Part shown: positions 1 through 64,000 of the stretch, piece by piece
Position numbering within the stretch: the first letter of the stretch is position 1
Layout of the letters: each line of letters starts with the position of its first letter
Assembly (NCBI GenBank): GCA_007693965.1
Contig: RECQ01000031.1
Span: 17,771 to 81,770 of the forward strand
Length of the DNA stretch: 64,000 bases
Source: Phycisphaeraceae bacterium
GTDB taxonomy: Bacteria; Planctomycetota; Phycisphaerae; Phycisphaerales; UBA1924
Direction: 5' to 3'
Position numbers and translations under genes: made by a program
The notes under the pieces: model-generated
What the model saw: only the letters and a program-made list of their open reading frames with translations
The model's database searches: none
Told to the model about the DNA's origin: nothing

Positions 1-177
1 CAGGTCATCGAACTAGAGGAGATCTGGGGCGAGGAGATCATCTTCCGTGATGTCCCCGTGATCCGCGAAGACGCGGACGGCGTCAGGACACACCCGCCCC
101 CCACGCCGCCGTCGCAGGACGCCGAACCCGTCTCATCGCTGCGGCGGCGCCAAACTCCAGAGGTGACCGCGCCATGC
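1..177 (+). CDS. C-terminal fragment of the upstream member (P0) of the tandem zinc-ribbon membrane-protein family. Ends ...EIWGEEIIFRDVPVIRED...; its stop overlaps the P1 start (ATGCTGA).
   Basis: Frame-1 translation gives QVIELEEIWGEEIIFRDVPV, matching the conserved C-terminal motif YWGxEIVIRDVPV of the three complete paralogs. Stop TGA at 175-177 overlaps the ATG at 174. Confidence 0.55.
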
Positions 178-1604
178 TGATGTGGCTCATCTCCATCGCG
201 CTCGCCGCCGCCGCGATCGGCGCTGTCCTGCTCGCACTCGGCCTCCGCGGCCGCCGCGTGAACGACCACCCCCACTGCCGGCGCTGCCGCTTCGACCTCT
301 CCGGCCTCGACATCGGCGCAGCAAGCGCGAAATGCCCCGAGTGCGGCGGCGAACTCGCCGGGCGCCGAACGATTCGCATCGGCGCCCGGCGCAGGCGTCC
401 GCGGCTGATCGTGTCCGGCGCCGCCGTGCTGCTGCTTCTTGTCGCGGCCGGCGCGGGGGTCGTCTGGGTCTCGAAATCCAACATCAACTGGACGCCGCAC
501 AAGCCGGCGTGGCTGCTGGAGCATGAGGCGTTCCGCGACGACGGTCTCGACGCCCGCATCGCCGCGATTGAGCTGCTCCGCCGCGCCGATGAGGACGCCC
601 TGAGCGAGTCCCGTCACCGTCGCATCGCCGAGCGGGCCGCGCGTTCGCGCGAGGCGCTGACATCAAACAGGATGTTGTACCTGTGCGACATCATCGAGCA
701 CGCCTGGCGCCGCGGCGTGATCGAGCCGGAGGTGTTGCGGGACATGGCCAAGAACGTGGCGCGCTTCGAGCTCGATCCTCCCCCGCTCGACGCCGGGCCG
801 GATGGGCCGATCCACGTGCCGCTGAATTTCCACTTTCGCTGGAGTGGATCCGCAGTGATCGGCCTGGCGCTCGATTGCGAATTCGCGTCCGCTCGTATCG
901 GTGATCAGCCGCTCCATCGTGTGATGCTGCAAGGAGGAACCGGCGAAGTGACGCGGTTTCCTCGTGAATATTTCTGGAGTCACACACTCCGTCCGATGCC
1001 CAATGACGACCGTGGCGCCCTCCTGACGAGGACCCCGATCGCGCCCGAATCGAGCCTGCCCCTCGGAGAGCACGACATCGACATCAATATTCGTTGGCGG
1101 CTGCGCACGGGCGATCCACGCAGGGGGCACGGACGCCCATTCGAAGAGGCCTCGATGGGCAGTGAGGTCATCGAATGGCATGAACGCCACACCACCCGCG
1201 TGCGCATCATCCCCGAGGAAGAGCTGTCGCCCATCGCCATCGTCGACGATTCGCTCGCGACCGCGGTCGCCGATGCGCTCGCCGTCTCATCGCTCACGAT
1301 CCGCCGTCAGGAGGGCATGCGCGACTACATGCGGCTGTCCATCGACATCCACGACCTCCCCGTCACGATCGCCGGCGACTTCTTCCTCCGCTCCGGCGAG
1401 CGGGTATGGCCGATGCGTTTTCCTCAGATCATCATGCCGGACTATCAACGCACCGGCGTGGACGCGATTCCCGAAGACTTCGACGCGGAGATGGTGGACA
1501 TCATCATCCGGCCGCGGCCGGAGTACGCCCGCTTCGCCGACGGCGTGCGCGAATTCTGGGGACGCGAGATCGTCATCCGCGATGTGCCCGTCGTGCCCGA
1601 GTAG
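174..1604 (+). CDS. Paralog P1 of the tandem family: N-terminal TM helix, cytoplasmic arginine-rich zinc ribbon (HCRRCRFDL...CPECGG), second TM helix, roughly 370-aa ectodomain, C-terminal FWGREIVIRDVPVVPE. Function unknown.
   Basis: 476-aa ORF sharing architecture and conserved blocks (KPAWLLE, IRPxPE, YWGxEIVIRDVPV) with 1629..3041 and 3066..4466. Confidence 0.75.
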   Translation: MLMWLISIALAAAAIGAVLLALGLRGRRVNDHPHCRRCRFDLSGLDIGAASAKCPECGGELAGRRTIRIGARRRRPRLIVSGAAVLLLLVAAGAGVVWVSKSNINWTPHKPAWLLEHEAFRDDGLDARIAAIELLRRADEDALSESRHRRIAERAARSREALTSNRMLYLCDIIEHAWRRGVIEPEVLRDMAKNVARFELDPPPLDAGPDGPIHVPLNFHFRWSGSAVIGLALDCEFASARIGDQPLHRVMLQGGTGEVTRFPREYFWSHTLRPMPNDDRGALLTRTPIAPESSLPLGEHDIDINIRWRLRTGDPRRGHGRPFEEASMGSEVIEWHERHTTRVRIIPEEELSPIAIVDDSLATAVADALAVSSLTIRRQEGMRDYMRLSIDIHDLPVTIAGDFFLRSGERVWPMRFPQIIMPDYQRTGVDAIPEDFDAEMVDIIIRPRPEYARFADGVREFWGREIVIRDVPVVPE

Positions 1605-1628
1605 CGCTGTGGAGAATCGAGGGTCCGC

Positions 1629-3041
1629 ATGACAAGCTTCACCATCACGCTTCTTGTTCTCCTCGCCGCGGCGGGGGCGGTTCTGCTTGTCATCGGCCTC
1701 CGCGGCCGGCGCATCAACGATCACCCCCACTGCCGGCGCTGCCGCTTCGACCTCTCCGGCATCGATGTTAGCGCAACGGACGCGAAGTGCCTCGAGTGCG
1801 GCGCCGGGCTTTCCGGCGCGCGAGCGGTCCGACAAGGCGCCCGCTGCAGGCGTCCGCGGCTGATCGGGGCGGGCGCTACAGCGATGGCCGTCGCGCTCTG
1901 CATCCTCGCCGTGGCGGCGTGGCCGATGGCGGCCGGCTACAACTGGAACACGATCAAGCCCGCGTGGCTGCTCGAAACCGAGACGCGCGAGATCGCGACG
2001 CCCCGCGCCATCGCCGCGGCGGGTGAGCTGGCGGCGCGGGCGATGGCCGGTTCGCTCAACGCCCATCGCCACGGCCGCCTGGCGCAACGCGGCGTCGAGG
2101 CATTCGTCGGCGGCGATCTGCCGGCGCAGCCCGAGCGAAACGCGTGGGGCAACATCATCGAGTCCGCGTGGGAGCGGGAGCTGCTCGAGAACGAATCGCT
2201 CGGGCGCTACATCGATTCACGCATGGTCGTGAGCTTCACGCCACGCAGCCAGATCCGCCGCGGTGATCCGGTTCCGGTCAGTGTCGCAGTCTACACCGCA
2301 GCAGGCGGCGAGAACCGTCTGGGAATGCTGATCGGTGTGCGCATCGATCGCATCTCGCTGGGCGGCGCACCCATTCCTTTGAAACCTGATTGGGGCGATC
2401 CATTCGGAATCATGTCGAAGCCGGCGGAGCACAACACCGGATCGATGATGCGCTGGACGCTGGAAGCCGAACAGGCGCCGGAAGTCGGCGAGCAGAGCTT
2501 CGAAGTCGAATACACGATCGAGATCTTCACCGGCTTCGAAAGGCCCTGGGGAACATCGGGCTATTTCGAGCAGCCCGAGCCCCCCGTAGCCGCGATGAGC
2601 AGACGCGCCGAGTCCCCCGTGCGCATCATCAGTCCCGAAGAGGAGAACCTGGCGATCATCGTGCCCGATGCAGACACGGCGGCGGCGATGCTCGACGCCA
2701 TCCGCATCACGCGGGCCGCCATCACGAAGACGGAAGACGGGCTCATACTCTCGTGCTCGGTCATGATCACGCAACTTCCCCACCCGATCGCAGGGCAGGT
2801 TGTCATGAGAGCCGGCGATCGCGAGTGGCCGCTCGGCGGGCTCGGGGCCCATGCGATCCCCGGGGCGCCGCCGAACTCCAGCCGCGGCTATGGCGTCGGC
2901 GCCGTGGTCGACGAGTTCGATTTAAAGATAGTGGATGTCGTGATCAGGCCCGACCCGGAAGTCGCGCGGCGGAATCTCGGGATGACCAGGTACTGGGGCG
3001 AAGAGATCGTTATTCGGGATGTGCCAATAGTGAACGAGTAG
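1629..3041 (+). CDS. Paralog P2 of the tandem zinc-ribbon membrane-protein family.
   Basis: 470 aa with the same TM / C-x2-C...C-x-E-C-G / TM architecture and conserved C-terminus YWGEEIVIRDVPIVNE. Separated from P1 by a 24-nt spacer. Confidence 0.75.
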   Translation: MTSFTITLLVLLAAAGAVLLVIGLRGRRINDHPHCRRCRFDLSGIDVSATDAKCLECGAGLSGARAVRQGARCRRPRLIGAGATAMAVALCILAVAAWPMAAGYNWNTIKPAWLLETETREIATPRAIAAAGELAARAMAGSLNAHRHGRLAQRGVEAFVGGDLPAQPERNAWGNIIESAWERELLENESLGRYIDSRMVVSFTPRSQIRRGDPVPVSVAVYTAAGGENRLGMLIGVRIDRISLGGAPIPLKPDWGDPFGIMSKPAEHNTGSMMRWTLEAEQAPEVGEQSFEVEYTIEIFTGFERPWGTSGYFEQPEPPVAAMSRRAESPVRIISPEEENLAIIVPDADTAAAMLDAIRITRAAITKTEDGLILSCSVMITQLPHPIAGQVVMRAGDREWPLGGLGAHAIPGAPPNSSRGYGVGAVVDEFDLKIVDVVIRPDPEVARRNLGMTRYWGEEIVIRDVPIVNE

Positions 3042-3065
3042 TGTGATGGAGAATCGAGAGCCCGA

Positions 3066-4466
3066 ATGTCCAGCTTCACCATCATCCTTCTGATTTTTCT
3101 CGCAGTGGCGGGTGTTGTGATGCTCACGCTCGGCCGCGGCGTCCGGCGCGAGAATGCGCATCCGCATTGTCGGCGCTGTCGGTACGACCTCACCGGGCTG
3201 GCGCTGGAGTCTCCCGACGCCAGATGCCCTGAGTGCGGCGCAGGGCTGGGTGGGAAGCGTGCTGTCCGCACCGGTGAACGCCGCAGGCGGCCCTGGATGC
3301 TCGTGACGGGGATTTCCCTGCTCACAATCGCAACAGGCGCGGGCGGCGTTCACGGCTGGCGCATCGCTACATCGCTTGATTGGAAAGTGGCGCTCAAGCC
3401 GGAGTGGCTGCTGGAGATGGACACGAGCAGCACCGACCCCGACGTGTCATACGCGGCGACCGTGGAACTGGCGAAAAGAGCCGTGGAGGGCAGGCTTGGA
3501 GGCAAACGGCTTGCGCGCCTCGGAGAGCAAGGGGTGGATGTGTACGTCCGCGACAATCTCAACACAATGCATGAGTGGGGTAATTTCGTCGAATTGGCCT
3601 GGAAGCAGGGATATCTCGACGATGCCTCGCTCGTGCGCTACCTCGAAACTCGATTTTTCGTAAGCGTCGCGCCAAAGTACGGGATCCGACCCGGCGACCC
3701 GATACCGTTCGTCATCGCCCTTCATACAAGAAAAGGTGGGGAGAATTACGCGGACATCCTTGTCGGACTCCGTCTTGAGAGTGTGACCGTGAACGGGTCT
3801 CCTCTCTCGCTCCTTCGCGACGTCGATGGACCTGTCGGAGTCATGATAAAACCGGGGAACCGATACGAAAGCTCATATACTTACTGGGTTTTTGAAGCGG
3901 ATCCGGCGCTTGAGATTGGCAGACATGACGTTCTCGCCTATTGCACGATCGAGATCTACAGAGGCAGTCCAGGGCCTCTGGACTCGCCCGTGTATGTCCA
4001 GCAGCCTGCTCCGCCCGTAGCTGTCTTGCAAAAGTCGCGCACTTCATACTTAACCTTGCTCTCGTATGAAAAGGAATTTCTGTTCGCAATCGAAGACGAT
4101 GACGAATCCAGCGCGGCGATGGATGAAGCGGTCCGTGTGACACGTGCCTCCATCCGCGAGACAGACGATGGCGTCATGCTCGAATGCTCCCTGACAACAA
4201 TGCGGCTGCCGGTGGACATCTCGGGATATGTGTACTGGAGAGTCGCCGATCGGGAATGGCGACTCGGACCAATCACCTCGAACGCGAGACACTGGACCCC
4301 CAGCTGCCACGAGCTGTCGGTGGTGGTCGATGAGTTTGATGAAGATGTCGTCGACATCGTGATTCGGCCGAATCCCGAGCCCGCAAGGCTGGACTACAGG
4401 ATCAGTCGATACTGGGGGCGCGAGATCGTGATCCGCGACGTCCCCGTCACACACGAATCGCCGTGA
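3066..4466 (+). CDS. Paralog P3 of the tandem zinc-ribbon membrane-protein family.
   Basis: 466 aa with the same architecture (HCRRCRYDL...CPECGAGL) and C-terminus YWGREIVIRDVPVTHESP. Separated from P2 by a 24-nt spacer. Confidence 0.75.
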   Translation: MSSFTIILLIFLAVAGVVMLTLGRGVRRENAHPHCRRCRYDLTGLALESPDARCPECGAGLGGKRAVRTGERRRRPWMLVTGISLLTIATGAGGVHGWRIATSLDWKVALKPEWLLEMDTSSTDPDVSYAATVELAKRAVEGRLGGKRLARLGEQGVDVYVRDNLNTMHEWGNFVELAWKQGYLDDASLVRYLETRFFVSVAPKYGIRPGDPIPFVIALHTRKGGENYADILVGLRLESVTVNGSPLSLLRDVDGPVGVMIKPGNRYESSYTYWVFEADPALEIGRHDVLAYCTIEIYRGSPGPLDSPVYVQQPAPPVAVLQKSRTSYLTLLSYEKEFLFAIEDDDESSAAMDEAVRVTRASIRETDDGVMLECSLTTMRLPVDISGYVYWRVADREWRLGPITSNARHWTPSCHELSVVVDEFDEDVVDIVIRPNPEPARLDYRISRYWGREIVIRDVPVTHESP

Positions 4467-4523
4467 GTCATTCGCGATTGCAGCGGCGTCGCGCCACCGG
4501 TCGCTTGCGCTCGCGTCCCCGCT

Positions 4524-4853
4524 TCACGCCCCCTCCCCGCCCCCCAGCACCTTCGGCACGCGCACGAACGGCGCCGCCGCCTGCGGCGCCATCTTCATCA
4601 ACGCCTCGTTCGACAGACAGGCGCGCGGCTCGTCCGCATCCAGCCGGTTCACCACGTCCAGCGGGTGGGCCATCGGATCGACGTTCTCCGTGTCCAGCTC
4701 GCGCAGGCGGTCGATGTAGCCGAGAATCGAGACAAGCTGCCCCCGATGACGCTCGATCGACGCATCGTCCAGCGCCAGGCGCGACAGATGGGCCACACGA
4801 CGGACCACGTCTTCAGACAGTTCCGCCCCCTGTGGTTTCTTCGTGTCGCTCAT
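4524..4853 (-). CDS. gatC: Asp-tRNA(Asn)/Glu-tRNA(Gln) amidotransferase subunit C (GatC)
   Basis: MSDTKK...LSEDVVRRVAHLSRLALDDASIERHRGQLVSILGYIDRLRELDTENVDPMAHP... is typical GatC length and motif content. Start chosen at the internal ATG (MSDTKK); the upstream extension in the ORF track looks spurious. Confidence 0.8.
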   Translation of the reverse strand: MSDTKKPQGAELSEDVVRRVAHLSRLALDDASIERHRGQLVSILGYIDRLRELDTENVDPMAHPLDVVNRLDADEPRACLSNEALMKMAPQAAAPFVRVPKVLGGGEGA

Positions 4854-5022
4854 GCCCGCATCATACCGCGCCCGGCATGCGCAGCGGAACAACGCCCAGC
4901 ACAGACGCCGAGGCTGAGGAGTCCGCGACGAAGCCTCGGGAACGGCGCAGATTCACGGCTCGGAGAGCCGTGCCACCAGTGAGCCGCGCCGCCGGTTGTT
5001 CAGAAGATCCCAACACCGCTTC

Positions 5023-5880
5023 TCAGCCTTCGGAATCGGAGGCGGAGCCAGCGCCGGAAGCTGAATCGGGGCCGGCCTCGGGCGACGCTTCCTCCCCACC
5101 GCTCGCCACGCGGGCGATCGCCTTGTTCGCGATCTTCCCGATCACGATCACGATCACCACCGTCAGCCCGGCGCCGACGTAGAAGAACCAGCCCGGGCGC
5201 GTCTTGCCCGCCTCGGCCAGGTCTGCGATGCCCGAGGCGATGAAGACCGCCGCCCCCGTCCGCGGCGCCATGCCGATGAGCGTGCCCAGCAGGTACGGCG
5301 CCAGCGGCACGCGCGTCGAGCCCAGCGTCAGGTTCATCAGCGCGAAGGGCGAGTTCGGAGGCAGGCGCAGCAGCGTGACGATGCCGAGCGTCTTCCAGAA
5401 CCCGCCGCCGACCAGGGCGTCGCGCACCGCCTGCCACTTGAGCTGCTGGCCGATGGTCGCCATCACGTGGCGGCTGGCGACGCGGTGGGCCACGAAGTAG
5501 CCGATGAACGAACCGCCGAAGAAGCCCGCCAGAGCCGCGGGAAACCCGAGGGCGAAGCCGAAGGCCCAGCCGCCGAGGATCGCCTGGGCGTAGGTGGGCA
5601 GCAGGGCGAGGCCCGCGAGGACGGCGAAGCCGACGATATAGAGGGCGACGCCGGGCATGCCCAGCTCGCGCAGCCAGGGGCCGACCAGCCACAGCGTGGT
5701 CAGCAGCAGGATGCCGCTGATGGCGGGGAGCGTGCCCGCGAGCACCGCCAGCGGCCCGGCGGGCCCGAGCCGGCGCGCAATGAGGATGAAGCGCGAGCCG
5801 ATCGTCTCCTGCTTCGAGGCTTCGGAGTCGGGCTCAGGCTCGTTGATTGCGGGATCGATTTCGGGTGGTTTTTCGGTCAA
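5023..5880 (-). CDS. DedA/TVP38/TMEM64-family integral membrane protein
   Basis: Multi-TM protein with DedA-like glycine-rich TM segments (GGWAFGFALGFPAALAGFFGGSFIGYF..). The N-terminal 44 codons of the track ORF are low-complexity. Start placed at an in-frame TTG (LTEKPP); the true start is uncertain. Confidence 0.6.
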   Translation of the reverse strand: MTEKPPEIDPAINEPEPDSEASKQETIGSRFILIARRLGPAGPLAVLAGTLPAISGILLLTTLWLVGPWLRELGMPGVALYIVGFAVLAGLALLPTYAQAILGGWAFGFALGFPAALAGFFGGSFIGYFVAHRVASRHVMATIGQQLKWQAVRDALVGGGFWKTLGIVTLLRLPPNSPFALMNLTLGSTRVPLAPYLLGTLIGMAPRTGAAVFIASGIADLAEAGKTRPGWFFYVGAGLTVVIVIVIGKIANKAIARVASGGEEASPEAGPDSASGAGSASDSEG

Positions 5881-6048
5881 GTCCCGGAGCGTACCCGGCC
5901 CGGGCGACGGCCGCACACACCCGCGCGCCCGCGTTTCCCCGCCGGCTGCGACGCGGGTACACTCCGATTGTCGATCACGGTTGATCGTTCGAGATTTGCG
6001 AGATGCAGGCATGTGTGGGGCGAAAGCCTCTCACTGGAGGCCTTTCCG

Positions 6049-6990
6049 ATGATTCCGAAGCCCCCGCCCCGCGAGGGCCAGCTTGGTTTTGTGTTCGTGC
6101 CGCCCTTCCGTGTGCAGGGCGTCTCGATTGCAGGTGAGGCGACCTGCGTGCAGGTCCCGGAGCTGGATATCTGCTTTGACATGGGCTCGTGCCCGCGGGC
6201 GGCCCTGCCCAGCCGCATCGTGGCCATCAGCCACGGCCACATGGACCACGTCGGGGGCCTTGCCTACTTCTGCTCCCAGCGGAAGTTCCAGGGGATGGGG
6301 ACGGCGACGATCGTGTGCGACGAGCGGATCGCCGCGGGGGTGCGCCGGATGATGGCCGGCTTCGTGGAGCTGGAGGGGCAGGTGACGCCCTTCGAGCTGA
6401 TCCCGATGGGCCCGGAACAGGAAATCCAGATCAAAAATTCGATCGTGCTGCGCGCCTTCCACACCGAGCACACCACGCCCTCAAGCGGATATGTAGTGGT
6501 TGAGAAGCGGAGCAAGCTCAAGCCAGAGTATGTCGGCCTGCCGCAGGAGAAGCTGCGCGAGTTGAAAGAACGCGGCGAGGAGATCACGCACATCCTCGAT
6601 GTGCCACTGGTCGCGTATCTTGGAGACACAGCGCCGGGGCCGGTGCTGGTGCGTGAAGACGTGCGCAAGGCGCAGGTGGTGATCTGCGAGTGCACGTTCG
6701 TGGAAGAGGATCACAAGGACCGGGCCCGCATCGGCAAGCACCTGCATCTGGACGACATCGCCGAGTGGCTGCCGCTGCTGGAGAGTGAGGCGCTGGTGCT
6801 GACGCACGTGTCGCGGCGCAGCAATTTGACGCAGGCGCGGCGCCGATTGCACGAGCTAGTCAAGCCTGAAATTGCAGCGCGCGTGTCTTTCCTGATGGAT
6901 CATCGCACCAACCGCGATCGCTATGACAAGCAGGCCATGGCGGCGGAGGCGCGCGAAGCGCAGTTGAACGCCCGCGATGCGGGTGCATGA
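6049..6990 (+). CDS. rnz: Ribonuclease Z (tRNA 3'-processing endonuclease, short form), MBL fold
   Basis: HGHMDHVGG metallo-beta-lactamase motif, about 314 aa, C-terminal LTHVSRR. Start taken at ATG (MIPKPP); the upstream part of the track ORF overlaps the DedA gene on the opposite strand. Confidence 0.8.
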   Translation: MIPKPPPREGQLGFVFVPPFRVQGVSIAGEATCVQVPELDICFDMGSCPRAALPSRIVAISHGHMDHVGGLAYFCSQRKFQGMGTATIVCDERIAAGVRRMMAGFVELEGQVTPFELIPMGPEQEIQIKNSIVLRAFHTEHTTPSSGYVVVEKRSKLKPEYVGLPQEKLRELKERGEEITHILDVPLVAYLGDTAPGPVLVREDVRKAQVVICECTFVEEDHKDRARIGKHLHLDDIAEWLPLLESEALVLTHVSRRSNLTQARRRLHELVKPEIAARVSFLMDHRTNRDRYDKQAMAAEAREAQLNARDAGA

Positions 6991-7249
6991 TGAGGCGTTC
7001 GCAGGGGGCTCCGTGACACGCAAATGCGCAGATTTGCGAGTATGTGCGCACGAACGTGCGCCTACATGGTTGACAGACGTTGCGCGCATTCGTAGCTTCA
7101 TAGTTTGTCGCGGCACGCCCGGTGGGATGTCCGGCGCAGCGCAAGTTCGCAATGCGTCGGCATGAAAACGGTACGACAAGCGGGCGCCGTCGCGATGGTG
7201 TATTTGTTCCCCCTCTCTCACTCAACAACTTTCGCCAAGGCGGGCGATC
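6991..7249 (+). promoter_or_regulatory. dnaA upstream region with clustered TGCGCA/TGCGCG palindromic motifs and a candidate sigma70-like promoter (TTGACA-17nt-TAGCTT around 7068-7096).
   Basis: Six or more TGCGC-core motifs within about 150 bp (gcaaatgcgcagatttgcgag, tgtgcgcacgaacgtgcgcc, gttgcgcgcattc, gcgcaagttcgcaatgcg), directly upstream of dnaA. Confidence 0.3.
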
Positions 7250-8641
7250 ATGGATCGACCGGATCATCTGATCTGGAAAAAGCTGCTTGCGCATGTTCAG
7301 AAGCGCAGTCCGAACCTCTGGCGCCAGTGGTTCGAGGAGATCGAGCCCGTCGCGTTTGATGGGGGCGTCTTCCTGCTCCGCGTGCGCAACACCGTGCAGC
7401 ATCGGTACCTGCAGCGCGATTGCGCCCAGGCCTTCACCGATGCGGCGCAGGAGGCGACGGACAGGCTGGTCGCGGTGCGCTTCCTCGCCCCTGAAGCGGA
7501 GGTGCGCGAATTGGAGGATGACGCAGCGCAGGAGCACGGCAAGAATGGATCCGCCCAACTGATCGAGGCCCGGCCCCGCAACGCCACGCCTCGCATCGGT
7601 CTGCCCTCCGGCGGCGAGCTGATCCTCAACCCCGATTACAACTTCGAGAACTTCGTGATTGGGCCGGGCAACCGCTTCGCGCACGCCGCCGCACTCGCCG
7701 TGGCTGAGAACCCCGGCCTCACCTACAACCCGATGTTCATCTACGGCGGCGTGGGGCTGGGCAAGACCCACCTGCTGCAGGCGGTGTGCGCCCGCATCCT
7801 CGAACGCAATCCTGACACGCAGATCACCTACATCTCCTGCGAAGATTTCATCACCCAGTTCATGGACGCCGTGCAGGTGGGGCAGATGGCGGGCTTCCGT
7901 CACCACTTCCGCGATGTCGACCTGCTGGTGATCGACGACATCCACTTCCTCGCCAACCGCGATCGCACCCAGGAAGAGTTCTTCCACACCTTCAACAGCC
8001 TGCACCAGGCCCGCCGGCAGATCATCCTCTCCTCCGATGCAGCGCCGGATGAAATCCCCCACCTTGAGGGACGACTGGTCAGCCGCTTCAAGTGGGGGCT
8101 GGTCGCCGACATCCAGGCGCCCGACTACGAGACCCGCGTCGCCATCGTGAAGCAGAAGGCCAAGGTCCGCGGCGTCGAGCTGCCCAGCGAGGTGGCCGAA
8201 CTGATCGCCGAACGCTGCCACGCCAACATCCGCGAGCTCGAGGGCGCCCTCACCAAGATCCAGATGCAGGCCAACCTGGATGAGTCCCCCATCAGCATGG
8301 CCCTGGCCCGGACTGCCATGGGCGTCGAGACCAACATGCACGCCAACAAGGCCACCATCGAGGTGATCGTCAACGCCGTGACCGAGTACTACGACGTGAC
8401 GCTCTCCAACCTCCAGTCCAAGCGCCGCCAGCGCTCCATCGCCCAGCCGCGGCAGGTGTGCATGTACTTCGCGCGTCGGTTCACCCGCTACTCCCTCGAG
8501 GAGATCGGCGGCTACTTCGGAGGCCGGGACCACACGACCGTCCTCCACGCCGTCCGCACCGTGCAGTCCTACCTGGAGCAGGACCCCGAATTCGCCAGGC
8601 GAGTCGGCCAGATCGAGGCCACCATCCTCAGCAACGCCTGA
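7250..8641 (+). CDS. dnaA: Chromosomal replication initiator protein DnaA
   Basis: AAA+ Walker A GGVGLGKTHLL, sensor motifs, and C-terminal DNA-binding domain (RRQRSIAQPRQVCMYFARRFT..GGRDHTTVLHA). 463 aa. Confidence 0.95.
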   Translation: MDRPDHLIWKKLLAHVQKRSPNLWRQWFEEIEPVAFDGGVFLLRVRNTVQHRYLQRDCAQAFTDAAQEATDRLVAVRFLAPEAEVRELEDDAAQEHGKNGSAQLIEARPRNATPRIGLPSGGELILNPDYNFENFVIGPGNRFAHAAALAVAENPGLTYNPMFIYGGVGLGKTHLLQAVCARILERNPDTQITYISCEDFITQFMDAVQVGQMAGFRHHFRDVDLLVIDDIHFLANRDRTQEEFFHTFNSLHQARRQIILSSDAAPDEIPHLEGRLVSRFKWGLVADIQAPDYETRVAIVKQKAKVRGVELPSEVAELIAERCHANIRELEGALTKIQMQANLDESPISMALARTAMGVETNMHANKATIEVIVNAVTEYYDVTLSNLQSKRRQRSIAQPRQVCMYFARRFTRYSLEEIGGYFGGRDHTTVLHAVRTVQSYLEQDPEFARRVGQIEATILSNA

Positions 8642-8739
8642 GCCTGAGCCACGCCCCCCACTCCCGATCCACCACCACACCCCCACCACACCCCCACCAC
8701 ACGCTCCCGCTGCGCCCCGATTCTGCGTGTCGGCATGTA

Positions 8740-8748
8740 TGTGGATAA
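8740..8748 (-). promoter_or_regulatory. Consensus DnaA box (TTATCCACA on the minus strand)
   Basis: Exact 9/9 match tgtggataa; a weaker ggtggacag box follows at 8751..8759. Confidence 0.6.
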
Positions 8749-9091
8749 GCGGTGGACAGAACGGCGCGGCCGTCCGGGGCGGGTCTGCCGATTGGTGTGG
8801 GAAGTGTGTGAGTAATCCCGGGTGGACCCGGGGTCCGATCCGGCGCCATCGCGACGCGCCAACCGCCCGCCAGGTTCTCCACAGGCGCCGACGGGTGTAA
8901 ACCATTGTCAGTGCGACAATTGCGGCGAAAAAGCGAAGTACTTCACAGACCGACAGGCCTTACTACTGCGAAGATGAGAATCTCTTTCTCTCCCTGTAGA
9001 GAGAAGAAGCGGACGACTCTTGGGGTATTCTGCCGGTCTCTCTACGTTGGGCGCCCTAGATGGATCACCTGAAGCAGGGTTTTCCATCTTC

Positions 9092-9110
9092 TTCTCCACA
9101 ATGTGGATAA
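9092..9110. promoter_or_regulatory. Head-to-head DnaA-box pair: TTcTCCACA-a-TGTGGATAA
   Basis: cttctccacaatgtggataac pairs one 8/9 box with one perfect 9/9 box in inverted orientation, 1 nt apart. Confidence 0.6.
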
Positions 9111-9153
9111 CTTTCGCGGGCCTTCCCGGCGCTGGGGCGCCTTTACGGAACCT

Positions 9154-10011
9154 TCACTGTTGACAAGACTTGCACCACACCGTCGTCCGCTGGGCAATCG
9201 ACCCGGAGCGGAGCGCCCTGCCGCAGGACCGGCACGGCTCCCCGCCCCGGCCGTACACGGCGTGCTTGAGCTGGAACCAGCCTGACTCCCCCCGGCTGTC
9301 GACGTAGTCCCGCAGCGTCGAGCCGCCCGCTTCAATCGCGCGCCCGAGCGTGGCTCGGATCGCAGCGCACAGGGCCGCCACATCGCGCACATCGCACGCG
9401 AGGCGATCGGGAGCGATCCGGGCCAGGTGCAGCGCCTCGTCGGCGTAGATGTTCCCCAGGCCTGCCAGGACGGACTGGTCGAGCAGGGCCGCCTTGATGG
9501 GTCGGCGGGCACGCTCCAGCCGCGGCCCGAGCTGGTCCGGCGAGATCTCGGCGGCGTCGGGGCCGAGGAGCGACCAGCGCGTGTCGGTCAGCTCGGCGTA
9601 GCTTGCGAAGGTCCACACGCCCCCGAAGCGGCGCGGATCGCGGAAGAGCAGCCGCCCGTCTGACTGCGGGCGGTCGGCGCGGCCGTTGCTCCCGGAGGCT
9701 GCGGGCGTCGCCAGGCGCCATTCGAGGTGGATGTGGTCCGCCCGGGCCGGGGCGGCGCCGCGGGGAAGATGCAGGAGCTGTCCGGACATGCCGAGGTGGA
9801 CGCACAACGTCCGCCCGTCCGCCGCGACGATGGCGAGCTGCTTGCCGCGGCGTTCGAGACGGTCGACGACGGCGCCCCGGAGCAGATGCCGCCCGGTTCG
9901 TCCGCCCTCGATGATGTCGGTGCGGCGGCGGGTCACGGAGACCACGGCTCGCCCGGGCAGGACATCCAGGAGCGATCGGCGCACGGTTTCGACCTCTGGA
10001 AGCTCTGGCAC
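9154..10011 (-). CDS. mutM: Formamidopyrimidine-DNA glycosylase (Fpg/MutM)
   Basis: N-terminal MPELPEVE catalytic Pro2/Glu3 motif and C-terminal zinc finger CRSCGRAL...CKSCQ. 285 aa. Confidence 0.9.
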   Translation of the reverse strand: MPELPEVETVRRSLLDVLPGRAVVSVTRRRTDIIEGGRTGRHLLRGAVVDRLERRGKQLAIVAADGRTLCVHLGMSGQLLHLPRGAAPARADHIHLEWRLATPAASGSNGRADRPQSDGRLLFRDPRRFGGVWTFASYAELTDTRWSLLGPDAAEISPDQLGPRLERARRPIKAALLDQSVLAGLGNIYADEALHLARIAPDRLACDVRDVAALCAAIRATLGRAIEAGGSTLRDYVDSRGESGWFQLKHAVYGRGGEPCRSCGRALRSGSIAQRTTVWCKSCQQ

Positions 10012-10125
10012 GGCGCCGATGGTATCCGTGCGGAACTGCCCGCCGCGCGGCGGGTATCATCCGATGCACGCCGAATCAGAGTCAGCACGCGAAGGGCGCC
10101 CCGCCGCCACTGGAGTTCACTCGAT

Positions 10126-11204
<1,079 letters not shown>

Positions 11205-11208
<4 letters not shown>

Positions 11209-11573
11209 TGCGCTTGCCGGCGAACCGGGAATGGACGTTGGTGTGTGCGGCGCTCGCAGCGGCGGTTGTCGGCGCCGGTGTGTACATGATCGAAGTGGTG
11301 CAATTGATCGGTGTGTATCAGCGCCATCCCTGGTTTATTCCCTGGTTTCTTCCACCTATGGATGGCTTTGATCCTGTTCTTGTCCTGTGCGGGCCTGCGC
11401 TTCTTGGAATGGGTCTCGTCACACTCGCGCATTCGCATCGACGTGCATCGCGGCGGCGCGACAAGCTATGTGTCGAGTGCGCGTATCCGGAAACAGGTCT
11501 TCATGTCGGTGTGTGTCCCGAATGCGGCCACGAGAAAGAGCTGGATCCGATTTGTCCGCGGCTTCGAGTCTGA
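11205..11573 (+). CDS. Small membrane protein with C-terminal C-x2-C...C-P-E-C-G zinc ribbon (hypothetical), translationally coupled to moxR
   Basis: 122-aa ORF whose GTG/ATG start overlaps the moxR stop. Two predicted TM helices, then KLCVECAYPETGLHVGVCPECGHE. Shares the CPECG ribbon signature with the tandem family at 1..4466. Confidence 0.5.
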
Positions 11574-11685
11574 CTGAGCGCACTGAACCGACGCCCTTCG
11601 GAATCGCCGGTGAACATACTGCTCTGTGTTGACGAAGGAGTTGAAGCCGCACCCTTTCCCGCCGCCCCTATCATCCCGGGAGTCC

Positions 11686-12699
11686 ATGTCCGACCCGTCC
11701 TCGACCATTCCGACCTCCCCCGCTCCCGGCGCCGAGGCTGATGCGACGCTGTATCTGCATCCGCAGACGCTGGCGCGGCTGGGGTCGTTCGAGATGCGGG
11801 CCAAGCACATCGTCGAGGGGGTGATGAGCGGGCAGCATCGGTCGCCCTACCAGGGCTTCAGCGTCGAGTTCGCCCAGCACCGGCCCTACGTGGCCGGCGA
11901 CGACATCCGGCATCTGGACTGGAAGGTCTACGGGCGCTCGGACAAGCTGCACCTCAAGCAGTATCAGCAGGAGACGAACCTGGACCTGATGATCCTGGTG
12001 GATTCATCGGGGTCGATGGGGTTCGGGTCGCGGCTCTTCAGCGACGCCTCGGGGCACGGCGAGAAGAAGGGGCCGCGGGGGCAGGCGGAGTGGACCAAGT
12101 TCGATCACGCGACGGCGCTGGCGGCGGCGTTCAGCTACATGGCGCTGCGGCAGGGCGACCGGGCGGGTCTCGCGGTGTATGCGGATGAGATTCTCGCGAT
12201 GACGCCGCGGTCCAGCAGGCAGGGGCAGTGGCGCCAGATCGTCGGGGCGTTGTCGACGCATCCGGTGGACCGGCCGACGGACATGGGGCGCGTGATCGAT
12301 CAGATTCTGGCGAAGCTGAACAACCGGTGCCTGCTGGTGATCATCAGCGATTTCTTTGAGGATCCCGCTGCGATCCGCTCGGCGCTGGCGCGGTGCCGGC
12401 ATCGTCGGCACGATGTGATCGTGTGCCAGGTGGTGGATCGGCGCGAGGCGGAGTTTGATTTCAAGGATGCGACCCCCTTCGACGGCCTGGAGGGCGAGGC
12501 CCGGATCCGCATTGATCCGCGGGCCATTCGCAAGGACTATCTGAAGGCGTTCAAGGATCATCAGGCGGCGCTGCGGAAGATCGTGCGCAGCTTCGGGTTC
12601 GACGACATGGTGGTGAACACGCACGACTGGCTCGGCCCGCCTCTGGCGGCGTTCGTGGCTCGTCGCAACGCGCGCATCAAGCGGAGCAAGATGGGTTGA
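11686..12699 (+). CDS. DUF58 protein (MoxR-associated vWA-like protein)
   Basis: DLMILVDSSGSMGFGS metal-ion-dependent adhesion site motif. Conserved position after MoxR, as in the MoxR-DUF58-Bat clusters. Confidence 0.8.
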   Translation: MSDPSSTIPTSPAPGAEADATLYLHPQTLARLGSFEMRAKHIVEGVMSGQHRSPYQGFSVEFAQHRPYVAGDDIRHLDWKVYGRSDKLHLKQYQQETNLDLMILVDSSGSMGFGSRLFSDASGHGEKKGPRGQAEWTKFDHATALAAAFSYMALRQGDRAGLAVYADEILAMTPRSSRQGQWRQIVGALSTHPVDRPTDMGRVIDQILAKLNNRCLLVIISDFFEDPAAIRSALARCRHRRHDVIVCQVVDRREAEFDFKDATPFDGLEGEARIRIDPRAIRKDYLKAFKDHQAALRKIVRSFGFDDMVVNTHDWLGPPLAAFVARRNARIKRSKMG

Positions 12700-12763
12700 A
12701 GCAGGCATCAGGCATCAGGCACTGGGCATCGGGGCTCTGGCGCGCGGCGTCGGAGGTGTCGCT

Positions 12764-15049
12764 GTGACGCTTCTCAACCTTGGTCTCGGGCTGGCGGGGG
12801 CGGCGTGCATCGCGATCCCGATCATCATTCACCTGCTCTTCCGGCGCAAGCGCAAGCCCGTCATGTGGGGCGCGATGCGCTTCCTGCTGGAGGCGTACCG
12901 GCGCCAGCGCCGACGCCTGACGCTGGAGCAGCTTCTTCTGCTGGCGACGCGATGCATGGTGATTCTGCTGCTGGCTCTGGCGCTTGGGCGTCCGGTGCTG
13001 GAGAGCGCAGGAGCGCTCGGCATGGGCGGATCGCGGCAGGTGTACATCGTCATTGACAACAGTCTTGCATCGAGCGCTCGCACCGAGGGCGGCGAGAGCG
13101 CTCTGGACCGGCACAAGCGTTCGGCGGCGGAGATCATCAGCGCGCTTGGTTCGTCGGACCGGGTGGGACTGATCACGCTGGGTTCGCCCGCGGCGGACCT
13201 GGTCGTGCCCGCTTCGAGCGATCACGGCGCGGTGCGATCGATGATTGAGGAGCTGGATCCGACCGATGCGGGCGCCGACACGCTGGGCGCATTCGAACGG
13301 CTGCGCAGCGAGCTGGAGCGCGAGGACACGCGCAGCGGGACCGTGCTGGTCGCGATGCTGAGCGATTTTCTGCTCGGCTCCGCGGACACGGCCTCTCCAC
13401 TGCCGCGGATTTTCGAGAACACCGACCATGTGCAGTTCCTGGCGAAGCGACCGGTGGAGTCGGGGCCGGGGAACGTGCAGGTCGTCTCGGTCGAGCCGTT
13501 GCGGCCGGTGGTCTTCACCGGCGCTGTGGGGCTGGACGGGCCGACATCGGAAGTGGTGCGCGTGCGTCTTCGCCGGACGGGTCCGATCGTGGCGGAGTCG
13601 GGCGTGACGACGGTGCGATTGCGCGTGGCGGCGGAGACGGAGTCGGGCGACTCGGCCTTCGGGCCCGGGGCGGCGCAGACCGTGGTGCGCTGGTCGCCGG
13701 GGCAGTCTGAGGCGACGGCGGCGGTGCAGGTGGATCTGAGCGCCGCGGGGCGCGCCATCGACTCCGGCGCCGCGGCGTTGATCGCGGAGATTGATCGTGA
13801 CGCGATCGACGGCGACAACGCATACCGGCGTCCGGTGGCGCTGCGGAACGTGCTTGACATCGGTGTGATTGCGCGTCGGCGCTTCGGCCCGGCGCCTCGG
13901 ATCGACCGGCTGGACGCGGCGGACTGGTTGCGCCTGGCGCTGCGTCCGACGGCGATTTCTCCCATCGAGGTGACGGACATCGAGCCGGCGTCGATCGATG
14001 CGCCCAGCCTGGCGCGCCTGGACGCGGCGATGCTCACGCGGCCGGACCTGGTTGACGATGATGGGTGGCTTCGTCTGCGCCGCTTCGTCGAGAATGGCGG
14101 GCTGCTGATGGTCTTCCCCCCCGCCGAGCCGAACGTGCATCTGTGGGGCGACGCGATGCAGGAGCATCTCGGCCTGTCGCTGCGCATCGCGCGGGAGGCG
14201 ACGGCGCACGAGCCGGCGCTGTCGTTGTCGGGCGAGGCGCCGGCGACGGACCTGCTGGCGCCGATTCGTGATGAGTTGTCGGATCTGGCGCCTCCGGTGG
14301 GCGTGTTTCGCACGCTTGCGATCGAGGAAGCGGGCGCCGGGATGGAGACGCTGCTGCTCCTCTCCGACGGATCGCCGTGGATCGTGGCGGGGTCGCCGAT
14401 GGTGGAGGACGAAACGGAAGCCGAAGCGCTGCGGGACGAGCGCGGCCTGGTGGTGTATTTCTCCTCAGCGCCGACGTTGTCGTGGACGGAGCTTCCGGCC
14501 AAGCCGCTGATGGTGCCGCTGACGCACGAGCTGACGCGCCAGGGCGTGGGCCGGGCGCATGGATCGTGGTCTTCGCGGGCGGGGGCCGCGGCGTCGGCGC
14601 CGGCGCGGACTGTTGAGCTTCGGGGTTTGGATGGTCGCGCGGGCGACGCGTCTCACGCGGTCGACGAGCGCGGGCGCACGACAGAGCCACTGCGCCGGGC
14701 CGGGCTGTTTCACGCGGTTGATGCGCGCCGGATGGGTCGCGGCTTCGTGGCGGTGAATGCGGACATCGAGGCGGGCCGGACTGATGCGCAGTCGCCGCAG
14801 GCCGTGCAGGGCTGGCTGGCGGCGAGCGGGCTGGGCACGCCGATGTGGATCGATGGCGATGGTCCTCGCGGCGCTGGAACGGAGATTGCGCTGGCCGGCG
14901 AGCAGGCGCGGTCGCCTGTGAGTCTGCCGCTGCTGATCGCAGCCCTGATCTTCGCAGTGATCGAGTTGATCATGGCCCGTTTCTTCAGTCATGCGTTCCG
15001 CGAGGAACGCGGCGTCGGGCGCAGGGGCGCGGCGGGAGGCGCCGCATGA
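12764..15049 (+). CDS. BatA-like aerotolerance-operon protein: N-terminal double-TM domain, vWA domain, C-terminal TM
   Basis: N-terminal LLNLGLGLAGAACIAIPIIIHLLFRRKRKP...LLLLATRCMVILLLALALGRP matches the BatA N-terminal domain. VYIVIDNSLASS vWA motif. GTG start. Confidence 0.7.
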   Translation: MTLLNLGLGLAGAACIAIPIIIHLLFRRKRKPVMWGAMRFLLEAYRRQRRRLTLEQLLLLATRCMVILLLALALGRPVLESAGALGMGGSRQVYIVIDNSLASSARTEGGESALDRHKRSAAEIISALGSSDRVGLITLGSPAADLVVPASSDHGAVRSMIEELDPTDAGADTLGAFERLRSELEREDTRSGTVLVAMLSDFLLGSADTASPLPRIFENTDHVQFLAKRPVESGPGNVQVVSVEPLRPVVFTGAVGLDGPTSEVVRVRLRRTGPIVAESGVTTVRLRVAAETESGDSAFGPGAAQTVVRWSPGQSEATAAVQVDLSAAGRAIDSGAAALIAEIDRDAIDGDNAYRRPVALRNVLDIGVIARRRFGPAPRIDRLDAADWLRLALRPTAISPIEVTDIEPASIDAPSLARLDAAMLTRPDLVDDDGWLRLRRFVENGGLLMVFPPAEPNVHLWGDAMQEHLGLSLRIAREATAHEPALSLSGEAPATDLLAPIRDELSDLAPPVGVFRTLAIEEAGAGMETLLLLSDGSPWIVAGSPMVEDETEAEALRDERGLVVYFSSAPTLSWTELPAKPLMVPLTHELTRQGVGRAHGSWSSRAGAAASAPARTVELRGLDGRAGDASHAVDERGRTTEPLRRAGLFHAVDARRMGRGFVAVNADIEAGRTDAQSPQAVQGWLAASGLGTPMWIDGDGPRGAGTEIALAGEQARSPVSLPLLIAALIFAVIELIMARFFSHAFREERGVGRRGAAGGAA

Positions 15050-17415
15050 ATGAAATGCTTTCCTGGCTGCTTGACCTGAATATGCTCGACCTGGGCGCGG
15101 AGAATGTGCGCTTCGGTTTCGAGCGGCCGCTGCCGTTATGGGGATGGTTCCTTGTGGTGCAGGCGGCGGTGGCGCTGGCGGCGTGGAGCTACTGGCGTCT
15201 GTCCGGATCGCGGTTCATGCGCGGGGCGCTGGCGGGTGTGCGCGCGGCGCTGCTGCTGCTCCTGGTGGCGCTGATCTGCGGGCCGCAACTGGTGCAGAGC
15301 GACGAGACGGTCGAGCGCGACTGGGTGGTCGCGCTGGTGGACCGCTCGCTCTCGATGACGATCGAGGATGTGGACATCGGGAACGGGCGGATTTCGCGCG
15401 AGGAGCAGTTGCGCCGGTCTTTGCAGCGCTCGTGGCCGACGTGGGAAAGCCTCGCTGAGCAGCGCCGCGTGGTGTGGCTCGGCTTTGACGCCGGCGCCTA
15501 CGACCTGCCCGTCGACATGGATGAACAGACCGGCGAAGGAATGACGCTGCGCCTGGACGAGCCGCAGGGACGGCGCACGAACATCGGGGCGGCGATGGAC
15601 CAGGCCCTGCGCCGGGCCGCGGCGCGGCCGCTGTCCGGCGTGGTGATCTTCTCCGACGGCAAGTCGCTGGATGAGCCCTCACGCGCGGCGATGCGCCGTC
15701 TGAGGGCAGAGCGCATTCCCGTGCACGTTGTGCCGCTGGGCAGTGAGATTCCCGTGGGCGACCTTGCGATTCGCAGGGCGGAGGGGCCCGGCATGGCGTT
15801 CGTCGACGACACGGCGCCGGTGACGGTCGAGATCGAGCGCGTCGGCGCCCCCGAGGGCCTCGGCGGCACGCTTCGGCTCCTGGACAAGGCGACGGGGCGC
15901 GTGCTGGATGAGCGTCCGATTGATCCTGACGAGGAAACGCAGACCATCACGCTCACGCACCGGCCCGAAGAGCCCGGCGATGCGACGTGGGTCGTTGAGA
16001 TTCTGCCCGACGGACCCGACCTGATCGCGGGCAACAACCGCGCCGAGGTGCCGATCGAGTTGATCGACCGGCCGCTGCGGATTCTGTACGTGGATGGGTA
16101 TCCGCGCTGGGAGCAGCGCTTCCTGCGCAATCTTTTCCTGCGCGAGGGGTCGATCCTGTCGAGCAACCTGCTTCTGGCGCCGAATCGCAGGCCGAGCCAG
16201 GAGGGCGACGTCGAGATCGACGCCCTGCCCGATTCGTCGGGCGCGTGGGGCCAGTACGACCTGGTCGTGATCGGCGACGCGAGTCCGGAGGTCTTTTCGC
16301 GAAAGCAGCTCGAAGATCTGCGCGAGCATGTGTCGGTGCGCGGCGGGGGTCTGCTGTGGATCGGCGGCGAAGGCTTGACGCCCGAGGCGTGGTGGGGAAC
16401 GCCGCTGGCGGATCTGCTTCCCTTTACACGCGACGGACTGCGCTCCGGCGGAGCGACCACGCCGTCGATCGTGCGCCCCACGGCGCTGGCGGAGCGCTTC
16501 GGCGTGATGCGCCTCAGTGATTCACCGGAAGAGCCGTGGCCCGCGGAGCTCTCCAGCCCCGACACGGGCTGGTCAATGCTGCGCTGGCGCCAGCCGATCG
16601 ATCCGGCCGGGCTCAAGCCGACGGCGGAGGTGTTGGCGCTGGCGACGCCGGCGCATGCCTGGGGCAGACCCGACAGCGCCGACGCGACGCCTCTGGTGAT
16701 GTCGATGCGCTACGGCGCCGGGCGCATCATCTACGTCGGAACCGATGAGATCTGGCGCTGGCGCTATGGTCGGGGCGAGGTGTACTTCGAACGCTTCTGG
16801 CTCCAGCTCGTGCGGCTGCTTGGGCGCGAGAGCCTGGCCCGGACCGGGCGCGACGCCGCCCTCACCATCGAGCCCCGCCGCGCTGTGGTCGAACCCACAG
16901 GCGCCGGCGTTCGCATCGCCATCGAGCTGTTGGACCAGTCGCTGGTCGAGATCGGGCTGAGCTCCATTATGGTGCGGCTGGAGCGCCGACGACTGCCCGG
17001 CGAAGCCGAGGACCCAGCCCCCGTCGAACTCACGCTCCGCCCCGAAGATCGCGCCGGGCGCCTCTTCTCCGGCACATGGATTCCCACAGAGCCCGGCGAG
17101 TGGCAGGTGAGGGCGGCGGAATCCGCTCTGGCTGGCTACGGGCTGGAAGAGCGGATCACCGTTTCGCTCCCGGACGACGAACTCCGAAGCCCAGAGACTG
17201 ATCATGCCCTTCTCGCCCGACTGGCAGAAGATTCTGGTGGCAAGGTGTTCGACCCGGGCGATCTCTCGCAACTGCCGGCGGAGCTGCCCAATCGGCGGGT
17301 GCGTCTGTTGAGCGAGACTGCGGAATCATTATGGGACACGCCACTGGCGTTGATCCTGGTGGTGATGCTGCTCACGATGGAATGGGTGGGCCGCAGGCTG
17401 GTGCGCCTGGTCTGA
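15046..17415 (+). CDS. BatB-like vWA-domain membrane protein (aerotolerance-cluster family), with a class-I glutamine-amidotransferase-like region
   Basis: Two N-terminal TM helices, VVALVDRSLSMTIEDV vWA motif, C-terminal TM. Start ATG overlaps the preceding stop (ATGA). Confidence 0.7.
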   Translation: MNEMLSWLLDLNMLDLGAENVRFGFERPLPLWGWFLVVQAAVALAAWSYWRLSGSRFMRGALAGVRAALLLLLVALICGPQLVQSDETVERDWVVALVDRSLSMTIEDVDIGNGRISREEQLRRSLQRSWPTWESLAEQRRVVWLGFDAGAYDLPVDMDEQTGEGMTLRLDEPQGRRTNIGAAMDQALRRAAARPLSGVVIFSDGKSLDEPSRAAMRRLRAERIPVHVVPLGSEIPVGDLAIRRAEGPGMAFVDDTAPVTVEIERVGAPEGLGGTLRLLDKATGRVLDERPIDPDEETQTITLTHRPEEPGDATWVVEILPDGPDLIAGNNRAEVPIELIDRPLRILYVDGYPRWEQRFLRNLFLREGSILSSNLLLAPNRRPSQEGDVEIDALPDSSGAWGQYDLVVIGDASPEVFSRKQLEDLREHVSVRGGGLLWIGGEGLTPEAWWGTPLADLLPFTRDGLRSGGATTPSIVRPTALAERFGVMRLSDSPEEPWPAELSSPDTGWSMLRWRQPIDPAGLKPTAEVLALATPAHAWGRPDSADATPLVMSMRYGAGRIIYVGTDEIWRWRYGRGEVYFERFWLQLVRLLGRESLARTGRDAALTIEPRRAVVEPTGAGVRIAIELLDQSLVEIGLSSIMVRLERRRLPGEAEDPAPVELTLRPEDRAGRLFSGTWIPTEPGEWQVRAAESALAGYGLEERITVSLPDDELRSPETDHALLARLAEDSGGKVFDPGDLSQLPAELPNRRVRLLSETAESLWDTPLALILVVMLLTMEWVGRRLVRLV

Positions 17416-17590
17416 GTGCCTCGGGCCTCCGGGGCGTGTGCGCGGCAGGTCTTCGGGGTGCATCGGCGGTGTCTCGGGCCGATATGGAATGGTGGAGAGG
17501 AACGGCGGCGCGGCGTCGGCGTCGAAAGTGAGTTGAGACGATCCAACCCGAGGGCGGGACGTACCAGTAAGAGAGGCCTCAGGACGCCGC

Positions 17591-20500
17591 ATGACCGACC
17601 AGTCACACCACAACAATCCGGATGGGGCCGTTTCCGGCGCCGGCATCGCGAAGGTGCGTACTTCGCTGACGCGTCTTGCGGCGAGGGCCCGGACGATTCT
17701 GCTGGCGCAGCGGCTGCTGCTCGGCGTGGCGGCGCTTCTGGCGGCGCTCATGTTCGTTGGGATGGTGGATTTTCTGTTCCGGTTCCCGATCGGGCTGCGG
17801 CTGTTTCAGTTGGCGGCGGGGCTGGCGATTCTGTCGTACGCCTTCTGGAAGTTCGTGCTGCCGGCGTGGCGTTTTCGCCCGTCGGCGACGGCGGTGGCGC
17901 TGCGTCTTGAAAAGCGGCATCCCGAGTGGGAGGGCTATCTGGCCAGCGGGCTGGAGTTCGCCTCCGGTGGCGATGCATCGCGCGAAACTGCAGACAGTCC
18001 GGAGATGGCGCGATACCTGTCGACGCGCGTGGTCGATGAGGCGGCGCGTCGGTGGAAGCCGGGAGATCTCGGGCGCGTGTATCGGCTGGAGGCGTTGCAG
18101 CGGGCGGGATTGCTGGCGGCGCTGGCGATTGTGGTCATCGCTGCTATCGGGTGGTTGAGCCCCAACCTGGCGATGATTTCGGCGGCGCGCACGCTGACGC
18201 CGTGGTCCGGCGCCGAATGGCCCAAGCGCACGATGGTGGTGGATGCGACGGATGTTGAGGTGCATCCGCTCGGCGCCGCGGCGCCGCTGCGGGCGGCGCT
18301 GGTGCGGTCGCATCGGACTGCGGATCGCACCGATGTCGCGGTTCGTTACCAGCTCATTCGCGATGGGCGCGTCGCGCAGTCGCGTCGGGCGTTGCTGACG
18401 TGGCAGGAGCGGGAGATTGATGTCGCTGGCGGCGGCAGCGGCGCGCTCTTCGAGCGGCTGGTGGATGCGGATGCGGACGTACTTGAGTATCGGTTCGAGA
18501 CCATCGACGACCAGACGCCCTGGCGACGCATCAAGCTGACGCCGGCGCCGGAGGTGAAGACGGCGCGGGTTCGCATCTCGCCGCCGGAGTATGCGTCGGC
18601 GCTGCGGGACGCGCAGGCGGAAGATGCTGAGGCGGGATTCGGCCCTCTGGAGCGCGACATGGGTCCGGGTCGTGATGAGCGGGCCGTGGCGCCGCGGTCC
18701 CTGGCGGGAAGCCGGGTGGAGCTGGACATCGAGTTGAACAAGCCGACGCCTCTGTCGCCGGACGATTCTTCCTGGGTCGTCGCGACGCTGGGTCCGGACG
18801 CCGCCACGGCGGGCGTCGACATCGAGGCGCTGGATGGCGAGGAGGGCGCCGCATCGCGGTGGCGCCTGCGCTGGACGCTGGATGACTCGGTGCGCCTGAC
18901 GGTGTCGCTGGTGGATGAATATGGAATTGTCTCGGTTGACGACTCGGTCTACCGCTTCGAAGCGGTGCAGGACCAGCCGCCCACGGTGACGGTGACGGCG
19001 CCGGATTCGGATCGCAGCGTGCTGGCGACGGCTGTGGTGGATGTTGAAGCTGAGGCGCGTGACGATGTGGCGCTGGACTCGGTATGGATCGAGCGGCAGC
19101 GGTCCCGTCCCGCCGGCGCGGCAGGCCGCGACCCCAGCGGACCGGGCGGCGCCATGGAGCCGATCGAGGATCCGGTGGAGATCGCACGTGTGGACGGCGC
19201 TTCGCAAACACTGGCCCGGGCGCGCACACAACTGGACCTGTCCACGCTCGGAGTGCGGCCGGGAGATGAGGTGCTGATCCAGGCGTTGGCGACGGACATC
19301 TACGCGACGGAGACGGTGCTGCGCGATCCCTCGAAGTCGATGGTGCGCCGGCTGCGCATCATCTCCGAGGCGGACCTGATCGAGGAAATTCGTTCTGAGC
19401 TCAACGCCGTGCGCCAGTCGGCGATCCGGTTGGATGAACAGCAGCAGCAGATTCGCGACAACATCCGGCGCGACGGCGCCGATGCACAGGCGCGACGGGG
19501 CCAGGCCCAGGTGAGCGAGCGCATCGCGCGGCAGCGCGATTCGGTGGACCGGCTGAGCCAGCGGGCCGAGACCAACGCGCTCGATGACGATCGACTGGAG
19601 AGTCTGCTCGACGAAGCGCGGCGCCTGCTGGATGAGGCGGGTCGGCGCTCGGAAGAGGCGGCCCGGATGATCGACGAAGCGGCTCGTGAGCAGGAGCATC
19701 GCGCCGGTGAGCCCGGCGCTGACGGGGCAGATGGCGAAGCCGGCGCCGCGGATGGCGATTCAGACGGGGTGGATGAATCTGAAGAGCGGTCGGAAGTCGA
19801 GCAGGCCGCGGACCGGGCCCAGCGCGATGTGCAGCGCGAGTTGGAAAGCCTGATCGAATTGCTGGACCGGGGTGAGGACGCGTGGGTGATGCGTCGGCAG
19901 CTCGAGAACATTCTTGAAGAGCAGCGCGAGCTGCGCGAGCAGACGGCGCAGGCGGGCGCTGAGACGGCGGGTCGCTCGGTCGGTGAACTGAATGAGCAGG
20001 AGCGCTCCGCGCTGGAGGACATCGTGCAGCGGCAGCAGGAGCTGGCCGAGCGGCAGCGCGAGTTGGCCGAGGAGCTGCGCGACCGGGCCGCCGAACTGCG
20101 CGAAGACGATCCTGCGGCGGCGGCGGGCTTGGCCGAGGCGGCGCGCCGGGCCGAGGAGAACCAGACCGATCAGACCATGCAGCAGGCGGCGGGCGAGGCG
20201 CAGGAGAACCGCATGTCCCAGGCGGGACAGTCGCAGGAGCAGGCCATCGAGGATCTGGAAGAGATGCTCGAAGGCCTCGACCGCGCCGAGCAGGCCCGCG
20301 AAGAGGCGCTGCGCCGCGTGCTGGCCAGCATCATCGAATCGATCGAAGCCCTCATCCGCAGGCAGGAAACGGAGTTGGAGACGCTCCAGGCCGCTGAGGA
20401 TCGCGGCGCGTTCGATGGTGTCGATGTGGGCATGATTCGACTCAATCAGAACACGCTGGGCGTGCAGGACACGGCGCGGGCGACGGACCGGGCCCTGGCG

Positions 20501-21292
20501 CCGGTCGCGAACATGTTGGGCCGGGCGGCGGACGAGCAGTCGGACGCGATCGTGGCCCTTCGCGCCGATCCCGTCGGCGTCGAAGCCGCACGGAACCGGG
20601 AGAACGCCAGCCTGGAGCGCCTTCGCGAAGCCAAGGCGCTCGCCGAGGAGCTGGAGCGCGAGCTGGCCCGTCAGCAGATGGATCGTGAGCGGCGCGAGCT
20701 GCGCCGGCTGTATCAGGAGATGCTCGAGAGGCAGACAGACGTGCGCGAAGAGACAGGGCCTTATGCGGAAGCGGACCGGCTCACCCGCCGCGACCAGGCG
20801 GCGTTGCGGGCGCTGGGCGAGCGGCAGGTTCAGATTCGCAAATCGCTCAGCGAGGCGCAGGAGCGCACGCAGGAGCTGCTGGAGGCGCGCGTCTTTGACT
20901 TTGCGCATCGCAGGCTGGATCGCCTGACCGGCGCCGCCGGAGAAGCGCTGCGGGCGGGCGAGCCGTCGCCGGCGTTGCCGGCGCAGCGCGAGTCGATCGC
21001 GCTGCTGCAGGGGCTGGTCGATGCGCTGCAGGAATCGGCGCAGCGCGAGAGCGAGTTTGACGACGGTGGTGGCGGCGGCGAGGGCGAGCCGGGCGAGGGC
21101 GAGCCGCAACTCATCCCGCCACTGGCCGAGCTGCGGCTGCTCAGGCAGATCCAGGCGGATGTCCTCCTCCGCACCCGCGAAATGGCCGAATCGCGCGATC
21201 GCGTGGGCGCTGAGGAAGTCGACGAACTGGGTTCGATGCAGCGCGAGCTGCACGAGATCGGTCAGGAGTTGATCAGGTCTATGATGCAGTAG
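17591..21292 (+). CDS. Large (1233-aa) membrane protein with N-terminal TM helices and a very long E/R/A/Q-rich coiled-coil region. Hypothetical; co-operonic with the Bat/MoxR cluster.
   Basis: Long ORF with strong periodicity and charged coiled-coil-like composition across 19300-21250. Shadow ORFs on the opposite strand were rejected. Confidence 0.65.
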   Translation: MTDQSHHNNPDGAVSGAGIAKVRTSLTRLAARARTILLAQRLLLGVAALLAALMFVGMVDFLFRFPIGLRLFQLAAGLAILSYAFWKFVLPAWRFRPSATAVALRLEKRHPEWEGYLASGLEFASGGDASRETADSPEMARYLSTRVVDEAARRWKPGDLGRVYRLEALQRAGLLAALAIVVIAAIGWLSPNLAMISAARTLTPWSGAEWPKRTMVVDATDVEVHPLGAAAPLRAALVRSHRTADRTDVAVRYQLIRDGRVAQSRRALLTWQEREIDVAGGGSGALFERLVDADADVLEYRFETIDDQTPWRRIKLTPAPEVKTARVRISPPEYASALRDAQAEDAEAGFGPLERDMGPGRDERAVAPRSLAGSRVELDIELNKPTPLSPDDSSWVVATLGPDAATAGVDIEALDGEEGAASRWRLRWTLDDSVRLTVSLVDEYGIVSVDDSVYRFEAVQDQPPTVTVTAPDSDRSVLATAVVDVEAEARDDVALDSVWIERQRSRPAGAAGRDPSGPGGAMEPIEDPVEIARVDGASQTLARARTQLDLSTLGVRPGDEVLIQALATDIYATETVLRDPSKSMVRRLRIISEADLIEEIRSELNAVRQSAIRLDEQQQQIRDNIRRDGADAQARRGQAQVSERIARQRDSVDRLSQRAETNALDDDRLESLLDEARRLLDEAGRRSEEAARMIDEAAREQEHRAGEPGADGADGEAGAADGDSDGVDESEERSEVEQAADRAQRDVQRELESLIELLDRGEDAWVMRRQLENILEEQRELREQTAQAGAETAGRSVGELNEQERSALEDIVQRQQELAERQRELAEELRDRAAELREDDPAAAAGLAEAARRAEENQTDQTMQQAAGEAQENRMSQAGQSQEQAIEDLEEMLEGLDRAEQAREEALRRVLASIIESIEALIRRQETELETLQAAEDRGAFDGVDVGMIRLNQNTLGVQDTARATDRALAPVANMLGRAADEQSDAIVALRADPVGVEAARNRENASLERLREAKALAEELERELARQQMDRERRELRRLYQEMLERQTDVREETGPYAEADRLTRRDQAALRALGERQVQIRKSLSEAQERTQELLEARVFDFAHRRLDRLTGAAGEALRAGEPSPALPAQRESIALLQGLVDALQESAQRESEFDDGGGGGEGEPGEGEPQLIPPLAELRLLRQIQADVLLRTREMAESRDRVGAEEVDELGSMQRELHEIGQELIRSMMQ

Positions 21293-21350
21293 CGACAGGG
21301 ACGGGTTGAATCACCCCCGTAACGGGATCTGACTCCCGGGAGGCGGACTC

Positions 21351-22166
21351 ATGAGATTCACAATGCACACGATGGATGGTGGACGCGCCGCGCTGCTTCG
21401 GCTGCTGGCGGGCGCCGCCTGCTTTGGCCTGGCCGCGGCGGGCGCGATCGCCGCGCCGGAGGACGCCCAGGACGACAAGCCGAAGGACGCTGAAAAGACG
21501 TCGGAGAAGGCGCCTGAGAAAGATTCGGAGAAGCAGTCCGAGACCTCCGAGCGGCCCCGGAGCCTGGATGACCTGCTGGGCATTCCTGAAGAGGACCGCC
21601 CGGAGCGCCGTCCTGATGATGATCCCGGTCCGGCCGACGACAGCGCACGTGATCTGCAGCAGCAGCGCCTCGAGCGGGCGTTGACGGGCTCCGAGATTTC
21701 CGAGCTCTTCGAGCAGGCGGTGTCGGAGATGAAGGACGTCGCCGACCGCCTGCAATTGGGCGGCGACCTCGGCATCACCACGCAGCGCATGCAGGAGGAC
21801 ATCGTCAAGAAGCTGGAGACGCTGATTGACCAGGCCGAGCAGCAGAGCAGTTCGAGCAGTTCATCGTCGCAGCAGCAGGCGAGTGATTCGAACGAGCAGC
21901 AGGATGTCGGCCAGCAGCCCCAGAGGGGTCAGCAGGACCAGCAGCAGTCGCAGCAGGCAAGCGGCGAGCCGGGTGAATCGCCTCCGGGCGGGCGCGAGGG
22001 CGCGTTGCCGGACGTGATGGATTCTGCGCGGGCCGCGTGGGGCTCATTGCCGGAGCGCGTGCGCGACACGCTGCTGCAGGGTTCGAGCGACCGATTCAGT
22101 TCGATCTATCGCAATATGACCGAGGAGTACTATCGCAAGCTGGCCGAGGAGGCGCCTGACCGATGA
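21351..22166 (+). CDS. Secreted acidic low-complexity protein (hypothetical)
   Basis: Signal-peptide-like N-terminus (LLRLLAGAACFGLAAAGAIAAP), D/E/Q/S-rich. Its stop overlaps the next gene's start (ATGA). Confidence 0.5.
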   Translation: MRFTMHTMDGGRAALLRLLAGAACFGLAAAGAIAAPEDAQDDKPKDAEKTSEKAPEKDSEKQSETSERPRSLDDLLGIPEEDRPERRPDDDPGPADDSARDLQQQRLERALTGSEISELFEQAVSEMKDVADRLQLGGDLGITTQRMQEDIVKKLETLIDQAEQQSSSSSSSSQQQASDSNEQQDVGQQPQRGQQDQQQSQQASGEPGESPPGGREGALPDVMDSARAAWGSLPERVRDTLLQGSSDRFSSIYRNMTEEYYRKLAEEAPDR

Positions 22167-23254
22167 ACACTTCCATGGCGCGATTCGCGCTCACGACAAT
22201 AACGGCGGTTTCGCTGGCCGCCGTCGCGGCGCCGGCGGCGATCGCGGGCGATACACGACCGGACGGCGGCCGTTCGGCGGAGAACGTCGCACTTGAAAAC
22301 GAAATGACGCCCGAACTCGACGCCACGGTGACCCGGGGTCTCGAGTGGCTGGCCCGCAACCAGAACCCGGATGGCTCGTGGACCGGCGGCTCGCGCTACG
22401 GGCGTCATGTCGGCATCACGGCGCTGGCGTGCATTGCATTCATGGCGGACGGGCACATCCCCGGCCGCGGCGGGTACGGCGACAACGTCGCCCGCGGCCT
22501 CGATTTCGTGCTGAACAACATGACCGAGACGGGCCTGCTGGCCCGCGAGACATCGCACGGCCCCATGTATGGCCACGGATTCGCGGCGCTCTTTCTCGGC
22601 GAGATCTACGGCATGACCGGCGGCGGGCCGGACAAGGCCCAGGCGTCGCGCCTGTACGATGCGCTGCTGCGCTCCATCCGTCTCATCGTGCAGACGCAGA
22701 ACAACGAGGGCGGCTGGAGATACAACCCGGTTCCCTACGACGCCGACATCTCGGTGACGATCTGCCAGATCATGGCGCTGCGATCGGCGCGGAACGCGGG
22801 TGTCGACGTTCCCATCGGAACCATCGACCGCGCGGTCGAGTACGTCCGGCAGTGTCAGAACCCGGACGGCGGGTTCAAGTACCAGCTCACCAGCGGCGGG
22901 TCGGCGTGGCCGCGGTCGGCGGCGGGGGTCGCGAGCCTGTACTACGCGGGCATCTACGAGGACGACGCCATCGAGCGCGGGCTCGACTACATCATCCAGA
23001 CCGGAATGCCGGGGCGGATGATGCGGCAGTCCGCGCATTACTACTACGGGCACTATTACGCCGTGCAGAGCATGTACCTCGCCGGCGGCGAGCGCTGGGA
23101 GCAGTGGTGGCCCGCGATCAGGTCCGAACTGATCTCGCTGCAGCGTGAGGACGGCGCCTGGGACGATCCACACGCCGGACAGGCTTATGGGACTTCGATG
23201 GCGCTCATCATCCTTCAAATGCCCAAGCGATATCTGCCGATCTTCCAGAAATGA
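22163..23254 (+). CDS. Prenyltransferase / squalene-oxidase repeat protein (terpenoid cyclase-like beta/gamma fold), secreted
   Basis: Repeated Q-x-x-D/N-G-G-W motifs (RNQNPDGSWTG, TQNNEGGWRY, CQNPDGGFKY, LQREDGAWDD). Signal peptide. Confidence 0.75.
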   Translation: MNTSMARFALTTITAVSLAAVAAPAAIAGDTRPDGGRSAENVALENEMTPELDATVTRGLEWLARNQNPDGSWTGGSRYGRHVGITALACIAFMADGHIPGRGGYGDNVARGLDFVLNNMTETGLLARETSHGPMYGHGFAALFLGEIYGMTGGGPDKAQASRLYDALLRSIRLIVQTQNNEGGWRYNPVPYDADISVTICQIMALRSARNAGVDVPIGTIDRAVEYVRQCQNPDGGFKYQLTSGGSAWPRSAAGVASLYYAGIYEDDAIERGLDYIIQTGMPGRMMRQSAHYYYGHYYAVQSMYLAGGERWEQWWPAIRSELISLQREDGAWDDPHAGQAYGTSMALIILQMPKRYLPIFQK

Positions 23255-24516
23255 AAAGCACTCTGTTCACATCGAATCGCGTCGCCGGGGCGACCACCTG
23301 GCTCGCGGCCGCCTCGATGGCCTGCGCGCTCTTCGCCGGCGATGCCTCCGGCGACGACGACGGCCGCCGGGTGCTCGTCGATCGTGAACTCGAGATGCGC
23401 ACGATCCGCCTGCTCTCGCTCACCAGCGATGCGATCGTGTACGAGGATGAACAGGGTCGGCGGCGTCAGGCGACGGTCGGCGGCTTCGTGGCCCTGCTGC
23501 CCACAGCGCCGGCCTATGGATCGCGGCCGCGCAGCGCCGATGCGTTTGATCACGATGCGTCGCCGGGCTCGATTGAGTTGATCGACGGACAGCGTTTCCC
23601 AGGTGAGCATGCGCCGACCGGCGGCGACGAGGAGATGGTTGTGTGGACGCACCCCGTCTTCGGCCGCGTCTCGGTGGCGCTGGATCGCGTCGCCGAGGTG
23701 GTGCTGGATGCGGGTGTGCATCGACAGTTGCGGGCCGAGCGCGCCGGACGGCCGCGAAGTGAGCTTGTGAACGATGAACTGCTGCTCATCAACGGCGACA
23801 CGCTCAGCGGCTTCGTGATCAGCCTGGGAGATCCGATCGAGATCGAGATCGACGGAGCGGTGGTGAGTCTGGCGCCGGAGCGCGTCGCCTCGGTGCGGCT
23901 CGCCGGGACCGATGAGCCCATGAGCGGGCTGGTGGTGTGGCTGGAGGATGGCTCGGTCGCCGTGGTCACATCCATGGAGCGCGGCGCCGAAGGAGCGATT
24001 TCGCTGCGGCTGGCGACAGGTCAGTCGGCGGGTGTGCCCATCGAGTCGGTGCGAGCGATGGCGTTCGATGCGGGGCGCATCCGGGCGCTGGCTTCGTACG
24101 CGCCGGTTGAAGAAAAACCCATCGGTCGGCGCGTGCTGCTCTCAGGCGTGCGCAGCCTGGTCAATCCGCTGGATGCGCCGGTCGAATTGAACGCGCCGGA
24201 CATCGAGTTCCCCGGCCCGATGGAGGCGCGGTGGTTGCTTCCCGGAGGCGTACGCCGGTTCGCGGCGATCGCCGAGCTGCCGCTGGATGCGCAGCCGTGG
24301 GGCGACTGCGAGCTGGTCATCAAGATCGACGGCGAGGAGAAGCTGCGCGAGCGGCTCTGGAGCGGCTCGCCGCGGCTCGAATTCAGCCTGCCCTTCGAGG
24401 TGAGCGATCGCGCCCGTGAGATGATCGTGATCGTCGATCCCGGCCGGTACGGCCCCGTCAATGACCGTGTGATTCTGCGCCGGCCGCTGCTGCTGGTCGA
24501 TCCGGCGGAGAGATGA
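23251..24516 (+). CDS. Secreted hypothetical protein
   Basis: Signal peptide (WLAAASMACALFAG). ATGA overlap with the preceding gene. Coding-like composition. Confidence 0.55.
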   Translation: MKSTLFTSNRVAGATTWLAAASMACALFAGDASGDDDGRRVLVDRELEMRTIRLLSLTSDAIVYEDEQGRRRQATVGGFVALLPTAPAYGSRPRSADAFDHDASPGSIELIDGQRFPGEHAPTGGDEEMVVWTHPVFGRVSVALDRVAEVVLDAGVHRQLRAERAGRPRSELVNDELLLINGDTLSGFVISLGDPIEIEIDGAVVSLAPERVASVRLAGTDEPMSGLVVWLEDGSVAVVTSMERGAEGAISLRLATGQSAGVPIESVRAMAFDAGRIRALASYAPVEEKPIGRRVLLSGVRSLVNPLDAPVELNAPDIEFPGPMEARWLLPGGVRRFAAIAELPLDAQPWGDCELVIKIDGEEKLRERLWSGSPRLEFSLPFEVSDRAREMIVIVDPGRYGPVNDRVILRRPLLLVDPAER

Positions 24517-24573
24517 GTTTGTAGATGGGGGCTGGTAGATGGGGGGTGGGGCAATCGCGGTCCCCGATTTTGC

Positions 24574-25014
24574 TCAATGCACCGACACGAGCTCGATCAC
24601 GAAGGTGACTGGCGTGTTGGCGGGGACGATGTCGGCGTAGCCGGCGCGGCCCCAGTGCATCTCGGGTGGGACGGTGGCCCTGCGCACGCCGCCGAGACGC
24701 ATGCCGCGGACCGCTTCATCGACGCCGATGATGACGCCGCCGGCGCCGACGATCATGTGGTGGGGCCCGTCGGCGGCGCGGGTGTTGAGGAAGACGGTTC
24801 CGTCGGGGAGCTTCGCCTCGTAATGGATGCCGATGCGCCGGCCCTCCTCGATTGGCGGGCCGTTCCCTCGTTTGAGGTCCGTATATTCGACGGAGGAGCG
24901 CATCCTGGCGCCGAGTTCGATGGAGCGTTCGCACGAGGCGATGGTCGCGGCGAGGCCGCCGACGCCGACGACGGCGGCGCCGATCGCGAGCATCGTGTTC
25001 CGGGGACGGTTCAT
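24574..25014 (-). CDS. FKBP-type peptidyl-prolyl cis-trans isomerase
   Basis: YEAKLPDGTVFLNT...GAGGVIIGVDEAVRGMRLGGVRRATVPPEMHWGRAGYADIVPANTPVTFVIELVSV is an FKBP domain. Start at internal ATG (MNRPRN); the upstream extension runs into repeat A1. Confidence 0.8.
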   Translation of the reverse strand: MNRPRNTMLAIGAAVVGVGGLAATIASCERSIELGARMRSSVEYTDLKRGNGPPIEEGRRIGIHYEAKLPDGTVFLNTRAADGPHHMIVGAGGVIIGVDEAVRGMRLGGVRRATVPPEMHWGRAGYADIVPANTPVTFVIELVSVH

Positions 25015-25057
25015 GATCCAGAGATCGGCGAGTTTCGGGTGGCGTTTGAGCGGATTC

Positions 25058-25195
25058 GGGGGGAAAACCACGGAAGCACAGTGACACAGAGGGGGAAAAG
25101 ATGTGATGGAATGGTGTGATGCTGCGCACCACCGCATCATCACAACACACAATTTCACTTCTCTGCGCCTCTGTGACTCTGTGGTTTTACCCATC
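25058..25195. repeat. Family-A hairpin repeat element, copy A1 (intercistronic, tmk / FKBP)
   Basis: Left arm gggaaaaccacggaagcacagtgacacagaggggg...aagatgtgatg. Right arm ctctgcgcctctgtgactctgtggtttt, reverse-complementary to the left arm. Confidence 0.7.
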
Positions 25196-25209
25196 GAGTC
25201 GGCAGCGAT

Positions 25210-25878
25210 TTACACCCGCCGCTCGAGTTCGGCGAGCAGGGCGTTCGCCACATCTTCTTCACAGCATGATGCGTCGATGACGAGGTGGCGTTCTGGGTCG
25301 GCTCTGGCCTGTTCGAGGTAGCCTTCGCGGACGCGCCGGTGGAACGCGGCGCCCTTGGACTCCATGCGATCGAGCTCACGCCCCATGCGCGCCGCCGCGG
25401 CCTTCTCGTCGACATCGAAAATGACGACCAGGTGCGGCCACACCTCGCCGCAGGCCGCGTGGGCGACGTTCATGATCTCATCGGTCGGCAGTCCGCCCGC
25501 GGCGCCCTGGTAGGCGAGCGTGCTGGAGACGAAGCGATCGGCGAGAACGAGCTCCTGGCGCGCCAACGCGGGCCGGATGCGCTGCTCGACGAGCTGGGCC
25601 CGGCTTGCCATGTAGAGCATCATCTCGCAGCGCAGGGCCATGGGCTCGGTCGATTCTTCGTGGTGCAAGAGGATGTCGCGGATGCGCTCGCCGATGACGG
25701 TGCCGCCGGGCTCGCGGACCTCGCAGACGGGCAGCCCGCCGCCGCGGCAGAGGGCGAGGAAGCGGTTGAACTGCGTGGTCTTGCCGGAGCCGTCGGGGCC
25801 GTCGAAGACGATGAAGCGCCCGGCGAGACGGGGGAGCCAGCCGGGGGGCGGCGCTGCGGTGTGGTCGTCCTTGCTCAC
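25210..25878 (-). CDS. tmk: Thymidylate kinase
   Basis: FIVFDGPDGSGKTTQ P-loop, DRF(V)SSTLAYQG motif, lid region. 222 aa. Confidence 0.9.
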   Translation of the reverse strand: MSKDDHTAAPPPGWLPRLAGRFIVFDGPDGSGKTTQFNRFLALCRGGGLPVCEVREPGGTVIGERIRDILLHHEESTEPMALRCEMMLYMASRAQLVEQRIRPALARQELVLADRFVSSTLAYQGAAGGLPTDEIMNVAHAACGEVWPHLVVIFDVDEKAAAARMGRELDRMESKGAAFHRRVREGYLEQARADPERHLVIDASCCEEDVANALLAELERRV

Positions 25879-25966
25879 GTGGGGGAGTGTAATGTGAATC
25901 GAGGGGCCTGGGCGACCGGGCGGTTTTCATGACACATCGAGCATCTCTGAAGTATGATGAGGCGTC

Positions 25967-26293
25967 GTGAACCCGCAGAACGTCGAAAAGGCGCTCCCGG
26001 AGATCATCGAGCGGCTTCGCAAGGAATTCGAGCCGGTTGCGATCTATCTGCACGGCTCCGCCGCGAGGGGGACGGCCGGTCCGGAGAGCGATGTAGACCT
26101 GCTCGTCGTCGTGGAACATTCAAGCGTGGATTTCTTCGAGCGTTCCACCGCTGCCAGGCACGCGCTGCGAGGTCTGGGCGCTCCGATCGACGTACAGGTG
26201 TACACACGGGCCGAGTTCGAGGAACGGGCGTCGCTGCCGGTCTCGTTCGAGCGAGTCGTCGCTGCGAAGGGGCGTAAGGTCTATGCGGCCTGA
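25967..26293 (+). CDS. Nucleotidyltransferase-domain protein (MNT-type antitoxin of a HEPN/MNT pair)
   Basis: GSAARGTAGPESDVDLLVV minimal nucleotidyltransferase motif. 108 aa. Overlaps the downstream HEPN gene by 11 nt. Confidence 0.7.
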   Translation: MNPQNVEKALPEIIERLRKEFEPVAIYLHGSAARGTAGPESDVDLLVVVEHSSVDFFERSTAARHALRGLGAPIDVQVYTRAEFEERASLPVSFERVVAAKGRKVYAA

Positions 26294-26675
26294 GGAGCGC
26301 GAGGCCGCGAACTGGATGCGCAAGGCGGAGCAGGATCGCTCGGCGGCGAGAAAGATATTCACTCCGGACTGCGAAGAGCTGGCCGCCGCGGCCTTTCACT
26401 GCCAACAGGCCGTTGAGAAGGCGCTCAAGGCCTACCTCGTTCTACGCTCCACATCGTTCGGCAAGACGCATGACCTGACACACCTGCTCGATCTGTGCGC
26501 CAAGCACGACGATGCGTTCGAGAGCATACGCGCCGATATCGAGCCGCTGACCATCTATGCGGTGGCCTACAGATATCCCGGACCTGCGGAGCCGACAAGG
26601 CGGCATGTCGAGCAGGCGTTTCGATCTGTCGACACGGCATGGGGTTTCTTGTCGACTCGCATGCCCGGAATATGA
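26283..26675 (+). CDS. HEPN-domain protein (putative toxin of a HEPN/MNT pair)
   Basis: 130 aa. HEPN-like R-x4-6-H region (FGKTHDLTHLL) and conserved helices (HCQQAVEKALKAYL). Confidence 0.65.
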   Translation: MRPEEREAANWMRKAEQDRSAARKIFTPDCEELAAAAFHCQQAVEKALKAYLVLRSTSFGKTHDLTHLLDLCAKHDDAFESIRADIEPLTIYAVAYRYPGPAEPTRRHVEQAFRSVDTAWGFLSTRMPGI

Positions 26676-26699
26676 GCGGACATTGCGCCGGGAGGGGCC

Positions 26700-28055
26700 A
26701 TGAGCCAGCGGATACGAATGCTTTGCGGCGCCGGGCTTTTCCTGCTGTGCGCGATGGTTTCGTACCTGGTGTCGCTGGCGGTGATGGCGGAGCCTGTCCC
26801 GGCGCCTGATGTCACAGAGAAAATGAATGAACTTCTGGCAGCCGCCCTTCCCGACGGCTCCGATGCGACGCCGCTGTTGATGGATTTCATGGAGCGCCGG
26901 AATGAGCTTCCATATTTCTGGGATACAGAGTCGGGCGAGAGAGAGTCGACGAACAGCCTTCTGCATCAGCTTCGGGTGCGCGACTGGAGCGATCCGGAAT
27001 TGTCGCTTGCCCACGAGGCCTGGAGTCAGATATCGCCACTGCTCTCTTTGCTTCATGAAGCGGCCGCGCACGACGTGGTGCGAGCGCCCTATGTCAGGAA
27101 CGGCGTCGACGGCTTCCCGGGAAACGAGACTGCGTTCGGTCGATTTCGGAGCCCGACCCGAGAGATTCTGCGCATCGCCATTCGAGACGCCGCCGAGCGT
27201 GAGGCGTGGGACGAAGTCGAACGAAACCTTGAAACCACACTGCGCCTCGCTCACCATCTGGGGCAACGACTCACCTTGGATGACCTTACGGCCGCAAGCA
27301 TGCTTGCCTACGGTGCGCTTCTGGAAATCATCCTCCAGTCTCAGGAGCGGCGCATCCCCCATGAAGTCTGCGAGCGGCTGATCGATGTCATCAACAGGGT
27401 GGATCCGCTTCCGGCGCCGATCGAGCGCGTCTGCGAAGTAGAACGACTTCGTACAAACGCGTATCTTTCACAACTGTTCAGCCGGAGCGGGATCATGATC
27501 GACTGGATGGAAGGGAATTTTACGTCAGAGTCATCACTCATTGAACGACTCGCGAACGTTCGCGCTCTGGCGGCGCACAGGCGCAGCCTGGCCGAGAACG
27601 CGGTGGATGAGCAATTTCACACTTTCTCGACCTGGTGGGAGGCACTTCCCGGAGAGCGGATCGCGCTTCAGGACAATCTGGTGTACCCAGACCGGATCGG
27701 AGACGGGAATTGGGAGCACATTGTGTGGTTTAACGAATCCAATTTCAGGCTTGCATTCCACACTCGAAACACACTTCCGGCGGGTGTGCGCACAGCGCTT
27801 CGTATCGCGCAGTTTCGAGACATGCATGGTCATTGGCCTGAGACTCTTGAAGAAGCCCTGTCGGGCGAGGAATTGCTCGAAACTCTCACAGGCGAGAAAT
27901 GGCAATACACGCGTTTACAAGAGAATCGGTATGGACAGCCGTATCGACTCGTGACGCCGCCCCAGCCGGGATATGTGTGGTACCCGATCCCCCTCTTTCG
28001 TGCGCAGGGTGCGAATGTGATCGATCTTTCAAGACCTCGTGGGGCGAGCAATTGA
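26700..28055 (+). CDS. Secreted hypothetical protein, paralog S1 of a tandem pair
   Basis: N-terminal signal/TM (LFLLCAMVSYLVSLAVMAEP) shared with 28168..29472. Also shares the conserved C-terminal block HGHWPETLEEA. Confidence 0.6.
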   Translation: MSQRIRMLCGAGLFLLCAMVSYLVSLAVMAEPVPAPDVTEKMNELLAAALPDGSDATPLLMDFMERRNELPYFWDTESGERESTNSLLHQLRVRDWSDPELSLAHEAWSQISPLLSLLHEAAAHDVVRAPYVRNGVDGFPGNETAFGRFRSPTREILRIAIRDAAEREAWDEVERNLETTLRLAHHLGQRLTLDDLTAASMLAYGALLEIILQSQERRIPHEVCERLIDVINRVDPLPAPIERVCEVERLRTNAYLSQLFSRSGIMIDWMEGNFTSESSLIERLANVRALAAHRRSLAENAVDEQFHTFSTWWEALPGERIALQDNLVYPDRIGDGNWEHIVWFNESNFRLAFHTRNTLPAGVRTALRIAQFRDMHGHWPETLEEALSGEELLETLTGEKWQYTRLQENRYGQPYRLVTPPQPGYVWYPIPLFRAQGANVIDLSRPRGASN

Positions 28056-28167
28056 ACTCGCAGGAGTGGCAGCCGCGCCGTGTTTGAACGAGGGCGCCGC
28101 TCCCGTCGCGCCTGCTGTAGCGCTCTGGCGACGACCATGCGATGGTTCGAGGCGATAGAATCCGGGC

Positions 28168-29472
28168 ATGAGGCGTCGAGCTATGCATGTGGCGGGTGCG
28201 ATCCTGTTTCTCAGCTGCGCGGCGGCTTCGTACCTGGTGTCGCTGGCGGTGATGGCCGAGCCGGCGTCGGTGCAGGATCGGACCGGCGAGATGAACGCGA
28301 TTCTGGACAGCGCGCTGCCGCAGGGCGCCGACGCCACGCCGCTGCTCGTGGAAGCCCACGCCATCGCAAATGGGCTGCGTGACGGCAAGGCGCTTTCGAT
28401 GGGTTTGCTGCTGCGAGGAGAATGGGGCGACCCCAGACTGGAGGATGAGCGCGCCTTGTGGCTCAGTTATGCAGACGAGGTCATCCCGCTGATTCGGAGC
28501 GCTGCCCAGGGCGGCGCGATCCGCAACCCATTTGTTCTTGTCGAGGGCCGCGTCACCACACAGGCGGATGCAAACGATGCGCTTTACTGGATCATGTACA
28601 ATGTCGTGCTGATCGGCCTGCGAGAATCGTACGAGAACGCCGACTGGGAGAGGCACTTCGAATGGGTCGACATAGTGAGCAACCTGATCCGGATGTCGGC
28701 GGATCGGCCTGCCATCATGGATGTGATGTTGGCGCGGGCCATGTGTTTGTCGTTGTATCGTGAGATCCGCACGCAAGCGATCGAAGGCAGGCTGCCGGAG
28801 TCGGCGTGCCATCGTCTGATCGAGCATTTACAAACGATGGACCGTCATTTGCCCGATTTCGCCACGGTCGGCGCGATGCATCGACTGGAGATGCACACCT
28901 CGTTTGACAGGTGGTTTGCTCCATCAGGGCTCGCGGTTCTCCCTGCTCTGATGTTCGAGCAGCCGTGGCACGAAGACCCGCCTCGAGCGATCTTGCCTCG
29001 ACTTCGAAACGTGCGCGCCTTGCTCACATTTCGGCGGGCGGACGCCGAACGTGAGCTTGACAAGCGGATCGCCGACCTTGTCGAGTCGGTGCGGAGCGGT
29101 GACCAGGCGCCGCAGCCTGAACAGTATGAACGATGGGGCAGCGTGGTCATTTCCGGCCTCGACGGGCTTCCGAGCGTCGCGCGATGGTGGAGGTGGCCGG
29201 AGACCGATCGCATCGGAACGGTCCTCATGCTCCGCCTCGCCGCATACCACGCCGCCCACGGCCGCTGGCCGGAGACGCTGGCGGACGCGGCGCCGGAGGA
29301 GGAGATGATCGATCCGCAGTCGGGCAAGCCGTTTCTCTATGAACTGACGCCGAACGATCGCCGCGGGGCGCCGTTCCGGCTTGCGGCCGCTCCTTCACCG
29401 GAGCACGGCAGGGGTAAATGGCCCTTCTCGCACCCGCGTGAGGGCCTCGGCAATCTGTATGAACTCAGGTGA
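28168..29472 (+). CDS. Secreted hypothetical protein, paralog S2
   Basis: N-terminus ILFLSCAAASYLVSLAVMAEP, plus ATPLL and HGRWPETLADA blocks shared with S1. Confidence 0.6.
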   Translation: MRRRAMHVAGAILFLSCAAASYLVSLAVMAEPASVQDRTGEMNAILDSALPQGADATPLLVEAHAIANGLRDGKALSMGLLLRGEWGDPRLEDERALWLSYADEVIPLIRSAAQGGAIRNPFVLVEGRVTTQADANDALYWIMYNVVLIGLRESYENADWERHFEWVDIVSNLIRMSADRPAIMDVMLARAMCLSLYREIRTQAIEGRLPESACHRLIEHLQTMDRHLPDFATVGAMHRLEMHTSFDRWFAPSGLAVLPALMFEQPWHEDPPRAILPRLRNVRALLTFRRADAERELDKRIADLVESVRSGDQAPQPEQYERWGSVVISGLDGLPSVARWWRWPETDRIGTVLMLRLAAYHAAHGRWPETLADAAPEEEMIDPQSGKPFLYELTPNDRRGAPFRLAAAPSPEHGRGKWPFSHPREGLGNLYELR

Positions 29473-29494
29473 TCGCCGCGCGGCGGCGCACTTC

Positions 29495-31344
<1,850 letters not shown>

Positions 31345-31375
31345 CTGGCTTTGTTGGCGGGGGGCGCTGTGATGG

Positions 31376-31557
31376 GGATGGAACGCGGAGTGAGACGGAG
31401 TTTTTGAGTGAGACGGAGGGGAGAATGGAGCGGCGTGGATCGGGCGGCGCCGGCGAAATCCAACCCATAGCCTTGGATCAGTCAGGTGCGGATTCCCATA
31501 TTCCTGCCCACACACTTTTCTGACTCCGTCTTCCTCAAAAACTCCGTCTCACTCCGA
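31376..31557. repeat. Family-C inverted-repeat element, copy C1 (upstream of 5-oxoprolinase)
   Basis: Arms ggaacgcggagtgagacggagtttttgagtgagacggagggg and ctgactccgtcttcctcaaaaactccgtctcactccgag are reverse complements. About 100-nt spacer. Confidence 0.7.
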
Positions 31558-31586
31558 GTTCCCCCCTCCCCGGTACGCTGTAAAAC

Positions 31587-34500
31587 GTGACCATTCGAGC
31601 GAGTGAACAGTTCGAGGCGGCGCGACGTTGGCGCATCTGGGTCGACACCGGCGGCACATTCACCGATTGCATCGCGGTCGACCCCGATGGGCGCGAGCGC
31701 CGGGTCAAGACGCTCAGCTCGGGGGTGTTGCGGGCGGTGGTCGAAGATTGGGTCGGGGCGCGGGCGTTGCGGCTGCGCCAGTCGTGGGAGGCGCCGGACG
31801 ATTTCGTGCGCGGCTTTCATTTGCGCACACTGGGCGATGATGGCGGTGTCTCAATCCGCATCACGAGCTTTGACGCCGCCGCAAGCGTGATCGAGGTGGA
31901 AGGCGATGCCAGTGAGCGGGCCTTCGCGCCCGGCGTCGCAGTCGAGGCTGTTTCTGGTGAAGAAGCGCCTGTGCTGGCGGCGCGGCTGGTGACCGGGACT
32001 GCGGCGGGCGCAGCGCTGCCGCCGGTGGATCTGCGCCTGGCGACGACGCGCGGCACGAACGCCCTGCTCGAACGCCGCGGCGCCGTAGTCGCGCTCTTCA
32101 TCACGCGCGGCTTCGCCGATCTGCCGCTCATCGGCGACCAGACCAGGCCCGACCTGTTCGCGCTGGACATCCAGCGTCCGGCGCCGCTGCACGCGCACGT
32201 GGTGGAAGTTTCCGAGCGCCTCGATGCAGCGGGCAAGGTGTTGCGCCGGCTCGACACGGACGCCATGCGGGAGGAAATCGATCGTCTGCTCGGCGCCGGT
32301 GTGCGCGACGCATCAGTCACGCTCATGCACGCCGACATCGAGCCGCGTCACGAGCGGGCCCTGCGCGATCACCTGCTGGAGTGCGGTTTTGAGCGAGTGG
32401 CCATTTCGTCGGACCTGTCGCCCTTTGTGCGCATCGTGCCGCGGCTGCAGACGGCGACTGCGGAGGCGTATCTCGGGCCCGTGGTGTCGAAGCATCTGGA
32501 TTGCGTGCGGGCCGCGGCGAGGGCGGAGAAGACCGATTCGCGTCTGCACGTGATGACCAGCGCCGGCGGCCTGGTGGGCGTCGATTCGTGCCGGGCGTCG
32601 CAGACGCTGCTGAGCGGGCCGGCGGGCGGCGTCGCGGGCGCCGCGGCGGCGGGTTCGCGCAGCGGGTTCGAGCGCGTGATTTCATTCGATATGGGCGGCA
32701 CCAGCACCGATGTGGCCAGATGGGGCGGCGCCTTTCGCTATGTGTATGAGCATCGTGTCGGCGATGCGCACGTGATGGCGCCGGCGCTGGCGATCGAGAC
32801 GGTCGCCGCGGGGGGCGGGTCGATCTGCATGTGGGACGAGCGGCAGCGCCGCCTGCGCGTCGGCCCTGAGAGCGCGGGAGCGGCGCCGGGGCCGGCGTGC
32901 TACGGCGCCGGCGGGCCACTGACCATCACGGATGTGAACCTGCTGCTCGGGCGCATCGATGCGAAGCGCATGCCCATTCCGATCGATGTCGACGCAGCGA
33001 CGGAGGCGGCTGAATCGCTGCGGGCGATCGTCGAGCGCGAAACGGGCGAGGCGCTCACGATCGAGGCGCTGCTCGAAGGGCTCATCGACATCGCCGATGA
33101 GATCATGGCCGAGGCGATCCGGCGCATCAGCGTGCGCGAGGGGCATGATCCTGCCGAGTGCGCCCTGGTGGCCTTCGGGGGCGCGGGCGGCTTGCACGCC
33201 TGCGGCGTGGCGGATCGTTTGGGAATCGAGTCGGTCGTCCTGCCGAAGGACGCCGGGCTGCTGAGCGCTGCGGGCGTCGGCGCCGCGAGGTTGGAGCGGT
33301 TCGCGGAGCGGCAGGCGCTGCGGCCTTTGGATGAGCTTGAGGGCGAGATCGCCGGTGTGGTGCGCGAACTTGAACAGGAAGCGACGGAGCAGGTATGCGA
33401 AGAAGGGGCGGCGCCCGGGGAAGTCTCGATCACACGGCGCATCGTTGGGATGCGATACAAGGGGCAGGAATCGTCGCTCTCCATCGAGTTTGAATCGGGC
33501 CATGAGCTGCGTAAGGCCTTCGAACATGAGCACGAGTCGATCTTCGGGCACACGCTGGAGGACCGGGGTGTGGAGGTGGAGTCGATCCGCGTGGTGGCGT
33601 CGGTGAAGCCGGATGATGCGGCGGACTCCGGAGGCGAATTGAAGCCGCGTGACGCCTCGCCCGACGGGCGCGTGCGGGCCTGCTTCGGCGGCGACTGGTC
33701 GAAGATTCCCATCTTCGATCGCGCGCAACTGGCGCCGGGCGACCGCTTCGACGGCCCCGCCATCGTCTTCGACGCCCACAGCGCCGCCGTTGTCGGCGCC
33801 GGGTGGAAGGCGCAGGAAGATGGGGCCGGCGCGGTCGTGCTGAAACGAACCTCGCAGGATGGGGACGAATCCGCCCGCGCCAGCGCACGCCCCGAGGCGG
33901 TGCGGCTGGAGCTCTTCACCAACCGCCTCCGCGCCATCGCGGCGGAGATGGGCGAGATGCTGCGCCGCACCGCACTCTCCACCAACGTCAAGGAGCGCAT
34001 GGATTTTTCCTGCGCCCTGCTCGACGCCGATGGACGTCTGGTTGTCAACGCGCCGCACATTCCTGTGCATCTCGGCGCGATGGGCGTCTGCGTGCGCCGC
34101 GTGCGCGAGGCGCTGGAGATCCGGCCCGGCGACTGCATCGTCACCAACCACCCGGCCTTCGGCGGCTCGCACCTGCCCGATGTGACCGTGCTGATGGGCG
34201 TCTTCGATGATGATGCGTTGCTCGGGTACGTCGCGGCGCGGGCCCACCACGCCGAGATCGGCGGCGTGACGCCCGGCTCGATGCCGCCGATGGCGAAGCG
34301 GCTGGCGGAAGAAGGCGTGGTCATCAACCCGATGCGCCTGATCGACGGCGGAACCAGCCGTTTCGATGAGCTGCGAAAGCTGCTCACGTCCGCGACGCAT
34401 CCCAGCCGATCGCCGGAGGAGAACATCGCCGATGTCGGCGCCGCCGTGGCGGCGTGCCGGAGGGGCGCCGAGTCGCTCCGCGCCATGGCGCGGGCCCACG

Positions 34501-35447
34501 GTGTCGACGCCCTGCACGATTCGATGGGCAAGCTCGCCAGGCAGGCCGAATCGCAGCTCCGCGATGCGCTGCGCCGCCTCGGCGACGGCGTTCACGAAGC
34601 AGAGGAACGGATGGACGATGGATCGCCCGTGCGGGTACGCATCGAGATCGCGGATGGCGCCGCCACAATTGATTTCGCAGGCTCATCGCCGGTTCACCCG
34701 GGGAATCTGAACGCGACGGAGGCGATCGTGCGCAGCGCTGTCATCTACGCCCTGCGTCTGCTGGTGCGCGAGGATCTGCCGTTGAACGAGGGGCTCATGA
34801 ACGCCGCGAGCGTGCGCATTCCGACGGGCATGCTGAATCCCGACTTCGATGAAGACCCGGAGAAGGCGCCCGCGGTCGCCGGGGGCAATGTCGAGACCAG
34901 CCAGCGGATCGTCGATGTGCTGCTCAAGGCGCTGAAGCTCGCCGCGGGCAGCCAGGGGACGATGAACAACGTGCTCTTCGGCAATGAGCGATATGGACAC
35001 TACGAAACCATCTGCGGCGGGGCGGGGGCGGGGCCTGACTTCAACGGCGCCTCGGCCGTGCAGACGCACATGACCAACACGCGCATCACCGACGCCGAAC
35101 TGCTGGAGCGTCGATACCCGGTGCGGGTGGAGCGATTCGCAATTCGCAGTGGATCCGGAGGCGCGGGGCGCCACGGCGGCGGCGACGGGGCCGTGCGCGA
35201 GATCGTCTTCCTTGAACCGGTGACGCTCTCCGTGCTCACGCAGCGCCGAACCGAGCGGCCCTACGGCATGGAAGGCGCCGAGGCAGGTTCAGCCGGGCGG
35301 CAGCGCATCGTGCGCGCATCCGGAGAGGAAGTCGAACTCGCCTCGATCGACGGCTGTGAAATGCAGGCAGGCGACCGCCTCATCATCGAAACGCCTGGCG
35401 GCGGGGGATGGGGGCATGATGTCAGGCGCAGGGAGAACGCGGAGTGA
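31587..35447 (+). CDS. 5-oxoprolinase (ATP-hydrolysing), fused hydantoinase A/B type (HyuA-HyuB)
   Basis: 1286 aa. N-terminal hydantoinase/oxoprolinase N domain (WRIWVDTGGTFTDC), hydantoinase A region (ISFDMGGTSTD), C-terminal hydantoinase B region. GTG start. Confidence 0.9.
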   Translation: MTIRASEQFEAARRWRIWVDTGGTFTDCIAVDPDGRERRVKTLSSGVLRAVVEDWVGARALRLRQSWEAPDDFVRGFHLRTLGDDGGVSIRITSFDAAASVIEVEGDASERAFAPGVAVEAVSGEEAPVLAARLVTGTAAGAALPPVDLRLATTRGTNALLERRGAVVALFITRGFADLPLIGDQTRPDLFALDIQRPAPLHAHVVEVSERLDAAGKVLRRLDTDAMREEIDRLLGAGVRDASVTLMHADIEPRHERALRDHLLECGFERVAISSDLSPFVRIVPRLQTATAEAYLGPVVSKHLDCVRAAARAEKTDSRLHVMTSAGGLVGVDSCRASQTLLSGPAGGVAGAAAAGSRSGFERVISFDMGGTSTDVARWGGAFRYVYEHRVGDAHVMAPALAIETVAAGGGSICMWDERQRRLRVGPESAGAAPGPACYGAGGPLTITDVNLLLGRIDAKRMPIPIDVDAATEAAESLRAIVERETGEALTIEALLEGLIDIADEIMAEAIRRISVREGHDPAECALVAFGGAGGLHACGVADRLGIESVVLPKDAGLLSAAGVGAARLERFAERQALRPLDELEGEIAGVVRELEQEATEQVCEEGAAPGEVSITRRIVGMRYKGQESSLSIEFESGHELRKAFEHEHESIFGHTLEDRGVEVESIRVVASVKPDDAADSGGELKPRDASPDGRVRACFGGDWSKIPIFDRAQLAPGDRFDGPAIVFDAHSAAVVGAGWKAQEDGAGAVVLKRTSQDGDESARASARPEAVRLELFTNRLRAIAAEMGEMLRRTALSTNVKERMDFSCALLDADGRLVVNAPHIPVHLGAMGVCVRRVREALEIRPGDCIVTNHPAFGGSHLPDVTVLMGVFDDDALLGYVAARAHHAEIGGVTPGSMPPMAKRLAEEGVVINPMRLIDGGTSRFDELRKLLTSATHPSRSPEENIADVGAAVAACRRGAESLRAMARAHGVDALHDSMGKLARQAESQLRDALRRLGDGVHEAEERMDDGSPVRVRIEIADGAATIDFAGSSPVHPGNLNATEAIVRSAVIYALRLLVREDLPLNEGLMNAASVRIPTGMLNPDFDEDPEKAPAVAGGNVETSQRIVDVLLKALKLAAGSQGTMNNVLFGNERYGHYETICGGAGAGPDFNGASAVQTHMTNTRITDAELLERRYPVRVERFAIRSGSGGAGRHGGGDGAVREIVFLEPVTLSVLTQRRTERPYGMEGAEAGSAGRQRIVRASGEEVELASIDGCEMQAGDRLIIETPGGGGWGHDVRRRENAE

Positions 35448-35612
35448 GACGGAGTTTCTGAGGAAGACGGAGTGGGGATTTGTGGGCAGTGAATCGGGAG
35501 CGGCTGAGGCGACTCTGGATCTTCAGTGCGAAATCGTGCGGTGGTGGATTTCCACTGCCCCAATCTCTCCTTTCCGACTCCGTCTCACTCACAAACTCTG
35601 TTTCACTCCGCG
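35431..35612. repeat. Family-C inverted-repeat element, copy C2, in opposite orientation to C1. Overlaps and supplies the last codons and stop of the 5-oxoprolinase gene.
   Basis: Arms agggagaacgcggagtgagacggagtttctgaggaagacggagtgggg and ccgactccgtctcactcacaaactctgtttcactccgcgttcc. The spacer has a tgtgggcag-gaat motif shared with C1 in reverse. Confidence 0.7.
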
Positions 35613-36151
35613 TTCCTCTTCGACTTCAGGGCGCCATCATCAGTCAACCGCTCGCCAAAAAGCGAGGCCACGGCGTCCTCCAGACGGCGGAGGCGTGATT
35701 CGTTGGGCGCATCTGTGTTGAGCACGTGGATGCGCATGCGCTGCTCATTCAGGCCGATGCCGGCGGTTCCGGGAAGCAGGCTGACCGTCCAGATTAAGAA
35801 GACTCGCGCCGGTTCGCGTTTCAGCCGCAGGTCCATCTCAAAGACGCCGGGCGAGATCGGCAGCTTCGGCGAGAGCGCGCGCCGGGCAACATCCGTCCCG
35901 CCCATGAGCGACTGCCACAGGAAGTAGGGCGCGAAGGTGATCAGGCCCGCCGGGCGCCATGCCCACGTCTGCGGCGGCCACATGAGAAAACTCGCCGCCG
36001 TCGCGGCGCAGACGCTGACGACCACCAGTGGCCATTCATTCAGAAATTCCCTGCCCGCCAGAGCCGCCCACAACAGAAAAAAGATGAGCGTTCTTCCGAC
36101 GAGGGCTCGGAGGAAGAGCAGGGGTGTCCATGGTGTGGCGGTGGTGGTCAT
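35603..36151 (-). CDS. mrpE: Na+/H+ antiporter subunit E (MrpE/MnhE)
   Basis: 182 aa with the typical MnhE hydrophobic N-terminal half. Last gene of the Mrp cluster. Confidence 0.7.
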   Translation of the reverse strand: MTTTATPWTPLLFLRALVGRTLIFFLLWAALAGREFLNEWPLVVVSVCAATAASFLMWPPQTWAWRPAGLITFAPYFLWQSLMGGTDVARRALSPKLPISPGVFEMDLRLKREPARVFLIWTVSLLPGTAGIGLNEQRMRIHVLNTDAPNESRLRRLEDAVASLFGERLTDDGALKSKRNAE

Positions 36152-36178
36152 GGGCGAGATGGTGTTGAGCGGTTGCTG

Positions 36179-37945
36179 TCAGAGTATGATCATTGCCGCC
36201 AGCGTGATGACGATCATGACGAAGACGGCGCCGGCGACGGGCCAGGTCTTCATCGCGCGTTCGATGTTCGTCAGCGTCTCGCCGCGTCGGCTTTGTTCGA
36301 TGGAATCGAGGACGAGGGGGACGAAGTCGAGCTTCCATCTGGCCGGGCCCGGCAGGCGTGTGCGTCGCCCCGCCGCAACTGTGGCGCGGCTGGCCAGCGT
36401 GTAGAGCGACAGCAGATCTCCGGCCGGCGCGGCGGGCGCCTTCGGCAAGGACCTGGCAAGGCGCATCGTGATGGCGAGGACCAACACGCCGAGGGCGATG
36501 GGCCAGAGCGCCGCCAGCGCATCGCCGGCGCTCAATGATGGGATTGTGGGCTGCGGCGCATCGGTCATCGGTTCGGTCGGCGGCGCGATGAGCCACGCCG
36601 CGGCGGCGGCGCCGAGCGTGAGCGTGAGCCACGGCGCCGCCATCCATGGGCTCAGGCGCACTGCGGACTTCCCTTCGTTGGTGCGCATGGCGCCCGCCAT
36701 GACGAGGATGAACTTGCCGAGCACAACCGTGGTCATAATGGCGGTGAGCGGAATCAGCAGCGCCAGCGCATCGCCCGAGGGCGATTCCGGTCCCGCGGCG
36801 GCGGCTTTGAGCGATTTCTTGGCGATGGCGCCGCCGAGCGGCGGGGCGCCGGCGATCGTCAGCGCCGCGAGGGCGAGGCCCATCATCGTCATTCGCCGCA
36901 GCATGTCGCGGCCCGCCGCCTGTTTCGCCACAGCGACACCGAGGAAGAGGGCGCCCTTGGCGAATCCGTGGCTGCAGGCGTAGATGGCGAGTGCGCCGAG
37001 GATGAGAGGCCAGCGGTCCGGCGCCATGAGTCCGGCGCCGATGGCGACGACCATCACGCTCATCTGGCTCACGCTGGAATATGCGAGGATGGTCTTCGGG
37101 TCGCGCTGCAGCGCGCCGTAGATCGCCGCTCCGAAAGCGCCGAGCAGGCCGAGCGTGACGACGAGCGGCGCGATGGCCGGCGCGGGCGACCACCCGAGTG
37201 GGAGCATGACGATCCACCCGAAGAGACCGGCCTTGATCATGGCGCCGCTGAGCACGGCGCTGGCTGGGGTCGGCGCTACGGGATGAGCCAAGGGCAGCCA
37301 GACATGCACCGGGATTGCGCCGGCTTTCACGCCGAGACCGAAGAAGAGGAGCGCGGTGATGAGCTCCTGGTTCGGAGCTGCGGCGACACCGGAAGCGAAG
37401 TCCGCCATGTCGATGCCGGCGCCTGCTGCGACTGCGAAAATCAACCCTGCGAGCAGCAGCAGCTCACCGAGGATCGACATGACGATGTAGACGCGACCGG
37501 CCCGGCGTGGTCCGGCGCCTCGTTCATGCACCACCAGCCCGTAGGCGGCGAAGGTCATGAGGGCGAAAAAGCAGTAGAAGGCGCCGACGTCGCGCGCGAG
37601 CAGCAGGCCGAAGTTGCCGGTCATGCTGAGCAGGAAGAAGAAGAAATAGGCGGAGCGACGGGGATCGGACCGCATGGTTGAGGCGGAGTAGAGGCCGCAG
37701 GCCATCCACAGAGCGCCTGTGAAGATCAGAAAAATGCGGGAGACCGGGTCGACGCCGAACGTCGCGCCGAGGAGCATCCAGGCGACATCGTGCTCCATGG
37801 TGGACGCGAAGAGTCCGAGCAGGAGCGCCGGGGCGGCGGCGACGGCGCACACAACGCCCGATGCGCGCGCGCCGATGAATCGGGAGAAGACCGCGAGCGA
37901 CCCGATCGCAGGGAGCAGGATGGCGAGCGTGAGGAGGTGGTTCAT
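36179..37945 (-). CDS. NuoL/M/N-like proton-pumping antiporter subunit (MrpA/MrpD family), copy 3
   Basis: 588 aa, about 14 TM. Conserved antiporter-module residues (LPLAHPVAPTPASAVLSGAMIKAGLFG). Confidence 0.8.
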   Translation of the reverse strand: MNHLLTLAILLPAIGSLAVFSRFIGARASGVVCAVAAAPALLLGLFASTMEHDVAWMLLGATFGVDPVSRIFLIFTGALWMACGLYSASTMRSDPRRSAYFFFFLLSMTGNFGLLLARDVGAFYCFFALMTFAAYGLVVHERGAGPRRAGRVYIVMSILGELLLLAGLIFAVAAGAGIDMADFASGVAAAPNQELITALLFFGLGVKAGAIPVHVWLPLAHPVAPTPASAVLSGAMIKAGLFGWIVMLPLGWSPAPAIAPLVVTLGLLGAFGAAIYGALQRDPKTILAYSSVSQMSVMVVAIGAGLMAPDRWPLILGALAIYACSHGFAKGALFLGVAVAKQAAGRDMLRRMTMMGLALAALTIAGAPPLGGAIAKKSLKAAAAGPESPSGDALALLIPLTAIMTTVVLGKFILVMAGAMRTNEGKSAVRLSPWMAAPWLTLTLGAAAAAWLIAPPTEPMTDAPQPTIPSLSAGDALAALWPIALGVLVLAITMRLARSLPKAPAAPAGDLLSLYTLASRATVAAGRRTRLPGPARWKLDFVPLVLDSIEQSRRGETLTNIERAMKTWPVAGAVFVMIVITLAAMIIL

Positions 37946-37967
37946 CGGCGGCGGACGGATTGCGTGA

Positions 37968-39479
37968 TCATTCGGTGATGTACAGAGTCTCGGCGATGAT
38001 GCGGGCCATATTGAGCGGGCTGAGGGACCAGGAAGCGAGCAGGCCGAAGAGAATCGAGCACAGCGCAGTGACGATCATCGGTACGAGGAGCGATTCGTGG
38101 GCCTCGCGCCGCCCGGCGCCCGTGGAGGCCTCGAGCGCGAAGCGGCGCTCTTCTCCGAACCACATCGAGCGAACGATGGGAAGGAAATACGCCGCGTTGA
38201 GAGCGCTGCTGATGAGCAGGACGAGGATGACCCACTCCTGCCCCGCCTGCGCGCTTCCCACGCCGATGTGCCACTTGCTGATGAAGCCCGCCGTCGGCGG
38301 CGCCCCGATCATGCCGAAGGCGCCGATGGTGAAGCAAGCGCAGGTGACGGGCATGCGCCGGGCCAGTCCACTCATCTCGCTTACGCGGGTCATGCCCATC
38401 GTGATCTGGATGGCGCCGGCGCAGAAGAAGAGTGTGATCTTCATGACGCCCTGATGGATGAGGTGAACGAGGCTGCCGGTGGTGCTCATCAGGCCCGGGA
38501 TGGTGGCGCCGAGGGTGATATAGGAAAGCTGGCTCACGGTTGAATAGGCGAGGCGCTTCTTCAGCTCATCCTGACCGAGGGCCCGAAGCGACCCATAGAT
38601 GATGGTGATGGCGGCGACGACCGCCAGCGGGGTGAGCACGCCGAGGGTGGCGCTGAAGGCGATGCCGTAGACATCGTAGATCACGCGCACGATCCCAAAT
38701 GCGCCCGCCTTCACCACGGCGACGGCGTGCAGCAGCGCGCTCACCGGCGCCGGGGCGATCATCGCCACCGGCAGCCATCCGTGCAGCGGCACAAGGGAGG
38801 CTTTCACGCCCAGCCCCAACATCATGATGGCGAAGATGGCGATGAGTTCGATGGGATGATCGTCAACCAGTCCGGCCACCACGCCGCCGGGTGTGAAATC
38901 GACCGGACCGGTCAGCACATAGAGCCACACGATTCCGATGAAGAGCACCGATCCGCCGGTGAGCGTGTACCAGATGTAGGTGCGTCCCGCGGCGACGGCC
39001 CGTTCGGTCCCCTTGTGAACGACGAGAGGATAGGTCGCGAGTGTGAGAAATTCGTAGAAGATGAAGAAGGTGATCAGGTTGCCCGCGATCGCCACGCCCA
39101 CACTCGCCGTCACGCACAGGCTGAAAAAGCCGAAGAAGCGGTTGAGGTTCTCTGAGCCCTTCATGTAGCCGACAGCGTAGAGGGTGGTGAGGAACCACAG
39201 GGCGGTGGAGAGCGCGGTCAGCAGGAGCGAGAGGGCGTCGATGCGCAGCAGAAAGTCGAATCCCAGCGCGATCGAGAACCGCATCTCGAACGACTCGCCG
39301 CTGAAGAAGCCCTCCATCACCGCGACGACCAGCGCCACCTTCACCGCCGCGGCCAGCATGTTCATCCAGGCTCGCAGGTTCGCGTGCGTTTCCTTCAGAA
39401 AAAACGTGGCGACGCCGGTGATGAAGCTGGTGGCGAGGATCGCGGGGAGGATCCAGAATGTGTAGTCGATGGCGGGCAT
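37968..39479 (-). CDS. NuoL/M/N-like antiporter subunit (MrpD family), copy 2
   Basis: 503 aa. WLPVAMIAPAPVSALLHAVAVVKAGAFGIVR motif. Confidence 0.8.
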   Translation of the reverse strand: MPAIDYTFWILPAILATSFITGVATFFLKETHANLRAWMNMLAAAVKVALVVAVMEGFFSGESFEMRFSIALGFDFLLRIDALSLLLTALSTALWFLTTLYAVGYMKGSENLNRFFGFFSLCVTASVGVAIAGNLITFFIFYEFLTLATYPLVVHKGTERAVAAGRTYIWYTLTGGSVLFIGIVWLYVLTGPVDFTPGGVVAGLVDDHPIELIAIFAIMMLGLGVKASLVPLHGWLPVAMIAPAPVSALLHAVAVVKAGAFGIVRVIYDVYGIAFSATLGVLTPLAVVAAITIIYGSLRALGQDELKKRLAYSTVSQLSYITLGATIPGLMSTTGSLVHLIHQGVMKITLFFCAGAIQITMGMTRVSEMSGLARRMPVTCACFTIGAFGMIGAPPTAGFISKWHIGVGSAQAGQEWVILVLLISSALNAAYFLPIVRSMWFGEERRFALEASTGAGRREAHESLLVPMIVTALCSILFGLLASWSLSPLNMARIIAETLYITE

Positions 39480-39482
39480 GGG

Positions 39483-40982
39483 TCAGGGGAGATCGAATAT
39501 CGGGAAGGGATCGCCGATGACGAGCAGTTGGAAGGGCTCTTCAAGACGGAAGCCGACCAGGACGGAGAGCAGCGCCAGCGCCAGGGCCGCCAGTTGTATG
39601 GGCATGTTCGCCGGTCGAAGCTGGATCGGCGCATCCTCAGAAATGAAGGCCCATCGCAGCATGAGGAAGATGTAGCCGGCGGTGAGCAGGCCTCCGATCA
39701 GAATCACAAGGACCCACCACCACTGCCCGGCGCCGAGGGCCGCGGTTACGATGAGCCACTTGGCGGCGAAGCCGCCGCTGGGCGGCAGCCCCATCAGGCT
39801 CACGCCCGCGATGGCGAGGGCGAAGGTGGTGATGGGAAGTCGGCGCGACATGCCGCGCATGTTGGTGAGCAGATCGGAGCCGTAGACATGCAGCACCACG
39901 CCGGCGCCGAGGAACATGGCGGCCTTGGCGAGTGCATGTGAGAGTGCGTGGTAGGAAACGCCGGTGCACGCCTCCGTGATCCATCCCGCCGCCGCCAGCT
40001 CACCCGATGGCCTGCGTGCGGTGAGCGGGAAGATCAGAAAGAGATAGCCGATCTGGGCAACCGTTGAATGGGCAATGAGCAGCTTCAGCGACATCTGGCG
40101 CAGCGCCTGGAAGGCGCCCCAGATGATCGCAGCGCTCCCGAGCGTCCCGAGCAGTATGCCCACTGCATACATTGCCGGACCATCGAAGACACCGAACCAC
40201 AGGCGCAGCAGCACATAGAACGACGCCTTCACAACCAGCGCGGACAAGATGGCGCTCACCGGAGCTGCGGCCTTGGAGTGGGCCGGCGGCAGCCAGAAGT
40301 GCATGGGAAACAGGGCGGTCTTGAGGGCCAGGCCCGTCGCCATCAATGCGAATGCGCCGACCTCGGGCAGCCCGGCCCGTTCCTGATCGGCGATGATGAC
40401 AAGGTCAAGCGCGCCGTGGGTCGCATAGAGCAGGGCGACGCCCATCAGGTAGCTGAGCGAGCCGAGGAAGGCCGCCAGCAGGTAGCGCATCGCCGCCACC
40501 AGGGCCTCGGCCTTGCCGGAGAGCGTGATGAGGGCAACGGCGGCGAGCGTGATCACCTCCAGCGCCACATAGATGTTGAAGATGTCCGAGGAGAGGTAGA
40601 TCGCGTTGAGCGATCCCCACAGAATCAGCCACAGCGGCCAGAAGAGGCGGCGCTCGGCGGGCTCGGTGGCGTCGGACAGATCTGAATAATGCCACAGCGC
40701 ATACGCTCCGATCAGCGACCCGACGACGCCGGTCATGACAATCATGAAGACACTGAAGCCGTCCGCGGCGAGTCCGATGCCCAGCGGCGCCGGCCAGCCG
40801 CTGAGATCCATACGCTGAGCGCCCGAATTCCAGACCTGCGATGTGAGCATCCACACCGATGCAAGCGTGGCGCCGATCGCGCCGATTGCGATCGGTCGCC
40901 GCCAGACCCGGCCGGGCAGCAGGAAAGCCAGCGATGCGCCGATGAAAGGCGCCAGGATGCACCACGCCATGGGCTCGATCAT
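39483..40982 (-). CDS. NuoL/M/N-like antiporter subunit (MrpA-N/MrpD family), copy 1
   Basis: 499 aa. WLPPAHSKAAAPVSAILSALVVKASFYVLLR motif. Confidence 0.8.
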   Translation of the reverse strand: MIEPMAWCILAPFIGASLAFLLPGRVWRRPIAIGAIGATLASVWMLTSQVWNSGAQRMDLSGWPAPLGIGLAADGFSVFMIVMTGVVGSLIGAYALWHYSDLSDATEPAERRLFWPLWLILWGSLNAIYLSSDIFNIYVALEVITLAAVALITLSGKAEALVAAMRYLLAAFLGSLSYLMGVALLYATHGALDLVIIADQERAGLPEVGAFALMATGLALKTALFPMHFWLPPAHSKAAAPVSAILSALVVKASFYVLLRLWFGVFDGPAMYAVGILLGTLGSAAIIWGAFQALRQMSLKLLIAHSTVAQIGYLFLIFPLTARRPSGELAAAGWITEACTGVSYHALSHALAKAAMFLGAGVVLHVYGSDLLTNMRGMSRRLPITTFALAIAGVSLMGLPPSGGFAAKWLIVTAALGAGQWWWVLVILIGGLLTAGYIFLMLRWAFISEDAPIQLRPANMPIQLAALALALLSVLVGFRLEEPFQLLVIGDPFPIFDLP

Positions 40983-41353
40983 GAGTTGTCATCCCCCGGC
41001 TCGAGGCGCATCTCTCCGGTGATGGAATGGATCCGCCGCGCCAGCGCCAGCGCGAAGGCGCTGGCGGCGAGCGCGACCACGATTCCGGTGAGCGTCATCG
41101 CGTGCGGCACGGGATCGGGTCCGGACTCGCCGGCGTCGCGCCGGGCCACGGCGACGAGGAAGAGAAAGACGCCGCCGCCCATCACGTTGAGCGACATGAC
41201 ATTGCGCATCAGGTGGCCGCGCGTGATCAGGCCGAAGAGGCCAATGCAGAAGAGCAGGCACGCGGTGAGCATGTACACAAGATGGCTTGTGAGCACGGGG
41301 GTTTCGGGCGTCGCCGCGCCCGCCGCGCTCGCAACGCCGAAGCAAACGCTCAT
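40979..41353 (-). CDS. mrpC: Na+/H+ antiporter subunit C (MrpC/MnhC, NuoK-like)
   Basis: About 124-aa, 3-TM protein. Start at internal ATG (MSVCFG); the arginine-rich N-terminal extension in the track is non-coding-like. Confidence 0.65.
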   Translation of the reverse strand: MSVCFGVASAAGAATPETPVLTSHLVYMLTACLLFCIGLFGLITRGHLMRNVMSLNVMGGGVFLFLVAVARRDAGESGPDPVPHAMTLTGIVVALAASAFALALARRIHSITGEMRLEPGDDNS

Positions 41354-41373
41354 GTAACCGCATGAGAGCAGCG

Positions 41374-42132
41374 TCACGTGCGCGCCTCCTTCCGCACATC
41401 TTTCGCGGCGATGGCCGGAGGCGATTCGGCGCCGGGCATCGCCATCACCAGGACCGCGCACGTGGTCGCGATCGAGATGGTGGCGAGCGTCTCCACCATG
41501 AGGATGATGTCGCCGGCGCGACCGGGCGGCAGTTCGAGCATGTCCAGGCCGGCGAGTCTCGTGGCTACGGCTGCTACGAGGAACGCCAGGAAACCGACGG
41601 CGAGCAGAATCCGGATCGCAACATCGCCGATTCGATCGAGCGAAGGCGTTCCCGACAGCCGCAGCATCGCGCCCGCGGCGCCGAGGACCACCCCCGCCTG
41701 AAAGGCGCCGCCGGGCGCGAACTTGCCCAGCCACAGGAGATACCCCGCGGTGAGAGTCAGCATGGGGATGAGCAGGCGAGTGAGCCAGGTGAGCAGCGGG
41801 TCGCGCCGCGGCGCCGGTCGGACGTTCTCAAGATGTGCACCGCCCCGAAGCGCAAAGATCGCCATCACCGCGAGAAGCAGCACGCCCACCTCGAGCCAGG
41901 TGTCGTAACTGCGGTAGTTGAGCAGGACGGCGGTGACGGCGTGATCGACACCCGTGTGCGCCAACTGGGCCGCCGCCTCTTCAGCGAGCCCGAGCGGGCC
42001 CTCGGGCAACTCGAGCACGGCCGCGACGAGCAACAACGCGAGCGCCAACGCGCCGGCGCCGGCGACGACGATGCGAACCCGCAACAGCGCCCGGCGCCGG
42101 CGACGACGGAGTGTGGCGTCATGCCGTGTCAT
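41374..42132 (-). CDS. mrpB: Na+/H+ antiporter subunit B-like (MnhB domain)
   Basis: Membrane protein containing LNYRSYDTWLEVGVLLLAV, typical of the MnhB/MrpB domain. Confidence 0.65.
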   Translation of the reverse strand: MTRHDATLRRRRRRALLRVRIVVAGAGALALALLLVAAVLELPEGPLGLAEEAAAQLAHTGVDHAVTAVLLNYRSYDTWLEVGVLLLAVMAIFALRGGAHLENVRPAPRRDPLLTWLTRLLIPMLTLTAGYLLWLGKFAPGGAFQAGVVLGAAGAMLRLSGTPSLDRIGDVAIRILLAVGFLAFLVAAVATRLAGLDMLELPPGRAGDIILMVETLATISIATTCAVLVMAMPGAESPPAIAAKDVRKEART

Positions 42133-42397
42133 CGTCGCCTCCTTCGCTCCTCCAGCCGTGTCTGCGGCGGAGTTCGCCGGCGGTGTCGAGCAGAAGCACG
42201 CCCATCAGTCCGGCGCCGATGGCGGCCTCGGCCAGCGCGATGTCGGGCGCATCCAGTCGTGTCCAGGCGATCGCCATCAGCAGCCCGTACGCGATGAAAA
42301 GCACCACCGACTGCAACAGCTCCCGCGTTGTCACAACACGCCAGGCGAGGACAGTCAGCATCAGGGCGAGGAGGACATCGAAGAGCAATGCGGTCAT
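42119..42397 (-). CDS. Small membrane protein, DUF4040-like (corresponds to the region of MrpA between the NuoL-like and MrpB-like domains)
   Basis: 92-aa, 3-TM ORF in the conserved position between mrpG and mrpB. Confidence 0.5.
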   Translation of the reverse strand: MTALLFDVLLALMLTVLAWRVVTTRELLQSVVLFIAYGLLMAIAWTRLDAPDIALAEAAIGAGLMGVLLLDTAGELRRRHGWRSEGGDDDTA

Positions 42398-42708
42398 GCG
42401 CGCTCCTCCCCATCTGCGACGGCGCCGATGTCGTCGCCCGCGGCTGAGCGCCCGAGCAGGTAGCAGGCGCTGGAGCTGGCCAGCAGCGCCAGCAGCCAGA
42501 TGAGCAGCAGCTTCACAACGCCGCCCAATGATCCATCAAGGAGCATGAGCCCGACAATGATGAGCCCCAGTCCGAGGTTGTCCGCCTTGGTGAGCGCGTG
42601 CAGACGGCTGAGCGCATCTGGAAATCGCAGCAGCCCGGCGGTTCCGGCGAGAAAGAAGAAGGCGCCGGCGAGGATGAAGATCATCGCCAGGAGGTCGAGC
42701 GCGCTCAT
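42394..42708 (-). CDS. mrpG: Na+/H+ antiporter subunit G (MrpG/MnhG)
   Basis: LAGTAGLLRFPDALSRLHALTKADNLGLGLIIVG matches the MnhG signature. Confidence 0.75.
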   Translation of the reverse strand: MSALDLLAMIFILAGAFFFLAGTAGLLRFPDALSRLHALTKADNLGLGLIIVGLMLLDGSLGGVVKLLLIWLLALLASSSACYLLGRSAAGDDIGAVADGEERA

Positions 42709-42983
42709 CGTTCCGACTCCTGCTGCGATGCGCGCGAAGGCCCGCGGGTTGCATAGGCGACCGCCGCGATCGCAGCAAGAAGAGTGAAGATCAGGGCCAC
42801 ATTCTTGAACTCAGGACGCCCGCCCGCCTCCGCCAGCAGCAGGATGATTCCCACGCCCGTCGTGCCGAAAAGCTGCACGGCCAGCATGCGATCAGCGTTC
42901 GTCGGGCCGCGACCCAGGCGGACCATCCCGACGATGATGTTCAGCAAGAGAAAGATCGCGATTCCGAGCAGGAATGCGTTCAT
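42705..42983 (-). CDS. mrpF: Na+/H+ antiporter subunit F (MrpF/MnhF)
   Basis: NADRMLAVQLFGTTGVGIILLLAEA matches MnhF. Start at internal ATG (MNAFLLG). Confidence 0.7.
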   Translation of the reverse strand: MNAFLLGIAIFLLLNIIVGMVRLGRGPTNADRMLAVQLFGTTGVGIILLLAEAGGRPEFKNVALIFTLLAAIAAVAYATRGPSRASQQESER

Positions 42984-43086
42984 TGGAAATAGATGAAGGG
43001 ATGACGTGGCGAGAGGATCATCTGCTTGGCCCGCGGCCACCATACCAGATCATCGCCCCGTCACTCCATCGCGCAGGCCGCCGTTG

Positions 43087-43503
43087 TCACCGACGCGGTC
43101 GCTCGCCGGGACGGTTGGTGCGGTTGGTGGTCAGCGATGTGAAGGAATCGCGCCGCGTGTGGGCCGGGCCGGTGTGGCCGGTGAACTCCAGCTCCAGCCG
43201 CGCCGCCTCGCTCATCATGTCAGGGTTCCACTTCGGCTCCCACACCAGGTTGATCGACGCATCGGCCACCCCCTCCACCTCCCGCGCCACCTGCTGCACC
43301 TTCGCGGGCAGCGACTCGGCCACCGGACAGTTGGGCGTGGTGAGCGTCATGCGGATCGTCACACGCCGATCGTCGTCGATCGCGACATCGTAGATCAGAC
43401 CCAGGTCATAGACATTGACGGGAATCTCAGGGTCGAAGACCGTGCGAATGGCGTCGACCACGGCTTCCTTGAGACGTTCGGTTTCAGTCGGTTGGTCGGT
43501 CAT
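43087..43503 (-). CDS. sufT: SUF-system Fe-S assembly protein, DUF59/MIP18 family (SufT-like)
   Basis: VFDPEIPVNVYDLGLIYDV...TLTTPNCPVAESL is a DUF59 signature. Last gene of the suf operon. Confidence 0.75.
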   Translation of the reverse strand: MTDQPTETERLKEAVVDAIRTVFDPEIPVNVYDLGLIYDVAIDDDRRVTIRMTLTTPNCPVAESLPAKVQQVAREVEGVADASINLVWEPKWNPDMMSEAARLELEFTGHTGPAHTRRDSFTSLTTNRTNRPGERPRR

Positions 43504-43518
43504 GGTGTTTATTTCGAG

Positions 43519-43670
43519 TTTGAACCACAGAGACACAGAGGCATAGAGAGAGGAGAAGAAGATGTGATGCAGAGTTGATATATCGCCGTGTTTGTCGCGG
43601 GCATTTCAGTACTTCAATACAGACTCAATCCCATTTCCCCTCTGTGTCTCTGTGCCTCCGTGGTTTTCCT
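43519..43670. repeat. Family-A hairpin repeat element, copy A2 (intercistronic, sufU / sufT)
   Basis: tgaaccacagagacacagaggcatagagagaggagaagaagatgtgatg ... tttcccctctgtgtctctgtgcctccgtggttttcc. Confidence 0.75.
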
Positions 43671-43679
43671 TCTCCCGCA

Positions 43680-44138
43680 TCATTCCGTCTTCACCACATC
43701 GCCGTTTCGCTGATCGATCGCCGCCTTCAGCGTGTGCCATGCGAGTGTCGCGCACTTCACGCGTGCCGGAAAGCGGCGCACGCCCTCGATGGCGCTGATC
43801 GGGTCCAGCTCGTCGGACGGGGGGCCTTCGCCGTTGCGCGTGAGGCGCTCGTGGAACGATTCGAAGAGCTTCTGCGCCTCATCGAGCGTGTGGCCGACCA
43901 TGGTCTCGGTCATGATCGAGGCGGATGCGGTCGAGATGGCGCAGCCGCCGCCCTCGAAGGAGACGTCTTCGATTTTCCCATCATTGTCGAGCTTGACGTA
44001 AACATGCACCCGGTCGCCGCAGAGCGGGTTGTGACCCACCGCGTGCCCGGTCGGCGATTCGATGGCGCGGCGATTCCGTGGCCGGCGGCTGTGATCGACG
44101 ATCACCTCTCGGTACAGTTCCTGCGCATCAAAGCTCAT
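43680..44138 (-). CDS. sufU: SufU / NifU-like zinc-dependent sulfur-transfer protein
   Basis: NPLCGDRVHVYVKLDNDGKIEDVSFEGGGCAISTASAS...ARVKCATLAW carries the conserved Cys residues of SufU/IscU-like proteins. Confidence 0.8.
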   Translation of the reverse strand: MSFDAQELYREVIVDHSRRPRNRRAIESPTGHAVGHNPLCGDRVHVYVKLDNDGKIEDVSFEGGGCAISTASASIMTETMVGHTLDEAQKLFESFHERLTRNGEGPPSDELDPISAIEGVRRFPARVKCATLAWHTLKAAIDQRNGDVVKTE

Positions 44139-45409
44139 GAAAAGATCTCGATGGCCTTGCGGATCGCGCTGACCAGCGCCTCGATGTCCGCTTCGCGATT
44201 GTAGACGCCGATCGAGGCGCGAGCCGTCGCGGGGACGCCGAAGCGCTCCATCAGCGGCTGGGCGCAGTGGTGGCCCGTCCGGATCGCCACGCCCTCCTGA
44301 TCGACCACCGTGCCCAGATCGTGCGGGTGCACCTCGTCCACCACGAACGACACCGAGCCGGCGCGCCGGCCGGGCTCGCCGATCAGGCGCAGGCCGGGAA
44401 TCTCGCGCAGCGCCGAGGCCATGCGCTCCAGCACGGCGCTCTCATGGGCGCCGATGCGGTCGAGGCCGATTCCATCCAGAAAATCGACCGCCGCCCCCAG
44501 CGCCACAGCGCCGGCGATGTTGGGCGTGCCCGCCTCGAACTTCTGCGGCGGGACGTTGTAGGTCGTGCCTTCGAACGTGACCGACAGAATCATGTCGCCG
44601 CCGCCCTGCCAGGGAGGCATGGCCTCCAGCAGCTCGTGGCGCCCATAGAGCGCGCCGATTCCCGTCGGGGCGTACATCTTGTGGCCGGAGATGGCGTAGA
44701 AATCGCAGCCGATGCCGCGCACATCCACCTTCTCGTGCGGCGTGGCCTGGGCGCCGTCGATCACCACGATCGCCCCGACTTGCTTCGACATCCGCGCCAT
44801 CTCGTGAACCGGGTTCACCGTCCCCAGCGCGTTGGAGATGTGCACGAAGGCGGCGATCTTTGTGCGTTCATTCAGCAGCTTCTCGAACGCATCGAGGATC
44901 ACCTCGCCACGGTCATCCACCGGCGCCACCTTCAGCGTCGCCCCCGTCTGCTCGCACAGCATCTGCCAGGGGACGATGTTGGAGTGGTGCTCCATGTGGG
45001 TGATGAGAATCTCGTCGCCCGCCCTGACGTTGGCGCGGCCCCACGACTGTGCCACGAGGTTCATCGCCTCGGTCACGCCGCGGAGAAAGACGATCTCCTC
45101 GGGACGCGAAGCGCCGAGCAGGCGGCGCACCTTGTCGCGTGCCGCTTCGTAGACCTCGGTCGCCTCGACGCTGAGCGTGTGCACGCCGCGGTGGACATTG
45201 GCGTTCTTCTCGCGGTGGAAGGCGTCCATCGCGTCCAGCACGTCGAGCGGCTTCTGCGTGGTGGCGGCGCTGTCGAGGTAGACGAGCGGATGGCCGTTGA
45301 TGCGCCGTTCGAGGATGGGGAATCGCCGGCGCACCGCTTCAACGTCGTACGCGCCCGTGCCGGACTGGAGCCGGGCATGGCCTGAAGAAGCTGCGGCGGA
45401 AGTGCTCAT
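44135..45409 (-). CDS. sufS: Cysteine desulfurase SufS (class II aminotransferase)
   Basis: PLP-lysine motif SGHKMYAPTGIGALYG, active-site Cys (RTGHHCAQPL), N-terminal LDSAATTQKP. 424 aa. Confidence 0.9.
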   Translation of the reverse strand: MSTSAAASSGHARLQSGTGAYDVEAVRRRFPILERRINGHPLVYLDSAATTQKPLDVLDAMDAFHREKNANVHRGVHTLSVEATEVYEAARDKVRRLLGASRPEEIVFLRGVTEAMNLVAQSWGRANVRAGDEILITHMEHHSNIVPWQMLCEQTGATLKVAPVDDRGEVILDAFEKLLNERTKIAAFVHISNALGTVNPVHEMARMSKQVGAIVVIDGAQATPHEKVDVRGIGCDFYAISGHKMYAPTGIGALYGRHELLEAMPPWQGGGDMILSVTFEGTTYNVPPQKFEAGTPNIAGAVALGAAVDFLDGIGLDRIGAHESAVLERMASALREIPGLRLIGEPGRRAGSVSFVVDEVHPHDLGTVVDQEGVAIRTGHHCAQPLMERFGVPATARASIGVYNREADIEALVSAIRKAIEIFS

Positions 45410-45426
45410 CGGTTCTTGCTCCGCCT

Positions 45427-46832
45427 TCAGACGGCCTCCTGCAGCGCGCCGGACTTCCCCGGGGCGCCGGCGTCGATGGACGACTCGCGCGAGAAGAGAC
45501 GCTCTTCGACCAGCTCGCGCAGGGCGTCGACCTTGATGGTGTCGATGATCTCGCCCGCGAAGGCGCGCACCAGGATGGAGGTCGCCTCGCGCTCGCTCAG
45601 GCCGCGGGCGCGGAGGTAGAAGATCGCGTCCTCATCGAGCTGCCCGGTCAGGGCGGCGTGGGTGCACTTGACGTCGTCGGCGAAGATTTCGAGCTGCGGC
45701 CGGCTGTCGGCCTGGGCGTTCTCGCTCAGCAGCAGATTCGAGTTGGTCTGCTTGCCGTCGGTCTTCTGCGCGATCTGATGGACGAAGATGCGCCCGGTGA
45801 AGGCGGAGCGCGATTCGTCCTCGAGGACGCTCTTGAAATATTCGCGGCTCTCGCAGGCGGGCGCCGCGTGCTCGACGCGCAGATGGTTGTCCACGTGCTC
45901 GCGCCCGCGGAGCTTGGCCAGGCCGCGCAGGGCGCACAGGCCGTCCTCGCCGGCCATGATCGCGTGATAATCGTTCCGCGTGATGCGGCCGCCGATGGAG
46001 ATGGTGCAGGAGGTGACATCCGTCTTCCCCTCCTGGCGCACCGCCAGCGTCGAGATGTGGAACGCCTCGTCGGGCAGGTGGGTGGTGCGGTAGTGGAAGA
46101 CGTGCGCGCCTTCGCGAGCCATGATCTCGGTGGCGACGTTGGTCAGCGAAACGCCCTCGCCGACGCCGACGTGCGTCTCGGTCACGGTGGCGACGGCGCC
46201 CGCCTCGGCGCCGATGACGATGCGCGGGTGCGACGCCAGCGGCGTGTCGCCGCCGGCGGTGGCGATGAAGACCAGCTCGATCGGCGATTCGACCCGAACG
46301 CCCTTCTCCAGATGCAGAAAGACGCCGTCTTCGAAAAAGGCGGTGTTCAGGGCGGCGAAGGGGCGGTTGGTGTCGTCAAGGCACTGCCCCAGCCACGGCT
46401 CGACATCGGCCGCACGTGTGCGCACCGCCTCGGCCAGCGGCAGCAGCGTTACGCCCTTCGTCGTTGCGCCATTGGTGGAGAGCGAGGGGGCGTAGCGCCC
46501 GTCCACGAAGACCAGCCGCGGCGACGAATCATCGCCAAATCGATAGGGCGCCAGCTCGGCCGCGTCGATGTAGGGGATCTCGCCGGTCGGTCGGGCGAAG
46601 GCCGTGCGCGCGATGGGCGCGACGTTGGTGTACTTCCAGTCCTCGTTGCGCCGATCGGGAAAGCCGATCTCGGCGAAGCGCTCGATCGCAGCCTTGCGCG
46701 ATGCCTTCAGCGAAGGCAGTCCGCCGGCGCCGTCCACATCGAGGAAGCCGGAAAAATCTTCGAGCTGGCGATCTCTGGCCAGGATCAGTTCGTTGGTGTC
46801 GCTCACGGTGTGCGGCCTCTCTGGCTTGTTGA

Positions 46833-46836
<4 letters not shown>
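45427..46836 (-). CDS. sufD: Fe-S cluster assembly protein SufD
   Basis: 469 aa with a SufB/SufD C-terminal beta-helix region. Lies between sufC and sufS. Confidence 0.8.
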
Positions 46837-47597
<761 letters not shown>

Positions 47598-47628
47598 CTT
47601 CGTTGGTTCCTTGCGAATCCGAGTTTGT

Positions 47629-47798
47629 ATCACCACAGAGGCTCAGAGACACGGAGAGGAAGAGAAAGGGTGAAGTGTGTCGGGGCGATGATGTATCCGA
47701 ACACTCAAACCACTACCGATCACAATCTTCCCATCATTCCTTCATTCTCTCCTGCCCTCTCTGCGCCTCTGTGTCTCTGTGTCTCTGTGGTTGATTCC
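47629..47798. repeat. Family-A hairpin repeat element, copy A3 (intercistronic, sufB / sufC)
   Basis: tcaccacagaggctcagagacacggagaggaagagaaagggtgaagtgtg ... ctctctgcgcctctgtgtctctgtgtctctgtggttgattcc. Confidence 0.75.
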
Positions 47799-47801
47799 TT
47801 C

Positions 47802-49256
<1,455 letters not shown>

Positions 49257-49260
49257 GTGG

Positions 49261-49345
49261 GGGAGTTCCGAGTTCTGAGTACTGAGTACCGAGTTCTGAG
49301 TTCTGAGTTCTGAGTTCTGGGTCTGGGTCTTTGAATTCGTGGCGG
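49261..49345. repeat. GAGTTCT-type heptanucleotide tandem repeat tract (about 10 units) between rrf2 and sufB
   Basis: gagttcc gagttct gagtact gagtacc gagttct gagttct gagttct gagttct gggtct gggtct. Confidence 0.8.
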
Positions 49346-49376
49346 TGCGGTGCGGGATGTTGTTCATCCCGTTTTT

Positions 49377-49898
49377 TCATGGTCTCTCTGCGGCGATGTG
49401 TCTGTGCGGCTGCATTCGCAACTTGTGTTCGATCTGCCCGCCCCATGCGGGGACGACAGGCACTTCGCCGGTGGCGAGGTGTTCAACTGTCACGCCGCTG
49501 AGCATGCTCACCACGTTCATATGCACCTGGCGGATCGCGCCCTTGATGCGGCAGGAGTCTTCCAGCCGGCAGGGGACCGGCTCGGGGTCCTGGCCCTTGC
49601 GCGGGCGCGCGTGCGGCCCGCAGCACAGCGTCAGCCGCACCGGCCCCTCGATCGCCTCGACCACGCAGGTGATCGAGATCTCATCCGCCCGCCGGGCCAG
49701 CAGATACCCGCCCCCGGCGCCGTGGGCCGACTCCAAAAGCCCCGCCCGGGCCAGATCCTGCAGGATGTTCCGCAGCGCCGGCAAAGGCAGCCGCAGCGAT
49801 TCCGCCAGCGAACGGGCGCTGCGAGCCCGGCCGGGGTCCTCAGAGAGGGACACCAGCGCGACCAGGGCGTAGTCGGTCTTGCGAGTCAGAGAGAGCAT
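49377..49898 (-). CDS. Rrf2-family transcriptional regulator (IscR/SufR-like), first gene of the suf operon
   Basis: N-terminal MLSLTRKTDYALVALVSL...SLAESLRLPLPALRNILQDLARAGLLES is an Rrf2 wHTH. The C-terminal cysteines may ligate a cluster. Confidence 0.75.
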   Translation of the reverse strand: MLSLTRKTDYALVALVSLSEDPGRARSARSLAESLRLPLPALRNILQDLARAGLLESAHGAGGGYLLARRADEISITCVVEAIEGPVRLTLCCGPHARPRKGQDPEPVPCRLEDSCRIKGAIRQVHMNVVSMLSGVTVEHLATGEVPVVPAWGGQIEHKLRMQPHRHIAAERP

Positions 49899-50109
49899 CG
49901 AACGGCGTTTCCAGTGTCGAGACCGGCGTCCACCGGGGAGGCCCCCAGGATATGGCGCCGGATGGGTGTCATTTCACTCCCGATCATAGCCGCAGGCGGG
50001 GGCGGGTTTCAAATGGCCAGAGGGCCAATTCGCCGGACATCGACCCCGACGCACCTCCAGCGCATCTGACCATTTGGCCATTTGGCCATTTGGCCCTTTG
50101 ACCCTCCGG

Positions 50110-51579
50110 CTATTTCGAAACCCCGCCCCACGACACAAATTTCAGTTCGGTGTACTCCTCCACCCCCCACCGGCCGCCCTCGCGGCCGACGCCGGACTGC
50201 TTCACGCCCCCGAAGGGCGCCTGGGCCGTCGAGGGCGCCGCGTCGTTGGCGCCGATGACGCCATACTCCAGCGCCTCGGCGACGCGCATCAGCCGCGAGG
50301 CGTCGCGCGTGTAGAAGTACGCCGCCAGGCCGTAGATCGAATCGTTGGCCAGCTTGATCGCCTCGTCCTCCGTGTCGAAAGCGCGCACCGGGGCGACGGG
50401 GCCGAAGGTCTCCTCGCGCCAGATGCGCATGTCGCTCGTGATCCCCTCGATGATGGTCGGCGCATAGAAACGGTTCGCGAGGCCCTTGTGGGGTTTGACC
50501 AGCCCGCCTCCTGTGCGCACCGTCGCGCCCTTGTCCAGCGCATCGGCCACGTGGGCTTTCACCTTCTCCACCGCATCGTCATCGATCAGCGGCCCCACCT
50601 CGACGCCCTGCTCGGACCCGGCGCCCACTTTCATGCGCTCCATGCGGCGCTGCATCAGTCCGACGAACTCGTCGTACACGCCGCGCTGCACCAGGATCCT
50701 GTTGGCGCAGATGCACGTCTGCCCCATGTTGCGCATTTTGTTCGCGACCGCCCCCGCCGCGGCGGCTTCGAGGTCGGCGTCGTCGAAGACGATGAGCGGC
50801 GCGTGGCCTCCGAGCTCCAGCGACAGCCGCATCACGTGGTCCGAGGCGCTTTTCATCAGCGATCGCCCCACCTCCGTCGAGCCGGTGAAGGAGAGCTTGC
50901 GCACGCGCGGGTCGTCGAAGAATGCGCCGGCGATCGCTTTCGCGTCGCCGGTGACGATGTTCACGACGCCGGGCGGGAACTCCGCTTCCAGCGCCAGCTC
51001 GCCCAACGCCAGCGCCGACAGCGGCGTCTGCTCCGCCGGCTTGACAACCATCGCGCAGCCCGCGGCCAGCGCGGGGCCGAGTTTGCGCGTGATCATCGCC
51101 GCGGGAAAGTTCCACGGCGTGATCGCGGCGCAGACCCCGACGGGCTGGCGCAGGACGAGAATGCGCTTGTCCGGTGACGAAGCTGGCACGGTGAGGCCGT
51201 AGATGCGCTTCGCCTCTTCCGCCGCCCATTCGATGAAGGACGCCGCGTAGGCGATCTCGCCCCGGGCTTCGGCCAGCGGCTTGCCCTGCTCGCGCGTCAT
51301 GAGAAGGGCGAGGCGCTCGCGGTCGCGCATCATCAATTCATAGAGGCGGCGCAGCGGCCTGGTGCGCTCCTGCGCGGTTCGCGACCGCCATTTGGGAAGC
51401 GCCTTCGCCGCGGCGTCGATCGCTCGCCTCGTCTCCGCCGCGGCGCATCCGGGGACGCTCGCGACCAGCTCGTCGGTGGCGGGGTCGCGGACCTCGATCG
51501 TCTCGCCCGAATCAGCGCCGACCCACTCGGCGCCGATGAGGCAGCTGCGCGGCGCCATGTTCTTGGGGTTGATCGTCAC
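50110..51579 (-). CDS. gabD: NAD(P)+-dependent succinate-semialdehyde dehydrogenase (aldehyde dehydrogenase family)
   Basis: ALDH motifs: catalytic Cys in NMGQTCICANRIL, and ELGGHAP. 489 aa with strong GabD-like similarity throughout. Confidence 0.8.
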   Translation of the reverse strand: MTINPKNMAPRSCLIGAEWVGADSGETIEVRDPATDELVASVPGCAAAETRRAIDAAAKALPKWRSRTAQERTRPLRRLYELMMRDRERLALLMTREQGKPLAEARGEIAYAASFIEWAAEEAKRIYGLTVPASSPDKRILVLRQPVGVCAAITPWNFPAAMITRKLGPALAAGCAMVVKPAEQTPLSALALGELALEAEFPPGVVNIVTGDAKAIAGAFFDDPRVRKLSFTGSTEVGRSLMKSASDHVMRLSLELGGHAPLIVFDDADLEAAAAGAVANKMRNMGQTCICANRILVQRGVYDEFVGLMQRRMERMKVGAGSEQGVEVGPLIDDDAVEKVKAHVADALDKGATVRTGGGLVKPHKGLANRFYAPTIIEGITSDMRIWREETFGPVAPVRAFDTEDEAIKLANDSIYGLAAYFYTRDASRLMRVAEALEYGVIGANDAAPSTAQAPFGGVKQSGVGREGGRWGVEEYTELKFVSWGGVSK

Positions 51580-54158
51580 GAATCGCCCTCAGTCCCGCCC
51601 GCCTGGAGACGCTCATAGTGTTCGATGCGCTCGCGCCACCGGGAGGCTTCTTCCTCGCGCTCCCAGCGTTCGTACAGCGTCGTCAGCGAGAGCGCGAGGT
51701 CTGCTCTGGTGTCGTACCGCTGCTCCGGAGTGAGCGAGTAGCACTGGAGGAAGAGACCTTCCGCTTCCTCGTACAGGCTGGTCGCCGACTTGAGTTGGCC
51801 GAGGTAGTAGTCGGCGCCCCGAGCGATCGTATGATCCGGCGGCAGCGAGGAATGCGCGATCCGGTGCGACTCATGGAGAAACGGGGCTGCATCCTCGTAC
51901 CTCTGCATGCGGAGATATGCGTCTCCAAGATGTTGCATCGCGATGCCGAGACTGATGTGCTCCGGTCCGAGCACGCGTCGGTAGATCTCGATGCACTCTT
52001 CGAGCAGCGGCACGGCCTCCTCGTTCATGCCCGACTGCAGGTAGGCGGTTCCGAGGAAGTTGACCGCGGTGCCCGTTGCGGGGTGGTCGTCGCCGTGCAC
52101 ACTGCGCATGATCGTCACCGATCGCGAGAACCACTCGATCGCTTCTTCGTGCCTGCCCATCCCCCGCAGCACGCGCCCCATGTTCGTGTATGTCATGCCC
52201 GTGGCGGCGTGCTCCTCCCCGAAGACCTCAAGATGGCCATCGACCGACTCAAGAACGACCTGCTCGGCGTCCTCCCACCGGTTCAAAGTGAGCAGGGCCG
52301 CGGAGTAGTTGTGGAGCAGGGCCACCAGGTCCGCGTCGTACCCGTCTGTCTGTGCGCGCCGAAGCTCCATCGCCTCATGGTAGAGCTCGATCGCCTCATC
52401 CAGTCGTCCGAGCTGTCTCAGAACAATGGCCAGATTGTTTGCGGCGAATGACACCTGGTTCAGATCCACAGGTTCGACTTTTCGACGCAGCTCCAGAGCC
52501 GCGCGCAGATGCATCACAGCCGATTCGTAATCGCTGAGGCTCCGATACGTGTTGCCGATGGCGTTGCGGACCGTCGCTTCGAGCGCCGGCTGATCGCGGA
52601 ACGCATCGCCGACGCGCTCCGCCGCGTTGCCCAGCGCCTCGGCGACCGTCACATTCCGGCCCCGCGCCTCCTCGGGGCGCACCGAGGCGAGCAGGTCGTT
52701 CAGCAAAAATGCGTTGACGGCCTCGGTCTCCTCCGCCGCCTGCGCTGCGCGTCGGCGCGCTTCCTCGGCCTCGATCAGACGAGCCTCGGCCAGGCGGCGC
52801 TGTTCGATCTCCGCGTCGCGCGCCTCGCGCGCTGACGCCTCGGCGCTCACCGCCCGCACCATGCCCACCGTCAGCGCCGCGGCGCCGGCGAGCATCGCCA
52901 GCGCCGCCACCGTCGCCGCCGCCACACCGGCGCGGTGCCGGCGCACGAACTTCGACGCCCGATACCCCGCGCTCGGCGGCCGGGCCAGCACCGGCTCGCT
53001 CGACAGGTGCCGCTCCAGATCCTGCGACAGCTCCGACGCCGACGCATAGCGCCGGGCCGGGTCCTTCTCCATCGCCCGCATCACGATCCAGTCCAGGTCG
53101 CCTCGGAGCAGGCGTCGGTGCTCGGCCGGCTCAAGCCGGCGCAAGGCCGCGGCTTCGGCGGCGCTGTCGCCCAGCGACGACGCCCGCACGCTGGGCCGCG
53201 GCGCCTCGTCCTCGCGGATCCTTCGCTGCAGCTCCAGCAGACCGCCCGGGCGCAGCGATTGCGACTCAAAGGGCGGCGCCCCCGTGATCAGCTCGTACAG
53301 CACCACGCCCAGCGAATAGATGTCGGTGCGCGTGTCCACCACATCCATCCCCGTGCCCGCGGCGCCCGCCTGCTCGGGGCTCATGTATTCCGGCGTCCCC
53401 ACCACCTGCCCCATCTCGGTGAACCGAGTCATTCCCGCGCCCGTTGTATCGATCGCCTTGGCGACGCCGAAGTCGATCACCTTCACCTCGGCGTCGTCGT
53501 CCACCTCCGTCACCATGATGTTCGACGGCTTGAGATCGCGGTGGATGATTCCCTTCTGGTGCGCATGCTGCACGGCGCCGCACACCTGCATGAAGAGGCG
53601 CAGGCGCGACTCGACATCCAGCCGGCTCCCGTCGCAGTGTGCTGTAATGGGAACGCCGGGGACGTGCTCCATCACGAAGTAGGGCCGCCCCTGCGCGGTG
53701 GCGCCGGCGTCGTAGACGCGGGCCACGTGCGGATGGTCCATCATCGCCAGCGCTTGCCGCTCGGCCTCGAAGCGGGCCACGACGCTGCGCGTGTCCATGC
53801 CCAGCTTGATGACCTTCAGCGCCACCGATCGGCGCACCGGCTCGGTCTGCTCCGCCAGGTACACCACCCCGAAGCCGCCGGCGCCGAGGCGTCGGATGAG
53901 GCGATAGCGCCCGATGGTGGCGCCGACGTCGTCGTCTTCGGAAGGGATGAGCCCCGACGCCGCGGCGACCGCGCCGGCGTCGGCGCCGAGAAATCCCGTG
54001 GACATCTCGTCGTCGCAGCGCAGCAGCTCTTCGACCTCCGCGCGCAGCGCCATATTCCCGGCGCACCGCTCATCGAGCAGCCGCCGACGCCCCTCGGCGT
54101 CGAGCTCGACCGCCCGGTCGAAGATCTCCCTCGCGCTGTCGGCGCCCGCCCCGCTCAC
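51576..54158 (-). CDS. Ser/Thr protein kinase with the conserved N-terminal leader (EIFDRAVELDAEGRRRLLDERCAGNMALRAEVEELL), one TM helix and C-terminal TPR repeats
   Basis: Kinase motifs GAGGFGVVY, VALKVIK, HRDLKPSNIMV, DFGVAK, GTPEYMSPEQ. TPR-like C-terminal repeats. GTG start overlaps the sigma-factor stop (GTGA). Confidence 0.85.
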   Translation of the reverse strand: MSGAGADSAREIFDRAVELDAEGRRRLLDERCAGNMALRAEVEELLRCDDEMSTGFLGADAGAVAAASGLIPSEDDDVGATIGRYRLIRRLGAGGFGVVYLAEQTEPVRRSVALKVIKLGMDTRSVVARFEAERQALAMMDHPHVARVYDAGATAQGRPYFVMEHVPGVPITAHCDGSRLDVESRLRLFMQVCGAVQHAHQKGIIHRDLKPSNIMVTEVDDDAEVKVIDFGVAKAIDTTGAGMTRFTEMGQVVGTPEYMSPEQAGAAGTGMDVVDTRTDIYSLGVVLYELITGAPPFESQSLRPGGLLELQRRIREDEAPRPSVRASSLGDSAAEAAALRRLEPAEHRRLLRGDLDWIVMRAMEKDPARRYASASELSQDLERHLSSEPVLARPPSAGYRASKFVRRHRAGVAAATVAALAMLAGAAALTVGMVRAVSAEASAREARDAEIEQRRLAEARLIEAEEARRRAAQAAEETEAVNAFLLNDLLASVRPEEARGRNVTVAEALGNAAERVGDAFRDQPALEATVRNAIGNTYRSLSDYESAVMHLRAALELRRKVEPVDLNQVSFAANNLAIVLRQLGRLDEAIELYHEAMELRRAQTDGYDADLVALLHNYSAALLTLNRWEDAEQVVLESVDGHLEVFGEEHAATGMTYTNMGRVLRGMGRHEEAIEWFSRSVTIMRSVHGDDHPATGTAVNFLGTAYLQSGMNEEAVPLLEECIEIYRRVLGPEHISLGIAMQHLGDAYLRMQRYEDAAPFLHESHRIAHSSLPPDHTIARGADYYLGQLKSATSLYEEAEGLFLQCYSLTPEQRYDTRADLALSLTTLYERWEREEEASRWRERIEHYERLQAGGTEGDS

Positions 54159-54760
54159 AGCTCGCCCTCCTCGCCAGCGCCGACGCCGGGGAGCGAGCCG
54201 CCATCCAGCTCCTTCTTCAGCTTCGCCCGCGCGTAGCGCCACTCGCGGGCCGCCGTCCGCTCGGAGACGCCGACCGCCTGCGCCGTCTGCTCCATCGTGA
54301 GCCCCGCGAAGAAGTGCAGCATCACCACCTGGTGGGCCCGCGGCTCGCTCGCTTCGAGAGAGCGCAGCGCCTCGTCGAGCGCCAGCATGTCGATCACCGG
54401 GCTCTCGATGGCGGGCTCTGCGTGGTCAAGATCGATCGCGCGCCGACCCCCGCCGCGTTTGAGCGTGGCCTTGCGCCGGGCCTGCTCGACGAGAATGTCG
54501 CGCATCGCCTGGGCCGCGGCGCCGAAGAAGTGGGCCCGGTTCTCCCACCCCGGGTCCTCCTCCCCGATCAGGCGCATGTACGCCTCGTGCACCAGCGCCG
54601 TCGGCTGCAGCGTATTGCCCGGCGGCGTGCGCGCCAGCCGGGCCCGCGCCAGCGCCCGCAACTCGTCGTACACCAGCGGCAACAGCTCTTCGCCGGCGCG
54701 GTCGTCGCCGGAGCGAAGGGTCTCGAGGATGCGCGTCACCCGTTGCTCGCCGCTGCTCAT
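54155..54760 (-). CDS. ECF-type sigma-70 family RNA polymerase sigma factor (kinase-associated type)
   Basis: Region-2 (LVHEAYMRLI) and region-4 HTH (LTMEQTAQAVGVSERTAAREWRYARAKL). 201 aa. Confidence 0.85.
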   Translation of the reverse strand: MSSGEQRVTRILETLRSGDDRAGEELLPLVYDELRALARARLARTPPGNTLQPTALVHEAYMRLIGEEDPGWENRAHFFGAAAQAMRDILVEQARRKATLKRGGGRRAIDLDHAEPAIESPVIDMLALDEALRSLEASEPRAHQVVMLHFFAGLTMEQTAQAVGVSERTAAREWRYARAKLKKELDGGSLPGVGAGEEGEL

Positions 54761-54900
54761 GGGAGTTGGGGAGGAATGTGAGATGTGGGAATGAACGTTC
54801 TCGACCGCCGATCTTACTCACTAGCGGCCCGGGCTGGAACAGAGAATGTCGGGGCGGCCCACATTCATTCCCCGCTCTCAAGGAACATCCATCCCGTTCT

Positions 54901-56469
54901 TCACCGTCCGCCCGCCTCCTCGTCGCGGCTGATCATGGCGTCGAGCATGGTGCCGATGAGGGCTGTGGTCTCGCCTCCGAGGCCGTTGTTGTTCCGCTCG
55001 CCGGCCACCATGACCCGCGGCGTGATCTGCACGCCACGCTCGCCGACGATGCGGAGCATCTCGATCGTCGCCGCGTTGGCGCGTCCGATCTGGCGGGCGA
55101 TGGCCTCGTACGCCTCGGCCTGGGCCTCGGCCTCGATGCGGATCGCCTCGGCCTCGCCCTGGGCCATGATGACGCGGCGCTGCCGGTCCTCCTCCGCGAT
55201 CTGAACCTCGTACCGCGCCGTCTCGAGGCGGCGCACCTCCTCGACCTGCTGCTCGGCCCGGGCCAGATCCTGCTCGCGCTCCGCGGCCCGCTGCTGCTCG
55301 GCGAAGGTCTCCTGCTGCTCCGCCGCGATGCGCCGGTCGGTCTGCGTCTTGAGCAGGGCGCCGAGCGTCTGCTCGTCGCCGACATCGCCGATGCGGACGG
55401 CCGTGACGGTCACGCCCATTTTGCTCATCTCCTCATCGAGCATGACCAGCGACTGTCGCTCCTGCTGCGACCGCTCGCGCACATAATCCAGCGCCTGCAC
55501 GTTCTCGGCGTTGTTGCGGAAAATAGCCCGCACCGCCGAGTTGAGCACTTCCTGCAGCGGCTGCTGATCGCCGCCGAGCCTGGCGACCACCAGCGGCGCG
55601 TTGCGCGGCTCGATCTCGAACTCGACGCGCACATCCACGGGGAAGGTGAAGCCGTCCGCCGAGCGCACGCGGATCTCGCGCTCCTCGCCGCGACGGTCGT
55701 GCATGGCGTAGCGCACCACGCGCTTGGCGGTGGAGATGTGCGTGATCTCATACGCCTTGGTGTTGATGTAGAGCTTCTGTTCGGAGAAGGGCTCGCGCCA
55801 GATGCCGCGCTCGCCCGTGGCGACCAGCCGCTCCGGCGTCTCCTCAAGCCCCGGAGGCAGGTCGCCCACGTTCGACTTCACAACGCCCACCGTCGCCTGC
55901 TCGATGTTCGTCACCGGGATCCGCTCGATCTCGAAGAGACGCGGATTGATTCGGTAGGTGCCGGGGGTCAGCACGCTGGTCTGCGGCCCGCGGTAGCCGC
56001 CGCCGTCGGTGAGAAAGTTGGTCGCATCCAGCATGCGCTGAAACTCACCCTCGCCCCACTCCGGCGCAAAGACGTGGCCCGTGGGCATGGGCAGCCCGTC
56101 GCGGGCCGTGATCAGGCCGATCTCGTCGTCGCGGATCTCGATCAGCGGGTGAATCTCCACCGCGTACACCACCGGCCACAGCCAGGGGTGCCAGCCGGGC
56201 CCCAGGATCCGCGACTGCGGCCCCTTCTCCCCGTCCACCGCGATGATCCGCCCCTCCGGCAGGCTCCGCGCCCCGACGTTCTTCACCACAATGCCCACCT
56301 CGTTGGCGCCGACATACTGCACCGAGCTGAGCACGGTGAAGACCACGACCACCGCGACAGCGCCGCTGATGAGCAGGTTCCGGTGCAGCTTTGTCCGCGC
56401 CTTCGGAATCGCCGAGAGCATCATGACGGCGATTGCCAGACCGACGACAAGAAAGATGAGCGATGACAT
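54901..56469 (-). CDS. SPFH/band-7 (flotillin-like) membrane protein with a C-terminal coiled-coil
   Basis: N-terminal TM, then an SPFH domain, then an E/A/Q/R-rich coiled-coil (EAEAIRIEAEAQAEAYEAIA). Confidence 0.75.
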   Translation of the reverse strand: MSSLIFLVVGLAIAVMMLSAIPKARTKLHRNLLISGAVAVVVVFTVLSSVQYVGANEVGIVVKNVGARSLPEGRIIAVDGEKGPQSRILGPGWHPWLWPVVYAVEIHPLIEIRDDEIGLITARDGLPMPTGHVFAPEWGEGEFQRMLDATNFLTDGGGYRGPQTSVLTPGTYRINPRLFEIERIPVTNIEQATVGVVKSNVGDLPPGLEETPERLVATGERGIWREPFSEQKLYINTKAYEITHISTAKRVVRYAMHDRRGEEREIRVRSADGFTFPVDVRVEFEIEPRNAPLVVARLGGDQQPLQEVLNSAVRAIFRNNAENVQALDYVRERSQQERQSLVMLDEEMSKMGVTVTAVRIGDVGDEQTLGALLKTQTDRRIAAEQQETFAEQQRAAEREQDLARAEQQVEEVRRLETARYEVQIAEEDRQRRVIMAQGEAEAIRIEAEAQAEAYEAIARQIGRANAATIEMLRIVGERGVQITPRVMVAGERNNNGLGGETTALIGTMLDAMISRDEEAGGR

Positions 56470-56633
56470 GACGATTCTCCCGCAAACAGTTTCAGACCAG
56501 ACCGCGCCGACCACCGGGCGGGAAAGGATCGTTCGAGATCCATCCCCGGGCGTTTCGCTGAATCAGTGTATCGAGTGCGGATTTCCACCCGGATGTCCCG
56601 AATCGGGACCCCGGCGACACGCAAGGGTGGAGA

Positions 56634-56741
56634 GTTCTGGGTGCTGAGTTCTGAGTGCTGAGTGGTTGCAGAGCCGAAGCCCTGCACTCAGAACCCAGAA
56701 CCCAGAACTCAGCACTCAGAACTCAGAACTCCTCTAATCCT
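56634..56741. terminator. About 100-nt imperfect palindrome built from GAGTTCT-type heptamers (family B), immediately after the rtcB stop. Candidate transcription terminator or RNA hairpin.
   Basis: gagttctgggtgctgagttctgagtgctgagtg ...loop... cactcagaacccagaacccagaactcagcactcagaactcagaactc. Confidence 0.55.
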
Positions 56742-57954
56742 CCGCCTTCTCCCCCGCCGGCGCCATCTTGACGATCCTCGGATCGAACCGGGCCACCGTC
56801 TCCACCAGGTCGCTCTGGCTCGCCATCACGGTGTCGATGTTCTTGTAGACATCCGGCGCCTCGTCGATCCCGGCGCTGAGCAGCTTCACGCCCCGCTTCT
56901 TGAGCTGGGCGTGGACATCCAGCCAGTGGAGCTTCCGCTTCGCGGCGGTGCGCGACATGACGCGTCCCGCCCCGTGGGCGCACGACTGCAGCGACGCCTC
57001 CGACCCCTTGCCGCGCACGATGTACCCCGGCGCCGCCATTGAGCCGGGGATCACCCCCAGCGCCCCCTTCGACGCGGGCGTGGCGCCCTTGCGGTGCACG
57101 ACCACCTCGCGCCGCGAGCCGTCGGGCAGCGTGTGCGTCTCTTTCCATGCGAAGTTGTGGTGGTTCTCGACCTGTGCCAGCGCGGTCGCGCCCAGATGCC
57201 GCAGGATCTCGCGGTGGATCACCGCATGGTTGGCCGAGGCGTATTCCCCCATCAGCTCCATCGCCGCCCAGTATTCGCGCCCCGCGTCGGTGTCGAGGTC
57301 CAGCCACGCCAGCCGCTTCAGCTCGGAGGGCAGCTCGGGATGCATCCGCATCGCCAGCTTCGAGTAGTGCGAAGCCACCGCAGCCCCCACGCCGCGGCTG
57401 CCGGAGTGGCTGAGCAGGGCGAGATACGTCCCCGCCTTCAGCCCCAGATCGTCCCGAGCCAGCGTCAGCTCGCCGAACTCGACGAAGTGGTTCCCCGAGC
57501 CGCTGGTGCCGAGCTGCGCGATCGCCTTCTCGCGCATCTCCGCGGTTACGGGGGAAACCGACCAGTCGGCGCCCACCACCTCGTGCTCCCGCGGCCTTTT
57601 CCCCCAATTCGACCCCACGCCGAACTTCGTTTCCCGGTTGATTGCGTCCACCAGCCGCTTCTGCCCGGTCGCGAGCGACTCAACCGGCATGTCCAGCACC
57701 GTCAGCTTCACGCGGCAGGCGATGTCCACACCCACGGCGTACGGAATCACCGCGTTCTCCGTCGCCAGCACGCCGCCGATGGGCAGGCCGTAGCCGACGT
57801 GCGCATCCGGCATCAGCGCCCCGGCCAACGAGACGGGCAGCAGGCAGGCGTTCTCCATCTGCTGCACGGACTGCGCATCAAGATCATCGCCCCACCGCTT
57901 CCACGGAACGGGCTCGGAGCGCCAGGGACGGTTGTCGGGCCAGGTCGCGGTCAT
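56734..57954 (-). CDS. rtcB: RNA-splicing ligase RtcB (3'-phosphate/5'-OH RNA ligase)
   Basis: Metal-binding motifs ...DAHVGYG..., GSGNHF, CAHGAGR, and the nucleophile His in NHHNF. 406 aa. Confidence 0.9.
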   Translation of the reverse strand: MTATWPDNRPWRSEPVPWKRWGDDLDAQSVQQMENACLLPVSLAGALMPDAHVGYGLPIGGVLATENAVIPYAVGVDIACRVKLTVLDMPVESLATGQKRLVDAINRETKFGVGSNWGKRPREHEVVGADWSVSPVTAEMREKAIAQLGTSGSGNHFVEFGELTLARDDLGLKAGTYLALLSHSGSRGVGAAVASHYSKLAMRMHPELPSELKRLAWLDLDTDAGREYWAAMELMGEYASANHAVIHREILRHLGATALAQVENHHNFAWKETHTLPDGSRREVVVHRKGATPASKGALGVIPGSMAAPGYIVRGKGSEASLQSCAHGAGRVMSRTAAKRKLHWLDVHAQLKKRGVKLLSAGIDEAPDVYKNIDTVMASQSDLVETVARFDPRIVKMAPAGEKAED

Positions 57955-58015
57955 CAGTCAAGCGTAGGAAGAAAACCTGATGCCGAATGCCCGATGCCTG
58001 ATGCCTTCTTCAGTT

Positions 58016-58966
58016 TCATCCTCCGGGAAGTCGGACCTTCGGCAACGCCTTCTCGATCTCCTCGCGCCGCCCCTCGAACCACGGCGGCAGCCGCAACGCC
58101 GACCCGAGCTCCTCCACAGACTCATCAATCGCCATCCCCGGCCCGTCCGTCGCGATCTCGAAGAGCACGCCGCCGGGCTCGAGGAAGTAGATCGAGCGGA
58201 AGTAGCACCGCTCCTGCACCGTGGTGACGTTGTGCGCCAGCGACGCCAGATCGTTGCGCAGCGTGATCTGCGATTCGTCGTCGGGTGTGCGCCATGCGAC
58301 GTGGTGCACAATCCCGGCGCCGCGGCGGCCGGCGGGGTCGTCGGTTCCGGACCGCACATCCACCATCGCCCCAGCGCCGCCCTGCGCCATCGCGTAGCGC
58401 GTGCGCTCGCCCTCCGCGCCGCTCGCCTGCATCCCGAGTGTTTCGGTCAGCAGTCTCGAGGTGGCGTCGAGCGAGCGCACCGTCATGGTCACGCTGTGCA
58501 TGCGGCGGACGGCGCTGTGCGCGGGAACAACGCCGTCGAACACATTCTCCGCATCCGCCTCCAGCCCCTCGACGCCGATCAGCTCCAGCGGCATGCCGTC
58601 AGGATCCTCCAGCGCAACGACGGTCTCACCGAATCGCTCGCCCGCATCGGTGTGGCCCACATCGAACTCGTCCAGGCGCCGGCGCCAGAAGTCGAGCGAC
58701 GATGCCGGGACGGCGAGCGCGGTCGCCGTCACCTGCCCGGCGCCGGTGCGCCCGCGCGGCAGGCCGCGGTGCGGGAAGAATGTGAGCAGCGTCCCCGGCG
58801 AGCCGGAACGGTCGCCGTAGTAGAGGTGATACGAGGACGGGTCGTCGAAGTTGACGGTCAGCTTCACCAGCCGCAGCCCCAGCGCGCCGGTGTAGAAGTC
58901 GATGTTGCGCTGCGGGTCGGACGCGACGGCGGTGAGGTGATGGATGCCGGGGACAAGCGTGCTCAT
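58016..58966 (-). CDS. VOC-family (glyoxalase/bleomycin-resistance/extradiol dioxygenase) ring-cleaving dioxygenase-like protein
   Basis: Two VOC modules (GIHHLTAVASDPQRNIDFYTGALGLRLVK...; HHVAWRTPDDESQ...YFRSIYFLEPGGVLFEIATD). Start at MSTLVPG; the upstream extension in the track is non-coding-like. Confidence 0.7.
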   Translation of the reverse strand: MSTLVPGIHHLTAVASDPQRNIDFYTGALGLRLVKLTVNFDDPSSYHLYYGDRSGSPGTLLTFFPHRGLPRGRTGAGQVTATALAVPASSLDFWRRRLDEFDVGHTDAGERFGETVVALEDPDGMPLELIGVEGLEADAENVFDGVVPAHSAVRRMHSVTMTVRSLDATSRLLTETLGMQASGAEGERTRYAMAQGGAGAMVDVRSGTDDPAGRRGAGIVHHVAWRTPDDESQITLRNDLASLAHNVTTVQERCYFRSIYFLEPGGVLFEIATDGPGMAIDESVEELGSALRLPPWFEGRREEIEKALPKVRLPGG

Positions 58967-59087
58967 CGATGGTCCTTTGCGGCCGGAAGTGTGTGAACAA
59001 GGGAGCGGGAAAAGCAGTGAGATCGTAGGTCGATGGCGCGGCGAGCGTCCCGCCCCCTTCCGGCGCGGTCGATGTACCATCGGGACC

Positions 59088-60998
59088 ATGAGACTGCATG
59101 TGAAGATCATCCGACTGCTGCTTGCGCTGGCGCTCATGCTCATCGCGCCGACGCCTCTGGCGGTGGCCCAGAACGGGCCGGACGTCGCCGAGACAACTCC
59201 GAACGCCGCGCAAAGCCCCGAGCCCGAACCCGAGCCCGAGCCTGAACCCGCGCCCGAGCGCGACAGCCCGCGCTCGACGATGTTCACCTTCCTCGAGGCG
59301 ATGCACCGCTTCAACGAAGCCCCGATGTACTCACGGGCTCGCTCCGCTGCGATGACCGACGCGGTCGCGTGTCTGTCCGACCCCGGAGGCGTCGGCGGCG
59401 CCGATTTCAGCGACGCCGTCATGCTGCTCGGCGTTCTCAACCGGATCGGCGAGGTCCAGCCGCACACACTCCCGAACCGGCGCGATGTTGCTCGGCGCGG
59501 GATCGACTCCTTCACCTACTTCCCGCAGGAGCTGCGGTCTCACAAGCCCCTCCGGGTCGCGGCGCCGGACGGCGTGATCGAATTCGAGCGCGGCGACGAC
59601 GGCGAATGGCGGTTCTCACCCGAGACCGTCGAGGGAGTTTCGAGCTTCTACCGCGCCGCGGATCATCTTCCCATCGCCTTCGGCGTCCACGAGCGCAAAC
59701 TGAGCCTCTCCATCCGTCTGCGCCAGCTCGTCCCTCCCGCGCTGCGCCGGGACGCCGCTTTCGGGGTCGAGTACTGGCAGTGGATCGGTCTGCTCTTTCT
59801 GATCCTTCTCTCGGTGACGCTGGACTTCACGATCCGCGCGGTGCTGTCGGGCGTGGCCGCCAGAAAGATCCGCCGCCGCAACGAGGAGCCGAACCCCGCC
59901 TCCATCAAGCGCACGGTGCGGCCATTCGGGCTGTTCGCTTCAGCGCTCCTTTTCCTGGGGACGATCCAGCTTCTGGGCCTGCCGGACGGCGCCCTTCTGG
60001 TCGTGCTCCCCGCGATCCGCCTGTTCCTCATGCTCGCGGGCGTGTGGGCCGGCTTCCGCGTGACGGACCTGGTCGCCGAGGTCTTCGCCAAGAAGGCCTC
60101 CCGCACCAAAACGAAATTTGATGATCTGCTCGTCCCGCTGCTCAGGCGCGCCGTCAAGATCTTCATCTTCATCTTCGGCCTCATCTACATCGCCAACAGC
60201 CTTCAGATCGAGATCCTGCCGCTCTTGACCGGCCTGGGCATCGGCGGCCTGGCTTTCGCCTTCGCCGCCCGTGACACCATTGAGAACTTCTTCGGCAGCG
60301 TCGCCGTGCTCATCGACCGACCCTTCGAGGTGGGCGACTGGGTGAAGATCAACGACGTCGAGGGCATCATCGAGACGCTCGGCTTCCGCTCCACACGCGT
60401 GCGCACGTTCCAGAACTCGCTGGTGACGATGCCCAACGCCATCCTGGTGCGCGCCACCGTGGACAACTTCGGGCGGCGCCAGTACCGGCGCACCTGGCAG
60501 GATCTCGGCATCGCCTACGACACACCCCCCGACCGCGTCGAGGCCTTCTGCGAGGGCATCCGCGAGCTCATCCGCAACCACCCGCACACGCGCAAGGATT
60601 TCTACATCGTCAACTTCACCGAGTTCAAGGACGACCACCTGAACATCGTCGTCTGCGTCTTCTTCATCGTTCCCGACTGGGTCGCGGAGATGAACGAGCG
60701 GCAGCGCCTCTTCCTTGACATCATGCGCCTCGCAGACCAGCTCGGCGTCGAGTTCGCCTTCCCCACGCAGACGCTCTACATGCGGAGAGAGCAGTGGCCC
60801 CCCGGCGAGCACGACCCCGCCAAACTGCCCGGCCCCGACGGCCAGAGCGTCGCGCTGGACAAAGGCCGCCAAGCAGCGGCGGATGTGATCGCCGAGGCGC
60901 CGTGGCGAGGGGAAACCCCCGACGCCCGGCCCCGCCCGAAGCGCCCGATGAAGAGCGGCGGCAAGGATCCGACGAAGGCGGGCGAATCAGACACCTGA
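59088..60998 (+). CDS. Mechanosensitive ion channel, MscS family, with N-terminal signal peptide and a periplasmic domain
   Basis: MscS core (LGIGGLAFAFAARDTIENFFGSVAVLIDRPFEVGDWVKINDVEGIIETLGFRSTRVRTFQNSLVTMPNA). Confidence 0.85.
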   Translation: MRLHVKIIRLLLALALMLIAPTPLAVAQNGPDVAETTPNAAQSPEPEPEPEPEPAPERDSPRSTMFTFLEAMHRFNEAPMYSRARSAAMTDAVACLSDPGGVGGADFSDAVMLLGVLNRIGEVQPHTLPNRRDVARRGIDSFTYFPQELRSHKPLRVAAPDGVIEFERGDDGEWRFSPETVEGVSSFYRAADHLPIAFGVHERKLSLSIRLRQLVPPALRRDAAFGVEYWQWIGLLFLILLSVTLDFTIRAVLSGVAARKIRRRNEEPNPASIKRTVRPFGLFASALLFLGTIQLLGLPDGALLVVLPAIRLFLMLAGVWAGFRVTDLVAEVFAKKASRTKTKFDDLLVPLLRRAVKIFIFIFGLIYIANSLQIEILPLLTGLGIGGLAFAFAARDTIENFFGSVAVLIDRPFEVGDWVKINDVEGIIETLGFRSTRVRTFQNSLVTMPNAILVRATVDNFGRRQYRRTWQDLGIAYDTPPDRVEAFCEGIRELIRNHPHTRKDFYIVNFTEFKDDHLNIVVCVFFIVPDWVAEMNERQRLFLDIMRLADQLGVEFAFPTQTLYMRREQWPPGEHDPAKLPGPDGQSVALDKGRQAAADVIAEAPWRGETPDARPRPKRPMKSGGKDPTKAGESDT

Positions 60999-61028
60999 AA
61001 CGCCCGGAGTCGCCTCACCCGGGCGTTG
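60999..61028 (+). terminator. Rho-independent-terminator-like hairpin after mscS
   Basis: aaacgcccgg-agtcgcctca-cccgggcgtt: 9-bp GC-rich stem followed by ttggg...ttt. Confidence 0.4.
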
Positions 61029-61326
61029 GGACAAATTTCATTACGTGTCCGTTGCGAGCAAGAGAAAATCACTTGTGATCAGAGATTCGCCGGCTCGTGC
61101 GGCGTCATTTCAAACGCGGCCGACGCCGCCACGGGCAGCGAAACGCTCGCCGCGATGGCCTGACCGATCGAGCTGATCGCTCCCACCACAACGCGGGCGC
61201 TGTCGTCGATCGACCGGGTCATTCGTGGCGATGTGCTTTCAGCACTCTCTGAGTCGACTCCCGGCGCGAGGCGGCCCATTGGTCCGACGCCGCACCGCGC
61301 GGCCGACGCCCGCTACAGTGTCGCCC

Positions 61327-61788
61327 ATGAAAGCGGTACTCTTCGCGGTGCTGGCGGGATTATGCTGGGGGATCGGCGAGCTGTTCACCCGCTCGGTGCT
61401 GCAGACCAGGCAGATCGGGCCGATCACCGCCATCGCGGTGCGCTCGACCGTGGCCCTGCCGGTGCTCTGGATCGCCTACTTGATCACCGTCCACATCGCC
61501 GGCGCCGAGCCGCACGACTGGATGAAGGCGGACACGGGCACGCTGCTCAAGCTGATTCTCGGCTCCGGCCTCGTCGCCGGCGCCGCGGCGATGGTCTTCT
61601 TCTACATGGCCCTGAACCTGGGTGAAATTTCGCGCGTCAAGCCCATCGCCTTCGCGCTGGCGCCCGCAACTGCGGTGCTGCTCGGATGGATGATCCTGCA
61701 CGAGCCCATGACTGTGCGCAAGGGCGTCGCGGTCGCGCTGATCCTCGCCGGCGTGGTGCTGCTGACGGGCGGAGGGGCAAAGCATTGA
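61327..61788 (+). CDS. Small EamA-like (DMT superfamily) 4-TM transporter
   Basis: 153 aa, four TM helices, EamA-like glycine-rich motifs. Start at MKAVLF. Confidence 0.6.
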   Translation: MKAVLFAVLAGLCWGIGELFTRSVLQTRQIGPITAIAVRSTVALPVLWIAYLITVHIAGAEPHDWMKADTGTLLKLILGSGLVAGAAAMVFFYMALNLGEISRVKPIAFALAPATAVLLGWMILHEPMTVRKGVAVALILAGVVLLTGGGAKH

Positions 61789-63176
61789 AACTGACTTTCT
61801 ACGGCGCCGCGGGCGAAGTGACGGGCTCCTGCACGCTCATTGAAACGAGTCGGACCCGTGTTCTGGTCGATCTCGGCCTGCACCAGGGCAGCGAAGGGGC
61901 GCAGAAGCGCAACCGGCGCCCGCTGCCCTTCAACGTCGAATCACTCGGCGCCGTCGTGCTCACGCACGCCCACATCGATCACTGCGGCCGGCTGCCGCTG
62001 CTCACCCGCGAGAAGCGACCCCCCTCCATCTACGCCACGCCCGCCACCTGCGACCTCGCCGAGATCATGCTGCGCGACTCGGCCAACGTGCAGGCCCAGG
62101 ATGCAGAACGCCTGAACCGCCACCGCCAGCGCCAGGGGCGCAAAACAGTCCGCCCGCTGTACAGCGCCGACGAAGTGGAAAAGACACTCCCGCTCTTCAA
62201 GTCGCTCGCGTGCGACGCGTCGCGCGAGATCGCGCCCGGCGTGACGCTGCGCTTCCGCGAGGCCGGCCACATCATCGGCTCCGCCATTGCCGAGCTGACC
62301 ATCGAGGATGGCCGCGAGAAGAAAACAGTTGTCTTCTCCGGCGACATCGGCCCGAAGTACGCCCCGCTGCTGCGCGACCCGGCGAAGCTCACACGCGCCG
62401 ACGCGGTGATTCTCGAATCGACCTACGGCGACCGCGAGCACCGGCCCATGTCGGAAACCATCGACGAATTCGTCGAGACTATCACCGACGCCCACACCTC
62501 CGGCGGCAAGGTCATCATCCCCGCCTTCGCCGTCGGGCGCACGCAGCAGCTCATCTACCACCTCGGCGAGCTGCGGCGCGAAGGGCGCCTGCCCGAAACG
62601 CCTGTCTACATCGACAGCCCAATGGCCATCTCCGCCACCGATCTCTACCGACGCCACCGCGAGGTCTTCGACGACGACGCGTGGAAGATCATCGACTCCG
62701 GCGACTCGCCGCTGAGGTTCAAGAACCTCCACTTCACGCGCTCGCCCGAGGAATCACGCAAACTCAACAGCATCACCAGCGGCGCCATCATTATCTCGGC
62801 GTCCGGCATGTGCGAGGGCGGACGCATCCTGCACCACCTCAAGCACAACCTGTGGAAACGCCAGACGCACCTGATCATCGTCGGCTACCAGGCCCGCGGC
62901 ACGCTCGGACGCCGCCTGGTCGACGGCGACCGGCGCGTGCACGTGATGGGCGAGCCCGTCGCCGTGAAGGCGAAGATCCACACCATCGGCGGCTTCTCCG
63001 CCCACGCCGGACAGCGAGAATTGTTCGAATGGGCCGAGGGCTTCCGCAAATCATCACCCACGTTCTTCATCAACCACGGCGAAGACAGAGCGCGGGCGGC
63101 CATGCGCGATCGCCTGCTGAAGGACATGGATGTGAAGATCGAGATTCCTCGGCGCGATCAGTCGTTCGAGATCTGA
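61785..63176 (+). CDS. MBL-fold beta-CASP ribonuclease (RNA-metabolising metallo-beta-lactamase, CPSF/RNase J-related)
   Basis: HTHAHIDHCG metallo-beta-lactamase motif, beta-CASP motifs (ESTYGDREH, ...GGFSAHAG) and RNA-specificity C-terminal region. TTG start overlapping the upstream stop. Confidence 0.8.
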   Translation: MKLTFYGAAGEVTGSCTLIETSRTRVLVDLGLHQGSEGAQKRNRRPLPFNVESLGAVVLTHAHIDHCGRLPLLTREKRPPSIYATPATCDLAEIMLRDSANVQAQDAERLNRHRQRQGRKTVRPLYSADEVEKTLPLFKSLACDASREIAPGVTLRFREAGHIIGSAIAELTIEDGREKKTVVFSGDIGPKYAPLLRDPAKLTRADAVILESTYGDREHRPMSETIDEFVETITDAHTSGGKVIIPAFAVGRTQQLIYHLGELRREGRLPETPVYIDSPMAISATDLYRRHREVFDDDAWKIIDSGDSPLRFKNLHFTRSPEESRKLNSITSGAIIISASGMCEGGRILHHLKHNLWKRQTHLIIVGYQARGTLGRRLVDGDRRVHVMGEPVAVKAKIHTIGGFSAHAGQRELFEWAEGFRKSSPTFFINHGEDRARAAMRDRLLKDMDVKIEIPRRDQSFEI

Positions 63177-63198
63177 CCACGAGCCCGAAGCGCGAGCG

Positions 63199-63424
63199 AG
63201 GGGGTACACCTCAGAGGCACAGAGGCACAGAGGCACAGAGGCGCAGAGGCGCAGAGAAGAATTTTGTGATGTGATGAATCGAGGCGGTGTTTCGGTTCGG
63301 ATGATTTCTGGCCCGAATGAAGCGACGGCCCCGGCCCGGCGCATCACGCATTCGCCATCACATGCCGCACTCTTCCGACTCTCCCCACCTCTGTGCCTCT
63401 GTGTCTCCGTGGTTCTCCCCCCCG
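63199..63424. repeat. Family-A hairpin repeat element, copy A4, the longest, with five tandem cacagagg octamers
   Basis: ggggtacacctcagaggcacagaggcacagaggcacagaggcgcagaggcgcagagaagaattttgtgatgtgatg ... ccacctctgtgcctctgtgtctccgtggttctccc. Confidence 0.75.
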
Positions 63425-63434
63425 GGAAACCACA

Positions 63435-63665
63435 TTACGCAGAGACATCGATCCGGCCGCCATAGGCGTTGCCGGATTTCGAGTTCGAATCGCTCTGAAT
63501 CTGCTTCGCGCCTTCGAGCATCTTGTCGATCGCCTGGCCCTGTTCCTCCGCGACGTTCAGCGCGGTGCGGGCGACGGCGACGCCGACGCGGCTGCGAAGG
63601 TCTGCGGATCCGATGAGGCTTGCTGCATCCATGCACACAGCATCGACCGGCGCCGGCGCCGGCAT
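63435..63665 (-). CDS. Small hypothetical protein (about 65-76 aa)
   Basis: ORF MDAASLIGSADLRSRVGVAVARTALNVAEEQGQAIDKMLEGAKQIQSDSNSKSGNAYGGRIDVSA with a coding-like composition. No recognisable family; start uncertain. Confidence 0.3.
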   Translation of the reverse strand: MPAPAPVDAVCMDAASLIGSADLRSRVGVAVARTALNVAEEQGQAIDKMLEGAKQIQSDSNSKSGNAYGGRIDVSA

Positions 63666-64000
63666 GAAGCGAATCGGCGTTTTCCGGGTCCGAGAACCAC
63701 GCCGGCGCCTCAATGGAACGCTCCCTCACGATCCCGAAGCGCCAGCGAGGGTTCCCCCGCCTCTCCCGCTGGGAGAGGCTGTCCGCGCAGCGGACTGGAG
63801 AGGGCTCCTTCTTCTTCTTTCTTCTCCTACGCTCGATCAACCACCGACATTCGCGCTCCACCCGAACTGCTGAATCGTGAACATCCGACGTTCGAGCGTT
63901 GGAGAAAATGGAGAAGAAAGAGCCCTCACCCTGCCCTCTCCCAGAGGAGGATTATGCGCCGTTCGGCGCGTGTTAGGCGCAGATTTTGGCGCGCGTCGCG

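Follow-up and report, generated by a model that had tools for sequence, protein, structure and literature searches.

A tandem array of predicted membrane zinc-ribbon proteins from a large, previously undescribed family of Phycisphaerae

Organization of the array

The window, that is the whole 64-kb stretch of DNA analysed, begins on the + strand with the 3' end of one gene (P0) and continues with three complete co-directional paralogs (P1 to P3), together covering positions 1-4466. ORF calls gave 476, 470 and 466 aa for P1, P2 and P3. The P0 fragment matched the C-terminal end of the family profile (positions 434-461) with 22.4 bits. ORFs and profile match agree with the first-pass annotation, which had described a tandem array of at least four paralogs with three complete ORFs of 466-476 aa; at least four tandem copies are present in the window. 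The features are:

1..180, + strand: 3' end of P0 in frame 1, last 59 codons plus stop (TGA 178-180), containing EEIWGEEIIFRDVPV
within 1..180, + strand: C-terminal strand of P0, IWGEEIIFRDVPV, the family strand, followed by a 40-aa Pro/Arg-rich tail
174..1604, + strand: P1, 476 aa, NCBI EA376_02375, GC3 0.83
276..347, + strand: ribbon core of P1, CRRCRFDLSGLDIGAASAKCPECG, with Cys35, 38, 54 and 57
1605..1628, + strand: P1-P2 spacer, CGCTGTGGAGAATCGAGGGTCCGC, exactly 24 nt
1629..3041, + strand: P2, 470 aa, architecture as P1
1731-1802, + strand: ribbon core within P2, CRRCRFDLSGIDVSATDAKCLECG
3042..3065, + strand: P2-P3 spacer, TGTGATGGAGAATCGAGAGCCCGA, exactly 24 nt
3066..4466, + strand: P3, 466 aa, NCBI EA376_02385, architecture as P1, last gene of the array
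3168-3239, + strand: ribbon core within P3, CRRCRYDLTGLALESPDARCPECG

P0 stops at TGA 178-180 and the ATG of P1 lies at 174, hence the two genes overlap by 7 nt (ATGCTGA) and not by the ATGA reported before. The claim of exact 24-nt spacers was borne out by measuring both (1605-1628 and 3042-3065); they have a GGAGAATCGAG core in common. A convergent gatC follows 57 nt past P3. Direct repeats in the DNA, spaced 1437-1455 nt across the array, confirmed the tandem unit. P1-P3 matched the family profile with E values of about 1e-183 to 1e-190, which excludes a chance origin of their likeness, and the motifs quoted in the first-pass annotation were all recovered in the alignment: HPHCRRCR[FY]DL, C[PL]ECG, KP[AE]WLLE, VD[IV][IV]IRPxPE and [FY]WG[RE]EIVIRDVP[VI]. 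The composition of the array genes is native (GC3 0.69-0.83). Scans of the 64-kb window with Rfam and for tRNAs were empty, a promoter scan found no sigma-70-like promoters, and terminator-like matches were nowhere meaningful above background. No sequence upstream of the window was recovered: searches for exact proteins retrieved nothing for P1 and a single 3.2-kb Logan contig for P3, and in JGI metagenomes neither a 60-mer scan nor a P1-based scan had a match.

Predicted architecture and conservation of the zinc ribbon

Structure prediction with AF2 on 131 sequences resulted in a model with a pLDDT of 87.8 and a pTM of 0.77, the ribbon region reaching a pLDDT of 92-98. The predicted order is a first transmembrane helix (TM1), a C4 zinc ribbon, a second transmembrane helix (TM2), a HEAT-like helical domain and two Ig-like beta-sandwiches. 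For P1 the AF2 boundaries, all on the + strand, are:

aa 2-25, nt 177-248: TM1
aa 26-75, nt 249-398: cytoplasmic ribbon loop
aa 76-101, nt 399-476: TM2
aa 112-195, nt 507-758: helical domain
aa 196-346, nt 759-1211: beta-sandwich 1
aa 354-472, nt 1233-1589: beta-sandwich 2

Each protein has only two hydrophobic segments, and these flank the ribbon. AF2 and hydrophobicity thus back the proposed succession of TM1, Arg-rich C4 ribbon, TM2 and large outer domain. The N-terminal tail is almost absent, the ectodomain is acidic, and the ribbon loop carries on average 12.5 K+R versus 5.5 D+E in 141 members. This charge distribution places the ribbon loop most probably on the cytoplasmic side and the C-terminal ~370 residues in the periplasm. 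The first-pass annotation had not resolved the ectodomain into these predicted HEAT-like and Ig-like domains. No Pfam family matched the ectodomains of P1-P3, and structural comparison yielded chaperone-usher, matrix (RbmA) and pilin-like Ig folds, all of them generic matches with TM-scores <0.2, as well as a weak, likewise generic Ig-like similarity to phage tail and baseplate proteins. The ectodomain is modular: in some members the single N-module is followed by two complete ectodomains, or by one with an additional beta-sandwich 2.

Among 141 family representatives, Cys35, 38, 54, 57 and Glu56 are invariant, and G23, R25, G26, H32, P33, D41, L42, G44, G58, G70 and R72 are conserved in more than 90 %. 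Conservation is strongest in the ribbon loop, whereas entropy and the number of indels peak in beta-sandwich 1. The conservation profile accords with the earlier remark that the middle of the protein diverges most; that the cytoplasmic ribbon is the conserved end had not been noted. Two CxxC motifs with invariant Cys residues and short strands in the AF2 loop (pLDDT 94-96) are the features of the C4 two-knuckle zinc ribbon superfold; the loop would bind one zinc ion. A Pfam survey of 30 N-modules matched 88 families, of which the 25 most frequent were considered; sub-threshold matches were obtained to DZR (21/30), Zn_ribbon_8 (20/30), Zn_ribbon_3 (18/30) and Zn_Ribbon_1 (14/30). The top profile matches in the PDB, designed C2H2 fingers (Aart, consensus zinc finger), were rejected as an artefact because they stem from the repeated CPECG motif.

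Distribution, age and genomic context of the family

Sediments, soda lakes, wastewater and marine systems harbour abundant Phycisphaerae, whose cell biology is largely obscure; their division, for instance, is not known to involve FtsZ. The array proteins represent a previously undescribed, large protein family that in a genome scan is nearly restricted to Phycisphaerae/Planctomycetota. An exhaustive HMMER search at E<=1e-3 collected 6715 representative clusters, of which 2373 also passed E<=1e-30; most of the proteins are full-length, with 430-530 aa. Word-index homolog searches badly undercounted the family in comparison (8, 81 and 13 matches), and none of the homologs they found had an informative name. 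The genome scan located 38 loci, of which 37 lie in Phycisphaerae or Planctomycetota MAGs; neither the near confinement to Planctomycetota nor the size of the family was noted in the first-pass annotation. Tandem arrays of 2-6 copies occur at six other loci. Profile searches upheld the view that the family is unnamed: the array proteins matched no Pfam, NCBIfam, PADLOC, PHROG or PDB family, with PADLOC and PHROG models giving only chance-level matches (E>=0.019), and a search of a literature library for the family or its motif found nothing relevant. Thousands of sequence clusters are thus known without an entry in Pfam, NCBIfam or PDB, and the TM-ribbon-TM module with a helical and double-sandwich ectodomain offers curators a new domain family. 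With its near-invariant zinc knob on the cytoplasmic side and an outer domain that is modular and expanding, the family likely marks a lineage-specific envelope or signalling function.

The tandem duplication had been taken as recent. The paralogs are only 29-43 % identical in pairs, and dS is >=1 in nearly every region and pair, so synonymous sites are saturated; an ortholog of P1 from another sample shares 58 % identity. The duplication is therefore old. The suggestion of a hypervariable outer domain under diversifying selection found no backing either: crude pairwise dN/dS is <1 in every domain and gives no sign of positive selection, a ratio that is uninformative at such divergence since saturated synonymous sites make it unable to test diversifying selection.

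The sole recurrent gene context is mfd-phoU-gene-16S rRNA. In 8 loci phoU lies directly upstream of the family gene, and in five loci the 16S rRNA gene adjoins it in convergent orientation. The locus is situated in stable housekeeping surroundings near dnaA, 16S, phoU and mfd, and not in an island. All recurrent neighbours are housekeeping genes, hence simple synteny may account for the context. We retained a functional link to PhoU as a lead only, because the block looks like conserved synteny. No signalling gene (sigma factor, kinase, GTPase) is conserved beside the family, and neither the recurrent neighbour clusters nor roughly 40 annotated flanking proteins from about 40 loci included a sigma factor.

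Possible functions of the membrane-clamped ribbon

As the best explanation we tentatively propose, at a strength somewhat short of probable, a transmembrane adaptor or receptor family that would work in analogy to two known systems. ZitP of Caulobacter crescentus (CC_2215) is a bitopic zinc-finger regulator of polarity and pili, whose ribbon binds PopZ while the periplasmic domain recruits CpaM (PMC5182063). GltJ of the gliding machinery of Myxococcus xanthus uses its cytoplasmic zinc ribbon as a protein-protein interaction switch that binds MglB (PMC11135422). In the array family, the helical hairpin would anchor each protein in the cytoplasmic membrane, with the 50-residue Arg-rich C4 ribbon loop between the helices on the cytoplasmic face. 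The near-invariant ribbon may dock one conserved cytoplasmic partner, protein or RNA, while the variable outer domains, beta-sandwich 1 in particular, would bind differing periplasmic or envelope ligands. From one inside partner and varied outside ligands it would follow that the paralogs link differing external partners or cues to a shared internal partner. For experimentalists, whatever the ribbon binds offers a concrete handle.

The likeness to ZitP lies in the inner-membrane location, the small cytoplasmic C4 ribbon (CXXC-X19-CXXC in ZitP), the periplasmic domain and the inside/outside adaptor logic as proposed here. However, the ZitP ribbon is at the free N-terminus next to one transmembrane helix, whereas the ribbon of the array family is clamped between two, and the outer part of the latter is much larger, with a HEAT-like domain and two Ig-like sandwiches. 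ZitP comes from a different phylum, and the array family has no link to PopZ. The ZitP ribbon belongs to zinc_ribbon_5 and its outer domain to DUF3426, and the array family showed neither among the matches listed; PF13719 and PF13717 were not matched by P1-P3 at E<=1, nor were they among the 25 most frequent of the 88 families for the 30 N-modules. GltJ is similarly a membrane protein with a cytoplasmic ribbon, but there a long linker and then a GYF domain come after the N-terminal ribbon, while the array family lacks both and has its ribbon few residues from each transmembrane helix; GYF was absent from the matches listed for P1-P3 and the 30 N-modules. Generic periplasmic sandwiches of Ig-like or cupredoxin-like type (PCuAC, DUF4352, chaperone-usher chaperones, RbmA) matched single domains only, with low TM-scores, and the array family has neither sequence similarity to them nor a copper-binding motif. 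Several observations speak against an adaptor: no signalling gene is conserved nearby, the recurrent neighbours are housekeeping genes that may reflect synteny alone, the Pfam models of the ZitP ribbon and DUF3426 have no match, and the ribbon is within few residues of both helices, where its basic residues could serve topology alone under the positive-inside rule.

A purely structural role is doubtful but has to be taken seriously. The HEAT-like and Ig-like ectodomain could serve in the periplasm as scaffold, spacer or adhesin, with the hairpin ribbon as no more than a stable anchor or oligomerisation device that lacks a signalling partner. Standalone family genes among housekeeping genes without a regulatory neighbour are in line with this, as are the beads-on-string repetition of ectodomain units in some members and the chaperone-usher, RbmA matrix and pilin-like folds among the structural matches. 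Those envelope-type matches are generic, though, and the anchor loop is the best conserved part: apart from the Cys residues, one Glu is invariant and His, Pro, Asp and Leu are nearly so, which exceeds the needs of a plain anchor. Much less credible is an anti-sigma-like regulator, whose zinc site would sequester an ECF sigma factor until a periplasmic signal frees it; of all readings considered, this one is the most improbable. ECF systems are abundant in Planctomycetota (PMC7826278), which counts for it, and a membrane-spanning protein with a cytoplasmic His and Cys-x2-Cys motif and a variable outer domain resembles the ZAS class I anti-sigma factors (RsrA, RslA, ChrR), whose membrane-bound forms have an extracytoplasmic sensor domain. 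ZAS proteins, however, are helical, have an H-x3-C-x2-C motif and bind an ECF sigma factor encoded alongside, whereas the loop of about 50 aa is beta/coil in both AF2 models, its motif is H32-x2-C35-x2-C38, and two transmembrane helices are present instead of one. Neither zf-HC2 nor RskA was matched (P1-P3 at E<=1; 25 most frequent of 88 families for 30 N-modules), and sigma factor genes are absent from the recurrent clusters and annotated neighbours described above. The anti-sigma suggestion of the first-pass annotation is thus not supported.

Independent lineage-specific tandem expansions and the extracytoplasmic position of the most variable domain would also be explained by a conflict-related surface family, engaged in phage receptor variation, superinfection exclusion or defence. 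We regard this as very unlikely: the similarity to phage tail and baseplate proteins that would favour it is generic, PADLOC and PHROG gave no match, the locus is a stable housekeeping one of native composition, and crude dN/dS stays below 1, although at saturated sites. Quite unlikely, if less so, is a loop that binds rRNA or ribosomes like eL37 and holds them at the cytoplasmic membrane. The N-module profile matched eukaryotic eL37 in the PDB over about 60 residues (E=1.6e-5, 27.8 bits, many chains), the next natural PDB ribbon being about 1000-fold worse. Both have in common the pattern G-[KR]-R-x-[ND]-x-H-x-L-C-x-R-C-G ... C-x2-C-G ... R-x4-G-x-[KR]-x-[KR]-R-R, that is an Arg-rich C4 ribbon of the form H-x2-C-x-R-C-G ... 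C-x2-C-G with a basic G-x-[KR]-x-[KR]-R-R behind it. An hhalign comparison gave a probability of 86.8 % (P=4e-6), and 0/2000 shuffles with the Cys residues fixed in place reached the real score. The resemblance thus appears weak but significant, and we treat it as a lead. Against a tether stand the Pfam results: L37e (PF01907) was found in 9/30 N-modules at E<=1 (best E 0.0032), all below the gathering score, P1-P3 had no L37e match, and generic ribbon models match more members. Short zinc ribbons converge easily, the positive-inside rule also accounts for the basic residues, and the ribbon lies tight against the membrane. The Cys spacing is 13-15 residues in the window paralogs but 11 in yeast eL37. 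Moreover, eL37 is a free ribosomal protein of archaea and eukaryotes, about 90 aa long and buried in rRNA, whereas the ribbon of the array family is a loop within a bacterial membrane protein of 470 aa. The 16S rRNA gene beside five family genes fits a tether, but its convergent orientation may reflect plain synteny. If the resemblance is true, recruitment of a ribosomal-protein-like ribbon into a bacterial membrane protein would be an unusual case.

A farther-reaching possibility, which we consider unlikely, is that the hairpin-clamped ribbon constitutes a new Phycisphaerae-wide transmembrane output module, either an unrecognised signalling or adaptor system in which thousands of receptors would address one cytoplasmic partner, or, more radically, a true relative of archaeal/eukaryotic eL37 that would tether ribosomes or rRNA to the membrane in a planctomycete lineage.

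The ribbon signature recurs outside the array:

11205..11573, + strand: 122-aa ORF between moxR and a DUF58 gene, with hydrophobic segments, a basic stretch and CVECAYPETGLHVGVCPECG

In this ORF, C-x2-C-x11-CPECG follows a hydrophobic segment and a basic stretch, so the CPECG ribbon attributed to the small moxR-coupled protein is indeed present. Its match to the family profile is weak (11.6 bits), which limits the link to a shared ribbon type, and its GC3 is low (0.59). Judged from its sequence, the ORF appears to carry the same type of membrane-proximal ribbon as the array family.

The tandem array and its family

The window opens with a tandem array of at least four genes for membrane zinc-ribbon proteins, as the first-pass annotation had proposed: three complete open reading frames (P1 to P3) follow the 3' end of a fourth (P0), whose product aligned with the profile of the family at its C-terminus (22.4 bits).

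Genes of the array
1-180 (+), frame 1: P0, 3' end of a fourth gene, encoding ...EEIWGEEIIFRDVPV..., then a 40-aa tail
174-1604 (+): P1, complete ORF, 476 aa
1629-3041 (+): P2, complete ORF, 470 aa
3066-4466 (+): P3, complete ORF, 466 aa

The array is a real feature. Both intergenic spacers measured 24 nt, as had been stated, and have a GGAGAATCGAG core in common; direct repeats in the DNA, spaced 1437-1455 nt, mark the tandem unit. Every motif reported in the first-pass annotation was found in the paralog alignment, its sole factual slip being an ATGA overlap between P0 and P1, where the junction is ATGCTGA (7 nt). The array genes have a native codon composition (GC3 0.69-0.83). P1 and P3 are identical to EA376_02375 and EA376_02385, both annotated as 'hypothetical protein' in a Phycisphaeraceae MAG (contig of 81,770 bp).

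The view that these proteins belong to no named family was sustained, searches in Pfam, NCBIfam, PADLOC, PHROGs and the PDB sequences yielding no significant assignment. Counted by exhaustive HMMER search among 1.84 billion representatives, the family comprised 6715 clusters at a threshold of E<=1e-3, falling to 4254 at E<=1e-10 and to 2373 at E<=1e-30; nearly all of the best 150 matches were full-length (430-530 aa). When 185,579 species, each represented by one genome, were scanned with a motif seed, 38 family loci emerged, 37 of them in MAGs carrying the label Phycisphaerae, Phycisphaerales, Tepidisphaerales or Planctomycetota; the exception was one 2.3-kb contig binned as Acidobacteria. 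The family is large, undescribed and, in the genome scan, nearly restricted to Planctomycetota.

Architecture and conservation

AlphaFold2 modelling attained a pLDDT of 77 with 9 sequences and of 87.8 with 131 sequences (pTM 0.77; pLDDT 92-98 in the N-module, TM1-ribbon-TM2). The model, together with charge and hydrophobicity, bore out the anatomy initially described: TM1, an Arg-rich ribbon loop, TM2 and an outer domain of about 370 aa. The folds are familiar and unusually arranged, two membrane helices clamping the zinc ribbon between them.

Domains of P1 in the AlphaFold2 model
Residues 2-25: TM1
Residues 26-75: beta/coil loop with C35-x2-C38 and C54-x2-C57
Residues 76-101: TM2
Residues 112-195: five-helix HEAT-like domain
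Residues 196-346: beta-sandwich 1
Residues 354-472: beta-sandwich 2

Family proteins have two hydrophobic segments only, practically no N-terminal tail before TM1, a basic loop (mean 12.5 K+R versus 5.5 D+E, 141 members) and an acidic C-terminal part. From this distribution of charges and hydrophobic segments, the positive-inside rule predicts a cytoplasmic ribbon and a periplasmic 370-aa C-terminal part.

Among 141 representatives with pairwise identities below 50 %, this loop was the best-conserved part of the protein. The four cysteines and Glu56 (P1 numbering) were invariant, and G23, R25, G26, H32, P33, D41, L42, G44, G58, G70 and R72 were more than 90 % conserved, within the loop consensus G-x-R-G-R-R-x-x-D-H-P-x-C-R-x-C-x-F-D-L-x-G ... 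C-P-E-C-G ... R-x-G-x-R-x-x-R. Conserved too were the juxtamembrane KPxWxL motif and E133, R137, Q159 and W166 of the helical domain. Entropy and indels peaked in beta-sandwich 1. There the identity among the window paralogs dropped to 16-36 %, from 43-53 % in the N-module; divergence of the protein middle is therefore supported, the reading as a hypervariable domain is not, and diversifying selection was not demonstrable, pairwise dN/dS being below 1 in every region with synonymous sites saturated. Several ectodomain residues conserved in the family (Q159, W166, W170, G171, R203 and R223) have been lost from P1 and from its ortholog P0003, which suggests that this paralog has diverged functionally.

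Some members have two complete ectodomains, or one with beta-sandwich 2 in an additional copy, behind a single N-module. This makes the outer part a modular unit, and internal duplication a second expansion route besides tandem genes. Such proteins are P0009, P0060 and P0097 (789-838 aa) and P0013, P0023, P0085 and P0114 (589-612 aa).

Duplication history and chromosomal position

A recent tandem duplication, as first assumed, is contradicted by paralogs that are 29-43 % identical, by saturated pairwise synonymous divergence (dS around or above 1 in almost every region) and by a P1 ortholog from another sample with 58 % identity. The window paralogs clustered together in a neighbour-joining tree, likewise the copies of the loci L004, L010 and L032; thus the expansions are lineage-specific.

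Other arrays in the genome scan
L004: six copies
L011: four copies
L032: two or more intact copies, and fragments
L010, L024, L037: two copies each

The largest array seen, L004 3519-13234 (+) in a Planctomycetota MAG (KLAP200), has six consecutive genes of 479-633 aa separated by -16 to 165 nt. Several copies match the profile only to about position 357; their C-terminal domain has thus either been replaced or diverged strongly. At L020, an RNase P RNA (class A; 9428-9894, +) lies directly upstream of seemingly broken-up family-gene fragments of 155 and 166 aa, which may be a decayed copy.

P3 ends 57 nt before the convergent gatC, followed by a VTT/DedA gene, an MBL-fold gene, dnaA, fpg and a moxR-DUF58-BatA operon. 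Recurrent neighbours across loci were housekeeping genes only. A co-directional mfd-phoU pair, its phoU above the TIGR02135 cut-off, lies 13-87 nt directly upstream of the family gene in 8 loci. Immediately downstream, 5 loci have a convergent 16S rRNA gene that stands alone, lacking an adjacent 23S; the window had no rRNA, tRNA or Rfam match.

16S rRNA genes beside family genes
L007 2331-3752 (-)
L015 11645-13134 (-)
L018 3631-5121 (-)
L024 8679-10164 (-)
L031 11926-13415 (-)

In five loci (the window, L015, L016, L022, L024) dnaA and the family gene are no more than about 10 kb apart; in the window dnaA occupies 7250-8641 (+), 2.8 kb downstream of the array. The cumulative GC skew of the window has its minimum near 10-12 kb and begins to rise near 12 kb. 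The array is probably close to the replication origin. Further recurrent neighbours were mcsA/mcsB, L28, a DegT-family aminotransferase, a class II (D/K/N-type) aminoacyl-tRNA synthetase, Rrf2, MutL and Asd, and JGI contigs with precomputed Pfam annotation presented the same housekeeping neighbourhood. The non-recurrent neighbours that were spot-checked included no sigma factor, kinase or GTPase. Since only housekeeping neighbours recur, the order mfd-phoU-gene-16S near the origin is an ancestral chromosomal address from which no clear functional partner is evident; PhoU is a lead only. On the strand opposite to dnaA, moxR and the BatA-like gene, long ORFs (6860-8905, 10117-11073 and 12677-14209, all -) were rejected as typical high-GC shadow ORFs; a few of them were called by the simple GC3-based gene caller as well.

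Possible function and related ribbons

Single N-modules gave sub-threshold matches to many generic ribbon models, as well as to Ribosomal_L37e (9 of 30 N-modules, best E 0.003). A profile of 30 N-modules matched dozens of eL37 chains in the PDB, the best with E=1.6e-5 across about 60 residues, in the common pattern G-[KR]-R-x-[ND]-x-H-x-L-C-x-R-C-G ... C-x2-C-G ... R-x4-G-x-[KR]-x-[KR]-R-R. The hhalign probability was 86.8 %, and 0 of 2000 shuffles with fixed cysteines attained the real eL37 score. Designed C2H2 fingers, ranked above eL37, were discarded as an artefact of the CPECG motif. The resemblance is a statistically supported lead and not membership, because ribbons are short and easily convergent and membrane topology accounts equally well for the basic flanks; a tether to RNA or the ribosome in the manner of eL37 appears improbable.

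The near-invariant cytoplasmic knob, the variable modular outer domain, the many paralogs and the lack of an enzyme motif fit best with a transmembrane adaptor or receptor, the function that we tentatively infer. All paralogs would address one conserved cytoplasmic partner via the ribbon and would differ in what their outer domains bind. Experimentally characterised precedents are ZitP, whose cytoplasmic ribbon binds PopZ while its periplasmic DUF3426 recruits CpaM (PMC5182063), and GltJ, whose ribbon binds MglB (PMC11135422). The likeness concerns at most the working mode: the ribbon differs in Pfam terms, the proteins have two TM helices and lack the DUF3426 of ZitP and the GYF domain of GltJ, and membership tests for both failed. 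Beside the adaptor or receptor, a purely structural envelope protein is rather unlikely and a conflict-related surface family quite improbable. Least probable is the anti-sigma-like regulator of the first-pass annotation, unsupported as no sigma factor was among the recurrent or spot-checked neighbours. The family raises a well-defined, testable question, the binding partner of the ribbon.

The operon at 9727-15049 (+) comprises MoxR (AAA_3), a small TM/zinc-ribbon candidate, DUF58 and BatA/VWA.

Small ORF between moxR and DUF58
11205-11573 (+): 122 aa; hydrophobic segments, basic stretch, C-x2-C-x11-CPECG

Its GTG start overlaps the moxR stop, and its GC3 is 0.59 versus about 0.8 in neighbouring genes. 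The ribbon signature noticed there earlier is indeed the same; common descent with the array is unsupported, the alignment, which covers TM1 and the ribbon in the family profile, reaching just 11.6 bits. The CxxC-x-[YH]-x-L-x-G...CPECG ribbon also occurs in two proteins of related loci with other architectures, L003 13294-13851 (-; 185 aa) and L016 3803-4687 (+; 294 aa). This ribbon type is therefore reused in these genomes, which suggests a putative reusable module in Phycisphaerae. Behind the BatA-like gene, two large ORFs without Pfam match at E<=1e-5 (14845-17415, +, 856 aa; 17591-21292, +, 1233 aa) may belong to the Bat-like operon as additional, uncharacterised components.

Follow-up and report, generated by a model that had tools for sequence, protein, structure and literature searches.

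A predicted chromosomal replication origin between dnaA and mutM in a Phycisphaerales (Planctomycetota) bacterium

The closest described counterpart of the locus presented here is the basal unwinding system (BUS) of the Bacillus subtilis oriC (incC), composed of DnaA-box#6 and DnaA-box#7, a GC spacer and DnaA-trios (Richardson 2016; Richardson 2019, PMC6669920; Pelliciari 2021, PMC8287927). Its core reads TTATCCACA, AATCCACA, GGCC and then CTA CTA TTA..., with a 12-nt spacer (Pelliciari 2021 Table S1, PMC8287927). The published rules for a BUS are as follows: the first box has at most two mismatches and lies no further than 16 bp from the trios, another box of the same orientation and with up to four mismatches stands between the two, the spacer that separates the upstream box from the first of the trios is at most 16 bp long (mode 12-13), and at least three consecutive 3'-NAN-5' triplets stand opposite 5'-TTATCCACA-3'. 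Among Planctomycetota, an oriC with a BUS has been predicted for Pirellula staleyi DSM 6068 (DoriC ORI93010622) and for Rhodopirellula baltica SH1, the former reading on the top strand CTATCGACA, 15 nt, then TTC CTA CTA CTA CTG (Pelliciari 2021 Table S1, PMC8287927). Kuenenia, of the same phylum, carries three copies of dnaA and the ori-defining one adjoins dnaN and gyrB (PMC7709395). Origins can also be found without dnaA and dnaN on their flanks: that of E. coli lies between gidA and mioC, those of cyanobacteria beside dnaN only and that of Synechococcus lividus far from both genes. Loss of the dnaA-oriC-dnaN arrangement is common, and box positions drift to G/C in GC-rich genomes (DoriC 10, PMC6323995). 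No paper describing a Phycisphaerae origin was found in the literature searched. The Phycisphaerae are mostly uncultured.

The 64-kb stretch of DNA analysed here (the window) contains dnaA and mutM on either side of a non-coding gap (Table 1). This gap is very probably a DnaA-dependent chromosomal replication origin (oriC) of a Phycisphaerales bacterium. The probability that it is the active chromosomal origin is put at about 0.8, and an oriC at the ancestral site directly 3' of dnaA is, with practically the same confidence, the best overall explanation of the locus. The call, already made as a candidate in an initial annotation, is supported by box statistics, the lowest-stability DNA in the 64 kb, a conserved core of unwinding type, an arrangement kept in eight relatives and a modest change of GC3-skew polarity. 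The gap is organised like a standard bacterial origin whose neighbour is mutM instead of dnaN. The context had been described as non-canonical, which is true of the replacement of dnaN by a convergent mutM and not of the remainder, as the ancestral place of the origin is directly 3' of dnaA and the core is oriented as in Firmicutes.

Table 1. Position, strand and main attributes of the features in and around the predicted origin (window coordinates).
Feature	Position	Strand	Remarks
dnaA	7250..8641	+	full-length initiator, 463 aa; Pfam Bac_DnaA and Bac_DnaA_C; TIGR00362
Predicted oriC, non-coding gap	8642..9153		512 bp; highest DnaA-box density of the window
Tandem repeat CCACCACACCC	8672..8702	+	2.8 copies (TRF); absent from relatives
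CCGACAC (GTGTCGGC on plus strand)	8725..8732	-	one copy of a CCGACAG-type motif enriched in the clade; left box pair 6 nt away
Perfect DnaA box TTATCCACA, left, distal	8740..8748	-	position conserved in L084, L167, L170, L172, L001, L011
Degenerate box CTGTCCACC	8751..8759	-	3 mismatches; tandem with box 8740-8748, 11-bp spacing
Two-mismatch box TTACTCACA	8807..8815	-	
One-mismatch box TTCTCCACA, middle	8875..8883	+	
Core box TACTTCACA	8939..8947	+	3 mismatches; counterpart of B. subtilis DnaA-box#6 (alignment with relatives and Firmicute origins)
Second core box GACCGACA	8948..8955	+	counterpart of box#7 (AATCCACA); 4 mismatches as 9-mer AGACCGACA
GGCC, 4-bp GC spacer	8956..8959	+	identical to B. 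subtilis spacer
Predicted DNA-unwinding element	8959..9008		least stable 50-mer of the 64-kb window, nearest-neighbour scan, -63.4 kcal/mol, rank 1
Three DnaA-trio-like triplets	8960..8968	-	TTA CTA CTG on plus, 3'-AAT GAT GAC-5' on minus
Purine-rich motif GAAGATGAGAATC	8970..8982	+	conserved; clade consensus GA(A/G)GATGA
Pyrimidine/purine inverted repeat TTCTCTC-CCTGTA-GAGAGAA	8986..9005		
One-mismatch box TTCTCCACA, left half of head-to-head pair	9092..9100	+	pair not conserved in relatives
Perfect DnaA box TTATCCACA, right, distal	9102..9110	-	
mutM (fpg)	9154..10011	-	convergent with dnaA, bounds the predicted origin in place of dnaN; Pfam; NF002211

From residue 8 to residue 456, the product of dnaA can be aligned with its closest solved structure, B. 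subtilis DnaA (8BTG), and it scores as a full-length equivalog (NCBIfam TIGR00362, 492 bits against a cut-off of 344). Its domain IV aligns without gaps to that of E. coli (1J1V) and keeps R398/R399, D433-H434-T435 and H439. P423 of the E. coli protein is replaced by E in this DNA-binding domain, a substitution (P423E) found throughout the clade. R398/R399, D433-H434-T435 and H439 are the base-contacting residues (RR, DHT and H), roles in box reading that reportedly go back to Fujikawa 2003. As judged by these alignments, DnaA is intact and its box-reading residues are conserved. The convergent mutM annotated downstream is recognised by Pfam and exceeds the equivalog cut-off (NCBIfam NF002211, 245 bits against 212). 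Upstream, the label rnz does not hold: the gene encodes an MBL-fold protein with weak RNase Z similarity only (77 bits against a cut-off of 293). The initial annotation had also stated that dnaN, recF and gyrB are not adjacent, and none of them was found anywhere in the 64-kb window (Pfam on called ORFs and tblastn with five DnaN queries).

DnaA boxes are concentrated in the gap. The 512-bp length of the non-coding stretch, its two exact boxes, the two identical one-mismatch boxes and the head-to-head arrangement of the right-hand pair, 1 nt apart, had all been reported and were confirmed in the sequence. As TGTGGATAA is the reverse complement of TTATCCACA, both exact boxes are placed on the minus strand; they are the only two of the 64 kb, where 0.01 are expected, and none of 100 shuffles contained at least two. 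Four of the five boxes with at most one mismatch in the window fall inside the gap. When two mismatches are allowed, the gap holds six boxes and is the richest 512-bp stretch of the window, which has 75 in total, i.e. an average of ~0.6 per 512 bp.

The order of dnaA, a gap of 330-590 bp and convergent mutM is kept in eight other Phycisphaerales genomes (L084, L085, L167, L168, L171, L172, L001 and L005), whose DnaA proteins are only 52-64% identical. These relatives were gathered from protein matches and contig look-ups, a metagenome scan with DnaA having yielded almost no close ones. Their gaps are 78-fold enriched in boxes with at most one mismatch (11 of 15 boxes in 3.4% of the DNA, p=9e-14), and an unsupervised count returned TCCACA as the top enriched 6-mer (p=8.5e-19). 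Two further genomes with DnaA 62-63% identical, L081 and L169, have neither the mutM neighbour nor the core element described below, so the arrangement is not universal in the order. Individual boxes of the window are also found in relatives. The left tandem with its 11-bp spacing is present in L167 (TGTGGATAAACTCTGGATAA), L170 and L011, the block C(G/A)(C/A)CAGGTTCTCCAC around the middle box is common to L167, L172 and others in the alignment, and a minus-strand box lies 110-160 nt to the right of the trios in L085, L167 and L168. Of the pair 9092-9110, the minus-strand box alone has counterparts in relatives. The head-to-head pair and the 11-mer repeat are, as far as sequence comparison goes, features of this genome only and are not conserved. 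The repeat was announced as three copies starting right after the dnaA stop; a tandem repeat is indeed present, with 2.8 copies and a start 30 nt past the stop codon, and it is probably not functional.

The initial annotation had missed the core element at 8939-8968, which reads TACTTCACA, GACCGACA, GGCC, TTA CTA CTG and matches the layout of the B. subtilis BUS position for position: two tandem boxes, a 4-bp GC spacer and DnaA-trios. The first box has three mismatches against the published limit of two, which is respected at the homologous position in L005 (one mismatch) and in L167, L168, L001 and L171 (two). The second box, with its four mismatches, abuts the first as box#7 does in B. subtilis, and the spacer GACCGACAGGCC measures 12 nt, equal to that of B. 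subtilis. There are exactly three trios, as in L084 and L001, and two only in L167 and L168; TTACTAC is nearly invariant among relatives. Searching the 64 kb with the published thresholds gave seven matches, all in coding DNA and none in the gap, and relaxed thresholds gave six, 8939 among them. A rule-based scan is thus not discriminating alone, and reliance was placed on a profile and on synteny. A mirror-image BUS, with a box TGTAGAGAG at 8995-9003 and top-strand NAN triplets at 8970-8981, was rejected because it is not conserved in relatives.

The profile of the core, built from four relatives only, recovered 8944-9004 as its only site in the window (E=6.4e-9); the runner-up had E=0.7. On 170 dnaA loci, every match with E<1 was on the dnaA strand, ~100-710 nt downstream of dnaA. 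L171 and L172, fetched later, gave one match each at the corresponding place (E=5e-8 and 1e-5). Several matches beyond the Phycisphaerales had a canonical tandem-box and trio sequence, e.g. in Clostridium L012 (TTATCCACAAATCCACAGCCCTTACTACTAC) and Bacillaceae L028. In these alignments no block of the gap is as conserved as the core, which aligns with the experimentally defined Firmicute elements.

The DNA following the core is of low stability. The 50-mer minimum of the window begins right at the trios (8959), and the predicted unwinding element ranks third in the window among 100-mers. The GC-poorer DNA noticed earlier is real, with 43-53% GC across 8912-9031 as against 66.5% for the window; of the unwinding element placed at 8890-9060, the low-stability DNA is retained and the predicted site is narrower, running from the trios (8960) to ~9008. 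A palindrome had been announced in the same region. An inverted repeat is there, with a 7-bp stem (8986-8992/8999-9005) and a 6-nt loop, and not a full 28-nt palindrome. Similar inverted repeats occur in six of the eight genomes folded, the window included, with none in L084 and a weak one in L001. As a fold, the hairpin 8986-9005 is no better than shuffles (z=-0.4). Other motifs surround the core. One resembling GA(A/G)GATGA is also present in the canonical dnaA-dnaN locus L011. The CCGACAC copy of the window lies within the alignment block CTGTCGGCAGC (k-mer enrichment p ~1e-7). CCGACAGG was discarded as a search key, being too frequent in GC-rich DNA for use alone.

Taken as a whole, the locus resembles the B. 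subtilis origin in lying immediately downstream of dnaA with an element that points away from it, and in the succession of abutting co-oriented boxes, GGCC, a 12-nt spacer, opposite-strand triplets with a central A and low-stability DNA. The stronger boxes of the window are 130-190 bp away, and in B. subtilis a distal box supports activity at 132-462 bp in either orientation. It differs in the mismatches of its core boxes (3 and 4 versus 0 and 2), in the number of trios (three versus six to nine), in having GA(A/G)GATGA and purine/pyrimidine inverted repeats after the trios in place of the AT-rich 27-mer, and in having neither a downstream dnaN nor a box cluster upstream of dnaA, in DNA of 66.5% GC. 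With the P. staleyi prediction, from the same phylum, the window shares a CGACA-type box variant and the triplets CTA CTA CTG, whereas in P. staleyi only one box is predicted, the spacer is 15 nt long and the trios number five; it belongs, like R. baltica, to a different class (Planctomycetia), and both of these origins are predictions only. L011, from the Planctomycetota MAG OFTM205 with a canonical dnaA-oriC-dnaN order, shares the left tandem pair with the window (TGTGGATAACCTGTGGACAA, spaced by 11 bp) and has a perfect box and then TCTTCTCTC...GAAGATGAAGATG purine/pyrimidine repeats downstream of dnaA. In L010 and L011 the gap is followed by dnaN, in contrast with the convergent mutM of the clade of the window. 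Unlike in E. coli, cyanobacteria and S. lividus, the predicted origin has here stayed with dnaA, and dnaN alone has left.

The cumulative GC-skew minimum within the 64-kb window falls at 11,097, 2 kb from the gap, with a left arm that is flat and not falling. A second switch is seen at ~49.6 kb, so skew switches occur in this genome without an origin. Raw GC skew in flanks of 3-10 kb had no consistent sign over 19 loci, and it rises across the whole locus in L171 and falls in L172. Raw flank skew being uninformative, a coding-strand-corrected model of third-codon-position (GC3) skew was used. GC3 skew passes from negative to positive at the gap in eight of nine genomes (mean r=0.112, p=0.006; p=0.014 without the two bordering genes), in a test that is not fully independent as these genomes have neighbouring genes in common. 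L171 has no switch at the gap.

Three other readings of the gap were weighed. The box cluster might be a DnaA-binding site for regulation or titration, or what is left of the ancestral origin, now inactive, the active origin being elsewhere, e.g. beside dnaN or a second dnaA. This would agree with the absence of dnaN from the whole window, with core boxes degenerated to three and four mismatches and few trios, with the several dnaA copies of Kuenenia, where the ori-defining copy is beside dnaN and gyrB, with the lack of a skew switch in L171 and with at least one switch in the present genome that is unrelated to the locus. It is nevertheless improbable: among genomes so divergent in DnaA a relic would have lost its sequence and its place, one would not expect a titration site to retain boxes, spacer and trios right next to the region's least stable DNA, the GC3 skew changes in the direction of an origin in all but one of the genomes, and dnaA is full length and above the equivalog threshold. 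Titration or reactivation loci of the datA/DARS type are box clusters away from the origin and devoid of an unwinding element, whereas the present cluster borders on a trio-type core and on the stability minimum of the window. That the gap is an unrecognised small gene, a non-coding RNA or a transcription-termination region with boxes by chance can hardly be right. Genes that converge require terminators, and the gap is overlapped by several short ORFs of 60-97 aa, but the two exact boxes against 0.01 expected, the variation in gap length (330-590 bp) and the restriction of conservation to box-type blocks stand against it. In the gap, Rfam gave no match even at E<=1, a tRNA search was negative and a promoter/terminator scan detected no promoter-like or terminator-like site. 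No protein-level conservation was found for ORFs within the gap, the significant tblastn matches being the MutM C-terminus and its shadow frame only.

The remaining alternative keeps the origin in the gap and concerns the way in which it opens. The strong pair 9092-9110 and the other good boxes would bend or strain the DNA, and melting would occur in the purine/pyrimidine repeats at 8970-9100, possibly with a clade-specific factor binding CCGACAGG. The best boxes lie away from the core, and among the 30-mers of the gap the least stable one, at 9085, adjoins the head-to-head pair. A k-mer count showed enrichment of CCGACAG and AAGAGA motifs in the gaps, and inverted purine/pyrimidine repeats extend across 8970-9096. 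Moreover, the conserved GA(A/G)GATGA does not fit the polarity rule of the trios, its GAT-like triplets being opposite to 3'-GAT-5'. These observations make strain-driven melting conceivable, yet it is rather doubtful, as relatives do not conserve the head-to-head pair, the hairpins do not stand out from shuffled sequences and the most conserved block of the gap is the core that aligns with the experimentally defined Firmicute elements. Opening via the box-trio core 8939-8968 is given somewhat better than even odds.

Under opening from the box-trio core, DnaA would first occupy the strong boxes, i.e. the perfect ones at 8740 and 9102 and the one-mismatch ones at 8875 and 9092. By analogy with B. 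subtilis, these distal boxes would help, by cooperative binding or looping, to load DnaA-ATP on the two weak boxes in tandem at 8939-8955. An oligomer of DnaA would grow from these boxes onto the minus-strand 3'-AAT GAT GAC-5', whose layout is that of DnaA-trios, and would stretch and open the neighbouring DNA of lowest stability; loading of the replicative helicase would presumably follow. In this proposed mechanism, opening of ~8959-9008 would depend on TTACTACTG and on the orientation of the boxes 8939-8955. A variant in which the clade uses an opening module of its own, where trios shrunk to two or three are supplemented by GA(A/G)GATGA, purine/pyrimidine inverted repeats and CCGACAGG, always accompanying a TCCACA box, is unlikely. 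In such a module, CCGACAGG could be read by the P423E DnaA of the clade or by another origin-binding factor.

A confident origin call provides an anchor to orient assemblies, supports growth-rate estimates from metagenomic coverage (peak-to-trough ratio) and offers a basis on which to build replicating vectors for a phylum that is poor in genetic tools. The predicted origin also adds a GC-rich, strongly degenerate case to the proposal of an ancestral box-trio core for unwinding in bacteria; here it is still attached to dnaA although dnaN has moved off.

The 512-bp gap between dnaA and the convergent mutM gene (8642-9153) is rich in DnaA boxes. Against 0.01 expected in the 64 kb, TTATCCACA has two exact copies, at 8740-8748 and 9102-9110; both are minus-strand boxes inside the gap. 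Allowing one mismatch gives five boxes in the window, four of which lie here, and no other 512-bp stretch holds as many of the 75 sites with at most two mismatches. A similar box density elsewhere was thus not found within the 64-kb window, and the cluster described in the initial annotation stands. Checks of the genes, boxes and repeats confirmed that observation with small corrections, and its interpretation as an oriC is supported. The reported head-to-head box pair is present in the window but private to it among the relatives compared. The 11-mer repeat exists as 2.8 copies (8672-8702) and is likewise not found in relatives, whereas the proposed palindrome is an inverted repeat with only a 7-bp stem and a 6-nt loop. 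A small duplication, GCCTGA in 2.5 copies (8636-8650), runs across the dnaA stop codon and takes in the stop.

On sequence grounds the identities of dnaA and mutM are solid (see table). DnaA is intact with conserved DNA-reading residues, and its homologues place the source in the Phycisphaerales (Planctomycetota), the nearest proteins being just 62-64% identical. The gene upstream of dnaA, previously named rnz, does exist but codes only for an MBL-fold protein with weak RNase Z similarity (77 bits vs an equivalog cut-off of 293), and relatives of this protein match the Anti-Pycsar Apyc1 family as well. With its start placed at 5467, the ORF (5467-6990) overlaps a minus-strand VTT-domain gene (5023-6012); given the 312-330 aa of the relatives, translation probably begins close to 6040. 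The spacer between this gene and dnaA (7010-7110) contains no DnaA box with at most one mismatch; several short GC-rich palindromes found there (GCAAATGCGCAGATTTGC, GTGCGCAC, TTGCGCGCA) could serve dnaA as promoter or regulator sites.

Features of the dnaA-mutM region and core elements of related loci
Feature	Position	Strand	Sequence or evidence
dnaA	7250-8641	+	Pfam Bac_DnaA and Bac_DnaA_C; NCBIfam TIGR00362, 492 bits vs cut-off 344
mutM	9154-10011	-	two equivalog cut-offs passed; convergent with dnaA
Core, window	8939-8968		TACTTCACA, GACCGACA, GGCC, TTA CTA CTG
Core, L167			TCGTCCACA, ATCCGACA, CCCC, TTA CTA
Core, L168			TTGTCCACG, ATGCGCCA, GCCC, TTA CTA
Core, L084			AACTCCACA, ATCCGACA, GGCG, TTA CTG CTA
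Core, L001			TTTTCAACA, AGCCGACA, CGCG, TTG CTG CTG
CCGACAG(G)-type motif	8725-8732, 8950-8957		also in the gaps of L084, L168, L171, L172, L001

The order MBL-fold gene, dnaA, a gap of 330-590 bp and convergent mutM is shared by eight related loci (L084, L085, L167, L168, L171, L172, L001 and L005), usually with the MoxR, DUF58 and BatA genes next after mutM. Beyond these three genes, the window holds a pair of large ORFs without a Pfam match (14845-21292; 856 and 1233 aa), and ORFs of comparable size occupy the same place in L172 (17392-21542). A segment of lower GC (~0.60) at 26,000-28,200, skipped by the GC3-based gene call, has a 451-aa ORF (26700-28055, +). The gaps of the eight relatives make up 3.4% of the DNA and contain 11 of the 15 boxes with at most one mismatch, a 78-fold enrichment (p=9e-14). 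An unsupervised k-mer count ranked TCCACA at the top (p=8.5e-19), followed by CCGACAG/CGACAGG (p ~1e-7) and AAGAGA/TCTCTT (p=3.6e-8). Alignment of the gaps revealed conserved blocks comprising a left tandem box pair with 11-bp spacing, a middle CGACAGGTTCTCCAC, the core element of tandem boxes, GC spacer and DnaA-trios, and a right-hand minus-strand box. The left tandem pair of the window and its purine/pyrimidine repeats are also found in L011 (Planctomycetota MAG OFTM205), whose dnaA-dnaN locus is canonical.

The core had been missed by the initial annotation; it is a conserved block common to three relatives, in the equivalent dnaA-mutM gap. It resembles the basal unwinding system (BUS) of Bacillus subtilis oriC, whose published listing shows bottom strands in the 3'-to-5' direction, the B. 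subtilis entry being AATAGGTGT, TTAGGTGT, CCGG, GATGATAATGAAGATGAT and its top strand TTATCCACA, AATCCACA, GGCC, CTA CTA TTA CTT CTA CTA (Pelliciari 2021; PMC8287927). In the window the elements follow the B. subtilis order and orientation, and the 12-nt spacer length and GGCC are likewise the same. An nhmmer profile of the four relatives, built with the window left out, found a single site in the 64 kb (8944-9004, +, E=6.4e-9; next match E=0.7). With a second profile of all five sequences, every match with E<1 in 170 dnaA loci lay on the dnaA strand, ~100-710 nt downstream of the gene. Several matches outside the Phycisphaerales carry a canonical tandem-box and trio arrangement, e.g. Clostridium L012 (TTATCCACAAATCCACAGCCCTTACTACTAC) and Bacillaceae L028. 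The Phycisphaerales loci L171 and L172, outside the 170, gave one match each in the equivalent place (E=5e-8 and 1e-5). The published BUS rule (at most two mismatches) gave seven matches in the window, all in coding DNA, and did not select the core; relaxed thresholds gave six matches in the 64 kb. Since this rule-based search is far less convincing than the profile, the case for the core rests on conservation and not on the rule. The core departs from the rule at one threshold, the mismatch count of its better box, and agrees with the other three sequence criteria; it is therefore described as BUS-like in working and positionally homologous, not as a rule-defined member. The degeneracy of the window boxes fits the drift of box positions towards G/C noted by DoriC in GC-rich genomes (PMC6323995).

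A nearest-neighbour stability scan ranked 8959-9008 as the least stable of all 50-mers in the window; it spans the trios and their right-hand flank and is the predicted unwinding element. This low-stability stretch (43-53% GC vs 66.5% in the window) carries a conserved GA(A/G)GATGA and alternating purine/pyrimidine tracts, which make up a number of short inverted repeats; none of its hairpins was significant vs shuffles. Across nine genomes, the dnaA-mutM gaps show an 11- to 14-fold enrichment of CCGACAG(G), and every copy adjoins a TCCACA-type box in the same orientation; the motif may represent a variant box or be bound by a different factor. Residues 399-404 of DnaA are SLEEIG (window 8444-8461), with Glu at the counterpart of E. 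coli DnaA Pro423, a DNA-contacting position in domain IV. Among the 120 closest homologues, 109 have xSLEEI at this place and none has Pro. This P423E change may be connected with the CCGACA variant or with the variability at the third position of the box (TTnTCCACA). Besides the clade-wide P423E, the only unusual points of the system are its clade-specific motifs, namely CCGACAGG, GA(A/G)GATGA and the purine/pyrimidine repeats.

Cumulative GC skew within the window has its minimum at 11,097 and its maximum at 49,616. Regardless of gene strand, plus-strand third-position skew is mostly negative left of ~5 kb, positive at 11.6-49.4 kb and negative from 49.4 kb. The raw flank skews of relatives were uninformative. 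A GC3-skew model with a coding-strand term and a side-of-gap term gave the latter in the origin-type direction in eight of nine genomes, which share neighbouring genes (mean 0.112, p=0.006; 0.118, p=0.014 without dnaA and mutM). Boundaries at 9.2-11.4 kb give the strongest switch in the window; in L171 the model detected none at the gap. The second switch of the window (49,300-49,700), from positive to negative at a distance of just 40 kb from the predicted origin, has the Rrf2-suf operon on one side and an aldehyde dehydrogenase gene on the other and may be an inversion breakpoint or an acquired segment; non-origin switches thus exist in this genome. Because of the shared genes, the blank in L171 and this 49.6-kb switch, the GC3 signal is supportive but modest.

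No Rfam family matched the gap, even at E<=1, and no tRNAs, promoter-like or terminator-like sites were found in it. A conserved peptide was rejected, the only significant tblastn matches being the MutM C-terminus and its shadow frame. Possibly the gap serves for titration of DnaA or is a relic origin; Kuenenia has three dnaA genes, with the ori-defining copy beside dnaN and gyrB (PMC7709395). We favour an active origin, with a probability of roughly 0.8. Opening through the box-trio core is held at slightly better than even odds. By analogy with B. subtilis (PMC6669920, PMC8287927), distal strong boxes (8740, 8875, 9092-9110), at distances of 55-190 bp from the core, would supply the weak tandem boxes (8939-8955) with DnaA-ATP. 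The DnaA oligomer would grow onto the minus-strand triplets 8960-8968 and open 8959-9008, with helicase loading to follow. Distal boxes of B. subtilis function at 132-462 bp in either orientation (PMC6669920), a range that the 130-190 bp between the two perfect boxes and the core would fit.

No paper on a Phycisphaerae origin turned up in the literature collection searched. The statement that dnaN, recF and gyrB are not adjacent was borne out: DnaN, RecF and GyrB domains are absent from the called ORFs of the window, and tblastn with five DnaN proteins gave no match there, the same queries recovering DnaN in other Planctomycetota loci (E=1e-38 to 1e-40). The canonical dnaA-gap-dnaN order is kept in L010 and L011. 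In L001 (Phycisphaerales MAG SJ401), dnaA is preceded on its own strand by a dnaN-like gene (1359-2543) ~3.5 kb away, with mutM still 3' of the gap, which may represent an intermediate stage in dnaN relocation. Together, these arrangements argue that the origin stayed with dnaA and that dnaN moved. Overall, the gap is classed as a predicted oriC with DnaA boxes of the usual kind, in its ancestral dnaA-linked position.
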